From Acidimicrobiales bacterium (GTDB lineage Bacteria; Actinomycetota; Acidimicrobiia; Acidimicrobiales; Aldehydirespiratoraceae): a stretch of DNA of 64,000 nt. Below are positions 1-64,000 of the stretch, piece by piece; position 1 is the first letter of the stretch, and each line of letters opens with the position of its first letter. The DNA lies in NCBI GenBank assembly GCA_965207755.1, contig OZ242297.1, positions 83,384 to 147,383 on the forward strand, read 5' to 3'. The notes beneath the pieces were generated by a model. The model ran no database searches. It was given only the letters and a program-made list of their open reading frames with translations, and was not told the origin of the DNA. Both the position numbers and the translations under genes were made by a program.

Positions 1-409
1 TCTCGACTGGATCTTGGCTCGGTCGGTACTGACGCAAGCGAACCTCGGGCGAGCCCTCGTCACGAAGGACCCAAGAGGTCACCTCCTGCAGCCTGCGCGC
101 CCTCCGAATCTGGCGGGCTTCCACGGAGCCGAGGGTACGATTCCCAAGAGCTGGGGCACTGCGGAGAGTCGTCGGCATCCCCGCCTCAACCGGTGGCTTG
201 GGGAGGAAGAAGAGCGCCGATGGGCGCTTCAAGACGCCTACGAGCTTGCTGAACTGGCCTCTCGTGGGACGCGACTCCGCAGCCTCCCAGGCTCTGATCC
301 ATGCCACTGCCACATTCGCACGCTCGGCAAGCTCGCCCTGCGTGAGACCAGCCTCTTCACGAGTCCAAGCGAGAACCTGTGCAGTGATCGGTACGGTCTT
401 GTCTGCCAT
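1..409 (-). CDS. XRE-family helix-turn-helix protein, N-terminal part (ORF runs off the left edge; absent from the supplied ORF track)
   Basis: Own translation of the minus strand from ATG 409..407 gives MADKTVPITAQVLAWTREEAGLTQGELAERANVAVAWIRAWEAAESRPTRGQFSKLVGVLKRPSALFFLPKPP... This is a classic XRE HTH followed by the linker seen in HTH-ImmA/IrrE fusion proteins. The frame stays open to position 1. Confidence 0.65.
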   Translation of the reverse strand, partial: MADKTVPITAQVLAWTREEAGLTQGELAERANVAVAWIRAWEAAESRPTRGQFSKLVGVLKRPSALFFLPKPPVEAGMPTTLRSAPALGNRTLGSVEARQIRRARRLQEVTSWVLRDEGSPEVRLRQYRPSQDPVE

Positions 410-461
410 ATAACTCTGCGAATCACGCAACCGGGTTGGCGGCTACACGGAGTTCGGTGCC

Positions 462-900
462 TTGACGTCCAAGAGTCCTGAGGGGCGGCCGACGGTCCAT
501 GGCGACAGCGCCTACGGCAGCGGCGAGTTCCAGGGGCTGCTGCAGCGGAGCCGCGTCAACTCGAGGTGCCGCACCCAGCCGGCGCGCGCTCCGGGGGGCC
601 GCTTCGCCAAGGACCGCCTCGACGTCGACTTGGCCCGCGGCACAGTCACCCGCGCCGACGGGGACAGCTCGGACACGGCCCGCTCCGGGCGGGCGTGCGC
701 AGGCTGCGAGTTGCGAGACCTCTGCACCGGCGCCGCCGGCGGGCGCAGCGTGCGCGTCGGCGGCCACGAGGCGGCCCTCGCCCGCCAACAGGACCCCCGC
801 TGGAGAGCCGACTGCCGCGCCGTGCGTCCCAAAGCCGAACGCGAGTTCGCGCACCTGATGCGCCGAAGACACGGCGGCCGGCGCGCCCGCCGCCGCCCCA
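462..900 (+). pseudogene. IS1182-family (DDE) transposase, C-terminal fragment only
   Basis: The ORF 462..1019 reads VHGDSAYGSGEF...FAKDRLDVDLARGTVTRADG...CAGCELRDLCTGAAGGRSV...[35 protein letters not shown]. That matches the conserved C-terminal third of IS1182-type transposases. No N-terminal part and no inverted repeats were found. Confidence 0.6.
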
Positions 901-1252
901 CACCGCCTGAAACACCCACACCGCCCAGACCCAGACCGCCGCCAGAGCCGCCATGGTCTCGCCACCCCACGACCCCGCCAACACCCCCCATTTGGCACCA
1001 GCCACCTAGCGCCGCTTGACTGCTCCGACGCGAGATCCAATTCTCCCGTGCTGCCTTCGACGCTGGTCATTCGCGACTCCACAGCGACCAACCTAGCCCT
1101 GATCTGTCGGCGACCATGAGATCCTGCCCGGTGGCGGCCAGCAGGACTGCCCGCGTTGAAGTCCATGTCCCGTCGGGGTCCACCTCGGCGGGGTGCTCCT
1201 GCTACTCGAATGGCCGGTCACCACGACCGAAACCATTGAGCGGGAGGAGCAG

Positions 1253-2430
1253 GTGAAGTCTCGCGAGGAAATCATGAACATGTTGGAAGCGTTCGACCTG
1301 ACCGGGTCGTTCAGGGATGCCGGCGAGCTGGCCGGGGTGTCCCATCACACCGTTGCCGCCTATGTGGCCAGGCGCGACGCCCGCGAGCCGACTGGCGTCG
1401 GGCCACAGCGCAGGGAGCGGATCATCGATCCGTGGATGGGCAAAGTCGACGAGCGCGTCGAGCGGTCCCACGCGAAGATCCGCGCCGACCGGGCCTTTGA
1501 CAAGCTCAAGGCGTTGGGATTCGAGGGCTCGGAGCGCACGGTGCGCCGAGCGGAGGTGGAGGCCAACTGTCGCCGTGGCCGTCGGCGGGTGTGTCGGCCG
1601 TGGATGCCTGAGCCGGGGATGTGGGCGCAGTGTGACTGGGGCGCGGGACCGGTCATCGCCGGGCGAAGGACGAGTCTGTTCTGCGCGTGGTTGGCGTGGT
1701 CGAGGTTCCAGGTGGTGGCGCCGACCCGGGACCGCGCTCTGGTGACGGTGATCGGCTGTGTGGACCGGGCCATGCGGGTCTTCGGCCGCGCGCCGACGTA
1801 TTGGTTGACCGACAACGAGCGCACCGTCACGATCGACCACGTCGCGGGGATCGCTGTGCACCATCCGGAGATGTCAGCGGCCATTACGGGATCACGGTGG
1901 CGGCGTGTGTGCCGGCAGACCCGAGTCCAAAGGCGGCTCGGAAGCGACGGTGAGGGTCGCCAAGGCCGATCTAGTGCCCACCGACGCCAACTTGCGCAGC
2001 ACTACACCAGCTGGGCCGAGCTGGCCGAGGCCTGCGACGCGTGGGCGGCCCACATCAACAGCCGCGAGCATCGCGTGACCCGACGGCCGCCAGCGGAGAT
2101 GCTCGCTGAGGAACAGCAACGGCTTCACCGGCTGCCCGAGACCCCTACACGACGGTGTTCGGCGAGACCCGCAAAGTCGCCTGGAGCTCCACGATCAGCT
2201 TCGGCGGGGTGACCTGCTCGGTCCCGCACACCCTGGTCGATGAGACGGTGCGGGCGCGCATCGACGGCGACTGCATCGTCGTGGTGCACCGCGCGCCCTC
2301 AGGCCCCGTCGAGGTCGCCCGCCACCAGCGTTGCACGCCCGGGCGTCCGATGATCGACGACGCCCACTACCCGCCGCGCCCGACAGGGCCCCTCGGACTC
2401 CGGCCGAACCCACCGCCAGAAAGGCAGTGA
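1253..2430 (+). pseudogene. IS21-family IstA transposase, disrupted by at least two frameshifts; no IstB downstream
   Basis: The HTH N-terminus (SFRDAGELAGVSHHTVAAYV) and the core (CDWGAGPVIAGRRTSLFCAWLAWSRFQVV...TYWLTDNERTV) lie in frame 1193..2212. Homology continues in two other frames (YGITVAACVPADP..., then FGETRKVAWSSTISFGGVTCSVPHTLVDETVRARIDGDCIVVVH in 2155..2430). Confidence 0.75.
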
Positions 2431-3174
2431 CCCCACTGACCAACTGAACGGTCGGCAGAACACCTGGCCGCCAGCGGGCAATTCTGCTGGCCGCCACCGG
2501 GCAGATCCCACTGGCCGTTGACAAAGTCGAGCCTCGCTGCCATAACTGTGGCCTCCACCGGTCGGATGCTTGTGGCGCGACCGGCCATCATGGCCGATCA
2601 CTTGCATCCACCGGCGGAATCCGCCCTCCAACCAACCCCACCAACTAGCCATTCAGGTCACAGCTAGGGCTACCTGCTTGAGTTCCTCCACGCAGTCTCC
2701 GGTACACCCGGCGTCGTCCGGCACGCGCTTGGCATGCACGGTTCAGATCGTACGGACTCCGAGGTTCCAAGGGGAGCGCTTCCCCTCCTCCACAAGGACC
2801 GGTAGAGTTCGCCCAGCTAGGAGCGCATGTAGGATCAGACCGCGAATGACGACTCAAGGGACAGGTGACTTGGAGGCCAGACCAATTCTTCATTGCCTGA
2901 CGTCGACGATGCACGACAAGAGGCGCTCGCGGCCCTGCTTGCCCCGCGCCGCCCCGCGAGGCAAGATCTCAGAGAGTTCCTCATCGATACGCCGTAGGCA
3001 ATCAACGGCTTGTCACGGCCTCGGTCAGCCCGGGCCGCGTCGTGACGTTCAAAGCCCCCAGAACTCGGAGTTGCTTCGCCTGACGCTTAGCAATCAGGGC
3101 CGCTCTGCTTGTCTAGTGACTCGGCAGCCAAATCGGACATCACGATCTCCATCAGTGCTGAGCGAACGAACACA

Positions 3175-3696
3175 ATGAGCATTCAACCTGTTGATGCAGC
3201 GACATTCTCGACGTGCATGGAACAACTGCAAGAGGGCTACGTGTTTTCCGTCGCAGCAACCGCTGGCTGTCTTGTAGAGACGGTCCAGCGTGATATTCTC
3301 GGGCTTGATGTCAGGTTCATACGACAGCGAGGATCGAACCTTGAGGAGACGAGCCTTCATGCGCAACTGAAGAATACAACCACAATATCGCCAGATCTGA
3401 ACAAGCCCACGTTTCCATTCAAGTTCAAGCAGCGACGCCATTTCGATCATCTGACAAAGCAACGATCAACAATCAAGGCAATTCTCATTGTCATGGTCAC
3501 GGATCCCGACCAATCTAGGTGGTCTGACGGAGACCACAATTCTCTGTCTGTACGCAAGTGCTGTTACTGGGCGAACATCGAGGGTCATAATTCTCAAGCC
3601 ACTTATCCGACCGTTCAAGTACCTATTGGACAGACTTTCTCACCTGTTGCCCTAAACGACATTCTGGATCGCATCGAGATAGGCCAGTCCCCATGA
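3175..3696 (+). CDS. DUF4365-like PD-(D/E)xK nuclease-fold protein
   Basis: The ATG at 3175 lies inside ORF 3109..3696. EGYVFSVAATAGCLVETVQRDILGLDVRFI...SLHAQLKNT fits the DUF4365 pattern (D-G-x-D ... Q-x-K). The region is visibly AT-richer than its surroundings. The stop overlaps the next gene start by 4 nt (ATGA). Confidence 0.5.
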   Translation: MSIQPVDAATFSTCMEQLQEGYVFSVAATAGCLVETVQRDILGLDVRFIRQRGSNLEETSLHAQLKNTTTISPDLNKPTFPFKFKQRRHFDHLTKQRSTIKAILIVMVTDPDQSRWSDGDHNSLSVRKCCYWANIEGHNSQATYPTVQVPIGQTFSPVALNDILDRIEIGQSP

Positions 3697-4973
3697 GTCA
3701 TTCCGATGAGCAAACGCCCGACGACGATGACCCGACTCATCTCGAACCTGCCGATGCTCTGCGCTCCGGCAATCTCTCCAGCATGGTCGAGAGCACCCAC
3801 CCGCACCGCCTCCTAACGCTGATGAGAAACAGTGGCTGGCGCGATGTAGGCCACCGGCCGAATAGCTACACGCGCTTGCAGCGAACCAGTTCAGCCAGCC
3901 ATCAAGGCACCTCAGTGATTGTCCCACTCGATCGGGATGCCAGCGACTTCTCTCTCCTGATGGCTGCTGCCCTCGAGACCATCCGCAGGATGTGGCCGAG
4001 CACATGGCAGCGATCCATCGAACCGTTTCTTGGCCTAGAAGCCGCGGATGTGTTCAGCTTTCGCAAAGAAACGGCGGCCCCGCGCGGTCTGATCGCCTGG
4101 AACGAGGGTAGAGACTTGATTGAGAGCGCTCGCATGACTCTCGTCGCAGGTGCAAAAGCCTATCTTGAACCGTCGCGGCACTTTTCCAATCGGTTTGGCC
4201 AGTTTGCGAATCGTTACGTGGACCAAATTTTGATGGGGCAATCAGGTACGGGTAGCTATATTGTGACGGCCGTCGCTCCAGCAGAAGCAGAGGTACCGAT
4301 TGGCAAGTCTGTTGAATCAACGAAAGCAAAGAGCGGTATTCATGCGGCACGCGCCCGCGAGGTAACCGCATCTGTAATCCGCGCCCTTAAGGCCACGACG
4401 GACGCCCTCGATCACTACAAGTTATCGAAATCAATGACCGGGTTCATGGATCAAGTCGAGAGCGGTATTTCATACGAACTTGTGGTGGCACTCCGAAACA
4501 TCGCACAAGGAGGAGACCAGAGCGACATCACAGTCAGTCTTGCTCCTCTCAACCAAACCCTCTTTGATGATGAGCCTAGCATTCATAACTTCGGACTATC
4601 TGGGGGAGACACTAGTGTACTGGAGCATGCCTCCGTTCAACTCTTGGCGGAAACGCAGAAGGAGCGCGTCACCGTTGAGGGCAGAGTTCATCTACTTACC
4701 AAAAAGGAGGCGGCTGGTCCCGGCGTGGTCGGCGTGGATGACGGTGCCCACCGTTATCGCGTCCGCCTCGGCTCCGATGAGGAGTATCACGAGGCTGTGA
4801 TGGCCCATGACGAAGACCGCACAATCACGGTCGAAGGCGAGCTGTCGCGCGAGGGATCCCTCAGGTGGCTCTACGGTGCCGGTCTGTTGACCGGCCAAGC
4901 CTGCGCTCTTCGCCGATCCATCTCCGACACCAGCCAGATACAGATTGGATTCCCGGAGGAGCAGCCGGGCTAG
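3693..4973 (+). CDS. hypothetical protein (426 aa), partner of the DUF4365-like gene
   Basis: Long ORF with balanced, non-shadow composition, translationally coupled to 3175..3696. I recognise no domain. The stop lies 3 nt from an ISL3 end. Confidence 0.6.
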   Translation: MSHSDEQTPDDDDPTHLEPADALRSGNLSSMVESTHPHRLLTLMRNSGWRDVGHRPNSYTRLQRTSSASHQGTSVIVPLDRDASDFSLLMAAALETIRRMWPSTWQRSIEPFLGLEAADVFSFRKETAAPRGLIAWNEGRDLIESARMTLVAGAKAYLEPSRHFSNRFGQFANRYVDQILMGQSGTGSYIVTAVAPAEAEVPIGKSVESTKAKSGIHAARAREVTASVIRALKATTDALDHYKLSKSMTGFMDQVESGISYELVVALRNIAQGGDQSDITVSLAPLNQTLFDDEPSIHNFGLSGGDTSVLEHASVQLLAETQKERVTVEGRVHLLTKKEAAGPGVVGVDDGAHRYRVRLGSDEEYHEAVMAHDEDRTITVEGELSREGSLRWLYGAGLLTGQACALRRSISDTSQIQIGFPEEQPG

Positions 4974-4975
4974 CA

Positions 4976-5362
4976 TGGCTTCGCGCGTTTCAGGTCGTGT
5001 GAGTGTGTCGAGCAGCGCCCAGTTGGGCTTGCCGGCGTAGAGCGGGACGCGGATCCGGTAGTTGGCGAAGTCAGTGCCTGCGCGGAAACGTGGGGAGCGG
5101 GGTGGTTGAGGGTCAGCTTGCCGACCCTCAGAGCCATCTACGACATCGACGACGCCGAAGTGGGCGCCGCCACCGTGAACCAACTCGCCTGAGATCTTCA
5201 AGACCCCGGCCTGCCCCCGAGATCAACCGGCTCGGACGCACCCTGTGGACCTGGCGGCACCAGATAGCCAACTGGCACACCGCCCGAGTCACCAACGCCG
5301 CCAACGAAGCCGCCAACAACCTGATGACACGCGTCAAACGCGTCGCGTTCGGGTACTGACTT
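4976..5362. mobile_element. Back-to-back ISL3-family fragments: minus-strand transposase tail plus end (4976-5072), solo IS end (5077-5114), plus-strand transposase C-terminal fragment (about 5190-5362)
   Basis: The minus strand reads TDFANYRIRVPLYAGKPNWALLDTLTRP. The plus strand reads PEINRLGRTLWTWRHQIANWHTARVTNAANEAANNLMTRVKRVAFG. Both are typical ISL3 transposase C-terminal motifs. The end motif cctgcgcggaaacgtggggagcggggtggttgagggtc recurs at four other sites. Confidence 0.7.
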
Positions 5363-5557
5363 CATCAGTCAGATAGCTATTCTCCCAGGGGCGTGGCGGG
5401 GGCTTGGACGTTGTCGCGATGTCGGCTACCTTCAGCGGTTCTTCCAACTCCACCTGCTCACAACGCTCTCCGGGCATGAACTGCCCGCCACCGGGGCCTT
5501 TGCCTCTGCGTCGGATTGGCATACGTAGAGAATGCCGTACGGCGCAGCGTCACGGGT

Positions 5558-5980
5558 CTATCTCTTGGAGGCAGCCTCTTGAATGTCGCGGTTCAGCGTT
5601 TCCGCGGTCGCGAGGAACTTGTCCAGCCACTCCGCTGTAATCCACATCACTGTCTGCGGTCGGTTCTTGGCCTTGACGTCATGCCGGTAGAGCCGCTCGG
5701 ATGAACCTCCATCTCGGTTGTCCGTTGCCGGGTGGGAGTGGGCGAGATGGTTGCGCTCCGTCACGAACGCCTTGTACCGCTCGGCCAGTGCCTCCAACTT
5801 GGGGTCACCCTTCCACGCTTCCGTCAAGTCTCTGCTGACCTCCCCTGGAGTAGCGCCCGACAGCACGCTCAGGTCTTTGCCGGTGGCGTAGTGAACGGCG
5901 TAGATGACGCCCCACTCCACATACTGAAACCAGTAGTGAGCAAAGCCGAGCTTCAACAGATACTCGTCATCAGGCTTCAT
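5558..5980 (-). CDS. HEPN-like small protein (putative RNase; Rx4H motif ERNHLAH)
   Basis: A 140-aa ORF that looks all-helical, with ...YKAFVTERNHLAHSHP... (R-x4-H, the RNxxAH flavour of HEPN). The start overlaps the upstream stop by 4 nt (ATGA). The region is AT-richer. Confidence 0.45.
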   Translation of the reverse strand: MKPDDEYLLKLGFAHYWFQYVEWGVIYAVHYATGKDLSVLSGATPGEVSRDLTEAWKGDPKLEALAERYKAFVTERNHLAHSHPATDNRDGGSSERLYRHDVKAKNRPQTVMWITAEWLDKFLATAETLNRDIQEAASKR

Positions 5981-6384
5981 CGTGCGGGAACTGCAAGTCT
6001 TGCTCGTAGGTCAGGTTTGGGTGAGGTCGCTGAGCAAGAACTCGGATACGGTTTCGGTCTCGCGTCATTGTTTACCTTGAGGACAAATGGGTGGTCAATC
6101 TTGCTGAGGAACTTGTACTCTCGCTTCTGATATGGACTCTTTCTTGCGGTTTCAATGATGAGCCTAGTGTGCTCGCTCCTGCTGGGTTCATCGAATCTTG
6201 CTTGGCGAAGTTGATAGAACGGCACGAATAGCTTGATGACGCGGTTATCGCCGTGACGCTGATGCGAGATACGGTAGACCTCTCCTGAATTGCCGCCACC
6301 CAGGAGTTCGATTACCTCATACTCGCTCTGGTAGACATAGTCCCCTACGGCTAGAATCCCGCCACCGCCAAGACCACCGCTCAT
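5977..6384 (-). CDS. Protein-kinase N-lobe only (truncated Ser/Thr kinase-like)
   Basis: It has a glycine loop YEVIELLGGGNSGEVY, a VAIK-like RVIKLF and an alphaC Glu / HP motif (KREYKFLSKIDHPFVLKV). The sequence then degenerates. No HRD or DFG motif exists in any frame downstream. Confidence 0.55.
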   Translation of the reverse strand: MSGGLGGGGILAVGDYVYQSEYEVIELLGGGNSGEVYRISHQRHGDNRVIKLFVPFYQLRQARFDEPSRSEHTRLIIETARKSPYQKREYKFLSKIDHPFVLKVNNDARPKPYPSSCSATSPKPDLRARLAVPAR

Positions 6385-6698
6385 TGCTCCATCTCCGGTA
6401 GTGGCAAGCGAACAGCGGCTACACCTGTCTTGGGATCGATGTCATGAGCTTCGAGCAGCGACCTTAGCCGCTCAAGCTCACGGTGCGTGGAGGAAGCCGT
6501 CACTGTATCGATATCGAGGCAGTCCTTCACCAACTTGCTAAACAGCTTGCCGTTGTGGGTGGACTTGCCCAGATATCGGCGCTCTATCGCCGACTTCGAA
6601 TGCTCGCCGCTCTTCCACTCCTCATACATCTGCTCGACCGTCGCGCGGTCGAGCCCGTAATGCTCCAGCATCATGACGTCACATGGGACGGCTTGCAA
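6381..6698 (-). CDS. small hypothetical protein, possible HTH (first gene of a three-gene cassette)
   Basis: A 105-aa ORF (alternative starts at 6674 and 6671). It shares an ATGA overlap with the kinase-like gene. The composition is coding-like and the DNA is AT-richer. Confidence 0.4.
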   Translation of the reverse strand: MQAVPCDVMMLEHYGLDRATVEQMYEEWKSGEHSKSAIERRYLGKSTHNGKLFSKLVKDCLDIDTVTASSTHRELERLRSLLEAHDIDPKTGVAAVRLPLPEMEQ

Positions 6699-6905
6699 CA
6701 GTCAGATGACCCAACCGGCGCCGCCGGGACTTCATCGGCACATGCCCGACACGCGACACTCGCTCGCCACGCTGCCGCTCCGCAGACAGCGTCCGCGCCC
6801 GTGCCAGACAGGTGGGGTGCCGCCCCGATCCTGAGCGCCCCGACAGACTCGGGGCCGTATCGCATGCGACCCTGCCATGGCGACCGACGGGCCCGGCGCC
6901 GCCGG

Positions 6906-7627
6906 CTAGGCAACTCGATTCCGCCGCGGCGAGCCGCCGCGTTTCGCCGGGTACCAGAAATGGCGGCCACCTGCCGCGTGGGGCTCGCGGGCATGACGCA
7001 ATGGTAGCCGGAGCGACCGCCGACCGGCCCAAGCTAGGCGGGTGGTGCGTTGCGGCAGGTCAGCCACGCCGGGCACGACGGTGGCGTTGAACAGCAGCGC
7101 CACGCTGGCCACCCCGCCGCACGCCGCCGGTCGCTGCGGACGCGCCGCCCAGGCCGCGGCGTGGAGCCCGACGGCCACCGCCACCATGGCGGGCCAGGAC
7201 CCGAGGAAGGTGGGCCGGAGGTAGAATCCCGACAGGAACCAGTGCATGTGGGCCGGCGCCGCGGTGAGCACCAGAACCACAGCGACGGCGGCCCGCTGGA
7301 CCCGGGGCGTGTATCCGACCGCCCGCGACAGCCCCAGCGCCCCCCACGGCACGAGCACGAGCAGGCCGAGGCGCCCGCGGCCGTCTGGCCGTGCACCGGG
7401 TCGGTGAAGCGCATCCAGGCGTGGCCCAGCGGCGGGTAGTTCACGCCGATGGCCTGGTCACCGTGGAACCAGTCCGACCAGCCCCGCCAGTCCCACCACG
7501 GAAGGGTCCGCAGCCACTGCGCCGCCGCGGTGTGGCCGACCATGTCGCCGTCGGGAACGCCGCCGTTGCGGGCCGCCGCACACCACGCGGCCCCGACCGT
7601 CGCAGCCACCGCGTTCCCCGCCGACAC
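6906..7627 (-). pseudogene. polytopic membrane protein, frameshifted
   Basis: The N-terminal part (WLRTLPWWDWRGWSDWFHGDQAIGVNYPPLGHAWMRF) lies in frame 7034..7627. The hydrophobic continuation (AAVAVVLVLTAAPAHMHWFLSGFYLRPTFLGSWPAMVAVAVGL) lies in frame 6906..7358. Confidence 0.4.
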
Positions 7628-7717
7628 CCAAACCGCAGCAAGACCCGCTACGAGGTCCGCGACAGACTTCTCGATGTCTTACCGCGTTCCCCGCCGACAC
7701 CCAAACCGCAGCAAGAC
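7608..7717. repeat. DR37-N36-DR37 structure (exact 37-bp direct duplication around a 36-bp insert, period 73)
   Basis: accgcgttccccgccgacacccaaaccgcagcaagac occurs at 7608-7644 and again at 7681-7717. The flanks differ. The duplicated segment includes the GTG start region (MSAGNAV) of the membrane-protein pseudogene. Confidence 0.9.
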
Positions 7718-8456
7718 GCCGCCGCTCAGCACGGGCCTCGCTGGCACCCGGCCCGGCGTCGTCCGCACCCGACGAGCAGGAGTAGGCGGCCCCGGCCGAT
7801 GCCCGTCGCCCAGGCCTTGGCCCGGAACCGGCCCTGCCGCCACATCAGGTGCTCGTCGAGCCCCAGCGCCGACACATCTGAGATCCTCTCGGCGCCGGCT
7901 GCGAGCAGCGCGCAGCCCCAGCGGCGCACCGGCGCGTTCACCGGATGCCGGCTGCAGCCCAACTCCCGCGCGATGTCGTCGTGGGAGCGGCCCCGCCCGG
8001 ACCGGCGCGTCGCCCAGCGCCCCGCCCGCGCCGTCAGCCCCTCGCGCTCGGGAGCGACCCGCGGATCCTGCTCGGTCACGGTCCACGCCGCGCCGTCCGG
8101 GTCCCCGCAGCGCCACCCGCGCCTGCTGCACCAGCCTCCAAGGCCGCCCGAACGCCGGCAGGTCCACCAGCTCCACCCCCCGATCGCCGTCAGAGCACAG
8201 CCGCCCGCCGCAGGCCCCACAGCCCGGCCGCGGCGCCCGACGGCGGACACGCACCCGCAGCGGCTCCCCGGCCCCGTCGTCGACGCCGAGCACCTCCACG
8301 TCGCCCAGCCCCAACATCAGCTCACACGCGCGCAGGGGTTGCCTCCCACAGGGATCCTCCAGATGCTCGGCTGCCTGGCGGCGCCGAATATGGGGGATCC
8401 CTCGCGTTCAGCCGCGGATGGTCAGCGCCCTACTCCGACCTCAAACGCGAAGCGCC
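7680..8456 (-). mobile_element. ISL3-family element (subtype 2), 5' part only: left end plus frameshifted transposase N-terminus
   Basis: The zf-ISL3-like CGACGGRLCSDGDRGVELVDLPAFGRPWRLV, then RCGDPDGAAWTVTEQDPR...GLDEHLMWRQGRFRAKAWATGI, are split over two frames. The terminal 106 bp (8351-8456) recur at 15702-15807. Confidence 0.7.
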
Positions 8457-9059
8457 GGTTTGAGCGAGGACCTTGTGGGATGCATAATGGACGAGCCTCC
8501 AAGTACTGTTCTTCGAGGAAGCCGCGAGCCCCGGAGGGCCAGTCCGAGGATCCTGTAGGGTCGCCTAGGACGGGAGCCGGGGCTCACGCATGCATGGGCC
8601 CGGTCAGCCCACGTAGCGAACTTCCGTCACAGTGAGGTTCCTCTGCAAGAAGCTGAATCCCGCCGATTGGCCGTCGGTGAGGTGCTCCCGGACCACGCCG
8701 GCGAGGGCGTCGGGGTACCACAACAAGGGCTCGGCCTTCGTGCGCCAGTCGTAGCTGAAGGTTGCGGACGTCCGCTCGCGGAAGCAGTTGAGGATCACGG
8801 AGCGGCCGCGTCCGTCCTCACGCTGGCCGCGTGACTCGATGACGAGATGTCCGACACCCTCGCTGTGACCCCGCCCTCTCCCTGGCAGCGCCGAACGGAC
8901 CTGCGAAGCGTCGCGGTCGACCGGATCTCTGCGGGCCTTCAGCCCTTGATGAGCGTCTCGCGGTGGCGTCTCATCGCTGGTGCAAAAAGCGGCACGGGCG
9001 TAGGTTTCCTTCGACGAGTTGTCCGCTCAAGAAGGAGGCCTGCACCGGGGCCTGCATGA

Positions 9060-9500
9060 GTGTCGCCCACCGAAGCTGTCCGCGCCGAGATCGACGAGTT
9101 GTCCGGCTCGGGTCGTGACATCGCAGAGATCCTCGAGGAGGTGATGCGCCTGTGGGCGCGGGCTGTGCTGCTGCAGGTCCTCGAGGAGGAGGTCACCTCC
9201 TGGCTGGGCCGGGACTGGGCCTCCCGCGCCGGCGGCGAACGGGCCGGGCAGCGCAACGGGTTCCGCGACGTGACGGTCAAGTCCACCGCGGGGCCGGTCT
9301 CCTTGAAGCGTCCGAAGCTGCGCAACACCGCCGCGGCGTCGCGTCGCAGCTTCGACGCCGGGTCAAAGTCATCGGCCGGCTCCCCGGCGAGGCCTCCTCC
9401 CCCACCCTGGTGTCAGCCGTGCTCGACCGGGCCTCACCAGGCTGGCGCGGCCTCACCTACACACCCGCCGTCGCCTGCCACCTCGCGGAGCGCCGCTGCC
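9060..9500 (+). pseudogene. IS256-family (Mutator-type) transposase remnant: N-terminal about 95 aa joined to a short C-terminal piece
   Basis: VLLQVLEEEVTSWLGRDWASRAGGERAGQRNGFRDVTVKSTAGPVSLKRPKLRN matches the IS256 N-terminus. VIGRLPGEASSPTLVSAVLDRASPGW (frame 9152..9610) matches the IS256 C-terminus. The whole catalytic core is missing. Confidence 0.65.
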
Positions 9501-9563
9501 GCCTACAGCAACCCCGCCACACCGACCACGCGCAGATCGCAACAGTCGCACGAGCGGTCCAAC

Positions 9564-12311
9564 ATGACCACCCGAGCCTGCGCCCCACACTGCTATTGCA
9601 CCACACCTGAGACGCGACCCACGGCCGGAGCAACGAACGAGAGCGCCGAAGAGTTGTGGGAGGAGTGCGCAGCGATCCTGCGACGCCTGTTCGTCCCCCC
9701 TGAGATCAGGCATGCCGAGCTGGAACGGCTCGCACAGTTGGAGGATCTCACCAGCGCTGACACGGCGGCCGTCCTGGGCCTCGTGTCCAGTTCCGGGCAC
9801 CTGCAGCATTTCTTGGCGAACATCGAGAGCCCAGCCTGGCTCGAAGCGCTGGGAGCCGCCGGCGTCTTGGATCTCTCAGACACGCATGGTCCGTGGCCGC
9901 CGCATGTCGCGGTGACCCGCCTCGCGGGAAGCCATCCCGCCAGGATCACAGCCTGGCTCCAGGACATGTACCCGTCGCGAGACGCTGGACCTGTGCCTGC
10001 CGCACAGGTCTGCCATGCCGCACTGAATGTTGGCGGGCCGGCCCTCGGCTTGGTCCTCGCCGCCGTGCGAGATCACCCAACCGACCACAGGATCATGAGG
10101 TCAGGCGTTAGGGCGGCAGAGCAGGCCGACGCGTCCGCTGCGTTGGTGGAGGACCTCGCCGACCTGATCCTGAATCCGAACAGTTGGCGCGCGGCCCGGC
10201 TCGTTGAGCCGCTGCTCAAACAGATGTCAGCCGGCGCGAACGAGGACAACTCTCAGCGCCGTGTCTCGATCCTTGTGCACAAGATCCGCTCACTCTCTGA
10301 CGACGATCAACTGCTCCGCAGGCTCAAGTGGCGGCGTTCTGGGTCCATCGCCGACACCCCTGCGAGGCATTCGCGTGATGATCGGTCCTGGGCACTGTTG
10401 TCGTGCTTGCTTCGCCTGCTGGAGAGTGCTTGGACCTGGACGCCCGCCAGCGACCTCCTTGACCACCTCGACGGCCTGCCTGACAGCCTCAGGCAACGAC
10501 TACGGGCATGGGTGCTCGCAAACGCGCCAGACGCCGACGCCGCACTCATCATCGATGAGATCGAGCAGGCGATCTCCACGCGGCTGCCGACCGGTGACGA
10601 CCCGGCTCTGCTGGACCGCGCCGCCGCGGTCGGCGACGCAGCCACATCTGCGACCAGATGGCGCGCCGCGTTGGGCACAGCGCCCGACGCGGAGCAAGCG
10701 GCTCGTGCGGCCGCCGCCGACGACATGAACCAGGATTGGCTTCGAGGACTGCGGTGGGTCCCGCTGCTGCCCGCCGGAACCGCGGACGCCTGGGCGGCTG
10801 CGAGCGACATTCTCGCCGACAGCTACGGCAGATCCAGCCGAGAAGGCCTCGCCCGCCGCCGCCCAGACACGATGGCCCAGTTCGCGGTGAGCCCCATCAG
10901 CATTGAGGAACTGCGATCGCTGGACCCGGACAGCGCCGCCGAGCGCGTTGCGGAGTGGCGGCCCGGCCCCGACGACTGGCTCGGCGGGGCGCATGAGATC
11001 GCAAGAGCCCTCGAGACCGTCGTCAAGGACAGCATCGAAGACTGTGTGTCCGCACCGATCCGCACAGTCGAGAAGCTGCGACACCCCACCTACATCAGCC
11101 GCTATCTGTCTGCCCTGACAGCGACCGTCTCAGCCCACGAACTGCCCGTCGGCGACATACTCGACGTGATTGGGCTTGTAAGAACACGCCCGTGGCCAGT
11201 GGAACCGCTCGCCGACGACCACCGCGACTACGACGCCGACTGGCGCGAGACGGAGCAGGCAGCCGTCGGGTTGATCAAGGCTCTGGCCGACTCAGACCGA
11301 GGCTTCGACGGCCGCGCCGACGAAGTCTGGGCGGTGCTGGCCTCTGAAGCCTCTGATCGTTCGGAGCCCTCCAACATAGTCTCGATCAGCACCGGGCCGG
11401 ATCATCTCGACAGCGCCATGGCCCGGCCATGCACCCGTGCCCTCGAGGCTGTGATCTCCCTCGTCGCGCACGAGTACCGCTCTTGTGGCACCGTGCGCCC
11501 AGAAGCGACCGCCCTCTTTGAGGACGCCCTGCGACTCGTCGACACCGACGGCGCCGAACACCGGGCCGTGCTGGCCTCCAGGATCGGATTCTTGTCGCAT
11601 GCCCTGCCCGAATGGACCGAGACGAACCGCGACCTATTGTTCGGAGACCAAGCCCCAGAGGGGCTAGGCCAGCTCACCGTCGAGCTCGCCCTCGAGTGGA
11701 GCCCCCCGAATCGGTGGCTCCTCGAGAACTTCCCCGAAGCCGTCCGCAACGCCGTCAGAGTCAGCGCCGAGCACGCCATGGACCACATGATGATCGCAAT
11801 GCTGTGGGGCTGCGCCGGCTACTCGGTCCCAGAGACCGTCGGGTTCCTGCGATCCTCTCCCGAGTTGGTGTCGAGGTCCGGGCAAGCACTGGCGAACGTC
11901 CTCGGCGGCGCCGACGTCGAAGCGTCCGTCGTCGATACTGTCACCGACTTCTGGAACGCGATCCTCGAGACAGAGACCGGCGACGCGGTCGAAGGATTCG
12001 GGTGGCTCGCAGAAGTCGCAGCAATCAGCGCCGAAACGTGGGAAGACCTCACGCTACGGACAATCAAGGCCGCCAACGGGCGAATCGACTGGAGCCACGG
12101 CATCGTCAAACGGCTCGCGGAATCGCCTCCCACCAGCACAGGCCTCGCACTCCTCAACGAGATGGTACGCGGCGACCTCGAAGAGTGGGACACCCTGAAC
12201 GTCGCCGAAGCGGCAGCGGACGTGCTCTCCAGGGCGGACAGCCTGAAAGACACCGACGACTACAAGCGGCTGCGCACAACACTGCTCGAACGGGCAATTA
12301 TCAGCGATTGA
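9564..12311 (+). CDS. large (about 915 aa) helical-repeat protein of unknown function; true N-terminus probably lost to the IS256 scar
   Basis: This is the C-terminal 915 codons of ORF 9060..12311, starting from the first in-frame ATG after the IS remnant. The composition is Leu/Ala/Asp/Glu-rich and coding-like throughout. No catalytic motif was recognised. Confidence 0.5.
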   Translation: MTTRACAPHCYCTTPETRPTAGATNESAEELWEECAAILRRLFVPPEIRHAELERLAQLEDLTSADTAAVLGLVSSSGHLQHFLANIESPAWLEALGAAGVLDLSDTHGPWPPHVAVTRLAGSHPARITAWLQDMYPSRDAGPVPAAQVCHAALNVGGPALGLVLAAVRDHPTDHRIMRSGVRAAEQADASAALVEDLADLILNPNSWRAARLVEPLLKQMSAGANEDNSQRRVSILVHKIRSLSDDDQLLRRLKWRRSGSIADTPARHSRDDRSWALLSCLLRLLESAWTWTPASDLLDHLDGLPDSLRQRLRAWVLANAPDADAALIIDEIEQAISTRLPTGDDPALLDRAAAVGDAATSATRWRAALGTAPDAEQAARAAAADDMNQDWLRGLRWVPLLPAGTADAWAAASDILADSYGRSSREGLARRRPDTMAQFAVSPISIEELRSLDPDSAAERVAEWRPGPDDWLGGAHEIARALETVVKDSIEDCVSAPIRTVEKLRHPTYISRYLSALTATVSAHELPVGDILDVIGLVRTRPWPVEPLADDHRDYDADWRETEQAAVGLIKALADSDRGFDGRADEVWAVLASEASDRSEPSNIVSISTGPDHLDSAMARPCTRALEAVISLVAHEYRSCGTVRPEATALFEDALRLVDTDGAEHRAVLASRIGFLSHALPEWTETNRDLLFGDQAPEGLGQLTVELALEWSPPNRWLLENFPEAVRNAVRVSAEHAMDHMMIAMLWGCAGYSVPETVGFLRSSPELVSRSGQALANVLGGADVEASVVDTVTDFWNAILETETGDAVEGFGWLAEVAAISAETWEDLTLRTIKAANGRIDWSHGIVKRLAESPPTSTGLALLNEMVRGDLEEWDTLNVAEAAADVLSRADSLKDTDDYKRLRTTLLERAIISD

Positions 12312-12356
12312 AACCGCCAAAACAGACCCGCCAGGCTCATCCCGGTCTCGATAATC

Positions 12357-12895
12357 GAGCCTTCGCGAATTCGTGGGGAGCGGGGTGGTTGAGGGTCCCC
12401 GTTGAGGGGTCGGGGCCCTGCTGGGATCGGTGATTGACACACCACTGATCCAGGAGGGCCTCGATGGCTTCTGATGTTGTGCGGGTGCGGCTGCGTGAGA
12501 CACGCGTGCTGAGAGTGCAGGTCGGCACGCCGAGCGAGCTGCGCGTGGAGATCGAGTCGACGGTGAGGCGCCCGCGGTGCCCGGCGTGCGGGTTCGGTTG
12601 CGCACGGGTGCATGACACCCGCCGACGCGACATTCGCGACGTTGGGGTGTCGGGGCGGCGCACCACGCTGGTTCGGCGCCGGCGACGGTTCCGCTGCGGG
12701 GGCTGCGAGCACCGCTTGGTCGAGGGCCACCCCGGGTTCGACGGCCGCCTGAGGCGGCGTCTGGCCCGGCGGCTGGTGGCCGACGCCGAGGTCAATGAGC
12801 CCGGTTACGTGAAGATGAGGACTCGCTCCAGCCGGTTCACCGTGCCGGTACAGATCGACATCTTCGACGCTCCCACAGCCGGGAGCGACGCCTGA
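12357..12895 (+). mobile_element. ISL3-family (subtype 1) left end plus N-terminal transposase fragment
   Basis: The end motif gagccttcgcgaattcgtggggagcggggtggttgagggtcccc (12357-12400) is followed by ORF 12464.. with the zf-ISL3 pattern RCPACGFGCARVHDTRRRDIRDVGVSGRRTTLVRRRRRFRCGGCEHRLVEGHPGF. The rest of the transposase is absent. Confidence 0.75.
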
Positions 12896-12896
12896 A

Positions 12897-14243
12897 GTGC
12901 CTTACGACGGTGAATATGCCACGGGCCATACGCTCGCTCGACTGGTTGCCAACCCGGCAGTGCGTGACTTCGACGGTGAGATCAAGAAATCCGCATCCAC
13001 CGGTGCTGGAGCCCTGCCCGCCACCATCGCACCACGCCGCGGGTCGACAAGAGTTAAGCGCCTCATCGCCATAGACGGCTCGACTGTGACGTCGAAGGTC
13101 GAGAACGGCCACCCAGGCGCGGAGGCTTCGCTGCTGAACATCGCCGCGGTCGTGATCGCGTTGGCGAGGTTGCGGGAACTAACCCAAATGGGCAAGAACG
13201 CCTCCGAGCCGATCCCGAGCCCCGCCGCAGTCAGAGAACTCGAGAAGTGCGACACCCTCAGCGCCGTGCTGCCCGGACGCAACGTCATAGGCAAGTCCAC
13301 CGGTGCGGACACCCCAAGAAGGTTCTTCCGTCAAGTCGTGCACCGCGAAATCAGCGGAGCGACCCTCTCGGGCGACCACGAGACCCTGCTGGAGACGCTG
13401 CGAGCCATCACCAACGACCGGTCGGCCCCTATCCAGTGCCCGGGCGAGTCCTGCGACCAGCATGTCACGCCGCAGTCTGAGCCGACGAACTGCGAAGCGT
13501 GCAGAGAGACCGTGTACCCCTCGGACTCACTGCGCTGCCACGAGAGATTCGAGGACTACGGCAGTAGCGAACAGGCCTTCACCATGGTGAGGATCGTCGT
13601 CGAGCACCTCTCGATGGTCAACCTGATCCGCTGGTTCGAGAGGCACGACCGGTTCGACGTGCTCGACGGGATCGGGTTCATCATGGACGGTCCGCTGGCC
13701 ATCTTCGGCATGGCAGCGTGGCTCAAGAAGCACATACAAGACGAGCTAGCCCGGCTCCACCGGCTCTCCCTTCACAAGGGCGGAGCGGGAGTGCTCCTGC
13801 TGGGAGTCGAGAAGCACGGGATGTTCATGGACCACCTCGAAGCGCTCGACTGGTCCGCGGCCCGCGGCGAGCGCGGCCGGCTGCAGCCGGGCACAGTGAT
13901 GGCCCCCGACGTTAGCTACATCCACCAGCACATCGCCTTGCGACCGCCGGACGCCAAACCCTACGGGCAGGCGACCTACTACGGCCGGCACCTGATGTAC
14001 AAGTCACAGAGCGGACAGCACGCCGCCTTGACGCTTCCGATTGTCAATGCCCAGGGAGCGGACCCGGCATGTGTGGAGGAGGGTGCTTACCCGCGCGCCG
14101 GCGACGCCCTGGACCTCATCGACGAGTTGGGCACCCACCTCTACAAGGACGGGTTCGCCCCGTTGGCGCGGGCCCATCTGCACGCCGCGGTGCCGCTGCA
14201 CCGCGGCACCGAGATACTGGCCTCCATCTTCTCGGACCGATGA
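12897..14243 (+). CDS. NurA-like nuclease with inserted zinc ribbon (candidate restriction component)
   Basis: GTG start preceded by GGGAGC. It carries RLIAIDGSTVTS and GFIMDGPLAIFGM (the NurA D-G-S / D-G-x-L acidic motifs) and a Cys cluster CPGESCDQH...CEACRETVYPSDSLRCH. The stop overlaps the methyltransferase start (ATGA). Confidence 0.55.
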   Translation: MPYDGEYATGHTLARLVANPAVRDFDGEIKKSASTGAGALPATIAPRRGSTRVKRLIAIDGSTVTSKVENGHPGAEASLLNIAAVVIALARLRELTQMGKNASEPIPSPAAVRELEKCDTLSAVLPGRNVIGKSTGADTPRRFFRQVVHREISGATLSGDHETLLETLRAITNDRSAPIQCPGESCDQHVTPQSEPTNCEACRETVYPSDSLRCHERFEDYGSSEQAFTMVRIVVEHLSMVNLIRWFERHDRFDVLDGIGFIMDGPLAIFGMAAWLKKHIQDELARLHRLSLHKGGAGVLLLGVEKHGMFMDHLEALDWSAARGERGRLQPGTVMAPDVSYIHQHIALRPPDAKPYGQATYYGRHLMYKSQSGQHAALTLPIVNAQGADPACVEEGAYPRAGDALDLIDELGTHLYKDGFAPLARAHLHAAVPLHRGTEILASIFSDR

Positions 14244-15436
14244 CAGCCGCCGTCACCAGACCGACGCCCGACTGCGGAGTGGGGTTCGCCACCCCCGAGG
14301 CCCGATGGGCTCGTCTGGGTCCCTACTACGCGATGTTTCCCATCAGTTTCGCCCAGGATGCCATAGACCGCTTCTCCCAGCCCGGAGACCTGGTCTTGGA
14401 CCCGTTCTGCGGCCGGGGCACCGCCCCATATGCCGCCATGGTCGCCGGCAGGGACGCCCTCGGCTGCGAGATCAACCCGGTCGCCTGGGTGTACGCCGCT
14501 ACCAAGACAGCCCCCGCGCCCGGCCCGGAGGCGGTCAAGGACCGCATCCGCGACATCGCCGAGTCCGCCTCGCCGGAGGACCGCGAGCCCAGATCGGAGT
14601 TCCAGGCCCTCGCGTTCTGCCGGACCGTGCTGGGGTTCCTGCACGCCGCGCGCCGCGGGCTGCGATGGCGGCACGACACCATCGACCGCACAGTCGCCGC
14701 GTTGATCCTCCACTACCTGCACAGCAAGATCCCCCAGGGGCTCTCGAACCAGATGCGCCACTGCCGGGCCATGTCGCCGGGCTACTGCGTGCGCTGGTGG
14801 AACGACAACGGCTACCAGACACCCCCCGAAGTCGACCCCGTCAGCTTCCTCAACGACCGAGTCGACTGGCGCTACCGCAGAGGAATCCCCGAGAGATCGC
14901 ACAGCAGCGGCGTGACCGTGACCCTCGGCGACTCTGCCGCCGACCTGGAGCCAGTGGCCAAGCCGGCCCGGCTGGTAGTGACATCGCCCCCGTACAGCGC
15001 GGTGACCGACTACAGAGCCGACAGTTGGCTGCGGCTGTGGGCGATCGGGGAAGGCCCCGCCTTGCCGAGATGGGACACCAAGCAGAAGTACGTCGACTTG
15101 GCCGCGTACGGCACGATGCTGCGGCGAGTGTTCTCGGCGACGGCACGCAGAGCACACCCCGACGCGGCGTGGCTGGTGCGCTGCGACGCCCGCGAGCGAA
15201 CATTCGACGTCGTCCTCCCCCTGCTGGGCGAGATCGCCGGCGGCCGAGACGTCGACGTGAGCCCTGCCCCGTTCCGGCGGCCCACCCAGACGTCGCTGTA
15301 CGGCGACCGGGCCGCGAAACCCGGCGAGATGGACCTGCTCGTGCGCCCCGGAGCCACGAGAGCACGCCGACCTGGCCAAAGCCGAGCCCCGAACGGCTCC
15401 GCCGCCGCCCGCTGCACACCACAGGCCGAATCGTGA
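14240..15436 (+). CDS. N6A/N4C DNA methyltransferase, motif I before motif IV (alpha-like order)
   Basis: The ATG at 14240 lies inside ORF 14069..15436. LVLDPFCGRGTAPYAA (AdoMet motif I) is followed about 200 aa later by LVVTSPPYSAVTDY (catalytic SPPY). Confidence 0.8.
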   Translation: MTAAVTRPTPDCGVGFATPEARWARLGPYYAMFPISFAQDAIDRFSQPGDLVLDPFCGRGTAPYAAMVAGRDALGCEINPVAWVYAATKTAPAPGPEAVKDRIRDIAESASPEDREPRSEFQALAFCRTVLGFLHAARRGLRWRHDTIDRTVAALILHYLHSKIPQGLSNQMRHCRAMSPGYCVRWWNDNGYQTPPEVDPVSFLNDRVDWRYRRGIPERSHSSGVTVTLGDSAADLEPVAKPARLVVTSPPYSAVTDYRADSWLRLWAIGEGPALPRWDTKQKYVDLAAYGTMLRRVFSATARRAHPDAAWLVRCDARERTFDVVLPLLGEIAGGRDVDVSPAPFRRPTQTSLYGDRAAKPGEMDLLVRPGATRARRPGQSRAPNGSAAARCTPQAES

Positions 15437-15630
15437 CCACCGGCCGCCGCCGAAGCCGCAAACTCGACGACGACTGGCCCAAGACCCCCCACCTCCTCGC
15501 CGCACGCTCCAAGCGATACCTTCGACGGCTCCACGTAGGCGACACCGCTTTCGCCGTCTGGGGAACCGTGGATAGAATGCGCCTCCCGTCTTGGATGACA
15601 TCGAACGGATACTCCGAGAAGTTGCCGGTG

Positions 15631-15807
15631 GCCCAGGCCTCGGTGCGGATCGGCCCCGCCGCCACATCAGGTGCTCGTCGCGCACAGGGTTGTCTTCCAA
15701 AGGGATCCTCCAGATGCCCGGCTGCCTGGCGGAGCCGATTCTGGGGGATCCCTCGCGTTCAGCCGCGGACGGTCAGCGCCCTACTCCGACCTCAAACGCG
15801 AAGCGCC
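15631..15807 (-). mobile_element. ISL3 subtype-2 left-end remnant (internal-deletion copy of 7808-8456)
   Basis: It shares gcccaggcc...ccgccacatcaggtgctcgtcg and the terminal 106 bp (15702-15807) with the copy at 7680-8456, in the same orientation. It retains only DEHLMWRRG of the transposase. Confidence 0.75.
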
Positions 15808-16024
15808 ACGAAAGTCCAGGTCAGAGTACATGTCCTGACTTTCGGCTCCAAAGGGTCTGACGCGATATTCTAATGGATATTCTGATATGCTGTCGGGAAC
15901 CGGTCGGGGAACGGATAGCGGGAAGTGCTACGCTCGTCATCACAATACAAGACATGACCCGGCCCCGGTGGCAGCCGAGGCGGGGCGACGTCACCAATTC
16001 CAGCAGGGCCTCGACCCCTGCTCC

Positions 16025-16063
16025 GGGACCCTCAACCACCCCCTCCCCACGTTTTCCTGCAGG
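16025..16063. repeat. solo ISL3 subtype-1 end (right-end orientation), copy R3
   Basis: gggaccctcaaccaccccctccccacgttttcctgcagg is the inverse of the end at 12357-12400. About 30 further bp inward also match the left end. Confidence 0.75.
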
Positions 16064-16249
16064 TTCGACCAATATAGTGTTTGCTGACGCTAAGCTAAGT
16101 CTCAAGGCTTGTCCTGCCAACACGTTGAGAGCACGATCCGAGTGGCCACCGAGAACACGCTTTGGCCCGTACCATCCAGTATCAACAGAATATGTGTCCG
16201 AGCGTGAAGTCACGAGTGACACAGCTCCTGTAAACAATCGGATGCTCAT
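16064..16249 (-). pseudogene. 5' stub of a fifth operon gene, cut off by the ISL3 end
   Basis: ATG 16249 overlaps the ImmA stop (ATGA). MSIRLFTGAVSLVTSRSDTYSVDTGWYGPKRVLGGHSDRALNVLAGQALRLSLASANTILV then reads into IS-end sequence (EPAGKRGEGVVEGP). Confidence 0.35.
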
Positions 16250-16965
16250 TCTGTCAGTTGAGTAAGTGCTAGAGCCGAACCTCGGCGGACCGAGACTTGA
16301 GCAGGGACATCGCGCTCTTGGCCTCCAACCATGATGGCAAGATGGGTCATCACGTCGCCACCATCAACCAACGCATCCAGCAGAGGTCCAGTCTGCGGCG
16401 CAGAACGAATACGCCCCTCAAATCCCGATGGCAGTCCGGCTGCCCACCTGAAACTCCACTTGGTACCGTCGTGCTTCCAGTGCAATAGGCTTCGCTGCCA
16501 ACCTGCCACTTCGTTTAGACGGACACACGCGGATGCTAGAGATGTATTGGAGCGCCCACTAACGACACGAAGTGTATGGAGGGTCCGTGGGCGCTTATAG
16601 GCCACAGATCTAACCCAAGCCCATGGCAGAAGCAGTGCCGCAGCAAAATCCTCACAAAATCTCTCCTCCTCATCGCGGCCGATGACGTGGCGAGTGGCTA
16701 CGAGCTCCGATCTGGGATCTGAGAGCAAGGCATGGCATAGTTCATGGGCAATGGTGAAACGGCGTCTTTCTCGCGACACGCCTTCTCGCACAATGATGCG
16801 AGTTAGTCCTTCTGAACGCTCCATTCGACCATCTTCAATTAGGTGAGCCTCGATAACTTGATCCACGCCAAGTTGGCTGACAAGACGCTCAATGTCGATC
16901 GGAGGTGGGCCCAACTCGAACATCTCGGCTATCTCCTGCGCTAGGCGGCTAGCTCTTGCGTTCAC
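16246..16965 (-). CDS. ImmA/IrrE-family zinc metallopeptidase (COG2856)
   Basis: It has an HEXXH motif (FTIAHELCHALL) in the usual context, with EERFCEDFAAALLLP downstream. The GTG start overlaps the upstream stop by 4 nt. Confidence 0.8.
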   Translation of the reverse strand: MNARASRLAQEIAEMFELGPPPIDIERLVSQLGVDQVIEAHLIEDGRMERSEGLTRIIVREGVSRERRRFTIAHELCHALLSDPRSELVATRHVIGRDEEERFCEDFAAALLLPWAWVRSVAYKRPRTLHTLRVVSGRSNTSLASACVRLNEVAGWQRSLLHWKHDGTKWSFRWAAGLPSGFEGRIRSAPQTGPLLDALVDGGDVMTHLAIMVGGQERDVPAQVSVRRGSALALTQLTE

Positions 16966-17927
16966 TGTCCTGTGCTCTCATGGAGCCGATACCAGTCGGC
17001 GGGGCTGCCAAATACTAGGCGTCGTACGCCTTCCGACGACAGTACTTGCTCGGCATGCTGCATTAGCCGTTCCGCATGTGAATCACTCCATCCATTCTCT
17101 TCCTGGGAGGAGACGAGCGATTTGATTTGCCTGTATGAGAGTGGACTGCGTTCCTGGGTGAAATAATGCACAACATCGATATCCATGTTGTTACCAAGCC
17201 GAATGATCTGACTGATCGATAGCGTCGCCACGAGCAGTGGATCGCTCAAGTAGTGATCAATGTAGTCTGGTGCCAGCCTACACTGCTCAGCGGCTACCAA
17301 TTGATCGCGGTGGTTGAGACTCCTCCACTTGTACCATAGATCAGATTGAACGTGGCGATACAGTATCGACAGATTGCTACGGATTCTAGGACCGTCCTCG
17401 ATCTTGCTGCGATTGTTCTGAACAAAGAGCCGCACAACTGAGGCGAGTTGGTCTGGCAGCTCATAGAACTCCACATTGATCAGTGGATTACCTGAGACTT
17501 GTCGACTAACGTTCTCTCCCTTCGGAGACAAGTGAAGTATCGGAATGCCTTGTCTGCATGCGAGTTCAAGTTCTTGGCCAGTTCCAGAGCTTCCGCCCTG
17601 AAGCGACAAGATGATCAATGCGTCGGCTTCAGCCAACACTAGGCGAGTGTTCTGTCGGTATATGTCCCATTGGCTGGCATCGCTTGACCATGGAGCACTC
17701 AGCACGGCTGGTGCGTGAGTTCGGAACTGAGCTGGCCCGCCGTCAAATCGGGGATCCTGAATCGTGGCTACGATCTTGTCAACTTGGAAGGTGACGCTTC
17801 GACGCTGCTCGGGTGATGGGTCAGCCCGCGTAAGAGGCGACGCGATGTAGATCAACGGAAGATCGTGGTCATCGCTCCGGCGAGGAGCCTCGCCAGCCGC
17901 AAATGGAAGCTCGAGTTCACCCTTCAT
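16962..17927 (-). CDS. nucleoside 2-deoxyribosyltransferase-like domain fused to a C-terminal XRE-type HTH
   Basis: The N-terminal half has LIYIASPL ... AEADALIILSLQGGSSGTGQELELACRQGIPILHL (NDT-like Rossmannoid pattern with a conserved Glu). The C-terminal half has an HTH-like LVATLSISQIIRLGNNMDIDVVHYF. A good SD (AGGAGAAG) sits 5 nt before the ATG, inside the Doc 3' end. Confidence 0.5.
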   Translation of the reverse strand: MKGELELPFAAGEAPRRSDDHDLPLIYIASPLTRADPSPEQRRSVTFQVDKIVATIQDPRFDGGPAQFRTHAPAVLSAPWSSDASQWDIYRQNTRLVLAEADALIILSLQGGSSGTGQELELACRQGIPILHLSPKGENVSRQVSGNPLINVEFYELPDQLASVVRLFVQNNRSKIEDGPRIRSNLSILYRHVQSDLWYKWRSLNHRDQLVAAEQCRLAPDYIDHYLSDPLLVATLSISQIIRLGNNMDIDVVHYFTQERSPLSYRQIKSLVSSQEENGWSDSHAERLMQHAEQVLSSEGVRRLVFGSPADWYRLHESTGQ

Positions 17928-18345
17928 CGTCTTCTCCTGGTTCTACGAGACGCCGCCGGATCCAACGTCCGAGTTCCTCCTGGCTGACGGTGCCAGCCGC
18001 CACTCCCTCGATCATCGCCACAGTCTCGTCACGTTCCACCCCATCGTTTGGAGGACGTGCCCACTCATAACCATTGCGGTACACAAACTCAAGCAGGCAC
18101 ACGTAGCCGACGCGCTTGTTGCCGTCCAGCAGGGGGTGACCCTTGATGAGCTGAAACGTCATAGCCGCGGCCTTGTCGGCGAAGCACGGGTAGTACTCGA
18201 CCTGCCCAATGCCAGCATTAGGAGCCGACAGGGCGTGCTCAGCCATGTGCAGTCGCGGCAGGCGCGCGAGTGCCTCGACCTCGATCCCGGTGATCTGCTC
18301 CGCGATCAACAGGAACTCGGCAAGGTCGAGGCACTCCACGCTCAT
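17917..18345 (-). CDS. doc: Doc (death-on-curing) Fic-fold toxin
   Basis: It carries the Fic/Doc motif HPLLDGNKRVG. The ATG at 18345 is the internal start of ORF 17917..18489, 1 nt after the antitoxin stop. Confidence 0.85.
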   Translation of the reverse strand: MSVECLDLAEFLLIAEQITGIEVEALARLPRLHMAEHALSAPNAGIGQVEYYPCFADKAAAMTFQLIKGHPLLDGNKRVGYVCLLEFVYRNGYEWARPPNDGVERDETVAMIEGVAAGTVSQEELGRWIRRRLVEPGEDDEG

Positions 18346-18346
18346 G

Positions 18347-18562
18347 TCACTGGGCGAGCCTCTCAAGCACGACGCGCTCCTCGTCGAGGATGCGCTGGAG
18401 CCGTGCCTGAAAGGCGGGGTCGCGCCGTCGCTTCTCGATGTGCTCAGCGATGGCGGCGCGGATCGCCTCCGAAGTGGACACGCCGTCAACCCGCGCGACC
18501 GCGTCGAGTTCGGCGGCCTGCTGGGCGTCTTGGCGGATGGTCGTAGTGCGGGTGTCTGCCAT
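18347..18562 (-). CDS. ribbon-helix-helix antitoxin-like protein (Phd-position partner of Doc)
   Basis: The ATG at 18562 is preceded by AAGGAGGAGG. MADTRTTTIRQDAQQAAELDAVARVDGVSTSEAIRAAIAEHIEKRR is RHH-like. Confidence 0.7.
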   Translation of the reverse strand: MADTRTTTIRQDAQQAAELDAVARVDGVSTSEAIRAAIAEHIEKRRRDPAFQARLQRILDEERVVLERLAQ

Positions 18563-18681
18563 GGTGTGCCTCCTCCTTGAGCGGTGCTTCATCTGCACAT
18601 ACATCTATCAGTAGGCAATAGTTATTGTATCATGCATACGGACCGTGTGCAACCCATGCCGGTGCTTGCCGCCCCTGAGCA

Positions 18682-18722
18682 GGGACCCTCAACCACCCCA
18701 CTCCCCACGTTTCCGCGCAGGC
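18682..18722. repeat. solo ISL3 subtype-1 end, copy R4 (same orientation as R3 and R5)
   Basis: gggaccctcaaccaccccactccccacgtttccgcgcaggc. Confidence 0.75.
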
Positions 18723-18791
18723 TCATCATATATAAGCGGCGCGCCGCGCAGTTGATCGGGATGGTCCGGGAACCCGCTGCACGCAGGACGC

Positions 18792-19796
18792 TCAAGCGAG
18801 ACAGGCGGGGCAGGCAGCCGATCGTCTCGATCTCGGCGGACAACGGACGCGGGCCGATCGCGTGTCTTCGTCTGCTTGATGCAGACTCGCAACTCTCGTC
18901 TCCAATGTTTCTCTCTCGCATTCACGGGCAAGACCGCGAGCACCCAACACTTGACAACTCAGTGCTGCTACTGCTTGCGCGTAGCGGAGCGGCGCGGTCA
19001 GGTCTGATCTCTTGACCTCCTCCGGCACGAGCGACGGGAGTGCGTCCAACAACGCTGCGGTTGTCCAGTCTCCGGCGCCGCCTGCATCAATTGCATGGAC
19101 GGCGTAGGGGGGCACATGGTACCAGGCCCCACCGTTTTGCCGCCAGTACGCACCGTTGGCACCATCGGTATACACATTTGCTCCAGGCGATCCATCAAGC
19201 AGACCGCTCGTGGGGTCAAGTCGGTTAGCCGAGAACTTGACGATGTGGGCAAGCTCAAGCAGACGCCTGAACCTGGGGCTGCTGCCTGGCGTGGACGGCT
19301 CGAACACCACGAGCCCGCCGCCATCCCGAATGTGCTCAGCCATCAGAACCGCGGCCGCCGAAACCCTATCCACGAACAGTACGTCGGGCCGATTGATCGA
19401 ATCGACCAGCCTCTCCGCGAAGTCAATCGGGATGGCTCGAAACTGCGCGAATTTGCGTCCGCACTCCGGACAACCGAATCTGAAGCGGTGCGACCCGTCG
19501 CATACCTCGTGGATGACTACAGGGGTTGTGGAGTCCGGGCGCCGCAGTAGTCCTCTGGAGGAAACGCCTGCTCTCAACAGGTCGGCTCGCAGGTGATCGC
19601 CAGCTGGATCATCGCCGTGTAGAGCCGCAGTCGCTGCATCCCATCCGAGGTAGGACAGGTTGGCTGCGACGTTCCCCGCTGTTCCGCCAGCGCTGTGGCC
19701 TAGTCCGGTTCGATGAACGAGCACGTCCAAGACCACGTAGCCGACCGTGAGGACAGCCTTGCGATCTGGCTTCTGGGTCGGTTCTTGCCTCGTCAT
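18792..19796 (-). CDS. PfkB-family (ribokinase-like) kinase with a zinc-ribbon insertion
   Basis: GGTAGNVAANL (N-terminal GG motif) and AIDAGGAGDWTTAALL (PfkB signature 2) are present. The insertion reads HRFRFGCPECGRKF. The ATG at 19796 (MTRQEP) was chosen within ORF 18792..19829. Confidence 0.75.
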   Translation of the reverse strand: MTRQEPTQKPDRKAVLTVGYVVLDVLVHRTGLGHSAGGTAGNVAANLSYLGWDAATAALHGDDPAGDHLRADLLRAGVSSRGLLRRPDSTTPVVIHEVCDGSHRFRFGCPECGRKFAQFRAIPIDFAERLVDSINRPDVLFVDRVSAAAVLMAEHIRDGGGLVVFEPSTPGSSPRFRRLLELAHIVKFSANRLDPTSGLLDGSPGANVYTDGANGAYWRQNGGAWYHVPPYAVHAIDAGGAGDWTTAALLDALPSLVPEEVKRSDLTAPLRYAQAVAALSCQVLGARGLARECERETLETRVASLHQADEDTRSARVRCPPRSRRSAACPACLA

Positions 19797-19936
19797 TGGT
19801 ATGGAGCGCCAGCCAGCCACAAGCAGCAAAGCTGGTTCGCCTCGCTGAAGGTCTCAAGGCTAACCTCTGGCACGATCTCGTACTCGTCCGCCGCGGCTGC
19901 GGCAATCGGGATGGTCCGTTCGTAGGCCGCTAGCAC

Positions 19937-19962
19937 GGCGCCCTCCACCGGTGGAGGGCGCC
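19937..19962 (-). terminator. perfect 26-bp GC palindrome (candidate intrinsic terminator or operator) between the AlkB-like and PfkB genes
   Basis: ggcgccctccaccggtggagggcgcc is its own reverse complement. It lies about 160 nt downstream of the AlkB-like stop. No U-tract follows. Confidence 0.4.
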
Positions 19963-20120
19963 GGTGTTGGTCAGCGCCCTGCTCGGTATGCAGGCGTAGA
20001 GCAGGGGCTCGGATTCGGCAAATGACGTGCGCAACGCGACTCGACGTACGTGGCTGGCGGCTTCTGTGCCCGATGTCCTGCTGGAGCCTCCGTCTCTCTG
20101 CGGCGGTGCAGCAGATCCGG

Positions 20121-20753
20121 TCAGGTCTGCGCTCGCCGGGTGTGTGCGATGGTGCGGAACGTGATCGAGACGCGTCGTTGGCGCTTGGTCCGTTGGCCGT
20201 TCCAGGTGTCGGTTTGCCGTTTCGCGATGCCGTGGCGCCACTTGTGGCGGGCGTCGCCGTGGAGAAGCACGAGGCTGCGCGGCTCCAAGCGCTGCACATG
20301 CTTGTCCCCGGTCGACTCTCGACAGAAGTCCATGTTGACAGCCGAGCCCAGGCTGACGGTCGCGACGACGGGGCCGAAGCAGTCCCTGTCGATGTGGGGG
20401 GCGATCCCCTGCCCAGGCGAGTACTCGTTGATGATCGCCTGCTCGAACGGCCGGTCGGGGTCGAGTTGCTGCTTCGCTTCCTCGGATGCAACTTCACGCA
20501 CCGTGTGCGACAGTCGTGCCAGCCACTCTGGCAGCGGCCCGATGCGGGCCGTTTCGTCGAGGCTGCGACTGGTGTAGTCGTACTTGTACCCGAAGTGCAT
20601 CACACGCCGGGAGAGGTCCGTGAGCCACTCAGAGCCGTCGATCCGCGCGAGCAGCCCGCCCTCGTCGCGGGCAGACAAGGCGTCGGGGTGGTAATCGAGC
20701 CCCAAGGGAGCAGCCGCGGGCTGCGCGTCCGTCAGCGACAGTTGCAGGCTCAT
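20121..20753 (-). CDS. AlkB-like Fe(II)/2-oxoglutarate dioxygenase
   Basis: IINEYSPGQGIAPHIDRD (HxD), LLHGDARHKWRHGI (distal His) and RVSITFR (2OG Arg) are present. ATG 20753 overlaps the methyltransferase stop (ATGA). Confidence 0.8.
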   Translation of the reverse strand: MSLQLSLTDAQPAAAPLGLDYHPDALSARDEGGLLARIDGSEWLTDLSRRVMHFGYKYDYTSRSLDETARIGPLPEWLARLSHTVREVASEEAKQQLDPDRPFEQAIINEYSPGQGIAPHIDRDCFGPVVATVSLGSAVNMDFCRESTGDKHVQRLEPRSLVLLHGDARHKWRHGIAKRQTDTWNGQRTKRQRRVSITFRTIAHTRRAQT

Positions 20754-21667
20754 GTGCGCAGCATCCAGTGCTCTGCTCGTACGTCCCACAGTCGAGATTG
20801 CTCGTCCCACCATATCGGGCCGTCACCGCGGGCGGAGCCTGGAAAACGCCGCCGCACTCGAACATCGATGCGGTGCTGTTTCTTGAGGACGTCGGCCTCC
20901 TTGAGCATCCGCTCGAGGTCGACAAGCGCGCCTCCGCTGAGGTTCGCGGTGGTGTAGATGAGCTCGACGGCCCGGCCCGCCTCGCCGACGGCCCGCTCGA
21001 TGACGGACGCCCAGGAGGCTATGTGAGCTGGCCTGACGGTTCGTTGGTGGGCCACGTAGCTGAACGCGAACAGCAACCGGTCAACGTCGGTGAAGTCGAC
21101 ATCATCGAGCGAGTCGATGCAGGCGTCTGATCTGAAGCCGGCGCCAAGACACCCAAGGACCTCCCTGCCGAGCTCCCGCATCATTGGATTGGGGTCGAAA
21201 GCCCGGTAGTCGACCCGTCGGCGCTCGCTCCGTGTGAGAGCCTCGCCCAGCCCGACGGCCACCGTGGCCGCCCCGGCGCCGATGTCCACAACCAACAGGC
21301 GCTCGCCCTTCCCCGGTGGCGAGCAACACGCCTGCTTGTACACCTCGCGGAACACATCGGCATGACCCCGCTGATAGTAGAAGGAGTCATACAGCGCATG
21401 GGAGTCAGGCGCATCCGCCGCCAGTTGTCCCTGGCGCTTCGGGGACTCGGCGGCGTGCCGCTGCTCGTCTGGGGTCTCGCTCCATCGGCACACGATGGCC
21501 TCTGCGAATGCTCTGTCGTGGTCCACCGCCGCAGCGTACCTCTCGTGTGCTGTGTGGCTAGCTCGTGCGCCCGGCTCATCGCCGCCCGCCAACACGCCGC
21601 CCACGCCGCCCACGCCGCCAACGAGACCGCCCGGGTGGCCGCCGCCACCATCGGCGGGACGTGGCAT
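20750..21667 (-). CDS. class I SAM-dependent methyltransferase, substrate unknown
   Basis: Motif I is RLLVVDIGAGAATVAVGL and an acidic motif II is YRAFDPNP. The start is uncertain (ATG 21667 or GTG about 21595). The N-terminus is Gly-rich. Confidence 0.65.
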   Translation of the reverse strand: MPRPADGGGGHPGGLVGGVGGVGGVLAGGDEPGARASHTAHERYAAAVDHDRAFAEAIVCRWSETPDEQRHAAESPKRQGQLAADAPDSHALYDSFYYQRGHADVFREVYKQACCSPPGKGERLLVVDIGAGAATVAVGLGEALTRSERRRVDYRAFDPNPMMRELGREVLGCLGAGFRSDACIDSLDDVDFTDVDRLLFAFSYVAHQRTVRPAHIASWASVIERAVGEAGRAVELIYTTANLSGGALVDLERMLKEADVLKKQHRIDVRVRRRFPGSARGDGPIWWDEQSRLWDVRAEHWMLRT

Positions 21668-21935
21668 CGATCTGATGCCTGAAGGCTCGGTCCACGCGCG
21701 ACGCGTCGGTAGTGACCTCTACCGCGAGGACCTTCCCGTCATCGAGCCGAAGGTCGAAGTCGTGCATCCCCAGCGCTCCGCCTGTATCGCGCGGGCGGTG
21801 CTCGCCGCCCAACAGCTGCTTCAGCAACTCGGCTGCTCGGCGCTCCTCGGCGGGCATGTCGGCGAGAAGCTGAGCGTGGGCGACGATCTCAGCCATCTCG
21901 TCGTCGGTGAGCTTCATGGACGGCATGGATACCAC
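21576..21935 (-). CDS. small hypothetical protein; 3' end overlaps the methyltransferase 5' end out of frame (possible frameshifted fusion)
   Basis: MKLTDDEMAEIVAHAQLLADMPAEERRAAELLKQLLGG...GMHDFDLRLDDGKVLAVEVTTD is coding-like. The last 30 codons are Arg-rich shadow of the methyltransferase frame. Confidence 0.35.
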   Translation of the reverse strand: MVSMPSMKLTDDEMAEIVAHAQLLADMPAEERRAAELLKQLLGGEHRPRDTGGALGMHDFDLRLDDGKVLAVEVTTDASRVDRAFRHQIDATSRRWWRRPPGRSRWRRGRRGRRVGGRR

Positions 21936-22172
21936 CTGCCGGAGCCGTCAAGACGCGGTGCATTGAGCTTCGAGCGCCCCGGAAGCCTCAGTCCCATGCG
22001 CCACCCGGCGGGCACCGGATGTTGTCGGTCGGGTCGTCGCTGCAGTCAGCGACCAACTGTCCAAGGCCGGGCATATGAGCAGAGCCAGCGCCGGCGCCGG
22101 CGCCTCTTGGCGAGCCAATGGGCTACTTCCTGAGCGGAAGACAGTCAGCACCGAACCCCGCGCCGACGGCGA

Positions 22173-24608
22173 TCAGCGCGATCCACCCCCCTCCCCACGT
22201 CTCCGCGCAGGCTCACAAGGTTCGGTCGGTGTCAGGGCCAATTCGCAGAGGTCGATTCCAAGCTGCAGATGGTCTCGAGTGCGTTCATCCAATGAGCCGT
22301 CTCTGCGGACGATGCGGGCTCTTGCCGACCCGAGGACCTGTGCCACTCCTTCTTGGGGCAGTTTCTCTTGGGCGCCGGCGAGCAGCAGTTCGGGGAGCAG
22401 CAAGTCGAAGTCGAAGTCTTGGCCCTCCAGATGTTGCAAGGAGTCGCAGCAGTCGCGGCTGTCATGCCCCCACCAGGCCTCCTGCGGCTCGCACCATCGA
22501 AGAATGCATGCGTGGATCAATCCATCGAAGTAGGACCGCAGTACACGCCGAAGATCGAACTGAGCCCAGTAGGGCGCACCCCGTTGGCTCGCCCGGATGC
22601 GAGCTGATTGCATAGCGGATCCCACCGCGCAGAGGGTCTCGCGGCTGCCCAACTCCTGCCCGAAGTATGAGTGCGGCAGCAGTATCGGGCTGTCTCGACC
22701 CAGCAGGGTTTGCCCCGGCGCGGGGCCGTCTTGCAGTTCGTCGAGGCGCGCTTGCAGTTCAGGCGTGGCCAGGCCCTGCTTGTTGGCGGCGAGGTAGGTG
22801 TTGCGTTCCGCAACGAGCGGTGACCAACTCGGGAGGTGGCTCAGCCACAGGGCCAGCAGGCGCTTGTTGCCGTCGGCGTCGGTGAGGTTGTTCCTGATGC
22901 TTGCCCACAGGCGATCGTTGTCAGGGTGGGCGTGGAGTACCAGGCATTGGAAGTTGGCGTCGGGCCATCGTCGGCGTGCGGTAAGGAACATTCGCTGGCA
23001 GGTGAGGCCGGTGCGCGCTCCGAGCATGAGGATGAGCACATCCGGAGAATCGGCGCTAGGCGGCCTGTCGGGTGCGTCGCGGTCGGGGTCCGGTGTGTAG
23101 GCGATCCAATCGGCATCGTCAGACACAAAGCCGTGTTTGCCCAGCGTTTCAGCGAGAGCCTGCCATTCATCGTTGGTCAAGAGACGACGTTCTCTCGCGT
23201 CGTACATCACGACGGAGGCGCGCGACGCTACAAGGTCACGCGTGCGCTGGACAAAGTCCCGTATCGTGTCTTCCCGGTCGCGCTTCGGGTAGCGCTCGAA
23301 CTCAGCCAGACGGTCCTCGATCAGAGTTGCCGGGGATGCCTTGACGAGCAGCGTCGGCTCGAAGAAGATCAGTTCTTCTCGAGCACGCACTGACTCTGGG
23401 GGCGGTCGCGTCCCGGTGGGCCCGACGAGGTTGACGGCGCTATCGGGCGCGCTGTGATATGCCTCCCAGACGGAGGCGTTCCGTCGAGCGTCGAAGATAT
23501 CGGGCACGATCAGGTCGGGCTCGGGCAGGACCAAGGCTGACATGGCTCGTGGATTGATCGTCACGAGACGTGCTGTACGTGCGCTCCGGCACAAGCGGCA
23601 GGGCTGACCGTCGGGCTCAGCGCCTTCCGCCTCGCCCAGACCCAGCCAGGGAGCCTCGATGGTCCGCTGGGGCGGGGGATCCTCGACGATTCGCGGAGGT
23701 GGGGGCTCCACAGAGATGGCAGCCGCGCTGGACTGCTGTCTGGACACGAACTGCTCGATGCGCACCGTGGGTGCACCCAGCGCGGAGAGGGCGTTCAGCA
23801 GCCGCTGGGCGAACCCTCCGCTGTCGCTCACCGACATGAGCCCGAGCATCGGGCTGTCCGGTGAGATGCCGAGCAGGCTGGTGTGGAGTCCCAGGCTGCT
23901 CGACGGGTACCGGTCCAGTGAGAGCACCCCTGCGATCCCAGCCGACGAGTGCGAGACATGGCGATGGCGCTCCGCCGCCCGCTGGAGTTCACCGACCACA
24001 GGCATCAGCGTTCCGATGTCCATGACCGCCGTGGTCAGGGCTTCGGGGTTGAGGGCACCGTAGAGCCAGGTCGCGAGAGCGGGGGCGGCCCTGAGGTCTT
24101 GAAAGGCGTCGGCTAGCCGGATGAAGGTCGACGTGTGCTTTCCCGACGGGAGCACATAGTGGTATGCGTCCGGGTGCCAGAGCGCGTGTCCCCAGTCAAG
24201 GAATGCTTCCATTTCGATGGCGCGGGCCCGGGCAAGCAGCACCGGCTCGTGTCCGGTGCGGTCCTTGAGGCGGTGGCTCCACACGATCGTCGGGGGTGCG
24301 GCAACCTCGAAGACAATCACCCCCGCCGCCGCGACGGAGCCCATGGCCTTGAGTGTGGCCTGGAGAGCATCGGCCGCCTCCTCCGGCGGTGTCCACCCTT
24401 GGTCCTTGTGTCCCCAGCGCGCCAGCACCCAGTCCGGCCGGCCTATGAGGTCCAGCGGCACCGCTCGCAGGTAGCCGGCAACAGTCTCGACGGTGGTTGC
24501 CCAGTCGGCGACATCGAAAAACGTTAGGCCGCCGCCGGTGTCGTCGGCCCGTCGCGTCCGATCATGCTGGAACGGCAGGCGGGCGTACGCGTCCCGACGT
24601 TCCGCCAT
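22173..24608 (-). CDS. 811-aa protein with two degenerate phosphoribosyltransferase-like segments and a CxxC; C-terminus replaced by IS-end sequence
   Basis: ATG 24608 lies 17 nt after the GHKL stop. YHYVLPSGKHTSTFIRLADAF plus PMLGLMSVSDSGGFAQRLL resembles a PRTase hood and PRPP loop. A second loop-like segment is DVLILMLGARTGLTCQRM. A single CxxC is CRLCRS. The upstream 48 codons of ORF 22173..24752 look like shadow. Confidence 0.55.
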   Translation of the reverse strand: MAERRDAYARLPFQHDRTRRADDTGGGLTFFDVADWATTVETVAGYLRAVPLDLIGRPDWVLARWGHKDQGWTPPEEAADALQATLKAMGSVAAAGVIVFEVAAPPTIVWSHRLKDRTGHEPVLLARARAIEMEAFLDWGHALWHPDAYHYVLPSGKHTSTFIRLADAFQDLRAAPALATWLYGALNPEALTTAVMDIGTLMPVVGELQRAAERHRHVSHSSAGIAGVLSLDRYPSSSLGLHTSLLGISPDSPMLGLMSVSDSGGFAQRLLNALSALGAPTVRIEQFVSRQQSSAAAISVEPPPPRIVEDPPPQRTIEAPWLGLGEAEGAEPDGQPCRLCRSARTARLVTINPRAMSALVLPEPDLIVPDIFDARRNASVWEAYHSAPDSAVNLVGPTGTRPPPESVRAREELIFFEPTLLVKASPATLIEDRLAEFERYPKRDREDTIRDFVQRTRDLVASRASVVMYDARERRLLTNDEWQALAETLGKHGFVSDDADWIAYTPDPDRDAPDRPPSADSPDVLILMLGARTGLTCQRMFLTARRRWPDANFQCLVLHAHPDNDRLWASIRNNLTDADGNKRLLALWLSHLPSWSPLVAERNTYLAANKQGLATPELQARLDELQDGPAPGQTLLGRDSPILLPHSYFGQELGSRETLCAVGSAMQSARIRASQRGAPYWAQFDLRRVLRSYFDGLIHACILRWCEPQEAWWGHDSRDCCDSLQHLEGQDFDFDLLLPELLLAGAQEKLPQEGVAQVLGSARARIVRRDGSLDERTRDHLQLGIDLCELALTPTEPCEPARRRGEGGGSR
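22181..22212. repeat. solo ISL3 subtype-1 end, copy R5, forming the last codons of the 811-aa ORF
   Basis: atccacccccctccccacgtctccgcgcaggc. Translated on the minus strand it gives the ORF tail PARRRGEGGGSR. Confidence 0.65.
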
Positions 24609-24625
24609 CTCCGGTGCCGAAGGCC

Positions 24626-25624
24626 TCAGACCGGCGCCGGCTCGCGTCGAGTTCTCGGCCGCGGAACTGGCCCGTCGTGCGTGACGGCGTCGAGAGTCAG
24701 ATGGATCAAGGTCCCTTGCACGCCGTTGTACGCGAACTCCCGGTGGTCCCATTGCCCGGTCCGGCCTCGCCGTCCGTGATGCATAGCGCGCCCGGGCGCG
24801 AACGTCGAGATCAGGTTTATCGTGCCGTTCCAGCGAGCGGCGTGCTTCGCGACGGTGCTGAGGCCGTGGCCTGCCGTTGCGCCGATGACAGAACGGTTGC
24901 CGTAGACGGCCCCGACCAGGTCCGTGACCACATCGACGGCGATCTCGGAGTCGGGCTTGGCACTGTTGGAGAGGCAGGCGGTGTGCTCACCGCGGGCGGC
25001 AAGAGCCGCGGCCTTATCGCGCACCGAGCCCACGATCCCGACACCGTCGTCTGCGACGACGATCTGTAGACGGTTGTGGCTCCCGTGCCCGCCGCCGGCG
25101 GTGGCGCTTACGACGGCGAAGGATCGCCGGGCACGAGACCAGCGATGCACATTGTCGACCGCCTCGAAAAGGCATTGGTCGGTGTGGCGGTCGAAGCACT
25201 CCCGCTGCTCGTGGCCTGCTGCGGCTCCGAGGCCGTCGATCCAGTAGTACCGCCTGCCGTAAGGGTCCGGCACTGGCGGCTCGCGGCTCTCGAGCCGTGA
25301 CACGACTCGCATCCGGTCCGACGTCTCCAAGTCGAACTGGTCAAGGGCCAGTGTCTGGCCGACTGCCTCCACGCCCAACGCCGCGGAGACTGGAACGGGC
25401 TCGCCCTCGATCTCGAGCCCCACTCCGCGCCGGTCGGCCGCGAACACCAAGCCAGCGCGGGCCAGCCGACGTCTGACCACCAGCGATGAGGGGAGCACGA
25501 CCCTGGAAGGCGGGTCCGGGGTGCTCAGCACCCACAGCGCCAGCGCAAGATCTCCCGGCTGGATCGTGGCAGTCGAACTCAAGGCGCTGAGGATCAGTGG
25601 CTCCGATGAGTGCACCTCCGACAT
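24626..25624 (-). CDS. GHKL (histidine-kinase-like) ATPase with an unknown 150-aa N-terminal domain
   Basis: The N box is LFEAVDNVHRWS, G1 is IVVADDGVGIVG and G2 is ATAGHGLSTVAKH. A strong SD (GAGGAGGAG) precedes ATG 25624. Confidence 0.7.
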   Translation of the reverse strand: MSEVHSSEPLILSALSSTATIQPGDLALALWVLSTPDPPSRVVLPSSLVVRRRLARAGLVFAADRRGVGLEIEGEPVPVSAALGVEAVGQTLALDQFDLETSDRMRVVSRLESREPPVPDPYGRRYYWIDGLGAAAGHEQRECFDRHTDQCLFEAVDNVHRWSRARRSFAVVSATAGGGHGSHNRLQIVVADDGVGIVGSVRDKAAALAARGEHTACLSNSAKPDSEIAVDVVTDLVGAVYGNRSVIGATAGHGLSTVAKHAARWNGTINLISTFAPGRAMHHGRRGRTGQWDHREFAYNGVQGTLIHLTLDAVTHDGPVPRPRTRREPAPV

Positions 25625-26061
25625 GGTCTCCTCCTCGGGTATCTCCCTGGGTGATGCAGTTCAACTCTGCGCCGTGAGGTCTGACTGGCTAGATCCACAA
25701 CAATACCGAGCGCCTAGGACAGCAGCGGCTGAGTCTGGGGACGGCGCTGGGGAAATGAGCGCCCGCCTGTGGGAGGACGCTGGGGATTTGAGGCGGCTCT
25801 GTTGGACACTTGGGGAAACTCATGGAGATAACCGCAGTGGTTCGCCGTCCCGGGACTGTCAACGGCCTGTGGGATCTGCCCGCTGGCGGCCAGAGCACCC
25901 GTGGGCCAGCGCGGATCCGCACCCTCACCGGTGCCGAGTCGGCCCGCCTGGGGCGCTCTTCGACGCTCAGCCGCGCCTCGAATCTGCTTGGAAGGCCGTG
26001 TCGGCGCGCCGGGCGCGGCCTCGGCGGTGCTGTCAGCCTGCTTGAAGTCGCCGCACCACTC

Positions 26062-26300
26062 CTAGTCGGGCCGCTTCCCGGTGGAGCCCCGCTTGAGAAG
26101 GTCGGGCGCCGGCACGGCGGCCTTGTCGGGGCGGATCAGGCCGCGTCGGCGTCGGCGGAGGCGGGCGTTGAGCCCCAGCCGGGCCATGGAAGCCCTCCAC
26201 CGTCTTCGTCGAAACCTCGCCGGCGTCTCGGCGCAGATGGGCACGCGCCCACGGCGAGCCGTAGGTGCCGCAACGCCGACCACATCACGGCGAGACGCCG
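26062..26300 (-). pseudogene. IS3-family transposase (OrfB N-terminal region) fragment, frameshifted
   Basis: MARLGLNARLRRRRRGLIRPDKAAVPAPDLLKRGSTGKRPD matches the conserved ...GL..RRRR..T.PD....PDLL.R.F.A..P segment of IS3 OrfB. The preceding YGSPWARAHLRRDAGEVSTKTV lies in another frame. Confidence 0.5.
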
Positions 26301-26377
26301 CCTCTGGGCGCGCTCCTTCTCGGCGCCTGCTGCGCGTCCGCTTCTCACGCTCCGGCGCGATCCCCGGGCCATGCTCG

Positions 26378-26486
26378 GTCACGCTTCCGCCCGGCGCATC
26401 CAATGTCCACAGCCAGAGGAGCGACCCAGCCCGCGCCCCAATCAATCGTCGTCACGCTTCCGCCCGGCGCATCCGATGTCCACAGC
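26378..26486. repeat. DR36-N37-DR36 structure, period 73
   Basis: gtcacgcttccgcccggcgcatcc(a/g)atgtccacagc occurs at 26378-26413 and 26451-26486, with one mismatch. Confidence 0.85.
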
Positions 26487-27059
26487 GGCCGCCGCCGACT
26501 GCCCGAAGGCACCTGCCCCGAAGTTGCCACCGCCCATCTCGCGACCATCGAAGACTCCCCCTGACCCGAGTTGGCGGGTTGGCGGGGTTTGGCTGGGAGG
26601 TATGGCCTCTGACGTGGGGTTTTGTGTTCCGGGAGGGCTCGGGCCTGCGGCGGGGTGCGGCGGGTGATTCGGTCGACGCCGCGGGATCAGCGGCTCTGTT
26701 GTTGGGGGAGGAGAGGGGGGCGATGTGGGTGTGGCTCGCGGCGGTGCCGCGGGCGGCCCGATGGTGCGACGAGCTGGTTCGGCCGCTGGGCTGAGCGGGC
26801 CGCTGAGATGCCCGGGCGGTTCGCACTGGCGGCGGGGCGGTGGCTGTTGACCGTGGAGGTCCTGGCGGCGACGGTGCTCGCTGTAGAGCTTGCCGGGCAT
26901 CCTCGAGGACCTGGTCTTGCCGGTAGGCGCGCTGCGGGCCTGGACGACGCTGGTAGCAGCCGTGGCCACAGCCGTGCTGGCCCGCTGCTGAGGCCGCACC
27001 TGATGACGAACCGCACCGCGCTAGCGAGTGCCGCGGTCGTCGAGCAGCGCCCCCGCGAT

Positions 27060-27644
27060 TCAGGTCTGGCGGTTGTCCCTCGGGTCCCGGCACGCGTCGT
27101 AGGTGGCCTTGTCTATGTGGGTCCACGTCGTTCCCGGTACGCCCCTGGCTGAAGTGCTGCCGGGCCCCACGGGGAACGCCGACTCGAACAGCAGGTAGCG
27201 CTTCTGTGATTGGGCGATGTTCTTGGCGAGCCTCACGGCGGGTCCGAAGTCCGCGTCCTCGCTCACGATGATGGCGGCGTCGTAGCGCCTCTCGTGGGTT
27301 GCCTGTATGAGGTCGAGAGCGAGGCTCACGTCCACGCCCTTCTCTTGGCCGGCCGAGTTCACCCGCCCCGTGTAGACGTGGACGCCCTGGTTGCGGAGGC
27401 GGCGGCACTTGTTGGTCCAGAAGTTGTGCCAGAACTGATTGACAGCTGGGGCCGGGACGCCGGTGCAGAAGCGGACTTCGCTGAGCGTGCGTTGAGACAG
27501 GCGGCCCACCAGGCTGGCGGCGAGCCGCTCCACGTCGTAGCTGGGCCACGAGTACGGGGACGACCCGGCCGGCGGCACCGGAGCCCATGCGATCCTGGCC
27601 AGGTGGTAGAGGTTCTGGCCGTCGATGAGGACTATCGTGCGCAT
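27060..27644 (-). CDS. NYN-domain (LabA/DUF88-like) protein, putative RNase
   Basis: ATG 27644 was chosen. MRTIVLIDGQNLYH ... QEKGVDVSLALDLI ... YDAAIIVSEDADFGPAV are the NYN acidic motifs. Confidence 0.75.
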   Translation of the reverse strand: MRTIVLIDGQNLYHLARIAWAPVPPAGSSPYSWPSYDVERLAASLVGRLSQRTLSEVRFCTGVPAPAVNQFWHNFWTNKCRRLRNQGVHVYTGRVNSAGQEKGVDVSLALDLIQATHERRYDAAIIVSEDADFGPAVRLAKNIAQSQKRYLLFESAFPVGPGSTSARGVPGTTWTHIDKATYDACRDPRDNRQT

Positions 27645-27963
27645 GACATGAAACACCCGCCCGGGGACGGCATCGAAGCGAGCCGTCCAGCGGGCGGGGA
27701 GTAGATGACCCTGAGCGTATTGCGCCGACGCTGGCACGTCAACGCCTGCTCCGGGGACTTCGTTGGGCTAGTGGTGTGTCGTGGGTGCGGGCCCGTCCGA
27801 GAACAGGCCGGCTGCGCCCAGGGGATCGACGGCAAGCTCTAGCGGTGGTTGCAAGTGAGGGCAGTGTAGGCGCTGTGGGGTGAGTGCCAGTCGTGGAGTT
27901 TGCGGGGCATCATATTGAGGTTGTCCTCGATGACGGCGAGGGTGGCCGGGCCAACTACGTCTG

Positions 27964-29158
27964 GTGCATGAACTCATCGAACTCCTTCGACGTGACGGAG
28001 CATTTGACCCTACGAGCATGCACAGCGCCGCCGAGGTCGCACGCGAGCAGCTTGCCGAATCGCTCGAGCCGTACGGGACAGCGCTGCTCGAGGACGGCAG
28101 AATCGAACGAGACCTCGGGGTGTTCGTCAACGCCTCGACACTCCCGGACGAGGGGGTCCGGCCCGAACCGGATAGACGGTGTTCCTTGCGACAGCCTTTC
28201 CGATGAGCTACGTTATGAACATGTGTTCGGATCAGTCAAGGCCTACGAGGCGGCGTGCAAGAGGCAGGCCGTGAGACTTGGCGAGGTGTTCGTATTCGAC
28301 AACGGCCGGCTGACGACGCCCCAGTGGATCATCAACTTCCCGACCAAGGGTCATTGGCGCGCCAGGTCCCGCATCCGCGACGTGGCCGAGGGCCTCGACG
28401 ATCTGCGCGACGTGATCGAGGAGCTGGGGATCTCTTCCATCGCGCTGCCGCCGCTGGGCTGCGGCCACGGCGGGCTGGACTGGGACGAGGTCAGGTCACT
28501 GGTCATGGAGCGCCTGGACGGCCTCGATGTCGTCGTTCACCTGTACGCCCCGGAGGGCGCCCCCGACGCTGCCGAAATGGTGGTGTCGGCCCCGCGCCCG
28601 AGGCTGACTGCGAGCACGGCGGCGCTGGTGTCGGTGATCGACCGGTACTCCCAGGTGGCGCTGTTCGTGTCGCTGATCGAGATCCACAAGCTCATGTATT
28701 TCCTGCAGGAGGCGGGCGAGGACCTCAAGTTGCGCTATCAGGCGAAGTTCTACGGCCCCTACGCCGACAACCTCCGCCATGTGCTCAAGTCGCTCGAGGG
28801 CCATCAACTCGGAGGCTTCGGCGACGGTTCGAAGAAAGTACGCGAAGCCGAGCCGATCGCCGTGCTTCCAGGCGGAGTCGAGGAGGCATCCGACGCTCTC
28901 GCAGAGAATCACCAAATAATCGAGCGCATCGAGCGAGTCCTTGAGCTGGTCGAGGGCTACGAGTCGGCCTACGGACTCGAACTGCTCGCCAGCGTTCACT
29001 GGATGGCCGCCCGCAACGGGAACAGCGATGACTTGAGCGGTGTGACCAAGCGAGTCCAGAGCTGGAGCCGGCGCAAGCGGCGTATGTTCACCGCGCAACA
29101 CATCGAGTCTGCCTGGCAGCGCCTCCATGACCATGGCTGGCTAGCAGCTGCGGCCTAG
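27964..29158 (+). pseudogene. darG: DarG-like macrodomain antitoxin; N-terminal part of the macrodomain frameshifted or degenerate; no DarT gene
   Basis: KAYEAACKRQAVRLGEVFVFDNGRLTTPQWIINFPTKGHWRARSRIRDVAEGLDDLRDVIEELGISSIALPPLGCGHGGLDWDEV closely resembles DarG macrodomains, and a C-terminal domain of about 250 aa follows. The first beta-strands (YGTALLEDG...VFVNAS) sit in a different frame (27964..28206) and lack the usual NxxN/GxMGxG residues. Confidence 0.7.
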
Positions 29159-29204
29159 CGCCCCGGGCCGCAGGTCGTCGGCGGCTCGTGTCGACACGAG
29201 CGCG

Positions 29205-29429
29205 TCACGCGACGAACGGTCCGTTGGTGTGATGATCGAGTTGTTGGTGGATGTACCTGCCCTTGGAGGTTGCTGGATCTGAGAACTCTTCCCAGACGTG
29301 GGCGGGGCATCCCTCGTAGCGCCACTCCACACCGTCACGAGTGAACCTGGCAAGGATTGCCTCTTCGTCCTCCAAGTAGGCGATGGCTTGTGTTCGAGTT
29401 GATTCCGGCGTCGGTATCCAACCAATCAT
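29205..29429 (-). CDS. KTSC-domain small protein
   Basis: IAYLEDEEAILARFTRDGVEWRYEGCPAHVWEEFSDPATSKGRYIHQQL fits the KTSC pattern (x-F-x-x-G-x-x-Y-x-Y ... S-x-G-x-Y). Confidence 0.55.
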   Translation of the reverse strand: MIGWIPTPESTRTQAIAYLEDEEAILARFTRDGVEWRYEGCPAHVWEEFSDPATSKGRYIHQQLDHHTNGPFVA

Positions 29430-29435
29430 GGCTCA

Positions 29436-30043
29436 CCGCCCCATATGCCGCCATGGTCGCCGGCAGGGACGCCCTCGGCTGCGAGATCAACCCGGTCGCC
29501 TGGGTGTACGCCGCTACCAAGACAGCCCCAGCGCCTGACCCGGAGGCGGTCAAGGACCGCATCCGCGCAATCGCCGAGTCCGCCTCGCCGGAGGACCGCG
29601 AGCCCAGATCGGAGTTCCAGGCCCTGGCGTTCTGTCGGACCGTGCTGGGGTTCCTGCACGCCGCTCGCCGCGGGCTGCGATGGCGGCACGACACCATCGA
29701 CGGCACAGTCGCCGCGTTGATCCTCCACTACCTGCACAGCAAGATCCCCCAGGGGCTGTCGAACCAGATGCGCCACTGCCGGGCCATGTCGCCGGGCTAC
29801 TGCGTGCGCTGGTGGAACGACAACGGCTACCAGACACCCCCCGAAGTCGACCCCGTCACTTTTCTGAACACCAGAGTCGACTGGCGCTACGCAAGGGAAT
29901 CCCCGAGAGTTCCCACAGCAGCGGCGTGACCGTCGCCCTCGGCGACTCGGCCACCGACTTGGAGCCAGCGGCCAAGCCGGCCCGGCTGGTAGTGACATCG
30001 CCCCCGTACAGCGCGGTGACCGACTACAGAGCCGACAGTTGGC
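29436..30043 (+). pseudogene. internal fragment (about 610 bp) of a second copy of the 14240..15436 methyltransferase, frameshifted
   Basis: It is near-identical at nucleotide level to 14419-15034 (scattered substitutions by eye). It lacks motif I upstream, retains TSPPY, has a frameshift near 29890, and homology ends abruptly at gacagttggc. Confidence 0.85.
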
Positions 30044-30137
30044 GAGCCCGTGACGGAGGCTTCGAGCCGCCACGCCTTCGATCCGACCCGCTTCCCGACG
30101 ACAGACGCCGTCACCGGCGGCAACTACTCTCGACGCT

Positions 30138-30722
30138 GTGGCCAGACCTACCGCCTTGACGGCGGTCACCGCCCCGGCTGCTTCTCCTGCTGAGGCCCTG
30201 GAGCCCTGCAAGAGGGCGATCCTGTCGGTGCTGCGCCTCTGGCCACGCGGCGCGGCTCAAGCCGCGGTCGCGCGCCGCGCCGGCCTCGACGCCGCAACTG
30301 CTGAGGCGGCGCTGCGGCGGCTCCTCGATGCCGGGCTCGTGGTGTCCAGCGAGGAGACCCCGCCGGTGCGGGGCCAACATGGGCGCATCGTGTTCTGGCG
30401 CCTCGCGGGCGCCTCGGCCACCGCGGCGCTCATGGCGGATGTGCCCCTGCCCGATCCCGCGCCGCGTCGAGGCCCCCGAGGCCCGGTGCCCGACGAGTTC
30501 TGGCACCACTTCTGTTCGGGATCGGACCCCGCCGATCTGCGCCTGCCCCGCGACGCCACGCTGGTGGGCTGCCGCCTCATCGAGTCGTTCGACTCCGAGG
30601 CCCGATCCTGGGTGCTGTCACACTTCACCGTCGAGCAGCTCGCCGCCTGCCACGACCGCTATCCCGACCCCAGCTCAGAAGCCCCTGAGTTGATCGCCGC
30701 GGCCGTCGAGGCTCTGAGTTGA
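30138..30722 (+). CDS. winged-helix transcriptional regulator, antitoxin-like (AbiEi-position partner)
   Basis: ILSVLRLWPRGAAQAAVARRAGLDAATAEAALRRLLDAGLVVSSEE is a MarR/wHTH-like N-terminus. The stop overlaps the start of the nucleotidyltransferase gene. Confidence 0.5.
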   Translation: MARPTALTAVTAPAASPAEALEPCKRAILSVLRLWPRGAAQAAVARRAGLDAATAEAALRRLLDAGLVVSSEETPPVRGQHGRIVFWRLAGASATAALMADVPLPDPAPRRGPRGPVPDEFWHHFCSGSDPADLRLPRDATLVGCRLIESFDSEARSWVLSHFTVEQLAACHDRYPDPSSEAPELIAAAVEALS

Positions 30723-31110
30723 CCGCCATCGGGGACTACAGCGACGTCCTCAACGACAACATGATCGCGGCGTGGCCCCGCGTCGGCGCCGCCCTCGAAG
30801 GCCTCGACTGCGCTCTGATGGGCGGCACCGCGGTGGCCATGGTGCTGCGGCACCGCCACAGCCACGACCTCGACTTCATGACCCTGCAACCCTTCGACTC
30901 GCGAGCGGTCGCAGCCAAGCTGCTGTCAGCGGCCGCCCGGGCCGCCTACAAGGACGACGACCGGCCCCACATCGCTACAGTCGCCTTCGACGGCGTGCCC
31001 GTCACCGTCATGAGAGACCTCCGAGGCTTCATCGAAGGCCACGCCGCCCAGCTCGCCGCGCCCAGCGTCGTCGACGGCATCGCGGTGGGGTCGGTCCCGG
31101 ACCCCACGCT
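30719..31110 (+). pseudogene. AbiEii/AbiGii-type nucleotidyltransferase toxin, truncated after about 130 aa
   Basis: CALMGGTAVAMVLRHRHSHDLDFM matches the AbiEii signature (GGTAL...R.S.DlDf). Beyond about 31110 the ORF is out-of-frame shadow of the next gene. Confidence 0.55.
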
Positions 31111-31146
31111 TGCATCTCGCCGGTGGCGGTCCGCAGGTACTCTTCG

Positions 31147-32511
31147 ATGGCCCTACGCCTCGCCGCTGGAGTTCTCGTCGTGGCCGAGCCGAACTTCCTC
31201 AACCGGACCCTCTGGATCGGCGACAACCTGCCCGTGCTGCGCGGCATCAACTCGGAGTGCGTCGATCTCGTCTGCCTCGACCCGCCCTTCAACTCCACGC
31301 GCCTCTACAACGCTCCGCACGGTTCCGACGCCGCGGGGGCGCGGTTCGACGACACCTGGACGATGGACGGCATGGAGGCCGAGTGGACGGAACTGCACGG
31401 CGCCGCCGACCCTGCCCTGTACCACACAGTCATCGGCGCGAGGCTGTCGGCGGGAGACGCCATGCATGCGTACATGGTGTTCATGGCATTGCGCCTCGTC
31501 GAGGTCTGGCGGGTGCTGAGCCCCACTGGTGGTCTGTACCTGCACTGCGATCCCCACGCCTCGCACTATCTCAAGCAGCTATGCGACTGCGTCTTCGGCC
31601 CGGACCGGTTCCGCAACGAGATCGTGTGGAAGCGCACCAGCACCAAGTCGCTCGGAACCCGACGCTACGCCCGCGACGGCGACCGGATCCTCTACTACAC
31701 CAAGTCGTCTACCGACTTCGTCTGGAATCAGCAGTACCGGCCCCATGATCCCGACCATGTCCGCAAGAACTACCGGCATGACGACAACGATGGGCTGGGA
31801 CCGTACGCTACCGAGCAGTTGACTGGCGGCAAGGCGGGCGGCTCGCTGGCGTATGAGCCGTTCAAGGGGGTGGAACCGCCGAAGGGGCGTGCCTGGTCGC
31901 CGCCTCGCCGCGGAAAGTTCCCGCCCGTCAAAGCAGCGAGACTGCCCGACGACTACGAGCATCTTGACGTCCTCGCCAAGTGTGAGGCGCTCGACGACGC
32001 TGACCTGCTGTATTGGACCGCAGCGGGAATCCCCCGATACAAGAGCCATCTGTCTGCCAAGCGGGGCAACCCTGCGAGCGACATCATCACGCATATCCCT
32101 CCGGTGGCGGGCACGGAGCGCACCGGCTGGCCGACCCAGAAGCCGCTCGCCCTCTACGAGCACTTCATCGCGGCGTCGTCCGATCCGGGCGACATGGTTC
32201 TCGACCCGTTCTGCGGTTGTGCCACCACGATGATCGCCGCCGAGCGGCTGGGACGCCAGTGGGCCGGCATCGACATCGACGAGGTCGCCATCGGGATCAC
32301 CCGGAAGCGGCTGCAGGAAGAGTCCGACGCCGCCGTCCACAACGTCGACCTGGACGGCTCCCGGGAGGGCTCGCCGTCGCTGCACCTGCCGCCGCGCCCA
32401 CCGATCCGCACCGACACGGCCGGCTCGCGCGCGGCCTCCTCCCCGCCCAGACCGGTCGGAGCCAGCCGGCCGCTGACCAGCGTTCCGAGCTCAGATGATG
32501 GCCGAGGGTGA
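31147..32511 (+). CDS. beta-class N6A/N4C DNA methyltransferase (Type III Mod-like layout), no cognate nuclease nearby
   Basis: VDLVCLDPPFNS (motif IV) comes first. After a variable region of about 300 aa come TQKPLALYEHFI and MVLDPFCGCATTMIAAERLGRQWAGIDID (motif I). The ATG at 31147 lies inside ORF 30772..32511. Confidence 0.8.
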   Translation: MALRLAAGVLVVAEPNFLNRTLWIGDNLPVLRGINSECVDLVCLDPPFNSTRLYNAPHGSDAAGARFDDTWTMDGMEAEWTELHGAADPALYHTVIGARLSAGDAMHAYMVFMALRLVEVWRVLSPTGGLYLHCDPHASHYLKQLCDCVFGPDRFRNEIVWKRTSTKSLGTRRYARDGDRILYYTKSSTDFVWNQQYRPHDPDHVRKNYRHDDNDGLGPYATEQLTGGKAGGSLAYEPFKGVEPPKGRAWSPPRRGKFPPVKAARLPDDYEHLDVLAKCEALDDADLLYWTAAGIPRYKSHLSAKRGNPASDIITHIPPVAGTERTGWPTQKPLALYEHFIAASSDPGDMVLDPFCGCATTMIAAERLGRQWAGIDIDEVAIGITRKRLQEESDAAVHNVDLDGSREGSPSLHLPPRPPIRTDTAGSRAASSPPRPVGASRPLTSVPSSDDGRG

Positions 32512-32516
32512 GACGC

Positions 32517-32830
32517 TCGTGCGCCACGCAGCCCAGGCCTGGCGAGCCGGTTTCGGCACCCGCCCCCGGCGGCGCCACCGTCGGGCACTCAGCCCAAGTC
32601 TGGCGAGCCGGTTTCGGCACTGGTGCGCGACGCAGCCCAGGCCTGGCGAGCCGGTTCGGCACTGGCACTCAGCCCCAGGCCTGGCGGGCCGGTTCGGCAC
32701 TGGCACTCAGCCCCAGGCCTGGCGGGCCGGTTTCGGCACTGGTGCGCGACGCAGCCTAGGCCTGGCGGGCCGGTTCGGCACTGGTGCGCGACGCAGCCCA
32801 GGTCTGGCGGGCCGGTTCGGCACTGGTGCG
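32517..32830. repeat. seven tandem 38-42-bp units with core cagcc(c)caggcctggcg(a/g)gccggt(t)tcggcac
   Basis: Read directly from the sequence. Two unit subtypes alternate (tggcactcagcc... and tggtgcgcgacgcagcc...). Each unit contains the 10-bp palindrome ccaggcctgg. The array lies between convergent gene ends. Confidence 0.9.
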
Positions 32831-32842
32831 TCGCCGGGGGTG

Positions 32843-34354
32843 TCACACGGCCAGGGCCGCTCCTCCGGAGCGGGGATCGCTGGCCAGTTCGGCGACGCTT
32901 CTCTCGCTGCGGCGCCCCGTGTCGCGGCCGCCGACGACCAGCTGCAGCCCGCCGCCGACGTTGGCGGTGCGGCGCACTTCGTAGCCGGCCAGCCGGGCGT
33001 CGTCACGCCAGGCGATGCCCGGCTCGGCGAAGGCGTACCACGGCTCGCCGATGCCGGCGGGCACGCCGAACCGGTCGCCGGCGGGGCACACGAACCAGCG
33101 GGACCCGGCCGCTATGTCGGCCGGGGCCGCGCCCCGCCGGAAGCGCTGGACGGCCTGGGCCAGCCACTGCACCTGCCGGTCTCCCCCCGGGGTGGCCACC
33201 GTCATCCAGCCGGGGTCGGGCCTCCGCCGCACATGGGCCGCGCTGAGCGTGTGGGGCAGCACCGCGCCGCCCCGGAGGTTGCACCCGGGCAGGTCCGCCC
33301 GGTCCGACAGGGCGGTGCCCACCCGGTTGCTGAAGGCCACTCCGGTGCCGCCGGCCACCCAGCCGGTGCCGAACTGCACTCCGGCCAGGCTGTGTACCAC
33401 GGTCGCCGACAGGCCGCCGGCGTCCAGCGCGGTGGCCACCGCCGTTCCCGCCGGGCGGGCCGGACCGCGCATGCAGAACTCCGTGAGTTGCTGCTCGGTG
33501 AGCGGGGCCACCGCCTCGGCGAAGTCCCGTGAGGCCGGGTCGGCGCCGGGCGGCGCGGCAGCCAGCAGTGCCGGCGTGACGGCGGCCTGGCTCGGGGCGC
33601 CGGTCACCCACAGCACTATGTCGTCGAGGTCGTGTCGAAGGGCCGGCTCGACGGTGGCCTCCACCGCGGCCAGGTCGTCGTGGCGCAGCGCGGCCCCCTC
33701 GGCCTCGGCCGCCTCCACCAGCCGGTCAGCCAACCTCCCAAGGTAGAAGGCGTCGGGCCCCTGCAAGGCGATCGTCTCGAGGGTGGCGGCCAGATCCGGC
33801 ATCCGGATGGTCGCCCCCGCCTTCGGGGCTCGCTCGCCTCCCAGCATCCGTCGCAGGGCGGCGGTGTGGCCCCGGCTCTCGACCCTCTCGTACACGTCGG
33901 CCATGCGCGCCGTCACGGTGTGACCGGCCGCGGCCGCCAGAGCCCCGGCGAAGAGGTTGGTCCAGTCGAGCCTTCCGCGGGCCCGCCACGCGGCCTCCGC
34001 GCCCCTGAGCGAGCCCGGCACCACCGCGTTGTGGGGACCGCTGGTCGCCGGCCTGCCCTCCTCACGAGCCGCGCTGTCACCGCCGGCCGCGGCCAGAGGA
34101 GCCCGCGACCACCCGCCGTAGAACTGCACCCGGCTGTCCGCTCCGTCGTCGCTGCCCGAGTCGGCGACCAGCGCCACCATCTCGCCGCCGGGACCGGACT
34201 GCGGGGCGTTCACCACCCACTGGGTGAACGCCGCGGCCAACGCCGCGTCCACCGCGGTGCCGCCGGCCTGCAACGCCTCGATACCGGCCTGGGTGGCGAG
34301 CCTGTGGCCGCTGGCCACTCCCGCGGACCCGGTCACCGAGCCGGCGATCTTCAT
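32843..34354 (-). CDS. ggt: gamma-glutamyltranspeptidase-family protein
   Basis: VASGHRLATQAGIEALQAGGTAVDAALAAAF (N-terminal GGT pattern), GTAVATALDAGGLSATVVHSL and the C-terminal PGGDRQVQ... fit a GGT-family protein. Confidence 0.7.
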   Translation of the reverse strand: MKIAGSVTGSAGVASGHRLATQAGIEALQAGGTAVDAALAAAFTQWVVNAPQSGPGGEMVALVADSGSDDGADSRVQFYGGWSRAPLAAAGGDSAAREEGRPATSGPHNAVVPGSLRGAEAAWRARGRLDWTNLFAGALAAAAGHTVTARMADVYERVESRGHTAALRRMLGGERAPKAGATIRMPDLAATLETIALQGPDAFYLGRLADRLVEAAEAEGAALRHDDLAAVEATVEPALRHDLDDIVLWVTGAPSQAAVTPALLAAAPPGADPASRDFAEAVAPLTEQQLTEFCMRGPARPAGTAVATALDAGGLSATVVHSLAGVQFGTGWVAGGTGVAFSNRVGTALSDRADLPGCNLRGGAVLPHTLSAAHVRRRPDPGWMTVATPGGDRQVQWLAQAVQRFRRGAAPADIAAGSRWFVCPAGDRFGVPAGIGEPWYAFAEPGIAWRDDARLAGYEVRRTANVGGGLQLVVGGRDTGRRSERSVAELASDPRSGGAALAV

Positions 34355-34627
34355 CCGGGTCCGGTCTCTGGGCGGCGTCCGGAGAATCTCGGGTGAGGGA
34401 CAATGTCTCTAACGCCTCGGGACACTAGTGGTGTGTCGCAGGTTTGGTTGCGTTACCCACTCGACCTCTGACCTTGCACGATGCAGAACGGAACTCCGCA
34501 GTTGAACTCACGACATACCACTAGGCGCTCAAGGCGGGTCTGCTCTCGTTCGGCCGTCGTCCGTTCCTTCTGGGTCCTGTCTGTCGAGTCCGGCGTGCCC
34601 CGAAGCGCCGCTCGGCTGCTGCGACGG

Positions 34628-34890
34628 TCAGGCCGCCATGCGCAGGAACCGGGCGGCGTTGCCCGAGAACAGCCTCACGCGTTTGGCGTCGTCTTCGATG
34701 CCCCAGGCCGGCGCCGCACCCGGCGAGTCGGGGAAGCGGCACTGGGCGTGGGGGAAGTCCGACTTGTACATGAGCATCCCGTCGCCAGGACGCTGTCGAC
34801 GCAGTCGTAGACCTCGCGGCCCTCGTAGAGCTCGATGCCGCAGTAGACATGACCGGCCCGGGCGCACTCCGACGGCAGCATCAATTCCGG
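34628..34890 (-). pseudogene. amidohydrolase-family C-terminal fragment, frameshifted
   Basis: HVYCGIELYEGREVYDCVDSVLATG (frame 34675..34884) continues as MLMYKSDFPHAQCRFPDSPGAAPAWGIEDDAKRVRLFSGNAARFLRMAA (frame 34628..35077). No N-terminal part is present. Confidence 0.5.
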
Positions 34891-34937
34891 CTGGCGAGTT
34901 CCCGACGTTCGCTCGGTGGGCGTGGCAGGCTGACCCG

Positions 34938-36050
34938 ATGCGAGTGGTCGTGATCGGCGCGGGGATCGCGGGCGCGTCGGCGGCCTGGCACCTGGCCGAC
35001 CACGCCTCGGTGGTGATCGTGGAGCGGGAGGCCCATCCCGGCGCCCACGCCACCGGCCGGTCCGCCGCCCTCCACACCGAGACGTCGGGCGCTCCGGTGG
35101 TGAGCGCGCTGGCCGCGGCCGGCCGCCCGTTCCTGGTCGATCCGCCCGAGGGGTTCGCCGACCATGCGCTGCTGTCGCCCAGGGGCCTGCTGTGGATCGC
35201 CCGGGCCGCCGAGCGGGACCGGTTGGAGGAGAAGGCGGCCGCCGCCGAGGCTCACGGTGTCGAGGTCCATCGCCTCGACTCCTCCCGATGCTGTGAACTG
35301 GTCGGCGTGCTGCGCCCCGAGGCCACCTGTGCGGGCGTGTTCGAGCCCGGAGCCATGAACATCGATGTGGACGGCCTGCTGCAGGGTTTCCTGCGTGGCG
35401 CTCGCCGCCGGGGCGCGGAGTTGCATGTGGACGCCGGGATCGGCGCGGTCACGGCCCGGGCCGGCGGCTGGCGGGTTACCGCCGGGGACCGGCACTGGGA
35501 CTGCGACGTCGTCGTCAACGCGGCCGGGGCGTGGTGCGATGCGGTCGCGGGGCTGGCCGGCGTGGCGCCGCTGGGGCTGCGGCCGCTGCGCCGCTCGGTG
35601 TTCGTGTTCCCTCCGCCGGAGGGGGTCTCCACCGCGGGCTGGCCCATGGTGTGGGACATCGGCGACCGCTTCTACTTCGAGCCCGAGGGGCCGCTGCTGC
35701 TGGCGTCGCCCGTCGACGAGACGCCCAGCGAGCCGTGCGACGCCCGTCCGGAGACGGAGGACATCGCGCTGGGAGTCGAGGAGCTCGAGGCGGCCACCAC
35801 GCTCCGGGTCCGGGGCGTGCGCCGCAGTTGGGCGGGCCTGCGCACCTTCGCTCCCGACCGGGTGCCGGTGGCCGGCTTCGACCCCGACCGCCCGGGGTTC
35901 TTCTGGCTCGCCGGACAGGGCGGCTACGGCATCAAGACCGCCCCGGCGCTGGGGCGCCTGGCCGCCGCGCTGATCACCGACGAATGCGAGCCGCCGCCCC
36001 TGTTGCCGGGGTCGGTGGACGCCCTGAGCCCGGCCCGGTTCCGAGCCTGA
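34938..36050 (+). CDS. FAD-dependent oxidoreductase (DAO family)
   Basis: ATG 34938 gives MRVVVIGAGIAGASAAWHLA (dinucleotide-binding GxGxxG). The C-terminal WLAGQGGYGIKTAPALG is typical. Confidence 0.8.
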   Translation: MRVVVIGAGIAGASAAWHLADHASVVIVEREAHPGAHATGRSAALHTETSGAPVVSALAAAGRPFLVDPPEGFADHALLSPRGLLWIARAAERDRLEEKAAAAEAHGVEVHRLDSSRCCELVGVLRPEATCAGVFEPGAMNIDVDGLLQGFLRGARRRGAELHVDAGIGAVTARAGGWRVTAGDRHWDCDVVVNAAGAWCDAVAGLAGVAPLGLRPLRRSVFVFPPPEGVSTAGWPMVWDIGDRFYFEPEGPLLLASPVDETPSEPCDARPETEDIALGVEELEAATTLRVRGVRRSWAGLRTFAPDRVPVAGFDPDRPGFFWLAGQGGYGIKTAPALGRLAAALITDECEPPPLLPGSVDALSPARFRA

Positions 36051-36053
36051 CAT

Positions 36054-36166
36054 CCCGGGCGGGCCGCGGTTCGGGGCCGGTCGGGTAGGCACCGCGCCCG
36101 GGCGGGCCGCGGTTCGGGGGCCGGTCGGGTAGGCACCGCGGTTCGGGGGCCGGTCGGGTAGGCACA
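36054..36166. repeat. GC-rich tandem repeat (units of about 43 and 29 bp) gcggttcgggg(g)ccggtcgggtaggcac
   Basis: Read directly; three copies of the core lie downstream of the oxidoreductase stop. Confidence 0.85.
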
Positions 36167-36245
36167 CGAGGCTGGTCCGTTCGGACGAGTCCGTGGCCCG
36201 GACGGACGTGAGCAGCACTTCGTCGAACTGAGTCGGGTCCGGTTC

Positions 36246-36695
36246 TCAGCCGGGGTCGGTGGGCAGGGCGGTCACGTCTGCGGGGTCGGTGGGCAGGGCG
36301 GTCACGTCTGCGGGGTCGGTGGGCAGGGCGGTCACGTCTGCGGGGTCGGTGGGCAGGGCGGTCACGTCTGCGGGGCCTTGCTCGGTGCTGTGGTACCGGC
36401 GGCCGCCGGTGATCAGCGATCTCTTGACGGCCTTGGCCGCCAACTCCTCCAGGTCGCCCCGCCGCGGATCGGTCAGGTAGGCACCGACCGCGTCCGTGTC
36501 CGGGAAGGAGAGCACCAGCACCGCGCCGGGCCGGCCCCGCCCGCCTTTCACCTCGGCGGCCCGGCGCTCGGCCCGGCCGCCGTGGCGGGCCGCCAGCTTG
36601 AGCAGCCGGTTGATGTAGCGCTCGAACTGGCGCTTCGACCCGGCGCGCCAGAGCCGGATGGTCAACTCGATGCGCTGGTCGGCGTCACCGCTCAC
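36246..36695 (-). CDS. DUF1330-domain protein with a C-terminal 10-aa tandem repeat
   Basis: IELTIRLWRAGSKRQFERYINRLLKLAARHGGRAERR...VLVLSFPDTDAVGAYLTDP is DUF1330-like. The tail is (PADVTALPTD) x4, encoded by 30-bp repeats at 36251-36374. Confidence 0.55.
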   Translation of the reverse strand: MSGDADQRIELTIRLWRAGSKRQFERYINRLLKLAARHGGRAERRAAEVKGGRGRPGAVLVLSFPDTDAVGAYLTDPRRGDLEELAAKAVKRSLITGGRRYHSTEQGPADVTALPTDPADVTALPTDPADVTALPTDPADVTALPTDPG

Positions 36696-36755
36696 GCAAC
36701 GATTGTACGTCGCCCCTCCGACACGCCCGGAAGCACCCGGCAGCGCTGCGCGCGT

Positions 36756-36808
36756 TTTTCTCGGGTTGGTTTTGGGTGCCTACCGCGCAAAACCGACCCG
36801 AGATTTCC
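36756..36808. repeat. REP-like hairpin element, family A (TCTCGGGTTGG ... CCGACCCGAGA)
   Basis: ttttctcgggttggttttgggtgcctaccgcgcaaaaccgacccgagatttcc forms a 16-bp stem (one mismatch) with a 13-nt loop. Confidence 0.85.
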
Positions 36809-36848
36809 GGGGAGGAGCTCCGGATCCGCTCGCCTGCCCGCTCGCCCC

Positions 36849-37193
36849 TTAGCCGGGCGCGTCGGGGCCTCGCTTGGCGGGGAGTTCCAGGAAGATCCGG
36901 CCGTCGCGCACTTCCAGCGAGTAGCGGGGCTGGAAGCGCTCACGGGCCCTGCAGTAGCCGGTGTCGACCTCGTAGGCCCACTGGTGGCCGGCGCACACCA
37001 GCCGGGTGCCCAGCATCACGCCCTCGTTGAGCTTGCGGCCCCGGTGGATGCACACGTTGGACAGGGCCACCGGCTCGCCGTCGTTCCACAGCAGCAGGAC
37101 CTCGTGGCGGTGCAGATGCACGACCAGCTTGCCGGCCGCGGCCAACTCCGCCGCGGTGGCCTCCACCTCGAACCATCCCTTGGGTGCCGCCAC
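36849..37193 (-). CDS. Rieske [2Fe-2S] domain protein
   Basis: CIHRGRKL ... CAGHQW are the CxH / CxxH Rieske ligands with typical spacing. Confidence 0.8.
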   Translation of the reverse strand: MAAPKGWFEVEATAAELAAAGKLVVHLHRHEVLLLWNDGEPVALSNVCIHRGRKLNEGVMLGTRLVCAGHQWAYEVDTGYCRARERFQPRYSLEVRDGRIFLELPAKRGPDAPG

Positions 37194-37276
37194 GGCTCAG
37201 CCCGTCCCGTCCTCGGCCCGTCCGGTCCCGTCCACGGCTCAGCCCGTCCCGTCCTCGGCCCGTCCCGTCCTCAAGC

Positions 37277-37654
37277 TCAGCCGGTGCCGGCCCAGCCCGT
37301 CCGGGACCCGCCCCCGCCCCCGTCGCCGCCGCCGGGCCCGTCGTCGAGCCCCGCCTGGTCGGGATCCCAGCTGAAGGTCGCGTCGCCCCGGGTGTAGGTC
37401 TGGCAGGCCAGGCGGTAGCCGTCGTCCACCAGCTTGCCCAGCCGGGCCCGCTCCCGTCGCCGGGGCGGGTCGAGGTTCTCGGCCCCCTCCTCGACCACCA
37501 GGCGGTCGGTTCCGCAGTTGCCGCCGGCGCACTGCCACGGCACGTCGATGCCCTCCCGGATGGCCATCCGCAGCACGTTGACCTCCTCGCCCTCGGCGAA
37601 CTCCACGTACTGGTCGGCCGTCCTGAAGTAGATGCGCGGCACGCCGACCTGCAA
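37277..37654 (-). CDS. 2Fe-2S ferredoxin-like protein (one canonical Cys replaced)
   Basis: It has plant-type fold motifs WQCAGGNCGTDRLVV ... LACQT, with Asp where the third Cys is expected, and a Gly-rich tail. Confidence 0.5.
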   Translation of the reverse strand: MQVGVPRIYFRTADQYVEFAEGEEVNVLRMAIREGIDVPWQCAGGNCGTDRLVVEEGAENLDPPRRRERARLGKLVDDGYRLACQTYTRGDATFSWDPDQAGLDDGPGGGDGGGGGSRTGWAGTG

Positions 37655-37683
37655 CCTCGATGGAACGGCTGCCGGCAGAAGGA

Positions 37684-38433
37684 TCAGCCGGCGAGCGCTG
37701 GCTCGCGCTCGTCATCCTCCACCCAGGGGCCGAGGTCGGGCCGCACGTAGGTCTCGTACAGGGCCTTGGTGTAGGCGAAGCGCATGTCGGCCGCCTCCCG
37801 CACGTAGTGTACGCAGCGCTGCTGCAGCTCGGGGGTGTCGGCGTATTTGAGCACGATCTGGTAGCCCCGCTCGCCGTGGATCTCGTCGGAGGTGATGTGG
37901 AGGTCGAAGAACTCCGCCTCCCACTCGGAGAACCCGTACTCGTTGATCAGCGTCGGGTACTGGGTGCGGTAGATGGACGGCACCTGCGACTCCAGGCCCA
38001 CGATCAGCGCGGCCGACGACACCACGAAGTTCTCCCGGCCCGACACGTAGTACATCCAGCCCTGCATGCCCTTGGCGAAGGGCATGGCGTTGTTGCGGTC
38101 CTGCACGTAGGCCCGGGTCCCGCCGCAGGCCTCGGCGAAGCGGATCAGCAGGTCGGTGTGGCGGTCGTCGCTCAGCTCCTCCTCGTACATGTTCTGCAGC
38201 AGGAAGTCCTTGGCGTCGCGGGCATGGTCGGGCGTGTTGGCGTACATGAGGCCCAGGTAGTCGCCGAACGGGCCGATGTAGTGGTAGTGGTTGGTGGCCC
38301 AGTGGACGAAGTGCTGCTTGTGGAGCTTGCCGGCGGCCCAGGCCCGGCTGAAGGACGCGTCCTTGGCCATCGTGCCGGAGAAGGCCTGCTCCAGAGCCAC
38401 TCTGAACTCGCTCGATGACATCAACTCGGCCAT
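37684..38433 (-). CDS. heme-oxygenase-like (TenA/PqqC-type) iron-containing redox enzyme family protein
   Basis: ATG 38433 (MAELMSSSEF) lies inside ORF 37684..38772. HFVHWATNHYHYIGPF ... FLLQNMYEEELSDDRHTDLLIRFAEACG ... DLHITSDEIHGERG resembles PqqC/TenA-like helical-bundle enzymes. Confidence 0.55.
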   Translation of the reverse strand: MAELMSSSEFRVALEQAFSGTMAKDASFSRAWAAGKLHKQHFVHWATNHYHYIGPFGDYLGLMYANTPDHARDAKDFLLQNMYEEELSDDRHTDLLIRFAEACGGTRAYVQDRNNAMPFAKGMQGWMYYVSGRENFVVSSAALIVGLESQVPSIYRTQYPTLINEYGFSEWEAEFFDLHITSDEIHGERGYQIVLKYADTPELQQRCVHYVREAADMRFAYTKALYETYVRPDLGPWVEDDEREPALAG

Positions 38434-38690
38434 TGACTGCTCCTGGAGGTTGGGGTTGCGTTCTCTGTCCGTGCCGTCTCTGCTGCAGCTGCTGTTGCGA
38501 TTGAGGGTCCCGGGGAGACACCGCATCCCCCCGGTTCCGGCCGTTGTTGCTCGGTCACTGTCATTGCGATTGAAGGGCGCCGGGGAGAGGTCGGAATCCC
38601 CGGCGCCCGCGACTGTATACATTAGCTCGCTCCAGCATCGGACTCCAAGTCCGGGCCGATTCAGCGGACCGCCAGGGACGCTGCGGTCCC

Positions 38691-38746
38691 AGAGATCTCG
38701 GGTCTGGAATGGGGCGCATGTCCGCACGATCGCGCCGAGATTCTCT
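38691..38746. repeat. REP-like hairpin element, family A, opposite orientation
   Basis: agagatctcgggtctggaatggggcgcatgtccgcacgatcgcgccgagattctct. Confidence 0.75.
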
Positions 38747-38755
38747 GGGCGGCGG

Positions 38756-39997
38756 CTAGGCGGCGCCCTCATCGAGCAGGGCCAGGGCGGCGTCGAGATA
38801 CCGTTCGGCGGCCTGGGTCATGCGGATCAGCCCGTAGCCGTCGAGCACGGCCCGCTTGAGACGCTCGGGGCCGGCCCGGCGCAGCGCGGCCTGCTGGATC
38901 ACCCCGGCCACCGCGTGGACCGGCTGGTCGCCGGTCCAGGAGCGGCCCAGCAGTCCCTGCCGCTTGTGCCTCGCCACCTCGGCGATCTCGTTGAGTGGCA
39001 CCTCGTACAGCGAGCGCTCCCCCAGTTCCCGCACCACCACGGGCGGCGTCCCGGCCAGCCGATGCACCTGCTGGACCTCGCCCGCGTTGTCGAGTTCGTC
39101 GACTTCCACCTGGCCCCTGAGCGTCAGCCGACCGAGCGCCTGCTCCATCGGCGCCCGGGCCCGCTGCGTGACCTTCGACGATCCCGCCCCCCGGATGTAG
39201 AGCCGGTAGGCCCGGTCGGCGGTCACCGGACCCTCGGCGGTCACGATCTCCAGCAGGCGGGTGGCGACCTCCGAAACCGGAGCGGTGCGGGGATCGGGCA
39301 GCCCGTCTCCCTGCCAGGTCCCGTAGGGCCTCGGCCTGGCGGCAGAGTCCGGCGCCAGGACGGCCATCCCGCCTGTGGCTGCGGCGCCGGCCATCCCGCC
39401 TGTGGCTGCGGCGCCGGCCATCCCGCCTGTGGCTGCGGCGCCGGCCATCCCGCCTGTGGCTGCGGCGCCGGCCATCCCGCCTGTGGCTGCGGCGCCGGCC
39501 GGAGCGGCTACCGCGGACGGACCCGCGGCCGCGCCGGCCGCCTCGGTCCCACCTGGCTCGCGTCGCAGTTCCATCCACCGCTCCGGCGCGGGCGGCTCGG
39601 TGAACCCGAACGACCGGTACAGCCCGTGGGCGTCCGCGGTCCTCAGCAGTATCCGCTTGATCCCGGCCACCGCCGGGTGCTCGCAGGCTGCGGCCACCAC
39701 CGCCCGGCCCAGCCCGAGACCCCGGTGCTCGGCCAGCACGTACACGTCGGTCAGCCACCCGAAGGTGGCCCGGTCGGTCACGATGCGAGCCCCGCCCACC
39801 ATCGACCCGTCGGGCCCGTAAACCCCCAGCACCACGCTGTTGGCCGCGCCCGCCGCGGTCTGCTCCCGGCTGCGCCCCGTCGCCCAGTACCCCTCGGCCT
39901 CAAGGAAGTCGTGCATGGCGTCCGCATCGAACCGCGACGGGTCGTCGGAGATCACATACTCCCCGCACCGCCACTCGCCGCAGCCGTCGCCGTGCAT
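38756..39997 (-). CDS. GNAT acetyltransferase fused through a 9-aa tandem-repeat linker to a DUF3320-like C-terminal domain
   Basis: The GNAT motif A is DVYVLAEHRGLGLGRAVVAAA. The linker is (ATGGMAGAA) x5, encoded by 27-bp repeats at 39361-39495. The C-terminal ATRLLEIVTAEGPVTADRAYRLYIRGAGSSKVTQRARAPMEQAL resembles DUF3320. Confidence 0.6.
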   Translation of the reverse strand: MHGDGCGEWRCGEYVISDDPSRFDADAMHDFLEAEGYWATGRSREQTAAGAANSVVLGVYGPDGSMVGGARIVTDRATFGWLTDVYVLAEHRGLGLGRAVVAAACEHPAVAGIKRILLRTADAHGLYRSFGFTEPPAPERWMELRREPGGTEAAGAAAGPSAVAAPAGAAATGGMAGAAATGGMAGAAATGGMAGAAATGGMAGAAATGGMAVLAPDSAARPRPYGTWQGDGLPDPRTAPVSEVATRLLEIVTAEGPVTADRAYRLYIRGAGSSKVTQRARAPMEQALGRLTLRGQVEVDELDNAGEVQQVHRLAGTPPVVVRELGERSLYEVPLNEIAEVARHKRQGLLGRSWTGDQPVHAVAGVIQQAALRRAGPERLKRAVLDGYGLIRMTQAAERYLDAALALLDEGAA

Positions 39998-40200
39998 GCT
40001 GCGACGCTATCCGGCCTGCGGCTGCGGGCCTGCGGGGAGTCGCCTGAGGCGGCCGCGTCGTTGGGGGTGACAATGATCCCCCGATACTGACTCCCCGGAC
40101 ATCGACCCCCGGACACCCCCCGGACATCGATCCCCGGACATCGACCGGACACCGACCCCCGGACATCGACCCCGGACACCGACCCCAAAGGAGACTTTCG

Positions 40201-41163
40201 ATGGAGATCGCCGTTCAGACACCGCCCGAGCACACCGACTACTCGCGGCTGCTGGACATCTGGCAGACCGCCGACGGGCTCGGCTTCGCCGCCGGGTTCA
40301 CATTCGACCACTTGGTGCCGCTCAATCCCGGCGCCCGGCCGTCGGCGCCCGGCGAGGTCCCCGACGGGCCCCAGCTCGAGGGTTGGATCACCCTGGCCGC
40401 GCTGGGCGCGGCCACCAGCCGCCTCGATGTGGGCACGCTGGTGTCAGGGGTCACCTACCGCCATCCGGTGCTGCTGGCCAAGATGGCGGTGACCCTCGAC
40501 CACGTCACCGCCGGCCGGGCCCTGCTGGGTCTGGGCGCGGCCTGGCACGAGGCCGAGCACCTCATGTACGGCTTCGACTATCCAGGTGTGGGCGACCGCA
40601 TGGCGTTCTTGGACGAGACGCTGGAAGCGTTCGGGCTGCTGTGCACCGCCGAGGGACCGTTCGACTACGACGGGCGCTTCGTGCAGCTGGCTGGCGCCTG
40701 CTTCGACCCCAAGCCGGTGCGGCCCGGCGGCGTGCCGGTGCTGGTGGGCGGCAGCGGCGAGCGGCTGCGGCGCATCGCGGCCCGCCGGGGCGACTGGTAC
40801 AACGGCTTCTGGGCCCCGTGGGAGTGGCCCGAGGTGAACGACGGCCTCGACGAGATGCTGGCCCGCCACGGCCGCAGTCCCGGCGACCTCAAGCGCACCG
40901 CCTTCGTGTTCTCCGAGCTGGCCGGCGACCCAGCCACTGCCGACGGCCTGGTCCGGACGTTCCGCAGGATCCGGGGCGGCACTGAGGAGGAGGTCCGGGC
41001 CCGGATCGTGGCCGGTTCGCCCGAGCAGATGGTGGCCGTGCTGGAGTCCTACGCGGCGGCCGGGGTCGACCTGGCCATCCTCAACATCCGTCCCGACCAG
41101 GGAGCGGCCGAGGTGGCCCGGTTCGGCGAGCAGGTCCTGCCCGCCTTCGACCGCCGGGTCTAG
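40201..41163 (+). CDS. LLM-class (luciferase-like) F420/flavin-dependent oxidoreductase
   Basis: GFAAGFTFDHLVP ... LDHVTAGRALLGLGAAWHEAEH ... PVLVGGSGERL fits the LLM family. Confidence 0.75.
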   Translation: MEIAVQTPPEHTDYSRLLDIWQTADGLGFAAGFTFDHLVPLNPGARPSAPGEVPDGPQLEGWITLAALGAATSRLDVGTLVSGVTYRHPVLLAKMAVTLDHVTAGRALLGLGAAWHEAEHLMYGFDYPGVGDRMAFLDETLEAFGLLCTAEGPFDYDGRFVQLAGACFDPKPVRPGGVPVLVGGSGERLRRIAARRGDWYNGFWAPWEWPEVNDGLDEMLARHGRSPGDLKRTAFVFSELAGDPATADGLVRTFRRIRGGTEEEVRARIVAGSPEQMVAVLESYAAAGVDLAILNIRPDQGAAEVARFGEQVLPAFDRRV

Positions 41164-41303
41164 CGTCGTGTCTCGCAGGTCCATGGATCTGTAGGGCGGA
41201 CCTGTAGGGCGGACCTGTAGGGCGGCGAATTGGTTGCACGTTGCTACTAATCCTGACAAGACTAGTAGTAACTTGTCGGCGCCTGGAACGAAGGGCAAAC
41301 AGG

Positions 41304-41420
41304 ATGATGCAGAACCTGGGCGTGCTCCGCAGGGTGCAGTCGGGCAAGAAGTTCGAGTTCTGGCCCGTCAATGGTCTCTCGGATCAGCTTCGAGCGTTGG
41401 CCGACGAGTTGCATCGATGA
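41304..41420 (+). CDS. 38-aa ORF inside a 240-bp AT-rich islet (possible wing fragment of a wHTH regulator)
   Basis: MMQNLGVLRRVQSGKKFEFWPVNGLSDQLRALADELHR is preceded by AAGGG. It is flanked on both sides by ACTACTAAT-type inverted repeats. It is too short for the supplied ORF track. Confidence 0.3.
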   Translation: MMQNLGVLRRVQSGKKFEFWPVNGLSDQLRALADELHR

Positions 41421-41467
41421 CATACTAATTTACTACTAATGTCTACTAAGTTAGTAATATACGTGCG

Positions 41468-42292
41468 CTAGAGCGTCGGCAGGAGTTCGTCGAAGAGGGC
41501 GCTGAAGCGCTCGGCCGCAGCGGCTGCAGCCTCGATGACCTCGTTGTGAGACAGGGGCAGGTCGGAGATGCCGGCCGCCAGGTTGGTACACAGCGAGATG
41601 CCCAGCACCTGGGCGCCCATGTGGCGGGCGGCGGTGGCCTCGGGCACTGTCGACATGCCCACCATCGACCCGCCCAGCGCCTGGGCCAGGCGGATCTCGG
41701 CCGGGGTCTCGAACATCGGGCCGTGGAACCAGAAGTAAACGCCCTCCCGCAGCGTCTGCCCCAGCCGGGCCGCGGCCGCGTGGGCCTTGGCCCGGAGCTC
41801 AGGTGTGTACACGTCGGTCATGTCGGTGAAGCGGGGTCCGATGCGCTCGTCGTTCGGGCCGGCCAGCGCGCTGATGCCGGCCAGGTTCACGTGGTCGGTG
41901 ATGACGGCCAGGTCGCCGGCGGCCATGCCCTCGCCGCAGGCCCCGGCAGCGTTGGTGAGCACCACCGCCCGGCATCCGGCCGTGACCGCGGTCCGCACCG
42001 CGAACGTGATGGCCCCTGGGTCGTGGCCCTCGTAGGCGTGGGCCCGCCCCGACAGCAGCAGCACCCGGTTGCCGCCCATCTGCGCCGAGTAGGCCGTGCC
42101 GGCGTGGCCGACGGCGGTGGGGATGGGGAACCCGGGCAGGTCCCGGTACGGCACCGCTGCCTTGTCGCTGATCCGGTCGGGGTAGCCGCCCAGCCCCGAC
42201 CCCAGCACCACGCACACGTCGTGCCGCTCGCACCCGGTCCGCTCGGCCAGCACCCGGGCCGTCCCCCGCAGCCGCTCATACAGATCAGTCAC
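41468..42292 (-). CDS. punA: purine nucleoside phosphorylase (trimeric PNP family)
   Basis: VVLGSGLGG...GFPIPTAVGHAGT...LLSGRAHAYEGHD...VLTNAAGA...GDLAVITDHVNL...GPRFTDM...EGVYFWFHGPMFETPAEIR...MVGMSTVPE are present. The start is ambiguous (GTG 42292 or ATG 42352) because of a 73-bp duplication at the 5' end. Confidence 0.85.
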   Translation of the reverse strand: MTDLYERLRGTARVLAERTGCERHDVCVVLGSGLGGYPDRISDKAAVPYRDLPGFPIPTAVGHAGTAYSAQMGGNRVLLLSGRAHAYEGHDPGAITFAVRTAVTAGCRAVVLTNAAGACGEGMAAGDLAVITDHVNLAGISALAGPNDERIGPRFTDMTDVYTPELRAKAHAAAARLGQTLREGVYFWFHGPMFETPAEIRLAQALGGSMVGMSTVPEATAARHMGAQVLGISLCTNLAAGISDLPLSHNEVIEAAAAAAERFSALFDELLPTL

Positions 42293-42370
42293 GACACTGG
42301 GCTGTGTGCGCTTGCTGACCGCACAAGCGCACAGTCCCCTCCAGCCGCTCATACAGATCAGTCACGACAC
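42261..42370. repeat. DR37-N36-DR37 structure at the PNP start; the 36-bp insert is a perfect 10-bp-stem hairpin
   Basis: gtcccc(cg/tc)cagccgctcatacagatcagtcacgacac occurs at 42261-42297 and 42334-42370 (35/37 identical). The insert at 42298-42333 contains tgtgcgcttg-ctgaccgca-caagcgcaca. Confidence 0.9.
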
Positions 42371-42538
42371 CCTCCTCATGCTTTCGACGGACGCCACATG
42401 GGCGTTGGCAGCGTGGTCATGGCGTGCTCCGGGTGAAGCGGGCGATGTCGGCGGTTGCTTCGGGGTATGTCTCGGCCAGTCCGTCGGGTCGCCGAGCTCG
42501 AGAGCGTCGGGGTCGTATGGGCGTGCGAGCGCGTTCAT
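42362..42538 (-). CDS. 58-aa ORF translationally coupled (ATGA) to the upstream amidohydrolase
   Basis: MNALARPYDPDALELGDPTDWPRHTPKQ... Its ATG overlaps the deaminase stop. No homology was recognised and it may be spurious. Confidence 0.2.
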   Translation of the reverse strand: MNALARPYDPDALELGDPTDWPRHTPKQPPTSPASPGARHDHAANAHVASVESMRRVS

Positions 42539-43869
42539 GGTGCGGCTCCGGTCAGTCTCCGTGCCCGGGTGTCGGCTTCGGCTACCGCCTCGGCCACGTC
42601 GAGGGTCAGCAGCCGGCCGTGGTCCACCACCTTGCTCCCGGCTACCCACACCGCGCTGATGGCGCCCGGCGAGCCCGACCACACGATCCGCGACAGCGGG
42701 TCGTCCTCGGCCTCGATCACCGGGTGCAGCGCCGGCTCCGAGGCCGACAGCGCCATCATGTCGGCCCAGCATCCCGGCGCCAGCCGCCCCAACTCGCCTC
42801 TCCGGCCGATCACCTCGGCCGCTCCCGCGGTGGTCATGCGCAGCGCCTCGGCCGGTCCGAACGTCTGGGCGTCGCCCGAGCGGATGCGGGCCGTGCGGAT
42901 GGCGGTGCGCATCTCCTCGAACAGGTCGAGGCGGTGGTGCGACGCCGGCCCGTCGGTCCCTATCGCCAGCCGCAGCCCGGCCGCCTGCATCTCGGTCACC
43001 GGCGCCACCCCGGAGGCGTGCTTGGCGTTGGAGCACGGGCAGTGCACTACCGCGGTGTCGTTGCGGGCCAGCACGTCGATGTCGTCGGCGGTCAGCCACA
43101 CGCCGTGGGCCGCGATCACGTCGCCGTCGAGCAGCCCGAGCGACTCCAGGTACTCGGGGGCGGCCAGCCCGCCGGTGCGCTCCCGGACTGCGGCGTCCTC
43201 CCACTGCTGCTCGGCCAGGTGGATATGCACCGGCATCCCGGCGCCGGCGGCCCGCTCGGCGATGGCGGTCAGGCACTCCGCCGACACCGAGTAGGCGGCA
43301 TGGGCCGCCATCCCCACCCCGATCAGGTCGCTGCCGGCCCAGCGGTCCCGCAGGGCGACCATCTCGTCGAGCTGCTCGGGCCAAGGCCCGGTCAGGGTGA
43401 AGTCGGGGTCCTCGATCACACCGGGGGTCACCAGGCAGCGCATCCCGGCGTCGGTGGCGCCCTCGGCCACGGCCTGGCCGCTGAAGTACATCTCGACCGA
43501 TGTGGTGATCCCGTTGGCCAGCAGCTCGGCCGCGCCGAGCCGCATCCCGGCCCGCACGTCGCCGGCGGTGAGCTTCGACTCCCGGGGCCACATCACCTCG
43601 TGCAGCCAGCGGTCGACCGGCAGCCCCTCGCCGGCGCCCCGCAGCAGCACCATCGGCGTGTGGCAGTGGGCGTTGACGAGGCTCGGCATGAGGATGCCGG
43701 TCCGGTGTACGGCGGCGCCGGGGGCCGGGTCGGGCGCGTCGGCGGCGGGGCCGCACCAGGCGATCCGCCCGTCGTCGTCCACGTCCACCGCCCCGCCGGT
43801 GATCGGTGCGGGGACGGCGCCGGCCGGTCCGTCCATGGTGACGAGCACGTCGCACAGGTACCGGTCCAT
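42535..43869 (-). CDS. amidohydrolase, MTA/SAH (or related nucleoside/base) deaminase family
   Basis: LVNAHCHTPM (HxH metal site), PVHIHLAEQ, AAHGVWL and AIGTDGPASHH fit the MtaD/SsnA-type family. It lies in an operon with the PNP gene. Confidence 0.75.
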   Translation of the reverse strand: MDRYLCDVLVTMDGPAGAVPAPITGGAVDVDDDGRIAWCGPAADAPDPAPGAAVHRTGILMPSLVNAHCHTPMVLLRGAGEGLPVDRWLHEVMWPRESKLTAGDVRAGMRLGAAELLANGITTSVEMYFSGQAVAEGATDAGMRCLVTPGVIEDPDFTLTGPWPEQLDEMVALRDRWAGSDLIGVGMAAHAAYSVSAECLTAIAERAAGAGMPVHIHLAEQQWEDAAVRERTGGLAAPEYLESLGLLDGDVIAAHGVWLTADDIDVLARNDTAVVHCPCSNAKHASGVAPVTEMQAAGLRLAIGTDGPASHHRLDLFEEMRTAIRTARIRSGDAQTFGPAEALRMTTAGAAEVIGRRGELGRLAPGCWADMMALSASEPALHPVIEAEDDPLSRIVWSGSPGAISAVWVAGSKVVDHGRLLTLDVAEAVAEADTRARRLTGAAP

Positions 43870-43980
43870 CAGCGCCCCACCCTAGAGAGCGCCCTGCCTC
43901 TCCCGGAATCCCCGGGTGAGCGAATTGGCAGCAGGATGCCCGTATAGCGTGCATTGTGCTGCCAATTCCTTGCGTAGGCA

Positions 43981-44094
43981 GGCTCCGGGCTGTGTGTGAG
44001 CACCCAGCCCATGCCGCCTCCTGGCCCTGGCCCGGGCCCCAGCGTCGGCCAGCGGCTCCGGGCTGTGTGTGAGTACCCAGCCCATGCCGCCTCC
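43981..44094. repeat. direct duplication with 73-bp period (41-bp match, one mismatch; equivalently 37 + 36)
   Basis: ggctccgggctgtgtgtgag(c/t)acccagcccatgccgcctcc occurs at 43981 and 44054. Confidence 0.85.
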
Positions 44095-44376
44095 CACGCC
44101 CCGATCATCACGAACTGCCTGCTGACCGGCAGCAGGGTGCCGGCCATCACCCGGTCGCCCTGCAGGATGACGTCGGTGCTGGCTGGATGGCGCCGTGGGC
44201 GCGGTCGCTCGAGCCTCTGGCATCTGGAACGGGTGGATGACGTCGGTGGTGGAGGCGCCCGGCACAATCCAGGAGGGCTTGGACCGGGCTGGCGTGGGCA
44301 TCGGCCGGCGGCTAACGTCGGCAGGAGTTCCTGTAGCCACGGCAGCCGCTTTGCCCTGACCAGCGACACGGGGTGC

Positions 44377-45282
44377 ATGCACGCAACCAGCCACCCACCC
44401 GAGCCGCGTTGCATCGCGGAGGCGCGGTTGGGCGACGGCGCGGCCGTCGTCGTTCGCCGTCACGGCAACCCCGACGGCCCCCGGTTGGTGTTGTCCCACG
44501 GTCTCGGCTTCGCGGCGGACTCGTACTGGCCGTTCTGGTCGCTGCTGATGGAGGACTTCGACATTGTCGTCTATGACTTGCGCAGCCACGGATGGAACGC
44601 GGTCAGTCCGCTGCAGTTCCACAACCTGCCGACCATGGTGGACGACAACTGCCGGGTGCTCGACGCCGTGGATGCGGCCTTCGGAACGAGACCGAGCATC
44701 GGAGTGTTCCATTCGTACTCGACGATGGTGGCGTTGATGCACGAGCATCGCACGCCGACGTTCGCGGCGCTGGTCCTGTTCGATCCGCCGATCTACCCGC
44801 CAGGCGCCGATCTCGATGAGATGGAGGCGGTGTGCCAGCGATTCGCCACCAGGGCCCGGCGCCGCCAGCAGCACTTCGAGTCGTGCCAGGACTTCGCGAC
44901 CATGCTGGGGAAGTCGTCGGGCTTCACGCTGATGTCACCCGCGGCCCGCGAGCTGTTCGCCGACACGACGCTGCGGCCGTCCGCGGGGGGAGGCTACGAG
45001 CTGCGCTGCCCGCCGGAGCACGAGGGACAGCTCTACGAGTGGTTCTTCGGGTTCTCGATGCAGGCGCCGGAGATCTTGGAGAGCATCGACATTCCGGTGA
45101 AGGTGATCGGCTCCGATCCCACGGTTCCGTTCTCGTTCCTGCCCAGCATGGATCTGAGCACCCTCACCTCCCTGGACTACGACTTCATTCCCGACCGGAC
45201 CCACTTGTTGCAGCTCGAGGACCCGCAACGGTGCGTCGACTTGACTGTCAAGTTCTTGAGGGCGTGCGGACTCCGCAGGTAG
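44377..45282 (+). CDS. alpha/beta-fold hydrolase
   Basis: ATG 44377 lies inside ORF 43996..45282. PRLVLSHGLGF is an oxyanion-region HG motif. The nucleophile elbow is variant (GVFHSYSTM). The C-terminal DRTHLLQLEDP carries the catalytic His. Confidence 0.6.
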   Translation: MHATSHPPEPRCIAEARLGDGAAVVVRRHGNPDGPRLVLSHGLGFAADSYWPFWSLLMEDFDIVVYDLRSHGWNAVSPLQFHNLPTMVDDNCRVLDAVDAAFGTRPSIGVFHSYSTMVALMHEHRTPTFAALVLFDPPIYPPGADLDEMEAVCQRFATRARRRQQHFESCQDFATMLGKSSGFTLMSPAARELFADTTLRPSAGGGYELRCPPEHEGQLYEWFFGFSMQAPEILESIDIPVKVIGSDPTVPFSFLPSMDLSTLTSLDYDFIPDRTHLLQLEDPQRCVDLTVKFLRACGLRR

Positions 45283-45342
45283 ACTGCCCGGTCGCAGCGC
45301 TCGCTGCGGTCATCCGCCTACACACTTCAGGAGACAACACCG

Positions 45343-45636
45343 ATGATGTACTACATCATGGAAGCCCGCGTCACCGACCGGGACGCCTATGCCGCAACAG
45401 TGGCGCAGTGGCTGCCCAAGGCCCGTGCCGCGGAACAGCACGGCGCTCGGATCAAGATCGCCGGTGGTCATGTGGAGACGGTCGTCGGCGACTGGAAGCC
45501 GAAGAACCTCCTGGTGATCGAGTTCCCCGACAAGGACGCCCTCGCCGAATGGATGGGCTCGGGCGACCATGCCGAAGTCGTTGAATTGGTGGGCCAGAGC
45601 GCCGATGTGCGGGCCGTCACCGTCGCCGGCCTCTGA
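45343..45636 (+). CDS. DUF1330-domain protein
   Basis: MYYIMEARVTDRDAYAATVAQWLPKARAAEQHGARIKIAGG...LLVIEFPDKDALAEWMGS is DUF1330-like. Confidence 0.6.
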   Translation: MMYYIMEARVTDRDAYAATVAQWLPKARAAEQHGARIKIAGGHVETVVGDWKPKNLLVIEFPDKDALAEWMGSGDHAEVVELVGQSADVRAVTVAGL

Positions 45637-45640
45637 CCGG

Positions 45641-45711
45641 AGCGGATGACGAGAATCGAACTCGCATTCTCAGCTTGGGAAGCTGATGTTCTACCATTGA
45701 ACTACACCCGC
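45641..45711 (-). tRNA. tRNA-Gly (anticodon CCC)
   Basis: The reverse complement GCGGGTG-TA-GTTC-AATGGTA-GAAC-A-TCAGC-TTCCCAA-GCTGA-GAAT-GCGAG-TTCGATT-CTCGT-CATCCGC-T folds as a canonical cloverleaf. CCA is not encoded. Confidence 0.9.
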
Positions 45712-45758
45712 GAAGGGCATGAGCGTAGCCAGGTCATCGCCCGCTGCACAGCCGAGGG

Positions 45759-45869
45759 GTTCTCGGGTTGGTAATGGGTCGTGAGTGCCCAAAACCGGCC
45801 CGAGATTTTCCCGCCCGGATTCTCGGGTTGGTAATGGGTGGTGAGTGCCCAAAACCAACCCGAGATTTT
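45759..45869. repeat. two tandem REP-like family A hairpin elements (60-bp period)
   Basis: (g/a)ttctcgggttggtaatgggt(c/g)gtgagtgcccaaaacc(gg/aa)cccgagatttt occurs twice. The second copy has a perfect 12-bp stem TCTCGGGTTGGT/ACCAACCCGAGA. Confidence 0.9.
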
Positions 45870-45877
45870 CGCGGTCG

Positions 45878-46657
45878 CTACGAGTAGCGCACGAAGACGG
45901 GGCGGTCGGTGTCGGACCGTTCGGGGTCGAACCCGTAGCCGAGCCCGTCGAAGTCCCGCAGTCCCCGCACCGACTTCACCCGGTTGCGGATGATCCACCC
46001 CGCCATCGACCCGCGGGCCCGCTTGGCGAAGAACGAGATCATCCTGGGCTCGGCCTCGCCCCGGCCGTCCAGGAAGGCGGGAGTCACCAGCCGCCCCTCC
46101 AGCCGCGCCGCGTCCACCGAGCGGAAGTACTCGTGCGACGCCAGGTTCACCACCACGGCCGGCCCCGGGCTGGCGGCCAGGTCGGCGTTGATGGCCTCTG
46201 TGATGCGCTCGCCCCAGTAGGCGTACAGGTCGCGGCCCCGGTCGGTGGCCAGTTTGGACCCCATCTCCAGCCGGTACGGCTGCATCAGGTCCAGAGGCCG
46301 CAGCACCCCGTACAGCCCCGACAGGATGCGCAGCACCTTCTGGGCGTGGGTGTAGTCCCGCTCAGTGAAGGTGGTCGCCGCGTCCATGCCCTGGTACACG
46401 TCGCCGGCGAAGGCCAGCAGCGCGGGCCGGGCGTCGGCCGTCGTGAACGGTGCCTGCCAGTCGGCGTAGCGCTCGAAGTTGAGTTCGGCCAACTCGGCCG
46501 AGATGCCCATCAGGTTGGCGATCTCGTCGGGCGTCTTCTGGCGCATCGCGTCCACCAGCGGCCCGGCCTCGTCCAGCATCCGGGGCTGGGAGTGCTTGCG
46601 GGTGGGCAGCTTGGAACTGTAGTCGAGCGCCTTGGCCGGTGAGACGACGATCAGCAC
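45878..46657 (-). CDS. yaaA: peroxide stress protein YaaA (UPF0246/DUF328)
   Basis: MLIVVSPAKALDY...AFAGDVYQGMDA...LRILSGLYGVLRPLDLMQPYRLEMG...FAKRARGSMAGWII is a family hallmark. Confidence 0.85.
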   Translation of the reverse strand: MLIVVSPAKALDYSSKLPTRKHSQPRMLDEAGPLVDAMRQKTPDEIANLMGISAELAELNFERYADWQAPFTTADARPALLAFAGDVYQGMDAATTFTERDYTHAQKVLRILSGLYGVLRPLDLMQPYRLEMGSKLATDRGRDLYAYWGERITEAINADLAASPGPAVVVNLASHEYFRSVDAARLEGRLVTPAFLDGRGEAEPRMISFFAKRARGSMAGWIIRNRVKSVRGLRDFDGLGYGFDPERSDTDRPVFVRYS

Positions 46658-46687
46658 CGGACCGTTATACCCCCACTAGGCCTGTTC

Positions 46688-46743
46688 CCCGAAATTGATG
46701 CGGACTGTGCGCCTCAGAGGGCGGGTTGGCCATCAATTTCGGG
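46688..46743. repeat. hairpin with a 13-bp perfect stem (CCCGAAATTGATG / CATCAATTTCGGG) and a 30-nt loop
   Basis: Read directly. It lies in the intergenic region between the yaaA start and the aminotransferase stop and has the same architecture as the REP-like families. Confidence 0.85.
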
Positions 46744-46754
46744 CGAAGGCGGCC

Positions 46755-47987
46755 TCAGGCTGCGGTGGCCTTGTCGGCGGCAGCCGGCTCGCCGGCCTCG
46801 GCCTCGGCACGGGGTTCCAGGTCGGGCAGGCAGCGCCGCAGGTTGCGGATGCCCTGGCTGATGCGCTGGCGGTTCTCGATCAGCGCGAACCGCACGTGGC
46901 CCTCGCCGCCGGGCCCGAACCCCACGCCGGGCGACACGGCCACGTGGGCCTCCCGCACCAGCTTCGACGCGAACTCGATCGAGTCCAGGTGCCGGTACGG
47001 CTCCGGGATCCTGGCCCACACGAACATGGTCCCCTTGGGCGGCTCGACCTCCCAGCCGATGCGGTTGAGGCCCTCGCACAGGGCGTCCCGGCGGCGCTCG
47101 TACACCGCGCAGGCCTCCAGCGGGTAGTCGGGCTGCTCCCTCAGGGTGACCGCCGCCGCGATCTGTATCGGCTGGAACGACCCGTAGTCGAGGTAGCTCT
47201 TGAGCTTGGCCAGCGCGGCCACCACCTCGGCGTTGCCCAGCATGAACGCCATCCGCCAGCCCGCCATCGAGAACGACTTGGTGCACGAGTAGAACTCCAC
47301 CGCGCACTCCTTGGCCCCCTCCACCTGCAGGATCGACGGCGGCTTGTACCCGTCGAAGCCCAAATCCGCGTAGGCGTTGTCGTGTACGACCAGCATCTGG
47401 CGGTCGCGGGCCCAGTCGACCACCTTCTGCATGAAGTCGAGGTCGACGCATGTGGTGGTGGGGTTGTGCGGGAACGAGATCACCGCCACCCGGGGCTTGG
47501 GCCGGCTGTAGTGCCAGGTGAGCTGCATCCGGTGGACGAACTCGTCGCCGTCGGCGAGGGGCACCTCCCGGATCTGGGCGCCGGCGAACAGCGGCCCGTA
47601 GATGTGGATCGGGTAGCTGGGGGTGGGCACCAGGCAGGTGTCGCCGGGCTGGAGCAGCACCCACATGAGGTGGCTGAACCCCTCCTTGGCGCCGATGGTG
47701 TTGATGACCTCGGTGTCGGGGTCGACCTCTACGCCGAAGCGGCTCCGGTACAGGGCGGCGACGTTGCGCCGCAGCGCGGGCAGGCCCCGGCTGGACGAGT
47801 ACCGGTGGTTGCGGGGGTTGCGGGCCGCCTCGCACAGCTTGTCGACTGCGACCGGCGGCGACGGCAGGTCGGGGTTGCCGAACCCGAGGTCGATGATGTC
47901 GGCGCCGTCGTGGCGGAGCTGGATCTTCAGGTCGTTGATGATCGTGAAGACGTAGGGCGGCAGGCCGTTGATCCGGCGGAAATCCAT
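46755..47987 (-). CDS. class I/II pyridoxal-phosphate aminotransferase (alanine/aspartate transaminase-like)
   Basis: YVFTIINDLK...DLGFGNPD...YSSSRGLPALR...HNPTT...SCTKSFSMAGWRMAF (PLP Lys)...RFAL are present. Confidence 0.85.
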   Translation of the reverse strand: MDFRRINGLPPYVFTIINDLKIQLRHDGADIIDLGFGNPDLPSPPVAVDKLCEAARNPRNHRYSSSRGLPALRRNVAALYRSRFGVEVDPDTEVINTIGAKEGFSHLMWVLLQPGDTCLVPTPSYPIHIYGPLFAGAQIREVPLADGDEFVHRMQLTWHYSRPKPRVAVISFPHNPTTTCVDLDFMQKVVDWARDRQMLVVHDNAYADLGFDGYKPPSILQVEGAKECAVEFYSCTKSFSMAGWRMAFMLGNAEVVAALAKLKSYLDYGSFQPIQIAAAVTLREQPDYPLEACAVYERRRDALCEGLNRIGWEVEPPKGTMFVWARIPEPYRHLDSIEFASKLVREAHVAVSPGVGFGPGGEGHVRFALIENRQRISQGIRNLRRCLPDLEPRAEAEAGEPAAADKATAA

Positions 47988-48201
47988 CGACCGAAGCTAA
48001 CAGTTCGGCCGTCCGGAACAAGTGACATGTGTCATGCGTCCAGGGATCTCGGCGTGCTCGACAACCGGTTCCGGTTCGCACCTGGCGGCGGTTCCGGTTC
48101 GCACCCGGCGGCGGTTCCGGCGGCCCGTCGGCTCGTGCGCGGGCCTACGCTCCAGGCATGGACGGCGCACGGGCTGGGCCTGCACGGGATAGAACCGCAC
48201 C

Positions 48202-48765
48202 GTGATCCTGTCGGACCGCTCGATCCGCGAGGCGCTCGCCGCCGGGCGCATCGTGATCGACCCGCTGGACGACGAGGCGGTGCAGCCGTCGTCAGTGGAC
48301 CTGCGGCTGGGGTCCAGCTTCAGGGTGTTCCGCAACCACACGCTCGGCCACATCGACGTCAAGCAGGACCTGTCGGAGCTGACCACCCTGGTGGAGGCCG
48401 GCGACGACGACCCGTTCATCCTCCATCCGGGCGAGCTCGTGCTGGGCGCCACCCTCGAGCGGGTGGCTCTGCCCGACGACCTGGTGGCCCGTCTGGAGGG
48501 CAAGTCGTCGCTGGGGCGGCTGGGGCTGCTGATCCACTCGACGGCCGGCTTCGTGGACCCGGGCTTCGACGGCCAGCTCACCCTGGAGCTGTCGAATGTG
48601 GCCAACCTGCCGATCACGCTGTACCCCGGGATGCGGGTCGGCCAGATCAGCTTCCAGCGGATGACCACCCCGGCCGACACACCCTACGGCGCCATCGGGC
48701 TGGGCTCGAAGTATCACGGCCAGCGGGGCCCGGTCCCGTCCCGCTACTGGGAGAACTTCAAGTAG
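48202..48765 (+). CDS. dcd: dCTP deaminase
   Basis: [12 protein letters not shown]...[11 protein letters not shown]...[33 protein letters not shown] fits dCTP deaminase. The start is GTG. Confidence 0.9.
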
Positions 48766-48795
48766 CGCGGTCCTGCCTCCTCTATCCTCGGGGCT

Positions 48796-49077
48796 ATGCC
48801 GAGACCTACGAAGCGCCGAGTGCCGGCCGGCCGTGTGACCGCCAAGGGCACCCGACCCGACAACTACCAGCCCGACAGGCAGACCCACACCGGGTTCGAC
48901 GAACTGCCGCCGAGCCCCATATGGGTGCCGATCCTGCTGTTCGGCCTGCTGGGACTGGGGGTGGCGACGATCATCGTCAACTATCTGGGCGTGATCTGGG
49001 ACACCTCCAACGTGGTGCTGCTGGTCGGCCTGGCCTTCATCCTGGCTGGGATCGTCACCGCCACCCAGTACCGCTGA
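48796..49077 (+). CDS. crgA: cell division membrane protein CrgA
   Basis: The basic N-terminus (PRPTKRRVPAGRVT), SPIWVPILLFGLLGLGVATIIVNYLG and a second TM helix give the size and layout of actinobacterial CrgA. Confidence 0.7.
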   Translation: MPRPTKRRVPAGRVTAKGTRPDNYQPDRQTHTGFDELPPSPIWVPILLFGLLGLGVATIIVNYLGVIWDTSNVVLLVGLAFILAGIVTATQYR

Positions 49078-49154
49078 CCGGCGCTCTCCCGCTCATCACA
49101 CAGTTGTAATTATCCCCGGATCCGTCCACAGCCTGTGTATAACTTCGGCTGCGG

Positions 49155-49487
49155 TCACTCGACGGGTGTCACCAGGTCCATCTCGTCCTGGCAGTGACGG
49201 GGCGGCTCGGGGTCCTCGTCGGGGGCGACGGTCATGCGCGCCTCGGCCCCGCAGATCGCGCAGCGGTACTCGATCTTGACCTTGCGAAGGATGCCCGGGT
49301 CCGGCGGCTCCGGCAGCGGACGGGCCAGGTTGCGGAGCATGGCCAGGCCCAGTCGCAGTACCCCGTAGGCGATCGCCACCGCGATCAGCACCTTGAAGAC
49401 GTCGGCCAGGATGGAGCCCACCACGAGGCCGGTCAGCGCCAGCACCAGCAACCCGATGTTGACGGCCCTCTCCGACTTCGCCTTCAC
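49155..49487 (-). CDS. membrane-anchored small protein with a C-terminal Cys cluster
   Basis: It has two predicted TM stretches followed by RCAICGAEARMTV...HCQDEM. Confidence 0.45.
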   Translation of the reverse strand: MKAKSERAVNIGLLVLALTGLVVGSILADVFKVLIAVAIAYGVLRLGLAMLRNLARPLPEPPDPGILRKVKIEYRCAICGAEARMTVAPDEDPEPPRHCQDEMDLVTPVE

Positions 49488-49517
49488 GCCAGCCTCCCGC
49501 CGCCGACTGCCCCGATG

Positions 49518-49865
49518 CTACGCCCCAGTCCCGGCCATGCGCCGGGAACCAGACGGCCAGGCGGGCCGCACCGCGGGACCGCAAGGCTCGGGTGGCGGCG
49601 ACCGGGACGTCGGATGTGCTATGGACGGCGAACCAGCAGTGGGGGGCGCCGCACCGGGCTCGGCTGCCGGAGAGTCGATCAGGACGCCGGTACGGGCCAA
49701 GGCCATGATCCGGTTGTCCACCTCCGTCTCAAGCCTGTCGAGCTTCTCCTCGAGCGGCTTGAAGTCGGAGCGCAGCCAGCGGAAGCCCGCGCCGCACGCT
49801 GCGACGAGAGTGGCGAGGGCAACTCCCAACAGCGTGGCGAGGACTCCGGTTTCCATGGGCGTCAC
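49518..49865 (-). CDS. hypothetical membrane or coiled-coil protein
   Basis: An N-terminal TM helix (GVLATLLGVALATLVAACG) is followed by LEEKLDRLETEVDNRIMAL and a Pro-rich tail. Confidence 0.3.
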   Translation of the reverse strand: MTPMETGVLATLLGVALATLVAACGAGFRWLRSDFKPLEEKLDRLETEVDNRIMALARTGVLIDSPAAEPGAAPPTAGSPSIAHPTSRSPPPEPCGPAVRPAWPSGSRRMAGTGA

Positions 49866-49904
49866 AGTAGCAGACCACTATGACACAAACGAGTTGACAT
49901 GCAT

Positions 49905-51185
49905 TCAAATAGCAGTGCTCCACAAGATGACGGCCGAGCCGGTGGGGCCTGCGCTGATGGTCAGGAGCAGCCGCTCGCTGGCCGGGACAGCGAGCCCGTC
50001 AGTGATGAGGCGCAGCTCCTCGGCTGCCCCGGCGTTGCCGGTGGCCACCGCACCTCCGTCACGGTTGATGCGCTCCGCGTCGATGTCCAGGGACCGGGCC
50101 AACAGCATCGTCGTGGCCGCGTCGTGCTCGACGACGGAGATGACGTCGACGGCAGAGAGCTCGACCCCGGCGTCACCCAGCGCCCGACCGACCGCCACGG
50201 CCACGTTGCCGACCGGGTCGAACGGGTCGCCCGCGGCCCGGCCCATCCCGGCCACGGTGGCCATCCCGCCCGGCGCCCGGCCGACCGCCGCGGCCACGTT
50301 GCCGACGGGATCGGGCGGGTCGCAGGCCTGCCCTGTCCCGGCAACTCCGCCTGGCGCCGGGGCCTCGCCAGCCTGCAGCAGCACCGCAGTCACGCAGTCG
50401 GCTGGAGGAGCGAACGTGGCCGCGGTCAGCAGTCCGTCGTCGTCGAAGGCGGGGGGCAGGTCGGCCGCGTCCCCCCAGTCGCGCACCACGTCGTCGGCGA
50501 CCGGGTCGCCGCGGTACACGCCCCGCCCTGCGGCGGCGCCCGGCCTGGCCGCCACCGCCACGATGGCTGCCCGCGACCTTGACCCCGCCGCCGGTCCTGC
50601 CGCCGGTGCCGACTCTGATCCCGGTCCTGCCGCCGACAGCGACCACGCCTCCGCCCGCCGGCGCCGGGACTCCTCGGCCGCGGCGTCGAGCTCGGCCCGG
50701 CCGATGCCGGCGGCCTGAGCAGCCCTCTCCGAGAGCCGGGGCGCCGGCAGCAGCCCCCCGACCTCGTCGAACCGCTCAGCCACCCCGCCCCACGGCGCCC
50801 CGTAGGCGCGGTTGAGCGCAGCCGCGCCCGGCGGCACCACCGAGCACAGGCCGAGGCCGACCACCAGCACGGTCCGGGCCTGGCCGGCCCGGATGGCGGC
50901 CACCGCCGCCTGCGCTGCTGCCGCACCGCTGGTCTCGCCCCGATCGACCACCGAACCGCCGATTGACACCGGCCACCCCGCAGCCAGCACGATCGCCCGG
51001 GCCACGTCGGCCCCGGCGGCCCCCACCGGATCGCAGCACCCCACCACCACCTCGTCGAGCACGCCCGCGTCGAGCCCGGCCCGCTCCAGCACCTCCCGGC
51101 CCACCACGCCGGCCAGCAGCACCGGGTTCCAGCCGGCCAGCTCTCCGTCCACCGGCCGCACCGCCGTCCGGGCTCCAGCCACCAT
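49905..51185 (-). CDS. thiolase-fold protein lacking the catalytic Cys/His residues, with an internal duplication
   Basis: MVAGARTAVRPVDGELAG... has a thiolase N-terminal layout. At the active-site position it reads VVDRGETSGAAAAQ (no Cys). The C-terminal part reads INRDGGAVATGNAG (Asn where His is expected). A repeated DP.DPVGNVA.AVGRA segment is present. Confidence 0.5.
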   Translation of the reverse strand: MVAGARTAVRPVDGELAGWNPVLLAGVVGREVLERAGLDAGVLDEVVVGCCDPVGAAGADVARAIVLAAGWPVSIGGSVVDRGETSGAAAAQAAVAAIRAGQARTVLVVGLGLCSVVPPGAAALNRAYGAPWGGVAERFDEVGGLLPAPRLSERAAQAAGIGRAELDAAAEESRRRRAEAWSLSAAGPGSESAPAAGPAAGSRSRAAIVAVAARPGAAAGRGVYRGDPVADDVVRDWGDAADLPPAFDDDGLLTAATFAPPADCVTAVLLQAGEAPAPGGVAGTGQACDPPDPVGNVAAAVGRAPGGMATVAGMGRAAGDPFDPVGNVAVAVGRALGDAGVELSAVDVISVVEHDAATTMLLARSLDIDAERINRDGGAVATGNAGAAEELRLITDGLAVPASERLLLTISAGPTGSAVILWSTAI

Positions 51186-51334
51186 CGTCACAGCCACCGC
51201 CGGGGTCGCACCCACGGCGTCAATGTCTACTCGCCGCCGGTCCCGCCGGCCGCGCACGAGCGACGCACCCCCCACCGGCGGGTGTTCTCGCCGTCCGGTG
51301 CTCGCGAGGGCGCCAACCCGGCGCCGGCTGCCGT

Positions 51335-51824
51335 GGCCGAAGTTGTGCCTGCATCCCGACGACGCTGCCTCGCGAGGGCCTTGTCGAGGGGGACTGGGCC
51401 CGGATTGAGACGCGGACCGGCAGTGTGGTCGCCGCCATCTCGGTGAGGGACACAATGGACACCGTGGACACAATGAGGGCAGGCCACCTGCGGGTGCGGG
51501 ACCTGGCCCACGGTGTGCAGGCTGCGGGCGGACACCATGGGCACAATGAGGGCAGGCCACCTGCGGGCGCCCCACGGCTGGTGGTATCCCGAGCCGCGGG
51601 GCGAAGCCGACCTTGCCGGCGCGTTCATCAGCAGCGACGCCGTGCTGTGCGACGATGTCGACGAATGGCTCGACCACGAGCATGGCGTTCCCCACTTGCA
51701 GGGCGTTCCCCACTTGCAGGGCGTTCCCCACTTGCAGGGCGTTCCCCACTTCAAGGGCTTTCCCGGGCGTCTGGTCAGGCTGGACGAGCCCCCCGCCCTG
51801 TCCGAGCTGACGCTGAACGGCTGA
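51335..51824 (+). pseudogene. C-terminal (molybdopterin dinucleotide-binding) domain fragment of a Mo-oxidoreductase; multiply frameshifted with internal repeats
   Basis: LHPDDAASRG / LVEGDWARIETRTGSVVAAISVRD / WWYPEPRGEADLAGAFISSDAVLCDD are spread over three frames. An 18-bp repeat x4 (GVPHLQ) lies at 51688-51760. Confidence 0.5.
51458..51567. repeat. DR37-N36-DR37 structure, period 73
   Basis: gacacc(g/a)tgg(a/g)cacaatgagggcaggccacctgcggg occurs at 51458-51494 and 51531-51567 (35/37 identical). Confidence 0.85.
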
Positions 51825-52033
51825 CTTCACGTCTGGCAGCGAGCGCGCTAGCCGGCTGCCGCTCTCTCGTTCAGCCGCAGTTCGAGCGAGTCGAGATCCA
51901 CCGGCGTGCCGTCCTCGCGCACCAGTCCAACCGTGACCCGCTGGCCGGTGTCCCGGTGGTGCCTGCTCACCCCTCTTGAAGCCGTAGTTCTCAGCTGCCT
52001 CGCCGCCGACACCGCCACCGCAATGCTTCCAAC

Positions 52034-52352
52034 TCGGGACCGCGGTGCAGGAGCGGCGCGACCCGGAGTTCTTCAGGAACTCGACGGGCCTGCCGGAGGT
52101 TCCAGGTCGGGACGGCGGTGCAGGAGCGGCGCGACCCGGAGTTCTTCAGGAACTCGACGGGCCTGCCGGAGGTTCCAGGTCGGGACGGCGGTGCAGGAGC
52201 GGCGCGACCCGGAGTTCTTCAGGAACTCGACGGGCCTGCCGGAGGTTCCAGGTCGGGACGGCGGTGCAGGAGCGGCGCGACCCGGAGTTCTTCAGGAACT
52301 CGACGGGCCTGCCGGAGGTTCAGGTCGGGACGGCGGTGCAGGAGCGGCGCGA
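52034..52352. repeat. 73-bp tandem array, about 4.4 copies
   Basis: The unit is tcgggacggcggtgcaggagcggcgcgacccggagttcttcaggaactcgacgggcctgccggaggttccagg. Unit starts are at 52034, 52107, 52180, 52253 and 52325. The unit contains the palindrome gagttcttcaggaactc. The array lies upstream of the DoxX gene. Confidence 0.95.
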
Positions 52353-52429
52353 CGGGGGGCGCCGGCAACCGTGTCTACACTCGCACTGACCATCCGCTGG
52401 ACGCTGAGACACGCAACTGGGAGGTCATC

Positions 52430-53113
52430 GTGAGCAAGCGCGCAGCCGACATCGTCATCCGGGTGATGACCGCCGTGACCCTGGTCGCTATGGCGCTGGC
52501 GGTGTTGTTCTACGAGCAACTGGTCGGCGACGTGTCCCACGCGACTGCTGCACCGCTCTTCGCCGAGGGCGACTACATCGACATCGACTCGCCCCGAACC
52601 GTCGACACCGCCCTGCTGCTCCTGCGGGTCGCGCTCGGGATGATGATCTTCGTCCACGGCTACAACAAGGCGTTCCGGGGCGGGAAGCTCGCCGGCACCG
52701 GCCGCTGGTTCCAGTCGATGGGGATGCGCCCCGGCAAGGTCCACGCCGCCCTGGCGGCCGGCACCGAGATGGGCGTGGGCGTGCTGCTCGTCCTCGGCCT
52801 CCTCACCCAGCTGGCCGCGGCCGGGCTGATCGCGCTGATGCTGGTGGCCTTCTGGACGGTCCACCGTGACAAGGGCTTCATGATCACCGGCGAGGGCTGG
52901 GAGTACGTGGCCCTGATCGCGGTCATGAGCCTCGTCGCCGCCGTCCTCGGCCCGGGCCGCCTGTCGCTGGACTACGAGCTCGAGATCGCCCACCGCCTCG
53001 ACGGCAAGACCGGCCTGGGGATCGCCCTGCTGCTCGGCGTCGGCGCCGGCGCGGCCCAGCTCCTGCTCTTCTTCCGCCCCCCGAAGCCCGCCCCCGCCGC
53101 CGGGGATGGCTGA
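52430..53113 (+). CDS. DoxX-family membrane protein
   Basis: GTG 52430 is preceded by GGGAGG. LLLLRVALGMMIFVHGYNKAF ... LAAAGLIALMLVAFWTVH fits DoxX. Confidence 0.7.
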   Translation: MSKRAADIVIRVMTAVTLVAMALAVLFYEQLVGDVSHATAAPLFAEGDYIDIDSPRTVDTALLLLRVALGMMIFVHGYNKAFRGGKLAGTGRWFQSMGMRPGKVHAALAAGTEMGVGVLLVLGLLTQLAAAGLIALMLVAFWTVHRDKGFMITGEGWEYVALIAVMSLVAAVLGPGRLSLDYELEIAHRLDGKTGLGIALLLGVGAGAAQLLLFFRPPKPAPAAGDG

Positions 53114-53147
53114 CGCTCGACTCTCAAGACTGTTGCTGAGGGTCTCT

Positions 53148-53396
53148 GGTGGGAGCCCTCAAGAAGCCCGAATTCCGTAGCCACCGCGAGCAGCTGGTCT
53201 ATTGCTCCGCCCTGTTGATCCTGGTCCTTCTGTTCACCTTCGCAGCCTCCGCCTCGAGTGGACGGCCCTGACGACGGCGGTGTGCGGGCTGGGCGTGCTG
53301 ATCCTGTGCTTCGCTGGAATCCGGTCCTGGCTCACATGGGGACGCGAGCCCTTCCCGCTGCCGGCAGCTGAACCCGAGCCGGCGGGGAATGGCTGA
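53148..53396 (+). pseudogene. frameshifted paralogue of the following small membrane protein
   Basis: VGALKKPEFRSHREQLVYCSALLILVLLF... stops and then continues in another frame (TALTTAVCGLGVLILCFAGIRSWLTWGREPFPLP). It parallels KPEFRSRREKVGYFTYTIGVGLL...RVAWGRRRFPLP of the next gene. Confidence 0.4.
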
Positions 53397-53688
53397 CCTC
53401 CCAAGAGCCCAGAGGAGCCTCTGGAAGGAGGCTTTCGCCAAGCCGGAGTTCCGTAGCCGCCGTGAGAAGGTGGGCTACTTCACGTACACGATCGGCGTGG
53501 GCCTCCTCATCGTTGCGGTAGCGGTCTTTCAGCCGTTTGACACGTTCCTCGGCGCCCTCCCTAACCTGCTCGTCCTGCTCGGAGTCCCGGTGGTGCAGTA
53601 CGGGGGCTGGTCGGTCCGGGTGGCTTGGGGCCGCCGACGGTTCCCCCTGCCGTCGCCGGGCGGGTCGCTGGGCCGCTTCATCCGCTAG
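53389..53688 (+). CDS. small two-TM membrane protein
   Basis: A 99-aa ORF with two hydrophobic helices. A tandem paralogue lies upstream. Confidence 0.45.
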   Translation: MADLPRAQRSLWKEAFAKPEFRSRREKVGYFTYTIGVGLLIVAVAVFQPFDTFLGALPNLLVLLGVPVVQYGGWSVRVAWGRRRFPLPSPGGSLGRFIR

Positions 53689-53786
53689 AGCCTGTTGAGT
53701 AATGCCGATTTCGCGCGACATGCAAGCCTCTGACCTAGGGTTTTGTGATCCCGGCATCGCGATTTTGGGACTTGCTCGACACTCTC

Positions 53787-55151
53787 CTAGAGCCTGGGGC
53801 GGGTCCGGGGGCGCACCCACGGGCGGCTGACCCGGCCGGCGGCCAAGTCGGCGCCGGCGTGGCCGAAGACGGCGCCCATCACCAGCAGCCCGCCGGCCAC
53901 CGTCACCAGCGGCGGCGCCTCGGCCAGCACGATCCACGCCAGCAGGATCGAGAACGGTGTCTCGCTGGACGCCAGCAGCCCGGCCTCCGCGGCCGGGATG
54001 AGCCGCACCCCCTCGGTCCACAGCACCAGCGACACCGCGAACACCGCCCCGAAGAACACCAGCAGCGGCATCTGGGCGCGGTCCACTCCGAGCGGGTCGG
54101 CCACCACCAGCGCCACCAGGAACAGCAGCACCCCGGCCGAGCCCAGCGCCAGCACCGCGTCGGCCCCCTCGAAGCGGCGTATAAGCACGATCAGCAGGGC
54201 CAGCGTGATCGCCAGCACCACGGCTCGCAGGTTGCCGTCGAGGTCGCCGGGCCCGAGGTTGCCGGCCACCGTGAGGGTCACCCCCGCCAGTGCGACCACG
54301 GCCGCCACCACCGTCGAGCGTCGCAGCCGCTCCCGCAGGATCAGCCACGCCAGCCCGGCGGCCAGGAACGGCACGGTGGCCGAGATCACGGTCACGTTGG
54401 CGACCTCGGTCCGCTGGAGCGCGTCGATGTACAGGATCATCGACATGGCGGACAGCCCGGCCAGCAGAAGCCCCTGGGGACCGAGGGTGGCGCTCCAGCG
54501 CAGCCCGTCCTGGGAGCCGCCGACGCGGCTTCGCAGCCACACGTACACCAGCACGGCACCGCCGCCGATCCCGCTTCGCCAGCTGGCGATCTGCCAGACA
54601 TCGGCCTCGATGCTGCGCGAGATGGCGCCGGTGGCCCCGAACCCCAGCCCCGACAGCAGCATCATCACGGCCCCCAGCCGCCTGGACCGCTTGCCGCCAA
54701 CCCCGCCCCCAATCGCCCCGCCGCCTGGTCCTGGTGCTGCGCCAGCCGGCGTGTTGCCTGGTTCTGTTGTCGTGGCGGTGGGCGTGTCGTCTGGTTCTGT
54801 TGTCGTGGCGGTGGGCGTGTCGTCTGGTTCTGCTGTCGTGGCGGTGGGCGTGTCGCCCGGTCCTGCTGTCGTGCCGGTGGGCGTGTCGCCTGGTTCTGTT
54901 GTCGTGCCGGTGGGTTCGTCGGATGGGTCGACTGCCGTGGCGGAGGGTCCCGTGGCGGAGGGTCCCGTGGCGGAGGGTCCTGCGGCTGGGCCTGCTGTCG
55001 TGGCGGTGGGTTCTGCGGCTGGGCCTGCTGTCGTGGCGGAGGGTTCTGCGGTTGGGCCTGCTGTCGTGCCGGTGGGTTCTGCGTTTGGGCCTGCTGCCGC
55101 GTTGGGCGGCGCGTTGGGCCGCTGGTCTGGAGTCTCCCGGGCGTCCGTCAA
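53787..55151 (-). CDS. DMT-superfamily (EamA-like) transporter with a long repetitive Thr/Pro/Ala-rich N-terminal extension
   Basis: About ten hydrophobic helices give a twin EamA layout (LLSGLGFGATGAISR ... FLAAGLAWLILRERL). The N-terminal 150 aa consist of TTEPDDTPTAT-type repeats encoded by 33-bp units. Confidence 0.65.
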   Translation of the reverse strand: MTDARETPDQRPNAPPNAAAGPNAEPTGTTAGPTAEPSATTAGPAAEPTATTAGPAAGPSATGPSATGPSATAVDPSDEPTGTTTEPGDTPTGTTAGPGDTPTATTAEPDDTPTATTTEPDDTPTATTTEPGNTPAGAAPGPGGGAIGGGVGGKRSRRLGAVMMLLSGLGFGATGAISRSIEADVWQIASWRSGIGGGAVLVYVWLRSRVGGSQDGLRWSATLGPQGLLLAGLSAMSMILYIDALQRTEVANVTVISATVPFLAAGLAWLILRERLRRSTVVAAVVALAGVTLTVAGNLGPGDLDGNLRAVVLAITLALLIVLIRRFEGADAVLALGSAGVLLFLVALVVADPLGVDRAQMPLLVFFGAVFAVSLVLWTEGVRLIPAAEAGLLASSETPFSILLAWIVLAEAPPLVTVAGGLLVMGAVFGHAGADLAAGRVSRPWVRPRTRPRL

Positions 55152-55170
55152 CTAGGGGACCGGCGCGCGG

Positions 55171-55827
55171 CTAGCCGGCCGCCGCCCTGACAGGCTCGTA
55201 GCCGACCTGGCAGAAGCCGTGGTTGCAGTACCCGTTCGGGTTCCGGGCCAGGTACTGCTGGTGGTACTCCTCGGCGTAGTAGAAGGGCCCGGCGTCGACG
55301 ATCTCGGTGGTGATCCCGCCGAAGCCCTTGGCCGTGAGCGACGCCTGGTACCGGTCCCTCGACGCCACCGCAGCCTCCCGCTGGGCTTCGGAGTACACGT
55401 AGATCCCGCTGCGGTACTGGGTGCCGACATCGTTGCCCTGGCGCATGCCCTGGGTGGGGTCGTGCATCTCCCAGAACACCTTCAACAGATGCTCGTACGG
55501 TGCCGCCGCCGGGTCGTGTACCACCAGCACCACCTCGTTGTGGCCGGTGCGGCCGGTGCATACCTCGTGGTAGGTCGGGTTGGGCGTCACGCCGCCGGAG
55601 TAGCCGGCCGCGGTGGTGTACACGCCGGACATCTGCCAGTAGAACCGCTCGGCCCCCCAGAAGCACCCCATCCCGAACACGGCCCGCTCGTACCCGTCCG
55701 GGAACGGCGGCTCTATCGGGGTGCCGAGCACCAAGTGGCCGTAGTCCTGCACCGGCATCGGCTCGTCCCGCCCCGGGAGGGCGTCGGCCGTGGTCGGCAT
55801 CCGTGTCTTGTCGCGTCGCAGCAGCAT
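55171..55827 (-). CDS. msrA: peptide-methionine (S)-S-oxide reductase MsrA
   Basis: [17 protein letters not shown]...[26 protein letters not shown]...[18 protein letters not shown] are present. An alternative start is at 55800. Confidence 0.9.
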
Positions 55828-55895
55828 GCAACGACTGTATCGCCGGCCGCCCCCCGAGGTTTCAGATGCGTCCCAACACGCCCCGGCTCCCTCCC

Positions 55896-56300
55896 GGATT
55901 CTCGGGTTGGTCGTGGGTGTTGGCCGCGTGTTTCCGCCCCGAGATTCCCGGTGCGTGGGTCCGACGGATTCTCGGGTTGGTTTTGGGTGTTGGCCGCGTG
56001 TTTCCGCCCCGAGATTCCCGGTGCGTGGGTCCGACGGATTCTCGGGTTGGTTTTGGGTGTTGGCCGCGTGTTTCCGCCCCGAGATTCCCGGTGCGTGGGT
56101 CCGACGGATTCTCGGGTTGGTTTTGGGTGTTGGCCGCGTGTTTCCGCCCCGAGATTCCCGGTGCGTGGGTCCGACGGATTCTCGGGTTGGTTTTGGGTGT
56201 TGGCCGCGTGTTTCCGCCCCGAGATTCCCGGTGCGTGGGTCCGACGGGTTTCTCGGGTTGGTTTTGGGTGTTGGCCGCGTGTTTCCGCCCCGAGATTCCC
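55896..56300. repeat. 70-bp tandem array, six copies, each containing a REP-like family A hairpin
   Basis: The unit is ggattctcgggttggttttgggtgttggccgcgtgtttccgccccgagattcccggtgcgtgggtccgac. Unit starts are at 55896, 55966, 56036, 56106, 56176 and 56246. The array fills the divergent intergenic region between msrA and the D-aminoacylase gene. Confidence 0.95.
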
Positions 56301-56330
56301 CGGCACCGTGCCACGGCTACTCTCTGCGCA

Positions 56331-58073
56331 ATGCTCGACACGCTGATCACCGGCGGCACGCTCGTCGACGGCACCGGCGCCCCCGCCCGGCCCGCTGACA
56401 TCGCGGTCTCCGACGGCCGGATCGTGGCCGTGGCCGACCCCGGCGAGCTCGCCGACGCCGACCCCACCGAAACGGTCGACGCCGAGGGCCTGGTCGTGTG
56501 CCCCGGCTTCATCGACCCCCACACCCACTACGACGCCCAGATCTTCTGGGATCCGAGGGCCACCCCGTCCAACACGTTCGGCGTCACCACCGTCGTCGGC
56601 GGCAACTGCGGCTTCTCGCTGGCCCCCCTAAGCCACCCGTCCGACGGCGAGTACCTCAAGCGCATGATGGTGAAGGTGGAGGGCATGGAGTTGGCCGCCC
56701 TCGAACAGGGCGTGCCCTGGGACTGGGAGAGCTTCGCCGACTACCTGCGGGCCGTCGAGAACCGGGGCATCGGCGTGAACGCCGGCTTCATGGTGGGACA
56801 TTGCGCGCTCCGGCGGGCGGTCATGCGAGACGATGCCGTCGGTCACGAGGCCAACGACGACCAGATCGCCCTGATGCGGGCCCTGCTGGCCGAGTCGCTG
56901 GCCGCCGGCGGCCTCGGCTTCTCCACCGGCCGCAGCTACACCCACAACGACTGGGACGGCCGGCCGGTGCCCAGCCGCTGGGCCTCCGAGGAGGAGGTGC
57001 TGGAGCTGTGCCGGGAGACGGCCACCCACGAGGGCACCACCCTGGAGTGGGTCGCCGACGGCTGCATGAAGGGCTTCAGCGCCGAAGAGACAGACCTGAT
57101 GACCCGCATGTCGCTGGAGGCCCGGCGCCCCCTCAACTGGAACGTCCTCACCATCGACTCGGCCCGCCCCGACGACTACCGCAACCAGATAGCGGCCTGC
57201 GAGCAGGCGGCCGACGCCGGCGCCGTAGTCATCGCGCTCACCATGCCGATCCTGGTCGGCATGAACATGAGCCTGGGCACGTTCTGCGCCCTGCACATGC
57301 TGCCCGGCTGGCCCGACGTCTTCGGCCTCCCCGTACCCGAGCGCATGGAGGCCCTGCGCCGCCCCGAGACCCTCATCGCCCTCGAGAACTCAGCCGCCGG
57401 ACCCGAGGCGGGCGTGTTCAGCCGTCTCACCGGCTGGTCCGACTACCGCATCGGCGACACCTGCTCGGCCGCCAACGAGGGCCTGAAGGGCCGCCGCATA
57501 GGCGACATCGCGAGGGAGCGGGGCCGGCGGGACTTCTTCTGCCTGGTGGACGTCTGCCTGGCCGACGACCTGCGCACCGTGCTGTGGCCCGCCCCCACCG
57601 ACGACGATCCCGAGAGCTGGCGGCTGCGGGCCGAGGCCTGGGAGCATCCGGCGGTGATGATCGGCGGCAGCGACGCCGGGGCGCACCTCGACCGCATGGC
57701 CGGCGCCTGCTACACCACGGCGTGGATCGACGACTGCCTGCGGGGCCGCCGGCTCACCACCCTCGAGAACGCGGTGCACCATCTCACCGAGGCGCCGGCC
57801 CGGCTGTTCGGCCTGAAGGGCCGGGGCCGCATCGCCGAGGGCTGCCACGCCGACGTCGTGCTGTTCGACCCCGACACGGTGGGCGCGCTCGAGCCGGTGC
57901 TGGTGGCCGACCTGCCCGGCGACGGCAAGCGGCTGTGGTCGGAGGCCACCGGGGTGCGCCGGGTGATGGTCAACGGCGTCATCACCGTGGTCGACGGCGA
58001 GGCCACCGACGCCCTGCCGGGCACGGTGCTGCGCTCGGGTCGTCACACTGAGACCGTCCCCGTCGGCGGCTAG
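56331..58073 (+). CDS. N-acyl-D-amino-acid deacylase (D-aminoacylase, amidohydrolase 3 family)
   Basis: ATG 56331 gives MLDTLITGGTLVDGTGAP...DGRIVAV...VVCPGFIDPHTHYD...GVTTVVGGNCGFS. The C-terminal DVVLFDPDTV is typical. Confidence 0.8.
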   Translation: MLDTLITGGTLVDGTGAPARPADIAVSDGRIVAVADPGELADADPTETVDAEGLVVCPGFIDPHTHYDAQIFWDPRATPSNTFGVTTVVGGNCGFSLAPLSHPSDGEYLKRMMVKVEGMELAALEQGVPWDWESFADYLRAVENRGIGVNAGFMVGHCALRRAVMRDDAVGHEANDDQIALMRALLAESLAAGGLGFSTGRSYTHNDWDGRPVPSRWASEEEVLELCRETATHEGTTLEWVADGCMKGFSAEETDLMTRMSLEARRPLNWNVLTIDSARPDDYRNQIAACEQAADAGAVVIALTMPILVGMNMSLGTFCALHMLPGWPDVFGLPVPERMEALRRPETLIALENSAAGPEAGVFSRLTGWSDYRIGDTCSAANEGLKGRRIGDIARERGRRDFFCLVDVCLADDLRTVLWPAPTDDDPESWRLRAEAWEHPAVMIGGSDAGAHLDRMAGACYTTAWIDDCLRGRRLTTLENAVHHLTEAPARLFGLKGRGRIAEGCHADVVLFDPDTVGALEPVLVADLPGDGKRLWSEATGVRRVMVNGVITVVDGEATDALPGTVLRSGRHTETVPVGG

Positions 58074-58090
58074 CGGTGGCCGGCGGAGGG

Positions 58091-58197
58091 TTCTGTGAGC
58101 AACGAAGCCGCTCCAGGCGGCATATCTGCTCACAGAACGCGGCGGCAGATTTCTGTGAGCAACGAAGCCGCTCCAGGCGGCATATCTGCTCACAGAA
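58091..58197. repeat. two tandem copies (60-bp period) of hairpin family B: TTCTGTGAGCA-N25-TGCTCACAGAA
   Basis: ttctgtgagcaacgaagccgctccaggcggcatatctgctcacagaa occurs at 58091-58137 and 58151-58197. Confidence 0.95.
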
Positions 58198-58240
58198 CGC
58201 GGCGGCAACGCGGCGGTTAGGCAACCAGGAGGAGTGACCA

Positions 58241-60235
58241 ATGGCTGAAGGCTCGATCGAGATCTACGAGACCGAGGACCGCAAGTTCCCGCCGCCGGCG
58301 GACTTCGCGGCCGCGGCCCAGGCCAGAGACCGGTCGATGTACGACGAGGCCGCCGCCGACTTCGAGGCCTTCTGGGCCGGCCAGGCCCGCGACCTGCTCG
58401 ACTGGCACACCGACTTCCACACCACGCTGGAATGGGACCTGCCGTTCGCCAGGTGGTTCCTGGGCGGGCAGCTCAACGTGTCGTACAACTGCCTCGACCG
58501 CCACGTGGCCGCCGGCCGGGGCGACAAGGTGGCGTTCCACTGGGAGGGCGAGCCGGGCGACACCCGCACCATCACCTACTCTGGGCTGCTCGACGACGTG
58601 CAGCGCTTCGCCAACGTGCTGCTGCGCCTCGGCCTGCGCCGGGGCGACCGCATCGCCGTGTACATGCCGATGATCCCGGAGCTGGCCGTCACCATGCTGG
58701 CCTGCACCCGCATCGGGGTGGCCCATTCGGTGATCTTCGGCGGCTTCTCGCCCGACGCCATCACCGACCGCTGCGCCGACGCCGAGGCCCGGCTGGTGGT
58801 CACCGCCGACGCCGGCTACCGCCGGGGCGCGCCGTCGGCCCTGAAGCCGAACGTCGACCTGGCCCTGTCGGCGGGCGCCCCGTCGGTGGAGCACGTGGTG
58901 GTGGTGGACCGCTGCGGCACCGACCCGGCGATGGTGGAGGGCCGGGACCTGTGGTGGCACGACCTGATGGCCGAGGCCGCCCCCGACTGCCCGGCCGAGC
59001 CGATGGACTCCGAGCAGCTGCTGTACCTGCTCTACACGTCGGGCACGACGGCCAAGCCGAAGGGGATCATGCACACCACCGGCGGGTACCTGACCCAGGT
59101 GGCGTTCACCCACCGCTACGTGTTCGATCTGCGGCCCGACACCGACGTGTTCTGGTGCGCGGCCGACATCGGCTGGGTGACCGGCCACAGCTACATCGTG
59201 TACGGGCCGCTGGCCAACGGGGCCACGTCGGTGATGTACGAGGGCACTCCGGACACACCCCGCCCCGCCGAGCGCTCCGGCGACCGGGCCGGCTGGGCCA
59301 AGGACCGGCTGTGGGACATCATCGAGCGCTACGGCGTGACCCAGCTCTACACCGCGCCCACGGCGATCCGCACGTTCATGAAGTGGGGCGAGCAGTGGCC
59401 GGCGGGCCGGGACCTGTCCAGCCTGCGGGTGCTGGGCACCGTGGGCGAGCCGATCAACCCCGAGGCGTGGATGTGGTACCACCGCCATATCGGCGGCGAG
59501 CGCTGCCCGGTGGTGGACACCTGGTGGCAGACCGAGACCGGCGGCCACATGATCACGCCGCTGCCGGGGGTGACCACCACCAAGCCGGGCTCGGCCACGC
59601 AGCCGCTGCCGGGGGTGTTCGCCGAGGTGGTGGACGACGGCGGCAACGTGGTGGCCGAGGGCGGCGGGTATCTGACCATCGTGCGGCCGTGGCCGTCGAT
59701 GCTGCGGGGCATCTGGGGCGACCCGGAGCGCTACCGCGAGACGTACTGGTCGGAGTTCGAGGGCCGCTACTTCGCCGGCGACGGCGCCCGGGTGGACGCC
59801 GACGGCTATCTGTGGCTGCTGGGCCGGGTGGACGACGTGATGAACGTGTCGGGCCACCGGATCTCCACGACCGAGGTGGAGTCGGCGCTGGTGGACCATC
59901 CGGCGGTGGCCGAGGCGGCGGTGGTGGGCGCTCGGGACGACATCACCGGCCAGGCCATCGTGGGCTACGTGATCCTGGTGGGCGCGGCGGCGGCGTCGGA
60001 CGAGCTGCGGGAGGAGGTCCGCCGGCACGTGGCGACCAAGCTGGGGCCGACGGCGCGGCCGAAGGCGGTGTTCCTGGTGCCGGATCTGCCGAAGACCCGT
60101 TCGGGCAAGATCATGCGCCGGCTGCTGCGGGACGTGGCCGACGGCCGGGATCTGGGCGACACCACCACCCTGGCCGATCCGGGCGTGGTGGCCGAGATCC
60201 GGGACCGGGCCGCCGAAGCCGCCGACGAGGAGTGA
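58241..60235 (+). CDS. acs: acetyl-CoA synthetase
   Basis: It is preceded by AGGAGGAG. WFLGGQLNVSYNCLDRH, YTSGTTAKPKG (AMP-binding P-loop), TWWQTETGG, GRVDDVMNVSGHR and LPKTRSGKIMRR are all present. Confidence 0.95.
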   Translation: MAEGSIEIYETEDRKFPPPADFAAAAQARDRSMYDEAAADFEAFWAGQARDLLDWHTDFHTTLEWDLPFARWFLGGQLNVSYNCLDRHVAAGRGDKVAFHWEGEPGDTRTITYSGLLDDVQRFANVLLRLGLRRGDRIAVYMPMIPELAVTMLACTRIGVAHSVIFGGFSPDAITDRCADAEARLVVTADAGYRRGAPSALKPNVDLALSAGAPSVEHVVVVDRCGTDPAMVEGRDLWWHDLMAEAAPDCPAEPMDSEQLLYLLYTSGTTAKPKGIMHTTGGYLTQVAFTHRYVFDLRPDTDVFWCAADIGWVTGHSYIVYGPLANGATSVMYEGTPDTPRPAERSGDRAGWAKDRLWDIIERYGVTQLYTAPTAIRTFMKWGEQWPAGRDLSSLRVLGTVGEPINPEAWMWYHRHIGGERCPVVDTWWQTETGGHMITPLPGVTTTKPGSATQPLPGVFAEVVDDGGNVVAEGGGYLTIVRPWPSMLRGIWGDPERYRETYWSEFEGRYFAGDGARVDADGYLWLLGRVDDVMNVSGHRISTTEVESALVDHPAVAEAAVVGARDDITGQAIVGYVILVGAAAASDELREEVRRHVATKLGPTARPKAVFLVPDLPKTRSGKIMRRLLRDVADGRDLGDTTTLADPGVVAEIRDRAAEAADEE

Positions 60236-60253
60236 CCGTCGCAAGCCGTCCGG

Positions 60254-60381
60254 CAATTTCTTGGGTGGGTTTTGGTGGCTGGAGCACCCATAACCAACCC
60301 GAGATCTTGGGGACCGGGACTACGGCAATTTCTCGGGTTGGTACTACGCGTTCACCGCGCATGACCGACCCGAGATCTTGA
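60254..60381. repeat. two REP-like family A hairpin elements (71-bp spacing)
   Basis: caatttcttgggtgggttttggtggctggagcacccataaccaacccgagatcttgg and caatttctcgggttggtactacgcgttcaccgcgcatgaccgacccgagatcttgag. Confidence 0.85.
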
Positions 60382-60394
60382 GGACGGGCTGGAC

Positions 60395-60925
60395 GTGACG
60401 AGCACGCCGGACAACTGGATGTTCCGCGACGGCGGCGACGCGCCGGCCGGCGGGCCGCTGGTGATCCTCGACCTCGACGGCGTGATCTCCGACGCCACCC
60501 ACCGCCAGCACTACCTGCGGGGCGCCTTCAAGGACTTCCGGGGCTTCTTCACCGCCGCCCCCGCCGACCCGCCGTACGAGTCCGGCCTGGCCCTGGCCGC
60601 CTCGGTCGCCGACGACCACACCGTGGCCATCCTCACTGCTCGCCCCCATTACATGGCCGACGACACCCGCCGCTGGCTGGCCGCCAACGACGTCCGCCAC
60701 GATCTGCTGATCCTGCGCCCGGAGCACGGACGGGGCTCGAGGGGCGCGTCGGCCGACTTCAAGCGCCACGAGCTGAGCCGCCTCCGGGCCGTCGGCTACC
60801 AGATCACAGCGGCCATCGACGACGACGAGCGCATCATCGAGATGTACCGCTCCGAGGGCGTCTTCGCCCTCTACACCCACTCCGGCTACTACGAGCGCCA
60901 CGACGCGGCGCGAGTCTTGAAGTAG
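60395..60925 (+). CDS. HAD-superfamily phosphatase-like protein (polynucleotide 3'-phosphatase-like)
   Basis: LVILDLDGVISD (DxDxV motif I), ILTARP (motif II Thr) and AIDDDERII (motif IV acidic) are present. Confidence 0.5.
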   Translation: MTSTPDNWMFRDGGDAPAGGPLVILDLDGVISDATHRQHYLRGAFKDFRGFFTAAPADPPYESGLALAASVADDHTVAILTARPHYMADDTRRWLAANDVRHDLLILRPEHGRGSRGASADFKRHELSRLRAVGYQITAAIDDDERIIEMYRSEGVFALYTHSGYYERHDAARVLK

Positions 60926-60935
60926 CCGGGGGGGT

Positions 60936-61812
60936 GGCGTCCGCCCTCTACACCCACTCCGGCGACTACGAGCGCGACGACGGTGGAGTAGCCGGGGGGT
61001 GGTGTCCGTCTTCTGCGCGTTCTGCGGCGACTACGAGCGCGACGATGGTGGAGTAGCCGGGGGGTGGTGTCCGTCTTCTGCGCGTTCTGCGGCGACTACG
61101 AGCGCGACGATGGTGGAGTAGCCGGGGGGTGGTGTGCGTCTTCTGCGCGTTCTGCGGCGACTACGAGCGCGACGATGGTGGAGTAGCCGGGGGGTGGTGT
61201 GCGTCTTCTGCGCGTTCTGCGGCGACTACGAGCGCGACGATGGTGGAGTAGCCGGGGGGTGGTGTGCGTCTTCTGCGCGTTCTGCGGCGACTACGAGCGC
61301 GACGATGGTGGAGTAGCCGGGGGGTGGTGTGCGTCTTCTGCGCGTTCTGCGGCGACTACGAGCGCGACGATGGTGGAGTAGTCGGGGGGTGGTGTGCGTC
61401 TTCTGCGCGTTCTGCGGCGACTACGAGCGCGACGATGGTGGAGTAGTCGGGGGGTGGTGTGCGTCTTCTGCGCGTTCTGCGGCGACTACGAGCGCGACGA
61501 TGGTGGAGTAGTCGGGGGGTGGTGTGCGTCTTCTGCGCGTTCTGCGGCGACTACGAGCGCGACGATGGTGGAGTAGTCGGGGGGTGGTGTGCGTCTTCTG
61601 CGCGTTCTGCGGCGACTACGAGCGCGACGATGGTGGAGTAGTCGGGGGGTGGTGTGCGTCTTCTGCGCGTTCTGCGGCGACTACGAGCGCGACGATGGTG
61701 GAGTAGTCGGGGGGTGGTGTGCGCCTTCTGCGCGTTCTGCGGCGACTACGAGCGCGACTCGGGGGCGCGGACCCCTGTAGAGCGGGGTGGTGTCCGCCCT
61801 CTACGTCCACTG
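60936..61812. repeat. 65-bp tandem array, about 13 copies, seeded from the 3' end of the preceding gene
   Basis: The unit is tggtgtgcgtcttctgcgcgttctgcggcgactacgagcgcgacgatggtggagtag(c/t)cgggggg. The first copy still reads gtccgccctctacacccactccggcgactacgagcg, a diverged copy of the gene end (ALYTHSGYYER). The ten 60-aa ORFs spaced 65 nt apart in the track are artefacts of this array. Confidence 0.95.
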
Positions 61813-61925
61813 TTGCGAGTCTCTCGCGGAGTGGTGCGCGGTGGCGTGGAGTTGTGTGCCGGGCGCCCCAACCGGCTCTTACCTTCGGGCGGGTAGGTTG
61901 GGGGCGCAAGCGGAGGTGACGGACG

Positions 61926-62786
61926 ATGTTCAACGCGGCGAAGACGTTCACGCTGCTGGCCCTGCTGGGCGGCCTGTGCATTGTGATCGGGGGCGCTCTC
62001 GGCGGCCGGCCCGGCCTGGTGCTGGGCCTGATCCTGGGCATCGCGATCGCGGGCGGCAGCTACTGGTTCAGCGACAGGCTGGCCATCTCCTCGGCCCGGG
62101 CCCAGCCGGTGACCGCGGCCGACATGCCCCAGTACCACGAGATCATGGTCGACTTGTGCATGAGGGCGCAGATGCCGATGCCGAAGCTGTACATCTCGCC
62201 GAACCCGCAGCCCAACGCCTTCGCCACGGGACGCAACCCCAACAACGCGGCGGTGTGCATCACTCAGGGCCTGACCCAGGCGATGGGCTGGGACGAGATC
62301 CGGGGTGTGCTGGCCCATGAGCTGGCCCATATCCGCAACCGCGACATCCTGATCGGCTCGGTGGCCGCGGCGGTGGGCATGGCGGTGACGTTCGTCGCCA
62401 ACATGGCCATGTGGGGGGCGATGTTCGCCGGCGGGCGCGACGACCGCCACGGCAACGTGTTCGGGCAGCTGGCCCTGGCCATCCTGGCCCCGATCGCGGC
62501 CACGATGATCCAGGCGGCCATCAGCCGCAGCCGCGAGTTCCAGGCCGACGCGTCGGCGGCGAGGCTGATCGGCGACGGCCGTCCCCTGGCCCGGGCGCTG
62601 GAGCGTCTGGAGGCGTACTCGCAGCGGATCCCGTCGGGCGTGAACCCGAGCCAGGCCTCGAACTACATCATCGACCCGCTGAAGGCCCAGGCCCGCGGCG
62701 GCGGGGGAGGCTTCGGCCGCATGTTCTCGACGCACCCGCCCACCGCCGAGCGCATCCGCCGCCTGCAGTCCCGCGACTGGGAGTAG
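61926..62786 (+). CDS. htpX: M48-family zinc metalloprotease HtpX
   Basis: [16 protein letters not shown]..., [25 protein letters not shown] (HEXXH), [10 protein letters not shown] and [11 protein letters not shown] are present. Confidence 0.9.
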
Positions 62787-62826
62787 TCCCCGCCGGCTGG
62801 CAGCCCTGGCTAGCGGAAGTCGACCG

Positions 62827-63315
62827 CTAGTCGCGGAAGTTGACGTATTGGAGGGGGAGGTCGAAGTCGGCTTCCCTGAGTGCGGCGATCACGGCTTGGA
62901 GGTCGTCTCGCTTCTTGGACTGCACTCGCAGCTGGTCGCCCTGGGTGGACGACTGCACGCCTTTGATGCCGAGGCCCTTGATGAACTTGTTGAGCTCCCG
63001 GGACCGGTCCGACGAGATGCCGGCCCGCAGGGCGGCCACCTGCCGCACGGTGGCCCCGGCTGCTTCCTGGACCTTGCCGTAGTCGAGGGCCTTGAGCGAC
63101 ACCTTGCGCCGCACCAGCTTCTCCTCGAGCACGATGCGGGCGGCGGCCAGCCGGTCCTCGGTGGAGGAGTTCATCGTGATGAGGCCGTCGCCGAGCACCA
63201 CCGATGTGCCGGTGTTGCGGAAGTCGTATCGGGTGCCGACCTCCCGTGCCGCCTGGTCCACGGCGTTGCGGACTTCCTGCATGTCGAGCCGGCTGACTAC
63301 GTCGAAGGTGGGCAT
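62827..63315 (-). CDS. yajQ: YajQ-family (UPF0234) nucleotide-binding protein
   Basis: MPTFDVVSRLDMQEVRNAVDQAAREVGTRYDFRNT ... IKGVQSSTQGDQLRVQSKKRDDLQAVI is a family hallmark. Confidence 0.85.
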   Translation of the reverse strand: MPTFDVVSRLDMQEVRNAVDQAAREVGTRYDFRNTGTSVVLGDGLITMNSSTEDRLAAARIVLEEKLVRRKVSLKALDYGKVQEAAGATVRQVAALRAGISSDRSRELNKFIKGLGIKGVQSSTQGDQLRVQSKKRDDLQAVIAALREADFDLPLQYVNFRD

Positions 63316-63381
63316 TGGTTTCGATTCCCGGGGGCCGGGGGGACGGGCATGGGGCTCCTGATGATATCGTGCTGGCCCGTC

Positions 63382-63463
63382 TGGGTCGGTGCCCGAGCGG
63401 CCAAAGGGAACGGGCTGTAAACCCGTCGGCTGAGCCTACGGAGGTTCGAATCCTCCCCGGCCC
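63382..63463 (+). tRNA. tRNA-Tyr (anticodon GTA), class II with long variable arm
   Basis: GGGTCGG-TG-CCC-GAGCGGCCAAA-GGG-A-ACGGG-CTGTAAA-CCCGT-CGGCTGAGCCTAC-GGAGG-TTCGAAT-CCTCC-CCGGCCC-A folds as a cloverleaf. CCA is not encoded. Confidence 0.9.
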
Positions 63464-63508
63464 ACACAAATCACCTGTCAACGGATCCGCGCTTACGTCT
63501 ACCAACTC

Positions 63509-63527
63509 GCATACCGATTTGGTATGC
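63509..63527. promoter_or_regulatory. inverted repeat GCATACC-gattt-GGTATGC, candidate operator of the RHH/MazF-like operon
   Basis: A perfect 7-bp inverted repeat ends 8 nt before the ATG at 63535. RHH antitoxins typically autoregulate through such sites. Confidence 0.4.
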
Positions 63528-63534
63528 TCGGACC

Positions 63535-63789
63535 ATGGGCACCCAACAGGTTGCTGTCCGTTTGGCTGCGCCGCTTCTAGCGAGGCTTGACGACCTCGTC
63601 GAGAGCGGTGCATACGAGAGCCGAGCCGCCGTGGTGCGAGCAGGCATAGAAGCCATCGCGGAAGTTGAGCAGCGGCGCCGGATTGATCGCGCCATCGTCG
63701 ACGGCTACTCGCGGCTGCCACCGACAGAGGCCGAGGATCACGCGGCGATCGTCTCGCTGAGCGAGGCGATCCTCGAAGAGCCGTGGTGA
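63535..63789 (+). CDS. ribbon-helix-helix antitoxin (MazE-position)
   Basis: MGTQQVAVRLAAPLLARLDDLVESGAYESRAAVVRAGIEAI is an RHH N-terminus. The stop overlaps the next start (GTGA). Confidence 0.7.
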   Translation: MGTQQVAVRLAAPLLARLDDLVESGAYESRAAVVRAGIEAIAEVEQRRRIDRAIVDGYSRLPPTEAEDHAAIVSLSEAILEEPW

Positions 63790-64000
63790 CCGACCTTCAG
63801 CGCGGGCAAGTCTGGTGGGGCGAGATTGAGGAAGCCGGCCGGCGCCCTTTCCTCGTCATGAGCCGCAACGCCGCCATTCCCGTGCTGAACAGCGTTCTCG
63901 CTGCTCCCGTCACTCGCACCATCAGAGGGATTCCCACAGAACTGCCACTCGGTCCTGAAGACGGCATGCCCGCGGACTGCGTCGCAAGCTTCGACAACCT
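63786..64000 (+). CDS. MazF/PemK-family toxin, N-terminal part (runs off the right edge; not in the ORF track)
   Basis: Own translation from GTG 63786 gives VTDLQRGQVWWGEIEEAGRRPFLVMSRNAAIPVLNSVLAAPVTRTIRGIPTELPLGPEDGMPADCVASFDN, the PemK/MazF pattern (RG.vw......G.RP.lv.s......... v..P.T). Confidence 0.7.
   Translation, partial: MTDLQRGQVWWGEIEEAGRRPFLVMSRNAAIPVLNSVLAAPVTRTIRGIPTELPLGPEDGMPADCVASFDN

Follow-up and report, generated by a model that had tools for sequence, protein, structure and literature searches.

Two co-directional genes in the genome of an Acidimicrobiales bacterium, one encoding a GHKL-type ATPase and the other a large protein with phosphoribosyltransferase (PRT)-like segments, raise the question of whether they form a single functional unit and, if so, what that unit does. 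Inspection of the open reading frames in the window (the whole 64,000-nucleotide stretch that was analysed) bore out the arrangement given in an earlier note, i.e., two genes 17 nt apart with a Shine-Dalgarno-like GAGGAGGAG in front of the first (Table 1), and the intergenic spacing is conserved among pairs of the family, with 14–16 nt as the commonest distance. Gene 2 comprised 859 aa in the mechanical list of open reading frames, which used an ATG further upstream, and we set its start at 24608 because all homologues begin MAE.RDAY. Chance open reading frames were ruled out by the difference between GC3 and GC2 (0.75–0.81 versus 0.52–0.53 for the two genes), by about 50 homologue clusters per gene with 56–98% identity, and by dN/dS ratios of 0.16–0.25 for gene 1 and 0.14–0.30 for gene 2. 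Both genes are under purifying selection. The GC3 of the surrounding island is lower than that of the core genome.

Gene 2 takes its stop codon and the 12 codons before it from a copy of an insertion sequence (IS) terminal inverted repeat that ends at 22212, as had been claimed before. Five copies of this repeat share the terminus ...CCGCGCAGGC, the others lying at 5076–5114, 12355–12433, 15991–16068 and 18684–18722, and homology to the closest homologous locus stops at the repeat. The accompanying suggestion that this copy may be C-terminally truncated was overstated, since five native residues follow the LALTP motif where homologues finish one to four residues past it, and the encoded protein is essentially full length.

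Table 1. Coordinates of the gene pair, its predicted domains and motifs, and the adjoining IS repeat (positions in the window)
Feature	Position	Strand	Basis or remark
Gene 1 (A)	24626-25624	minus	ORF, 332 aa
Gene 2 (B)	22173-24608	minus	ORF, 811 aa; native part 22213-24608
Shine-Dalgarno-like GAGGAGGAG	25628..25636	minus	read from sequence; 3 nt before gene 1 ATG
Intergenic spacer, gene 1/gene 2	24609..24625	minus	17 nt
Gene 1 N-terminal domain, aa 1-87	25364..25624	minus	AF2 model, pLDDT 77-92
Gene 1 Bergerat-fold ATP-binding domain, aa ~141-313	24686..25204	minus	Foldseek, motif conservation, Pfam hits in relatives
Gene 2 N-terminal alpha/beta domain, aa 1-117	24258..24608	minus	AF2 model and alignment; invariant D32, near-invariant R64
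Gene 2 PRT-like domain 1, OPRTase-like, aa ~118-295	23724..24257	minus	Foldseek PDB hits
Hood motif YHYVLPSGKHTSTF, domain 1, aa 149-162	24123-24164	minus	
Degenerate PRPP loop LGLMSVSDSGGF, domain 1, aa 255-266	23811-23846	minus	
CxxC (CRLC; C337, C340)	23589..23600	minus	low-confidence linker between PRT-like parts
Gene 2 second Rossmann-like alpha/beta domain, aa ~460-595	22824..23231	minus	strand-helix alternation in AF2 model; invariant-like H559
PRPP-loop-like segment VLILMLGARTGLTCQR, domain 2, aa 523-538	22995-23042	minus	
Gene 2 C-terminal helical domain, aa ~597-795	22224..22820	minus	AF2 model and alignment
IS terminal inverted repeat copy abutting gene 2	22183..22212	plus	blastn within window, five-copy alignment

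In the product of gene 1, an N-terminal domain specific to the family precedes a GHKL/HATPase_c domain with the Bergerat fold at the C-terminus. The former was modelled as a compact alpha/beta unit (element order a1-b1-a2-a3-b2-b3) followed by a disordered linker (aa 88–117), and by its predicted topology alone it may resemble a winged helix; G58, A62 and R66 are conserved in this part among 36 distinct partner proteins. The GHKL boxes named earlier (EAVDNVHRW, VVADDGVGI and GHGLSTV) are present and conserved, with E154/N158 in the N box, D192-G194-G196 in G1, G252-H-G254-L in G2 and a terminal G304-T305, and N158, D192, G194, G196, G252 and G254 are 97–100% conserved in the same 36 proteins. 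Although the match of gene 1 itself to Pfam HATPase_c (E 2.9e-4, 21.7 bits) lies under the 26.4-bit gathering score, several relatives exceed that cut-off with 27.6–29.5 bits, their matches spanning positions 5–109 of the 111 in the profile. The assignment also survived structure prediction, as Foldseek searches of the PDB returned TopoVI-B, Hsp90/TRAP1, GyrB and MutL with a probability of about 1.0. Motifs of the histidine and anti-sigma kinase type are present, E-x3-N-x3-H-A in many relatives and a terminal G-T...L-P, and relatives come near the HATPase_c_2 threshold (26.8 versus 27.4 bits). Gene 1 retains all residues needed for ATP-Mg binding in a histidine-kinase-type Bergerat fold. Since Foldseek ranks the GHL ATPases TopoVI-B, Hsp90 and GyrB above kinases, the kinase reading rests on the sequence motifs and the near-threshold HATPase_c_2 matches.

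Gene 2 belongs to no Pfam or NCBIfam family in profile searches. In its AF2 model (mean pLDDT 80), three further domains accompany a PRT-like fold within the 811 aa. The top Foldseek hits of domain 1 in the PDB are all type I PRTases, with the OPRTase 9e5g/4ohc as best match (E 6e-4) and HGPRT, PurR and PyrR also found, all at a probability of 1.0. The motifs YHYVLPSGKHTSTF, LGLMSVSDSGGF, VLILMLGARTGLT and CRLC that the earlier note had pointed out are all present and conserved. The hood motif resembles the OPRTase signature F-x-L-x-S-G-x-x-S, and gene 2 has in common with type I PRTases a phosphate-binding loop of the strand-loop-helix kind, with S/T-G at its end. Those enzymes keep an acidic pair in this loop, whereas gene 2, which has no PF00156 match in a Pfam search, has replaced it, as had been noticed before: alignment places M/L258-S259 there in domain 1, S259 occupying the position of the second acidic PRPP residue, and hydrophobic residues in domain 2. 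H150, H158 and G264 do not vary among 57 diverse members, in which S259, C337, C340, G530 and G534 each reach a conservation of at least 90%; the CxxC, in a region with pLDDT below 50, is conserved in 98% of 144 sequences. In the model, the core of gene 2 is an OPRTase-like PRT fold, which keeps the hood and the phosphate-binding loop and has lost both acidic residues that hold ribose and Mg in PRPP chemistry.

The description of gene 2 as a tandem PRTase held for the first segment and less so for the second. An alignment of domain 1 with domain 2 by hhalign paired both loops (P 0.024), and the stretch equivalent to domain 2 in a Ralstonia homologue matches Pfam PF00156 (Pribosyltran) with E 0.017, but a PDB profile search with this domain gave no match, so that its identity as a PRT is weakly supported. 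The C-terminal helical domain has invariant E601, R621 and R704 and near-invariant E710, E740 and K749, and falls into no recognisable family.

Defence systems are known to employ PRTase effectors, which raises the possibility that gene 2 is part of an active nucleotide-metabolising complex. ShosTA, PsyrTA and Ophion OpnC have such effectors, described as active and mutually related, and type III retrons such as Retron-Eco11 reportedly use one as well. Gene 2 would then catalyse a phosphoribosyl-transfer or nucleosidase-type reaction, like ShosT, PsyrT and the retron type III effectors, through a non-canonical site (H150, H158, D197 and S259) under regulation by gene 1. The invariant polar residues in and around the PRT pocket and the purifying selection on the whole protein agree with this, but the pocket region was modelled with low confidence, the acidic pair by which catalytic type I PRTases are defined is missing from both PRPP loops, and Pribosyltran matches only 1 of the 57 members (E 0.017), which makes an active enzyme improbable. 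These systems share with the window pair a PRT-fold protein in a defence-type cluster, but there it is partnered not by a GHKL protein but by a reverse transcriptase and its ncRNA, by an antitoxin, or by radical-SAM and PHP proteins, and none of their PADLOC models matches gene 2.

The two genes are nearly universally found together, with their order kept and a few nucleotides between them, and they co-diverge. The gene 2 family comprises about 600 clusters (598 representatives at 50% identity, E<=1e-3). Of the 37 loci that a scan of metagenomic DNA with a gene 2 motif alone yielded, 33 were assessable, and a GHKL open reading frame lies upstream in 32 of these 33, at a gap of 3–20 nt or, in three loci, 111–139 nt. 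Identities among the A proteins and among the B proteins are correlated (Mantel r = 0.96, reached by none of 2000 permutations). Three decayed copies (L014, L015 and L016) and a B gene without A (L049) indicate that the cassette is dispensable. Profile searches assigned neither protein to a housekeeping family.

The earlier statement that no named system has this pairing was wrong in part. PDC-M65 is a phage-defence candidate proposed through guilt-by-embedding in BREX, DISARM and type I RM systems (Payne et al., bioRxiv 10.1101/2024.01.29.577857), and its B protein aligns with residues 86–705 of gene 2 in hhalign (probability 96.5%, E 8.8e-10). Relatives of gene 2 match PDC-M65B with E down to 8.7e-11, the hits falling on PRT-like domain 1, and a pair from Polymorphobacter matches both models (PDC-M65A, 1.5e-31; PDC-M65B, 1.3e-87) and has the GHKL boxes in A. 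Gene order (GHKL, then B) and spacing are the same in PDC-M65 and the window pair. In both, A has about 330–400 aa with C-terminal GHKL boxes behind a part without known family, and B has about 735–810 aa with a YH.xPSG.H hood, a CxxC (CALC in PDC-M65B, aligned with that of gene 2) and the same domain order. The two differ in hosts (Acidimicrobiia for the window branch, Proteobacteria for PDC-M65), in an identity of only 18–19% between the B proteins, and in a profile similarity between PDC-M65A and gene 1 that is limited to the G1–G2 region (E 0.019). Intermediate metagenome pairs bridge both A families, and the PDC-M65A model misses ten intermediate A proteins. A PADLOC run did not call the window pair either, B being matched over 20 residues (E 8.7e-4) and A not at all, and the actinobacterial branch escapes the PADLOC models. 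By these comparisons of sequences and profiles, the window pair is a distant relative of PDC-M65 that had escaped detection, and it is part of a large uncharacterised superfamily whose proteobacterial clade is the PDC-M65 candidate. We found no defence assays for the superfamily, PDC-M65 included, in the literature.

Fic/Doc, DarG, NYN, DNA methyltransferases and transposase fragments were confirmed as neighbours of the pair in the window, and AbiE, which had been listed earlier, was not seen among the window open reading frames scanned. The surroundings of homologous loci vary and hold many defence or mobile genes, an association that is qualitative and drawn from nine near-family contexts. 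They contain a PIN toxin-antitoxin pair; a methyltransferase with an RHH antitoxin-like gene (Pfam Antitox_RHH); SNF2/DUF1156/DUF499-HEPN; HNH and Peptidase_M78; AAA_15; dCTP deaminase, HMUDK and IS3; and HsdM_N and UvrD. In Proteobacteria the pair is carried on a plasmid and a megaplasmid, and the cassette is patchily distributed with a different insertion site in every genome. The pair is a horizontally mobile two-gene operon. Its tight coupling and conserved spacing, its position beside toxin-antitoxin genes (PIN, Fic/Doc and DarG) and IS elements, and its occurrence on plasmids would also suit an addiction or stabilisation module of mobile elements in which one protein is inhibitory and the other neutralising, with no specific anti-phage role. 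We regard this as quite unlikely, as 332 and 811 aa are far above typical toxin-antitoxin sizes, both proteins have ligand- or ATP-binding folds of the sensor type, and no similarity to toxin-antitoxin families was found with Pfam, NCBIfam or PADLOC. The toxin-antitoxin and defence readings overlap, because many defence systems also look toxin-antitoxin-like.

Some contexts hold mostly housekeeping genes, which would fit a role in cellular signalling. By partner switching, an RsbW/SpoIIAB-like gene 1 would phosphorylate gene 2, or be sequestered by it, and couple a stress or growth response of the host to the status of nucleotides or PRPP. The kinase-type motifs and near-threshold matches of gene 1 relatives, the lack of a HisKA/DHp domain in Pfam searches that included these relatives, a Ser-rich loop at a helix N-terminus in gene 2, and the lack of a toxic effector domain in the pair are consistent with such a role. 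Gene 1 shares the N, G1 and G2 boxes and the terminal G-T strand with HATPase_c/HATPase_c_2 kinases such as RsbW and SpoIIAB, but differs from these two by an extra family-specific N-terminal domain of about 140 aa, and the pair has no conserved neighbour of the sigma factor, PP2C phosphatase or STAS partner kind. The varying insertion sites, the atypical composition of the island, the decay of cassette copies and the relationship to a cassette embedded in restriction, BREX or DISARM systems also argue against signalling, which we judge to be rather unlikely.

We tentatively favour, at somewhat less than an even chance, a conflict or defence cassette that works as one machine, most likely in phage defence, with a pseudo-PRTase sensor and a GHKL partner. 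Defence systems with related ATPases exist: Detocs has a histidine-kinase-type ATPase and the anti-phage cluster Ambrosia a HATPase_c-type module. In both, the two-component logic is complete, including a receiver domain, and there is a defined effector such as HNH or PNP, whereas domain searches found no receiver domain in the window pair and no nuclease, NADase, pore or other recognisable effector in either protein. In such a cassette, gene 2 would have no catalytic role and would serve as a sensor or scaffold to which a phosphorylated small molecule binds. The analogy with PurR and PyrR, regulators that have a PRT fold, makes PRPP, an alarmone or, as the earlier note had suggested, a nucleotide candidates for this ligand, although gene 2 lacks a DNA- or RNA-binding domain like that of PurR. 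Binding or loss of the ligand would alter how gene 2 engages gene 1, which may use ATP either as a dimerising switch or as an RsbW/SpoIIAB-like serine/histidine protein kinase acting on gene 2 or on a cellular or phage protein. Candidate phospho-acceptors in gene 2 would be the flexible H150/H158 loop and the Ser-rich S259–S263 loop. The output may be growth arrest or a block of phage replication, and the best candidate for the effector step would be the E601/R621/R704/E710/E740/K749 cluster of the helical domain at the C-terminus of gene 2.

The gene pair of the window, a GHKL/HATPase_c ATP-binding protein (gene 1, A) followed by a pseudo-phosphoribosyltransferase (PRT) protein (gene 2, B), forms a cassette whose two members are near-obligate partners (32 of 33 loci), which is mobile and under selection, and which is related to a cassette found inside restriction-type systems. 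The genes are co-directional with an intergenic spacer of 17 nt, and the strong SD that the earlier note had placed before gene 1 is real. The GC content at third codon positions (0.75–0.81) exceeds that at second positions (0.52–0.53) in both genes, the homologues of either protein, at 56–98% identity, fall into about 50 clusters and lie on the same contigs for both, and dN/dS against three homologous loci amounts to 0.14–0.30 for gene 2 and 0.16–0.25 for gene 1; the pair therefore does not consist of chance ORFs of a GC-rich genome. An 859-aa version of gene 2 in a mechanical ORF list was rejected for a start at 24608, since all homologues begin MAE.RDAY. No sigma-70-type promoter was matched in 21800–27100, a scan that is uninformative for an actinobacterium, and the 1.4-kb stretch that separates gene 1 from the NYN gene (25625–27059; GC 0.73) holds no ORF passing the codon-position filter.

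Positions of the gene pair, of the modelled parts of gene 1 and of neighbouring features in the window
Feature	Position	Strand	Remark
Gene 1	24626-25624	minus	332 aa; GAGGAGGAG ending three bases 5' of ATG
Gene 2	22173-24608	minus	811 aa
Gene 1, compact N-terminal alpha/beta domain	aa 1-87		AlphaFold2 model
Gene 1, disordered linker	aa 88-117		AlphaFold2 model
Gene 1, C-terminal alpha/beta sandwich	C-terminal to the linker		AlphaFold2 model
Three co-directional genes downstream of gene 2	20121-20813, 20750-21667, 21576-21935	minus	Between two right-type IS ends (18723-22212)
NYN-domain gene	27060-27737	minus	Divergent upstream neighbour of the DarG ORF; weak HEC-09 match
ORF with DarG match	27884-29158	plus	PADLOC E 6.6e-101, aa 118-417 of the ORF only
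IS terminal inverted repeat copies	5076-5114, 12355-12433, 15991-16068, 18684-18722, 22183-22212		

Gene 1 matches Pfam HATPase_c (PF02518) at E 2.9e-4 with 21.7 bits against a gathering cut-off of 26.4, a score that four of ten diverse partner proteins pass (27.6–29.5 bits) while covering nearly the whole profile. Its AlphaFold2 model (mean pLDDT 71) has three parts and contains a Bergerat fold with 95 PDB matches at E ≤ 1e-3 (Foldseek); the 50 matches listed are all GHKL ATPases, with TopoVI-B, TRAP1/Hsp90, GyrB and MutL among them. The N-terminal domain may have a winged-helix-like order of elements in the model, which we take as a lead only. The GHKL boxes named in the earlier note are all present, namely an N box (E154/N158, where N158 is the Mg-binding Asn and E154 lies four residues before it), a G1 box (D192/G194/G196) and a G2 box (G248/G252/G254/L255), and they are kept in 36 distinct partner proteins gathered from related loci: N158, D192, G194, G196, G252 and G254 are 97–100% conserved, L255 88%, E154 77% and the terminal G304-T305 88–100%. 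By sequence these motifs resemble kinase-type HATPase_c domains, yet the fold ranking favours GHL ATPases. A classical sensor histidine kinase has a HisKA/DHp dimerisation and phospho-acceptor domain, whereas gene 1 is without one, and neither gene 1 nor ten relatives gave a Pfam match to it. A rival explanation would make the pair a cellular partner-switching module, and the best score for HATPase_c_2 (anti-sigma serine-kinase type) among the relatives, 26.8 bits in one partner, lies close to the cut-off of 27.4; such anti-sigma serine kinase modules, however, have a STAS antagonist and usually a PP2C nearby, and no STAS or PP2C gene is conserved across the neighbourhoods examined.

Gene 2 is matched by no Pfam or NCBIfam family. 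Among 57 diverse relatives Pfam gave scattered single weak matches only, and Pribosyltran (PF00156) matched one of the 57 family members (E 0.017) and not gene 2 itself. The leading PDB fold matches of the whole-protein AlphaFold2 model (mean pLDDT 80; Foldseek) are all type I phosphoribosyltransferases or PRT-fold regulators, the best being OPRTase (E 6e-4, probability 1.0), followed by HGPRT, APRT, PurR and PyrR, of which HGPRT, PurR and PyrR likewise reach a probability of 1.0. In the first domain (aa ~118–295), YHYVLPSGKHTSTF stands before the core as the OPRTase hood does, and LGLMSVSDSGGF forms the strand-loop-helix at which real enzymes bind PRPP. There, S259 (97% conserved) replaces the second acidic residue and a hydrophobic M/L258 the first. 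The second alpha/beta domain (aa ~460–595) carries VLILMLGARTGLT, in which the T-G of the phosphate loop is kept and the acids are missing; an hhalign comparison of the two domains pairs exactly their two loops (P 0.024), the equivalent stretch of a Ralstonia homologue matches Pfam Pribosyltran at E 0.017, and a PDB profile search with this domain returned noise only. The tandem of PRT-like segments proposed in the earlier note thus holds for the first, and the second is weakly indicated as PRT-like. The loss of the two adjacent acidic PRPP residues from both loops, also noticed there, proved to be family-wide, with hydrophobic residues in their place in domain 2.

The rival account of gene 2 as a non-canonical active enzyme has this loss against it and the invariant polar residues around the PRT pocket in its favour. 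Across 57 sequences with identities down to 18%, D32, H150, H158, G264, E601, R621 and R704 are invariant, and E132, D197, S259, C337, C340, G530, G534, H559, E710, E740 and K749 are conserved in at least 90%. The CxxC falls in a low-confidence linker of the model. The C-terminal helical domain (aa ~597–795) resembles nothing known by PDB profile search, and in the sequence-profile searches of the PDB, made with whole A, with whole B and with the second alpha/beta and C-terminal helical domains singly, what came up was noise: GroEL at E 0.02, a histidine kinase at E 0.55, mL37 and a sugar-binding protein. Against viral structures, Foldseek found nothing for gene 2 at E ≤ 1e-3. Two further assignments were dismissed: the C-terminal RSYFDGLIH as a HEPN-type R-x(4-6)-H RNase site, as its R and H are too far apart (R-x7-H) and the wider family does not keep this His, and the N-terminal domain as a receiver (REC), as its conserved residues, judged by eye, do not follow the usual REC pattern.

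A full HMMER search against 1.84 billion representatives placed 598 proteins in the gene 2 family at E ≤ 1e-3 (about 600 clusters at 50% identity), 209 of these at E ≤ 1e-30; most are 750–850 aa long. For the pairing, metagenome contigs were scanned with a DNA pattern from the gene 2 hood motif alone, which leaves the sample unbiased as to gene 1. The scan returned 37 loci, four of them with too little upstream sequence to judge, and the co-occurrence of both families that the earlier note presupposed was borne out: a GHKL ORF, 320–440 aa where whole, lies directly upstream of B in 32 of the 33 assessable loci. The exception (locus L049) has a 919-aa B ORF and no recognisable A (2201–4960 of that locus). 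The gap between A and B is 3–20 nt, most commonly 14–16, with 111–139 nt in three loci, and is obscured in a few by ORF extension or a contig end. The same A-then-B arrangement occurs in every near-family contig examined. Ten GTDB genomes show it too; they belong without exception to Acidimicrobiia or related MAGs, and several are sponge-associated. Pairwise identities of A and B co-vary (Mantel r 0.96, reached by 0 of 2000 permutations over 28 distinct pairs; r 0.79 among distant pairs), from which it follows that A and B are passed on together without partner swapping. Decayed cassettes also exist, with a frameshifted A (4781–5847 of locus L014), a fragmented B (6001–8003 of L015) or a C-terminal remnant of B only (5998–6507 of L016). 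Searches by tblastn with gene 2 and a bridging relative found no match in 50,697 phage records, and gene 2 had no match among plasmids.

The only PADLOC match of gene 2 is that to PDC-M65B, which covers 20 residues (148–167) at E 8.7e-4; more distant gene 2 relatives match this profile at the same place, the best of them at E 8.7e-11. The preprint behind such phage-defence candidates (10.1101/2024.01.29.577857) presents a set of 145, all untested, which were picked because members had turned up inside BREX, DISARM or type I RM systems; in its table PDC-M65 is a cassette of two families with 40 RefSeq instances, an entry to which no domains are assigned. The gene 2 family aligns with PDC-M65-type B proteins at an hhalign probability of 96.5% (E 8.8e-10, residues 86–705 against 82–666), in a collinear alignment that takes in the hood, the CxxC and both loops. 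With a distant relative, tblastn led to a Polymorphobacter megasporae plasmid and to Ralstonia solanacearum megaplasmids. Two adjacent genes annotated as hypothetical on the former score 1.5e-31 against PDC-M65A and 1.3e-87 against PDC-M65B (residues 1–714), and the A proteins of the Polymorphobacter and Ralstonia loci carry E-x3-N, D-x-G-x-G and G-L-G-L boxes. On the Polymorphobacter plasmid (locus L020), this true PDC-M65 pair is followed by two co-directional hypothetical genes (222 and 199 aa; 7912–9244 of that locus) that have no PADLOC match and no counterpart beside the window pair.

PDC-M65 and the window pair thus have in common the order of A then B, co-directionality, tight spacing (A-B gaps of 3 nt in Polymorphobacter, 14 nt in Ralstonia and 17 nt in the window) and GHKL boxes in A, and differ in that the A of the window lacks a match to the PDC-M65A HMM and its B is matched over 20 residues only. 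The two A families align over the G1-G2 region only (E 0.019), and several metagenome A proteins are matched by both A profiles. The PDC-M65A HMM missed gene 1 and ten intermediate A proteins alike, so that current tools see only a narrow proteobacterial clade. Judged by these alignments, the pair is a divergent branch, missed by PADLOC, of a superfamily that contains the candidate PDC-M65; the superfamily comprises hundreds of clusters in Actinomycetota and Proteobacteria, most of which escape those models of PADLOC, Pfam and NCBIfam that were tried. The earlier claim that no named system has this pairing is therefore to be narrowed: no paper turned up in our searches in which a GHKL-PRTase pairing is described or the window-pair family or PDC-M65 is characterised, and the pair is nonetheless a divergent homologue of a named candidate. 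For PDC-M65 this amounts to a first domain-level description, as a GHKL ATP-binding partner with an OPRTase-derived pseudo-enzyme and a list of invariant residues.

The cassette occupies a different site in each other genome. Its neighbours there include a PIN toxin-antitoxin pair, a large methyltransferase with an RHH antitoxin-like (Pfam Antitox_RHH) gene, a SNF2/DUF1156/DUF499-HEPN cluster, HNH and ImmA-type (Peptidase_M78) genes, an AAA_15 ATPase, an HD-domain protein with a bAvd gene, dCTP deaminase with HMUDK and IS3, and an HsdM fragment beside a UvrD helicase. In some genomes the surroundings are simply metabolic genes. Among near-family loci, one stands directly beside the SNF2/DUF1156/DUF499 cluster and another beside an HsdM_N fragment and UvrD. 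As a rival explanation the pair may be an addiction module, for which the neighbouring toxin-antitoxin genes speak. Neither protein has a recognisable effector domain.

Our preferred reading, which we hold tentatively and rate a little short of probable, is that a pseudo-PRTase sensor and its GHKL partner make up a conflict or defence cassette; of the single steps in its action we are much less sure. PurR and PyrR act as nucleotide or alarmone sensors in transcription control, and their PRT fold is a non-catalytic binding site for PRPP, nucleotides or (p)ppGpp. By analogy, gene 2 would be a ligand-binding pseudo-enzyme, while gene 1 would supply ATP-dependent switching or phosphorylation. Two loops of gene 2, the flexible one with H150/H158 and the Ser-rich one, are candidate acceptor or ligand sites; H150, H158, C337 and C340 could instead form a putative zinc site. 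The best effector candidates are the charged invariant residues of the C-terminal helical domain. A fuller version, which we regard as unlikely, would be a widespread immune or conflict system of new mechanism, in which a catalytically dead double PRT scaffold of OPRTase origin would sense the nucleotide or PRPP state of the cell and either control a stand-alone histidine-kinase-type ATPase or be phosphorylated by it; the output would come from the new helical domain with its invariant E/R/R/E/E/K set in place of any known effector. A defence role for the pair would widen the barely noticed candidate PDC-M65, and a pseudo-PRTase at the core of a mobile conflict cassette would, if true, newly link nucleotide-pool sensing to immunity; should the pair instead be a housekeeping signalling module, it is a warning on guilt-by-embedding predictions.

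In the window, the pair sits in an island of about 32 kb with a GC3 below that of the core genome, which begins near 32.8 kb. At ~32500–32850 the GC3 of ORFs jumps from 0.75–0.85 to 0.9–0.97, with a gamma-glutamyltranspeptidase as the next gene, and this stretch looks like the right-hand edge of an acquired island. Consistent with the IS-riddled surroundings that had been described, the island contains Fic/Doc, AlkB-like oxygenase, NYN-domain and DarG genes, two DNA methyltransferases and several transposase fragments. No DarT-like gene was seen upstream of the DarG ORF, and what is present may be a DarTG locus that is orphaned or rearranged. One IS terminal inverted repeat occurs five times with the common terminus ...CCGCGCAGGC, as two left-type and three right-type ends; those at 12355 to 16068 pair to enclose an ISL3 zinc-ribbon ORF and a methyltransferase fragment, and the others are unpaired, which suggests nested or one-ended insertions.

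Codon 799 of gene 2 contains the end of one repeat copy (22212), from which the final 12 codons and the stop derive; this is also where homology to the closest locus breaks off. The IS origin of these codons had been recognised, and the C-terminal truncation suspected from it did not hold up: homologues end 1–4 residues past a conserved LALTP, and the window copy keeps five native residues past it, so that the protein is effectively complete. The three genes downstream encode an AlkB-like 2OG-Fe(II) oxygenase, a 305-aa protein without family match and a 119-aa protein; they are absent from other pair-bearing loci and thus lie outside the module. Elsewhere in the window, a 611-bp duplication with 95% identity (14419–15029 and 29434–30043) overlaps the methyltransferase fragment of the IS-bounded region and an ORF at 29357–29929. 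Self-comparison also revealed tandem-repeat arrays with offsets of ~65–80 bp at 60857–61758, 55895–56300, 52027–52353, 54722–55077, 43981–44094 and 7608–7722, the largest of which (~0.9 kb, 60857–61758) coincides with an extreme GC skew of +0.28 and an AT skew of -0.34 in the 61–62 kb bin.
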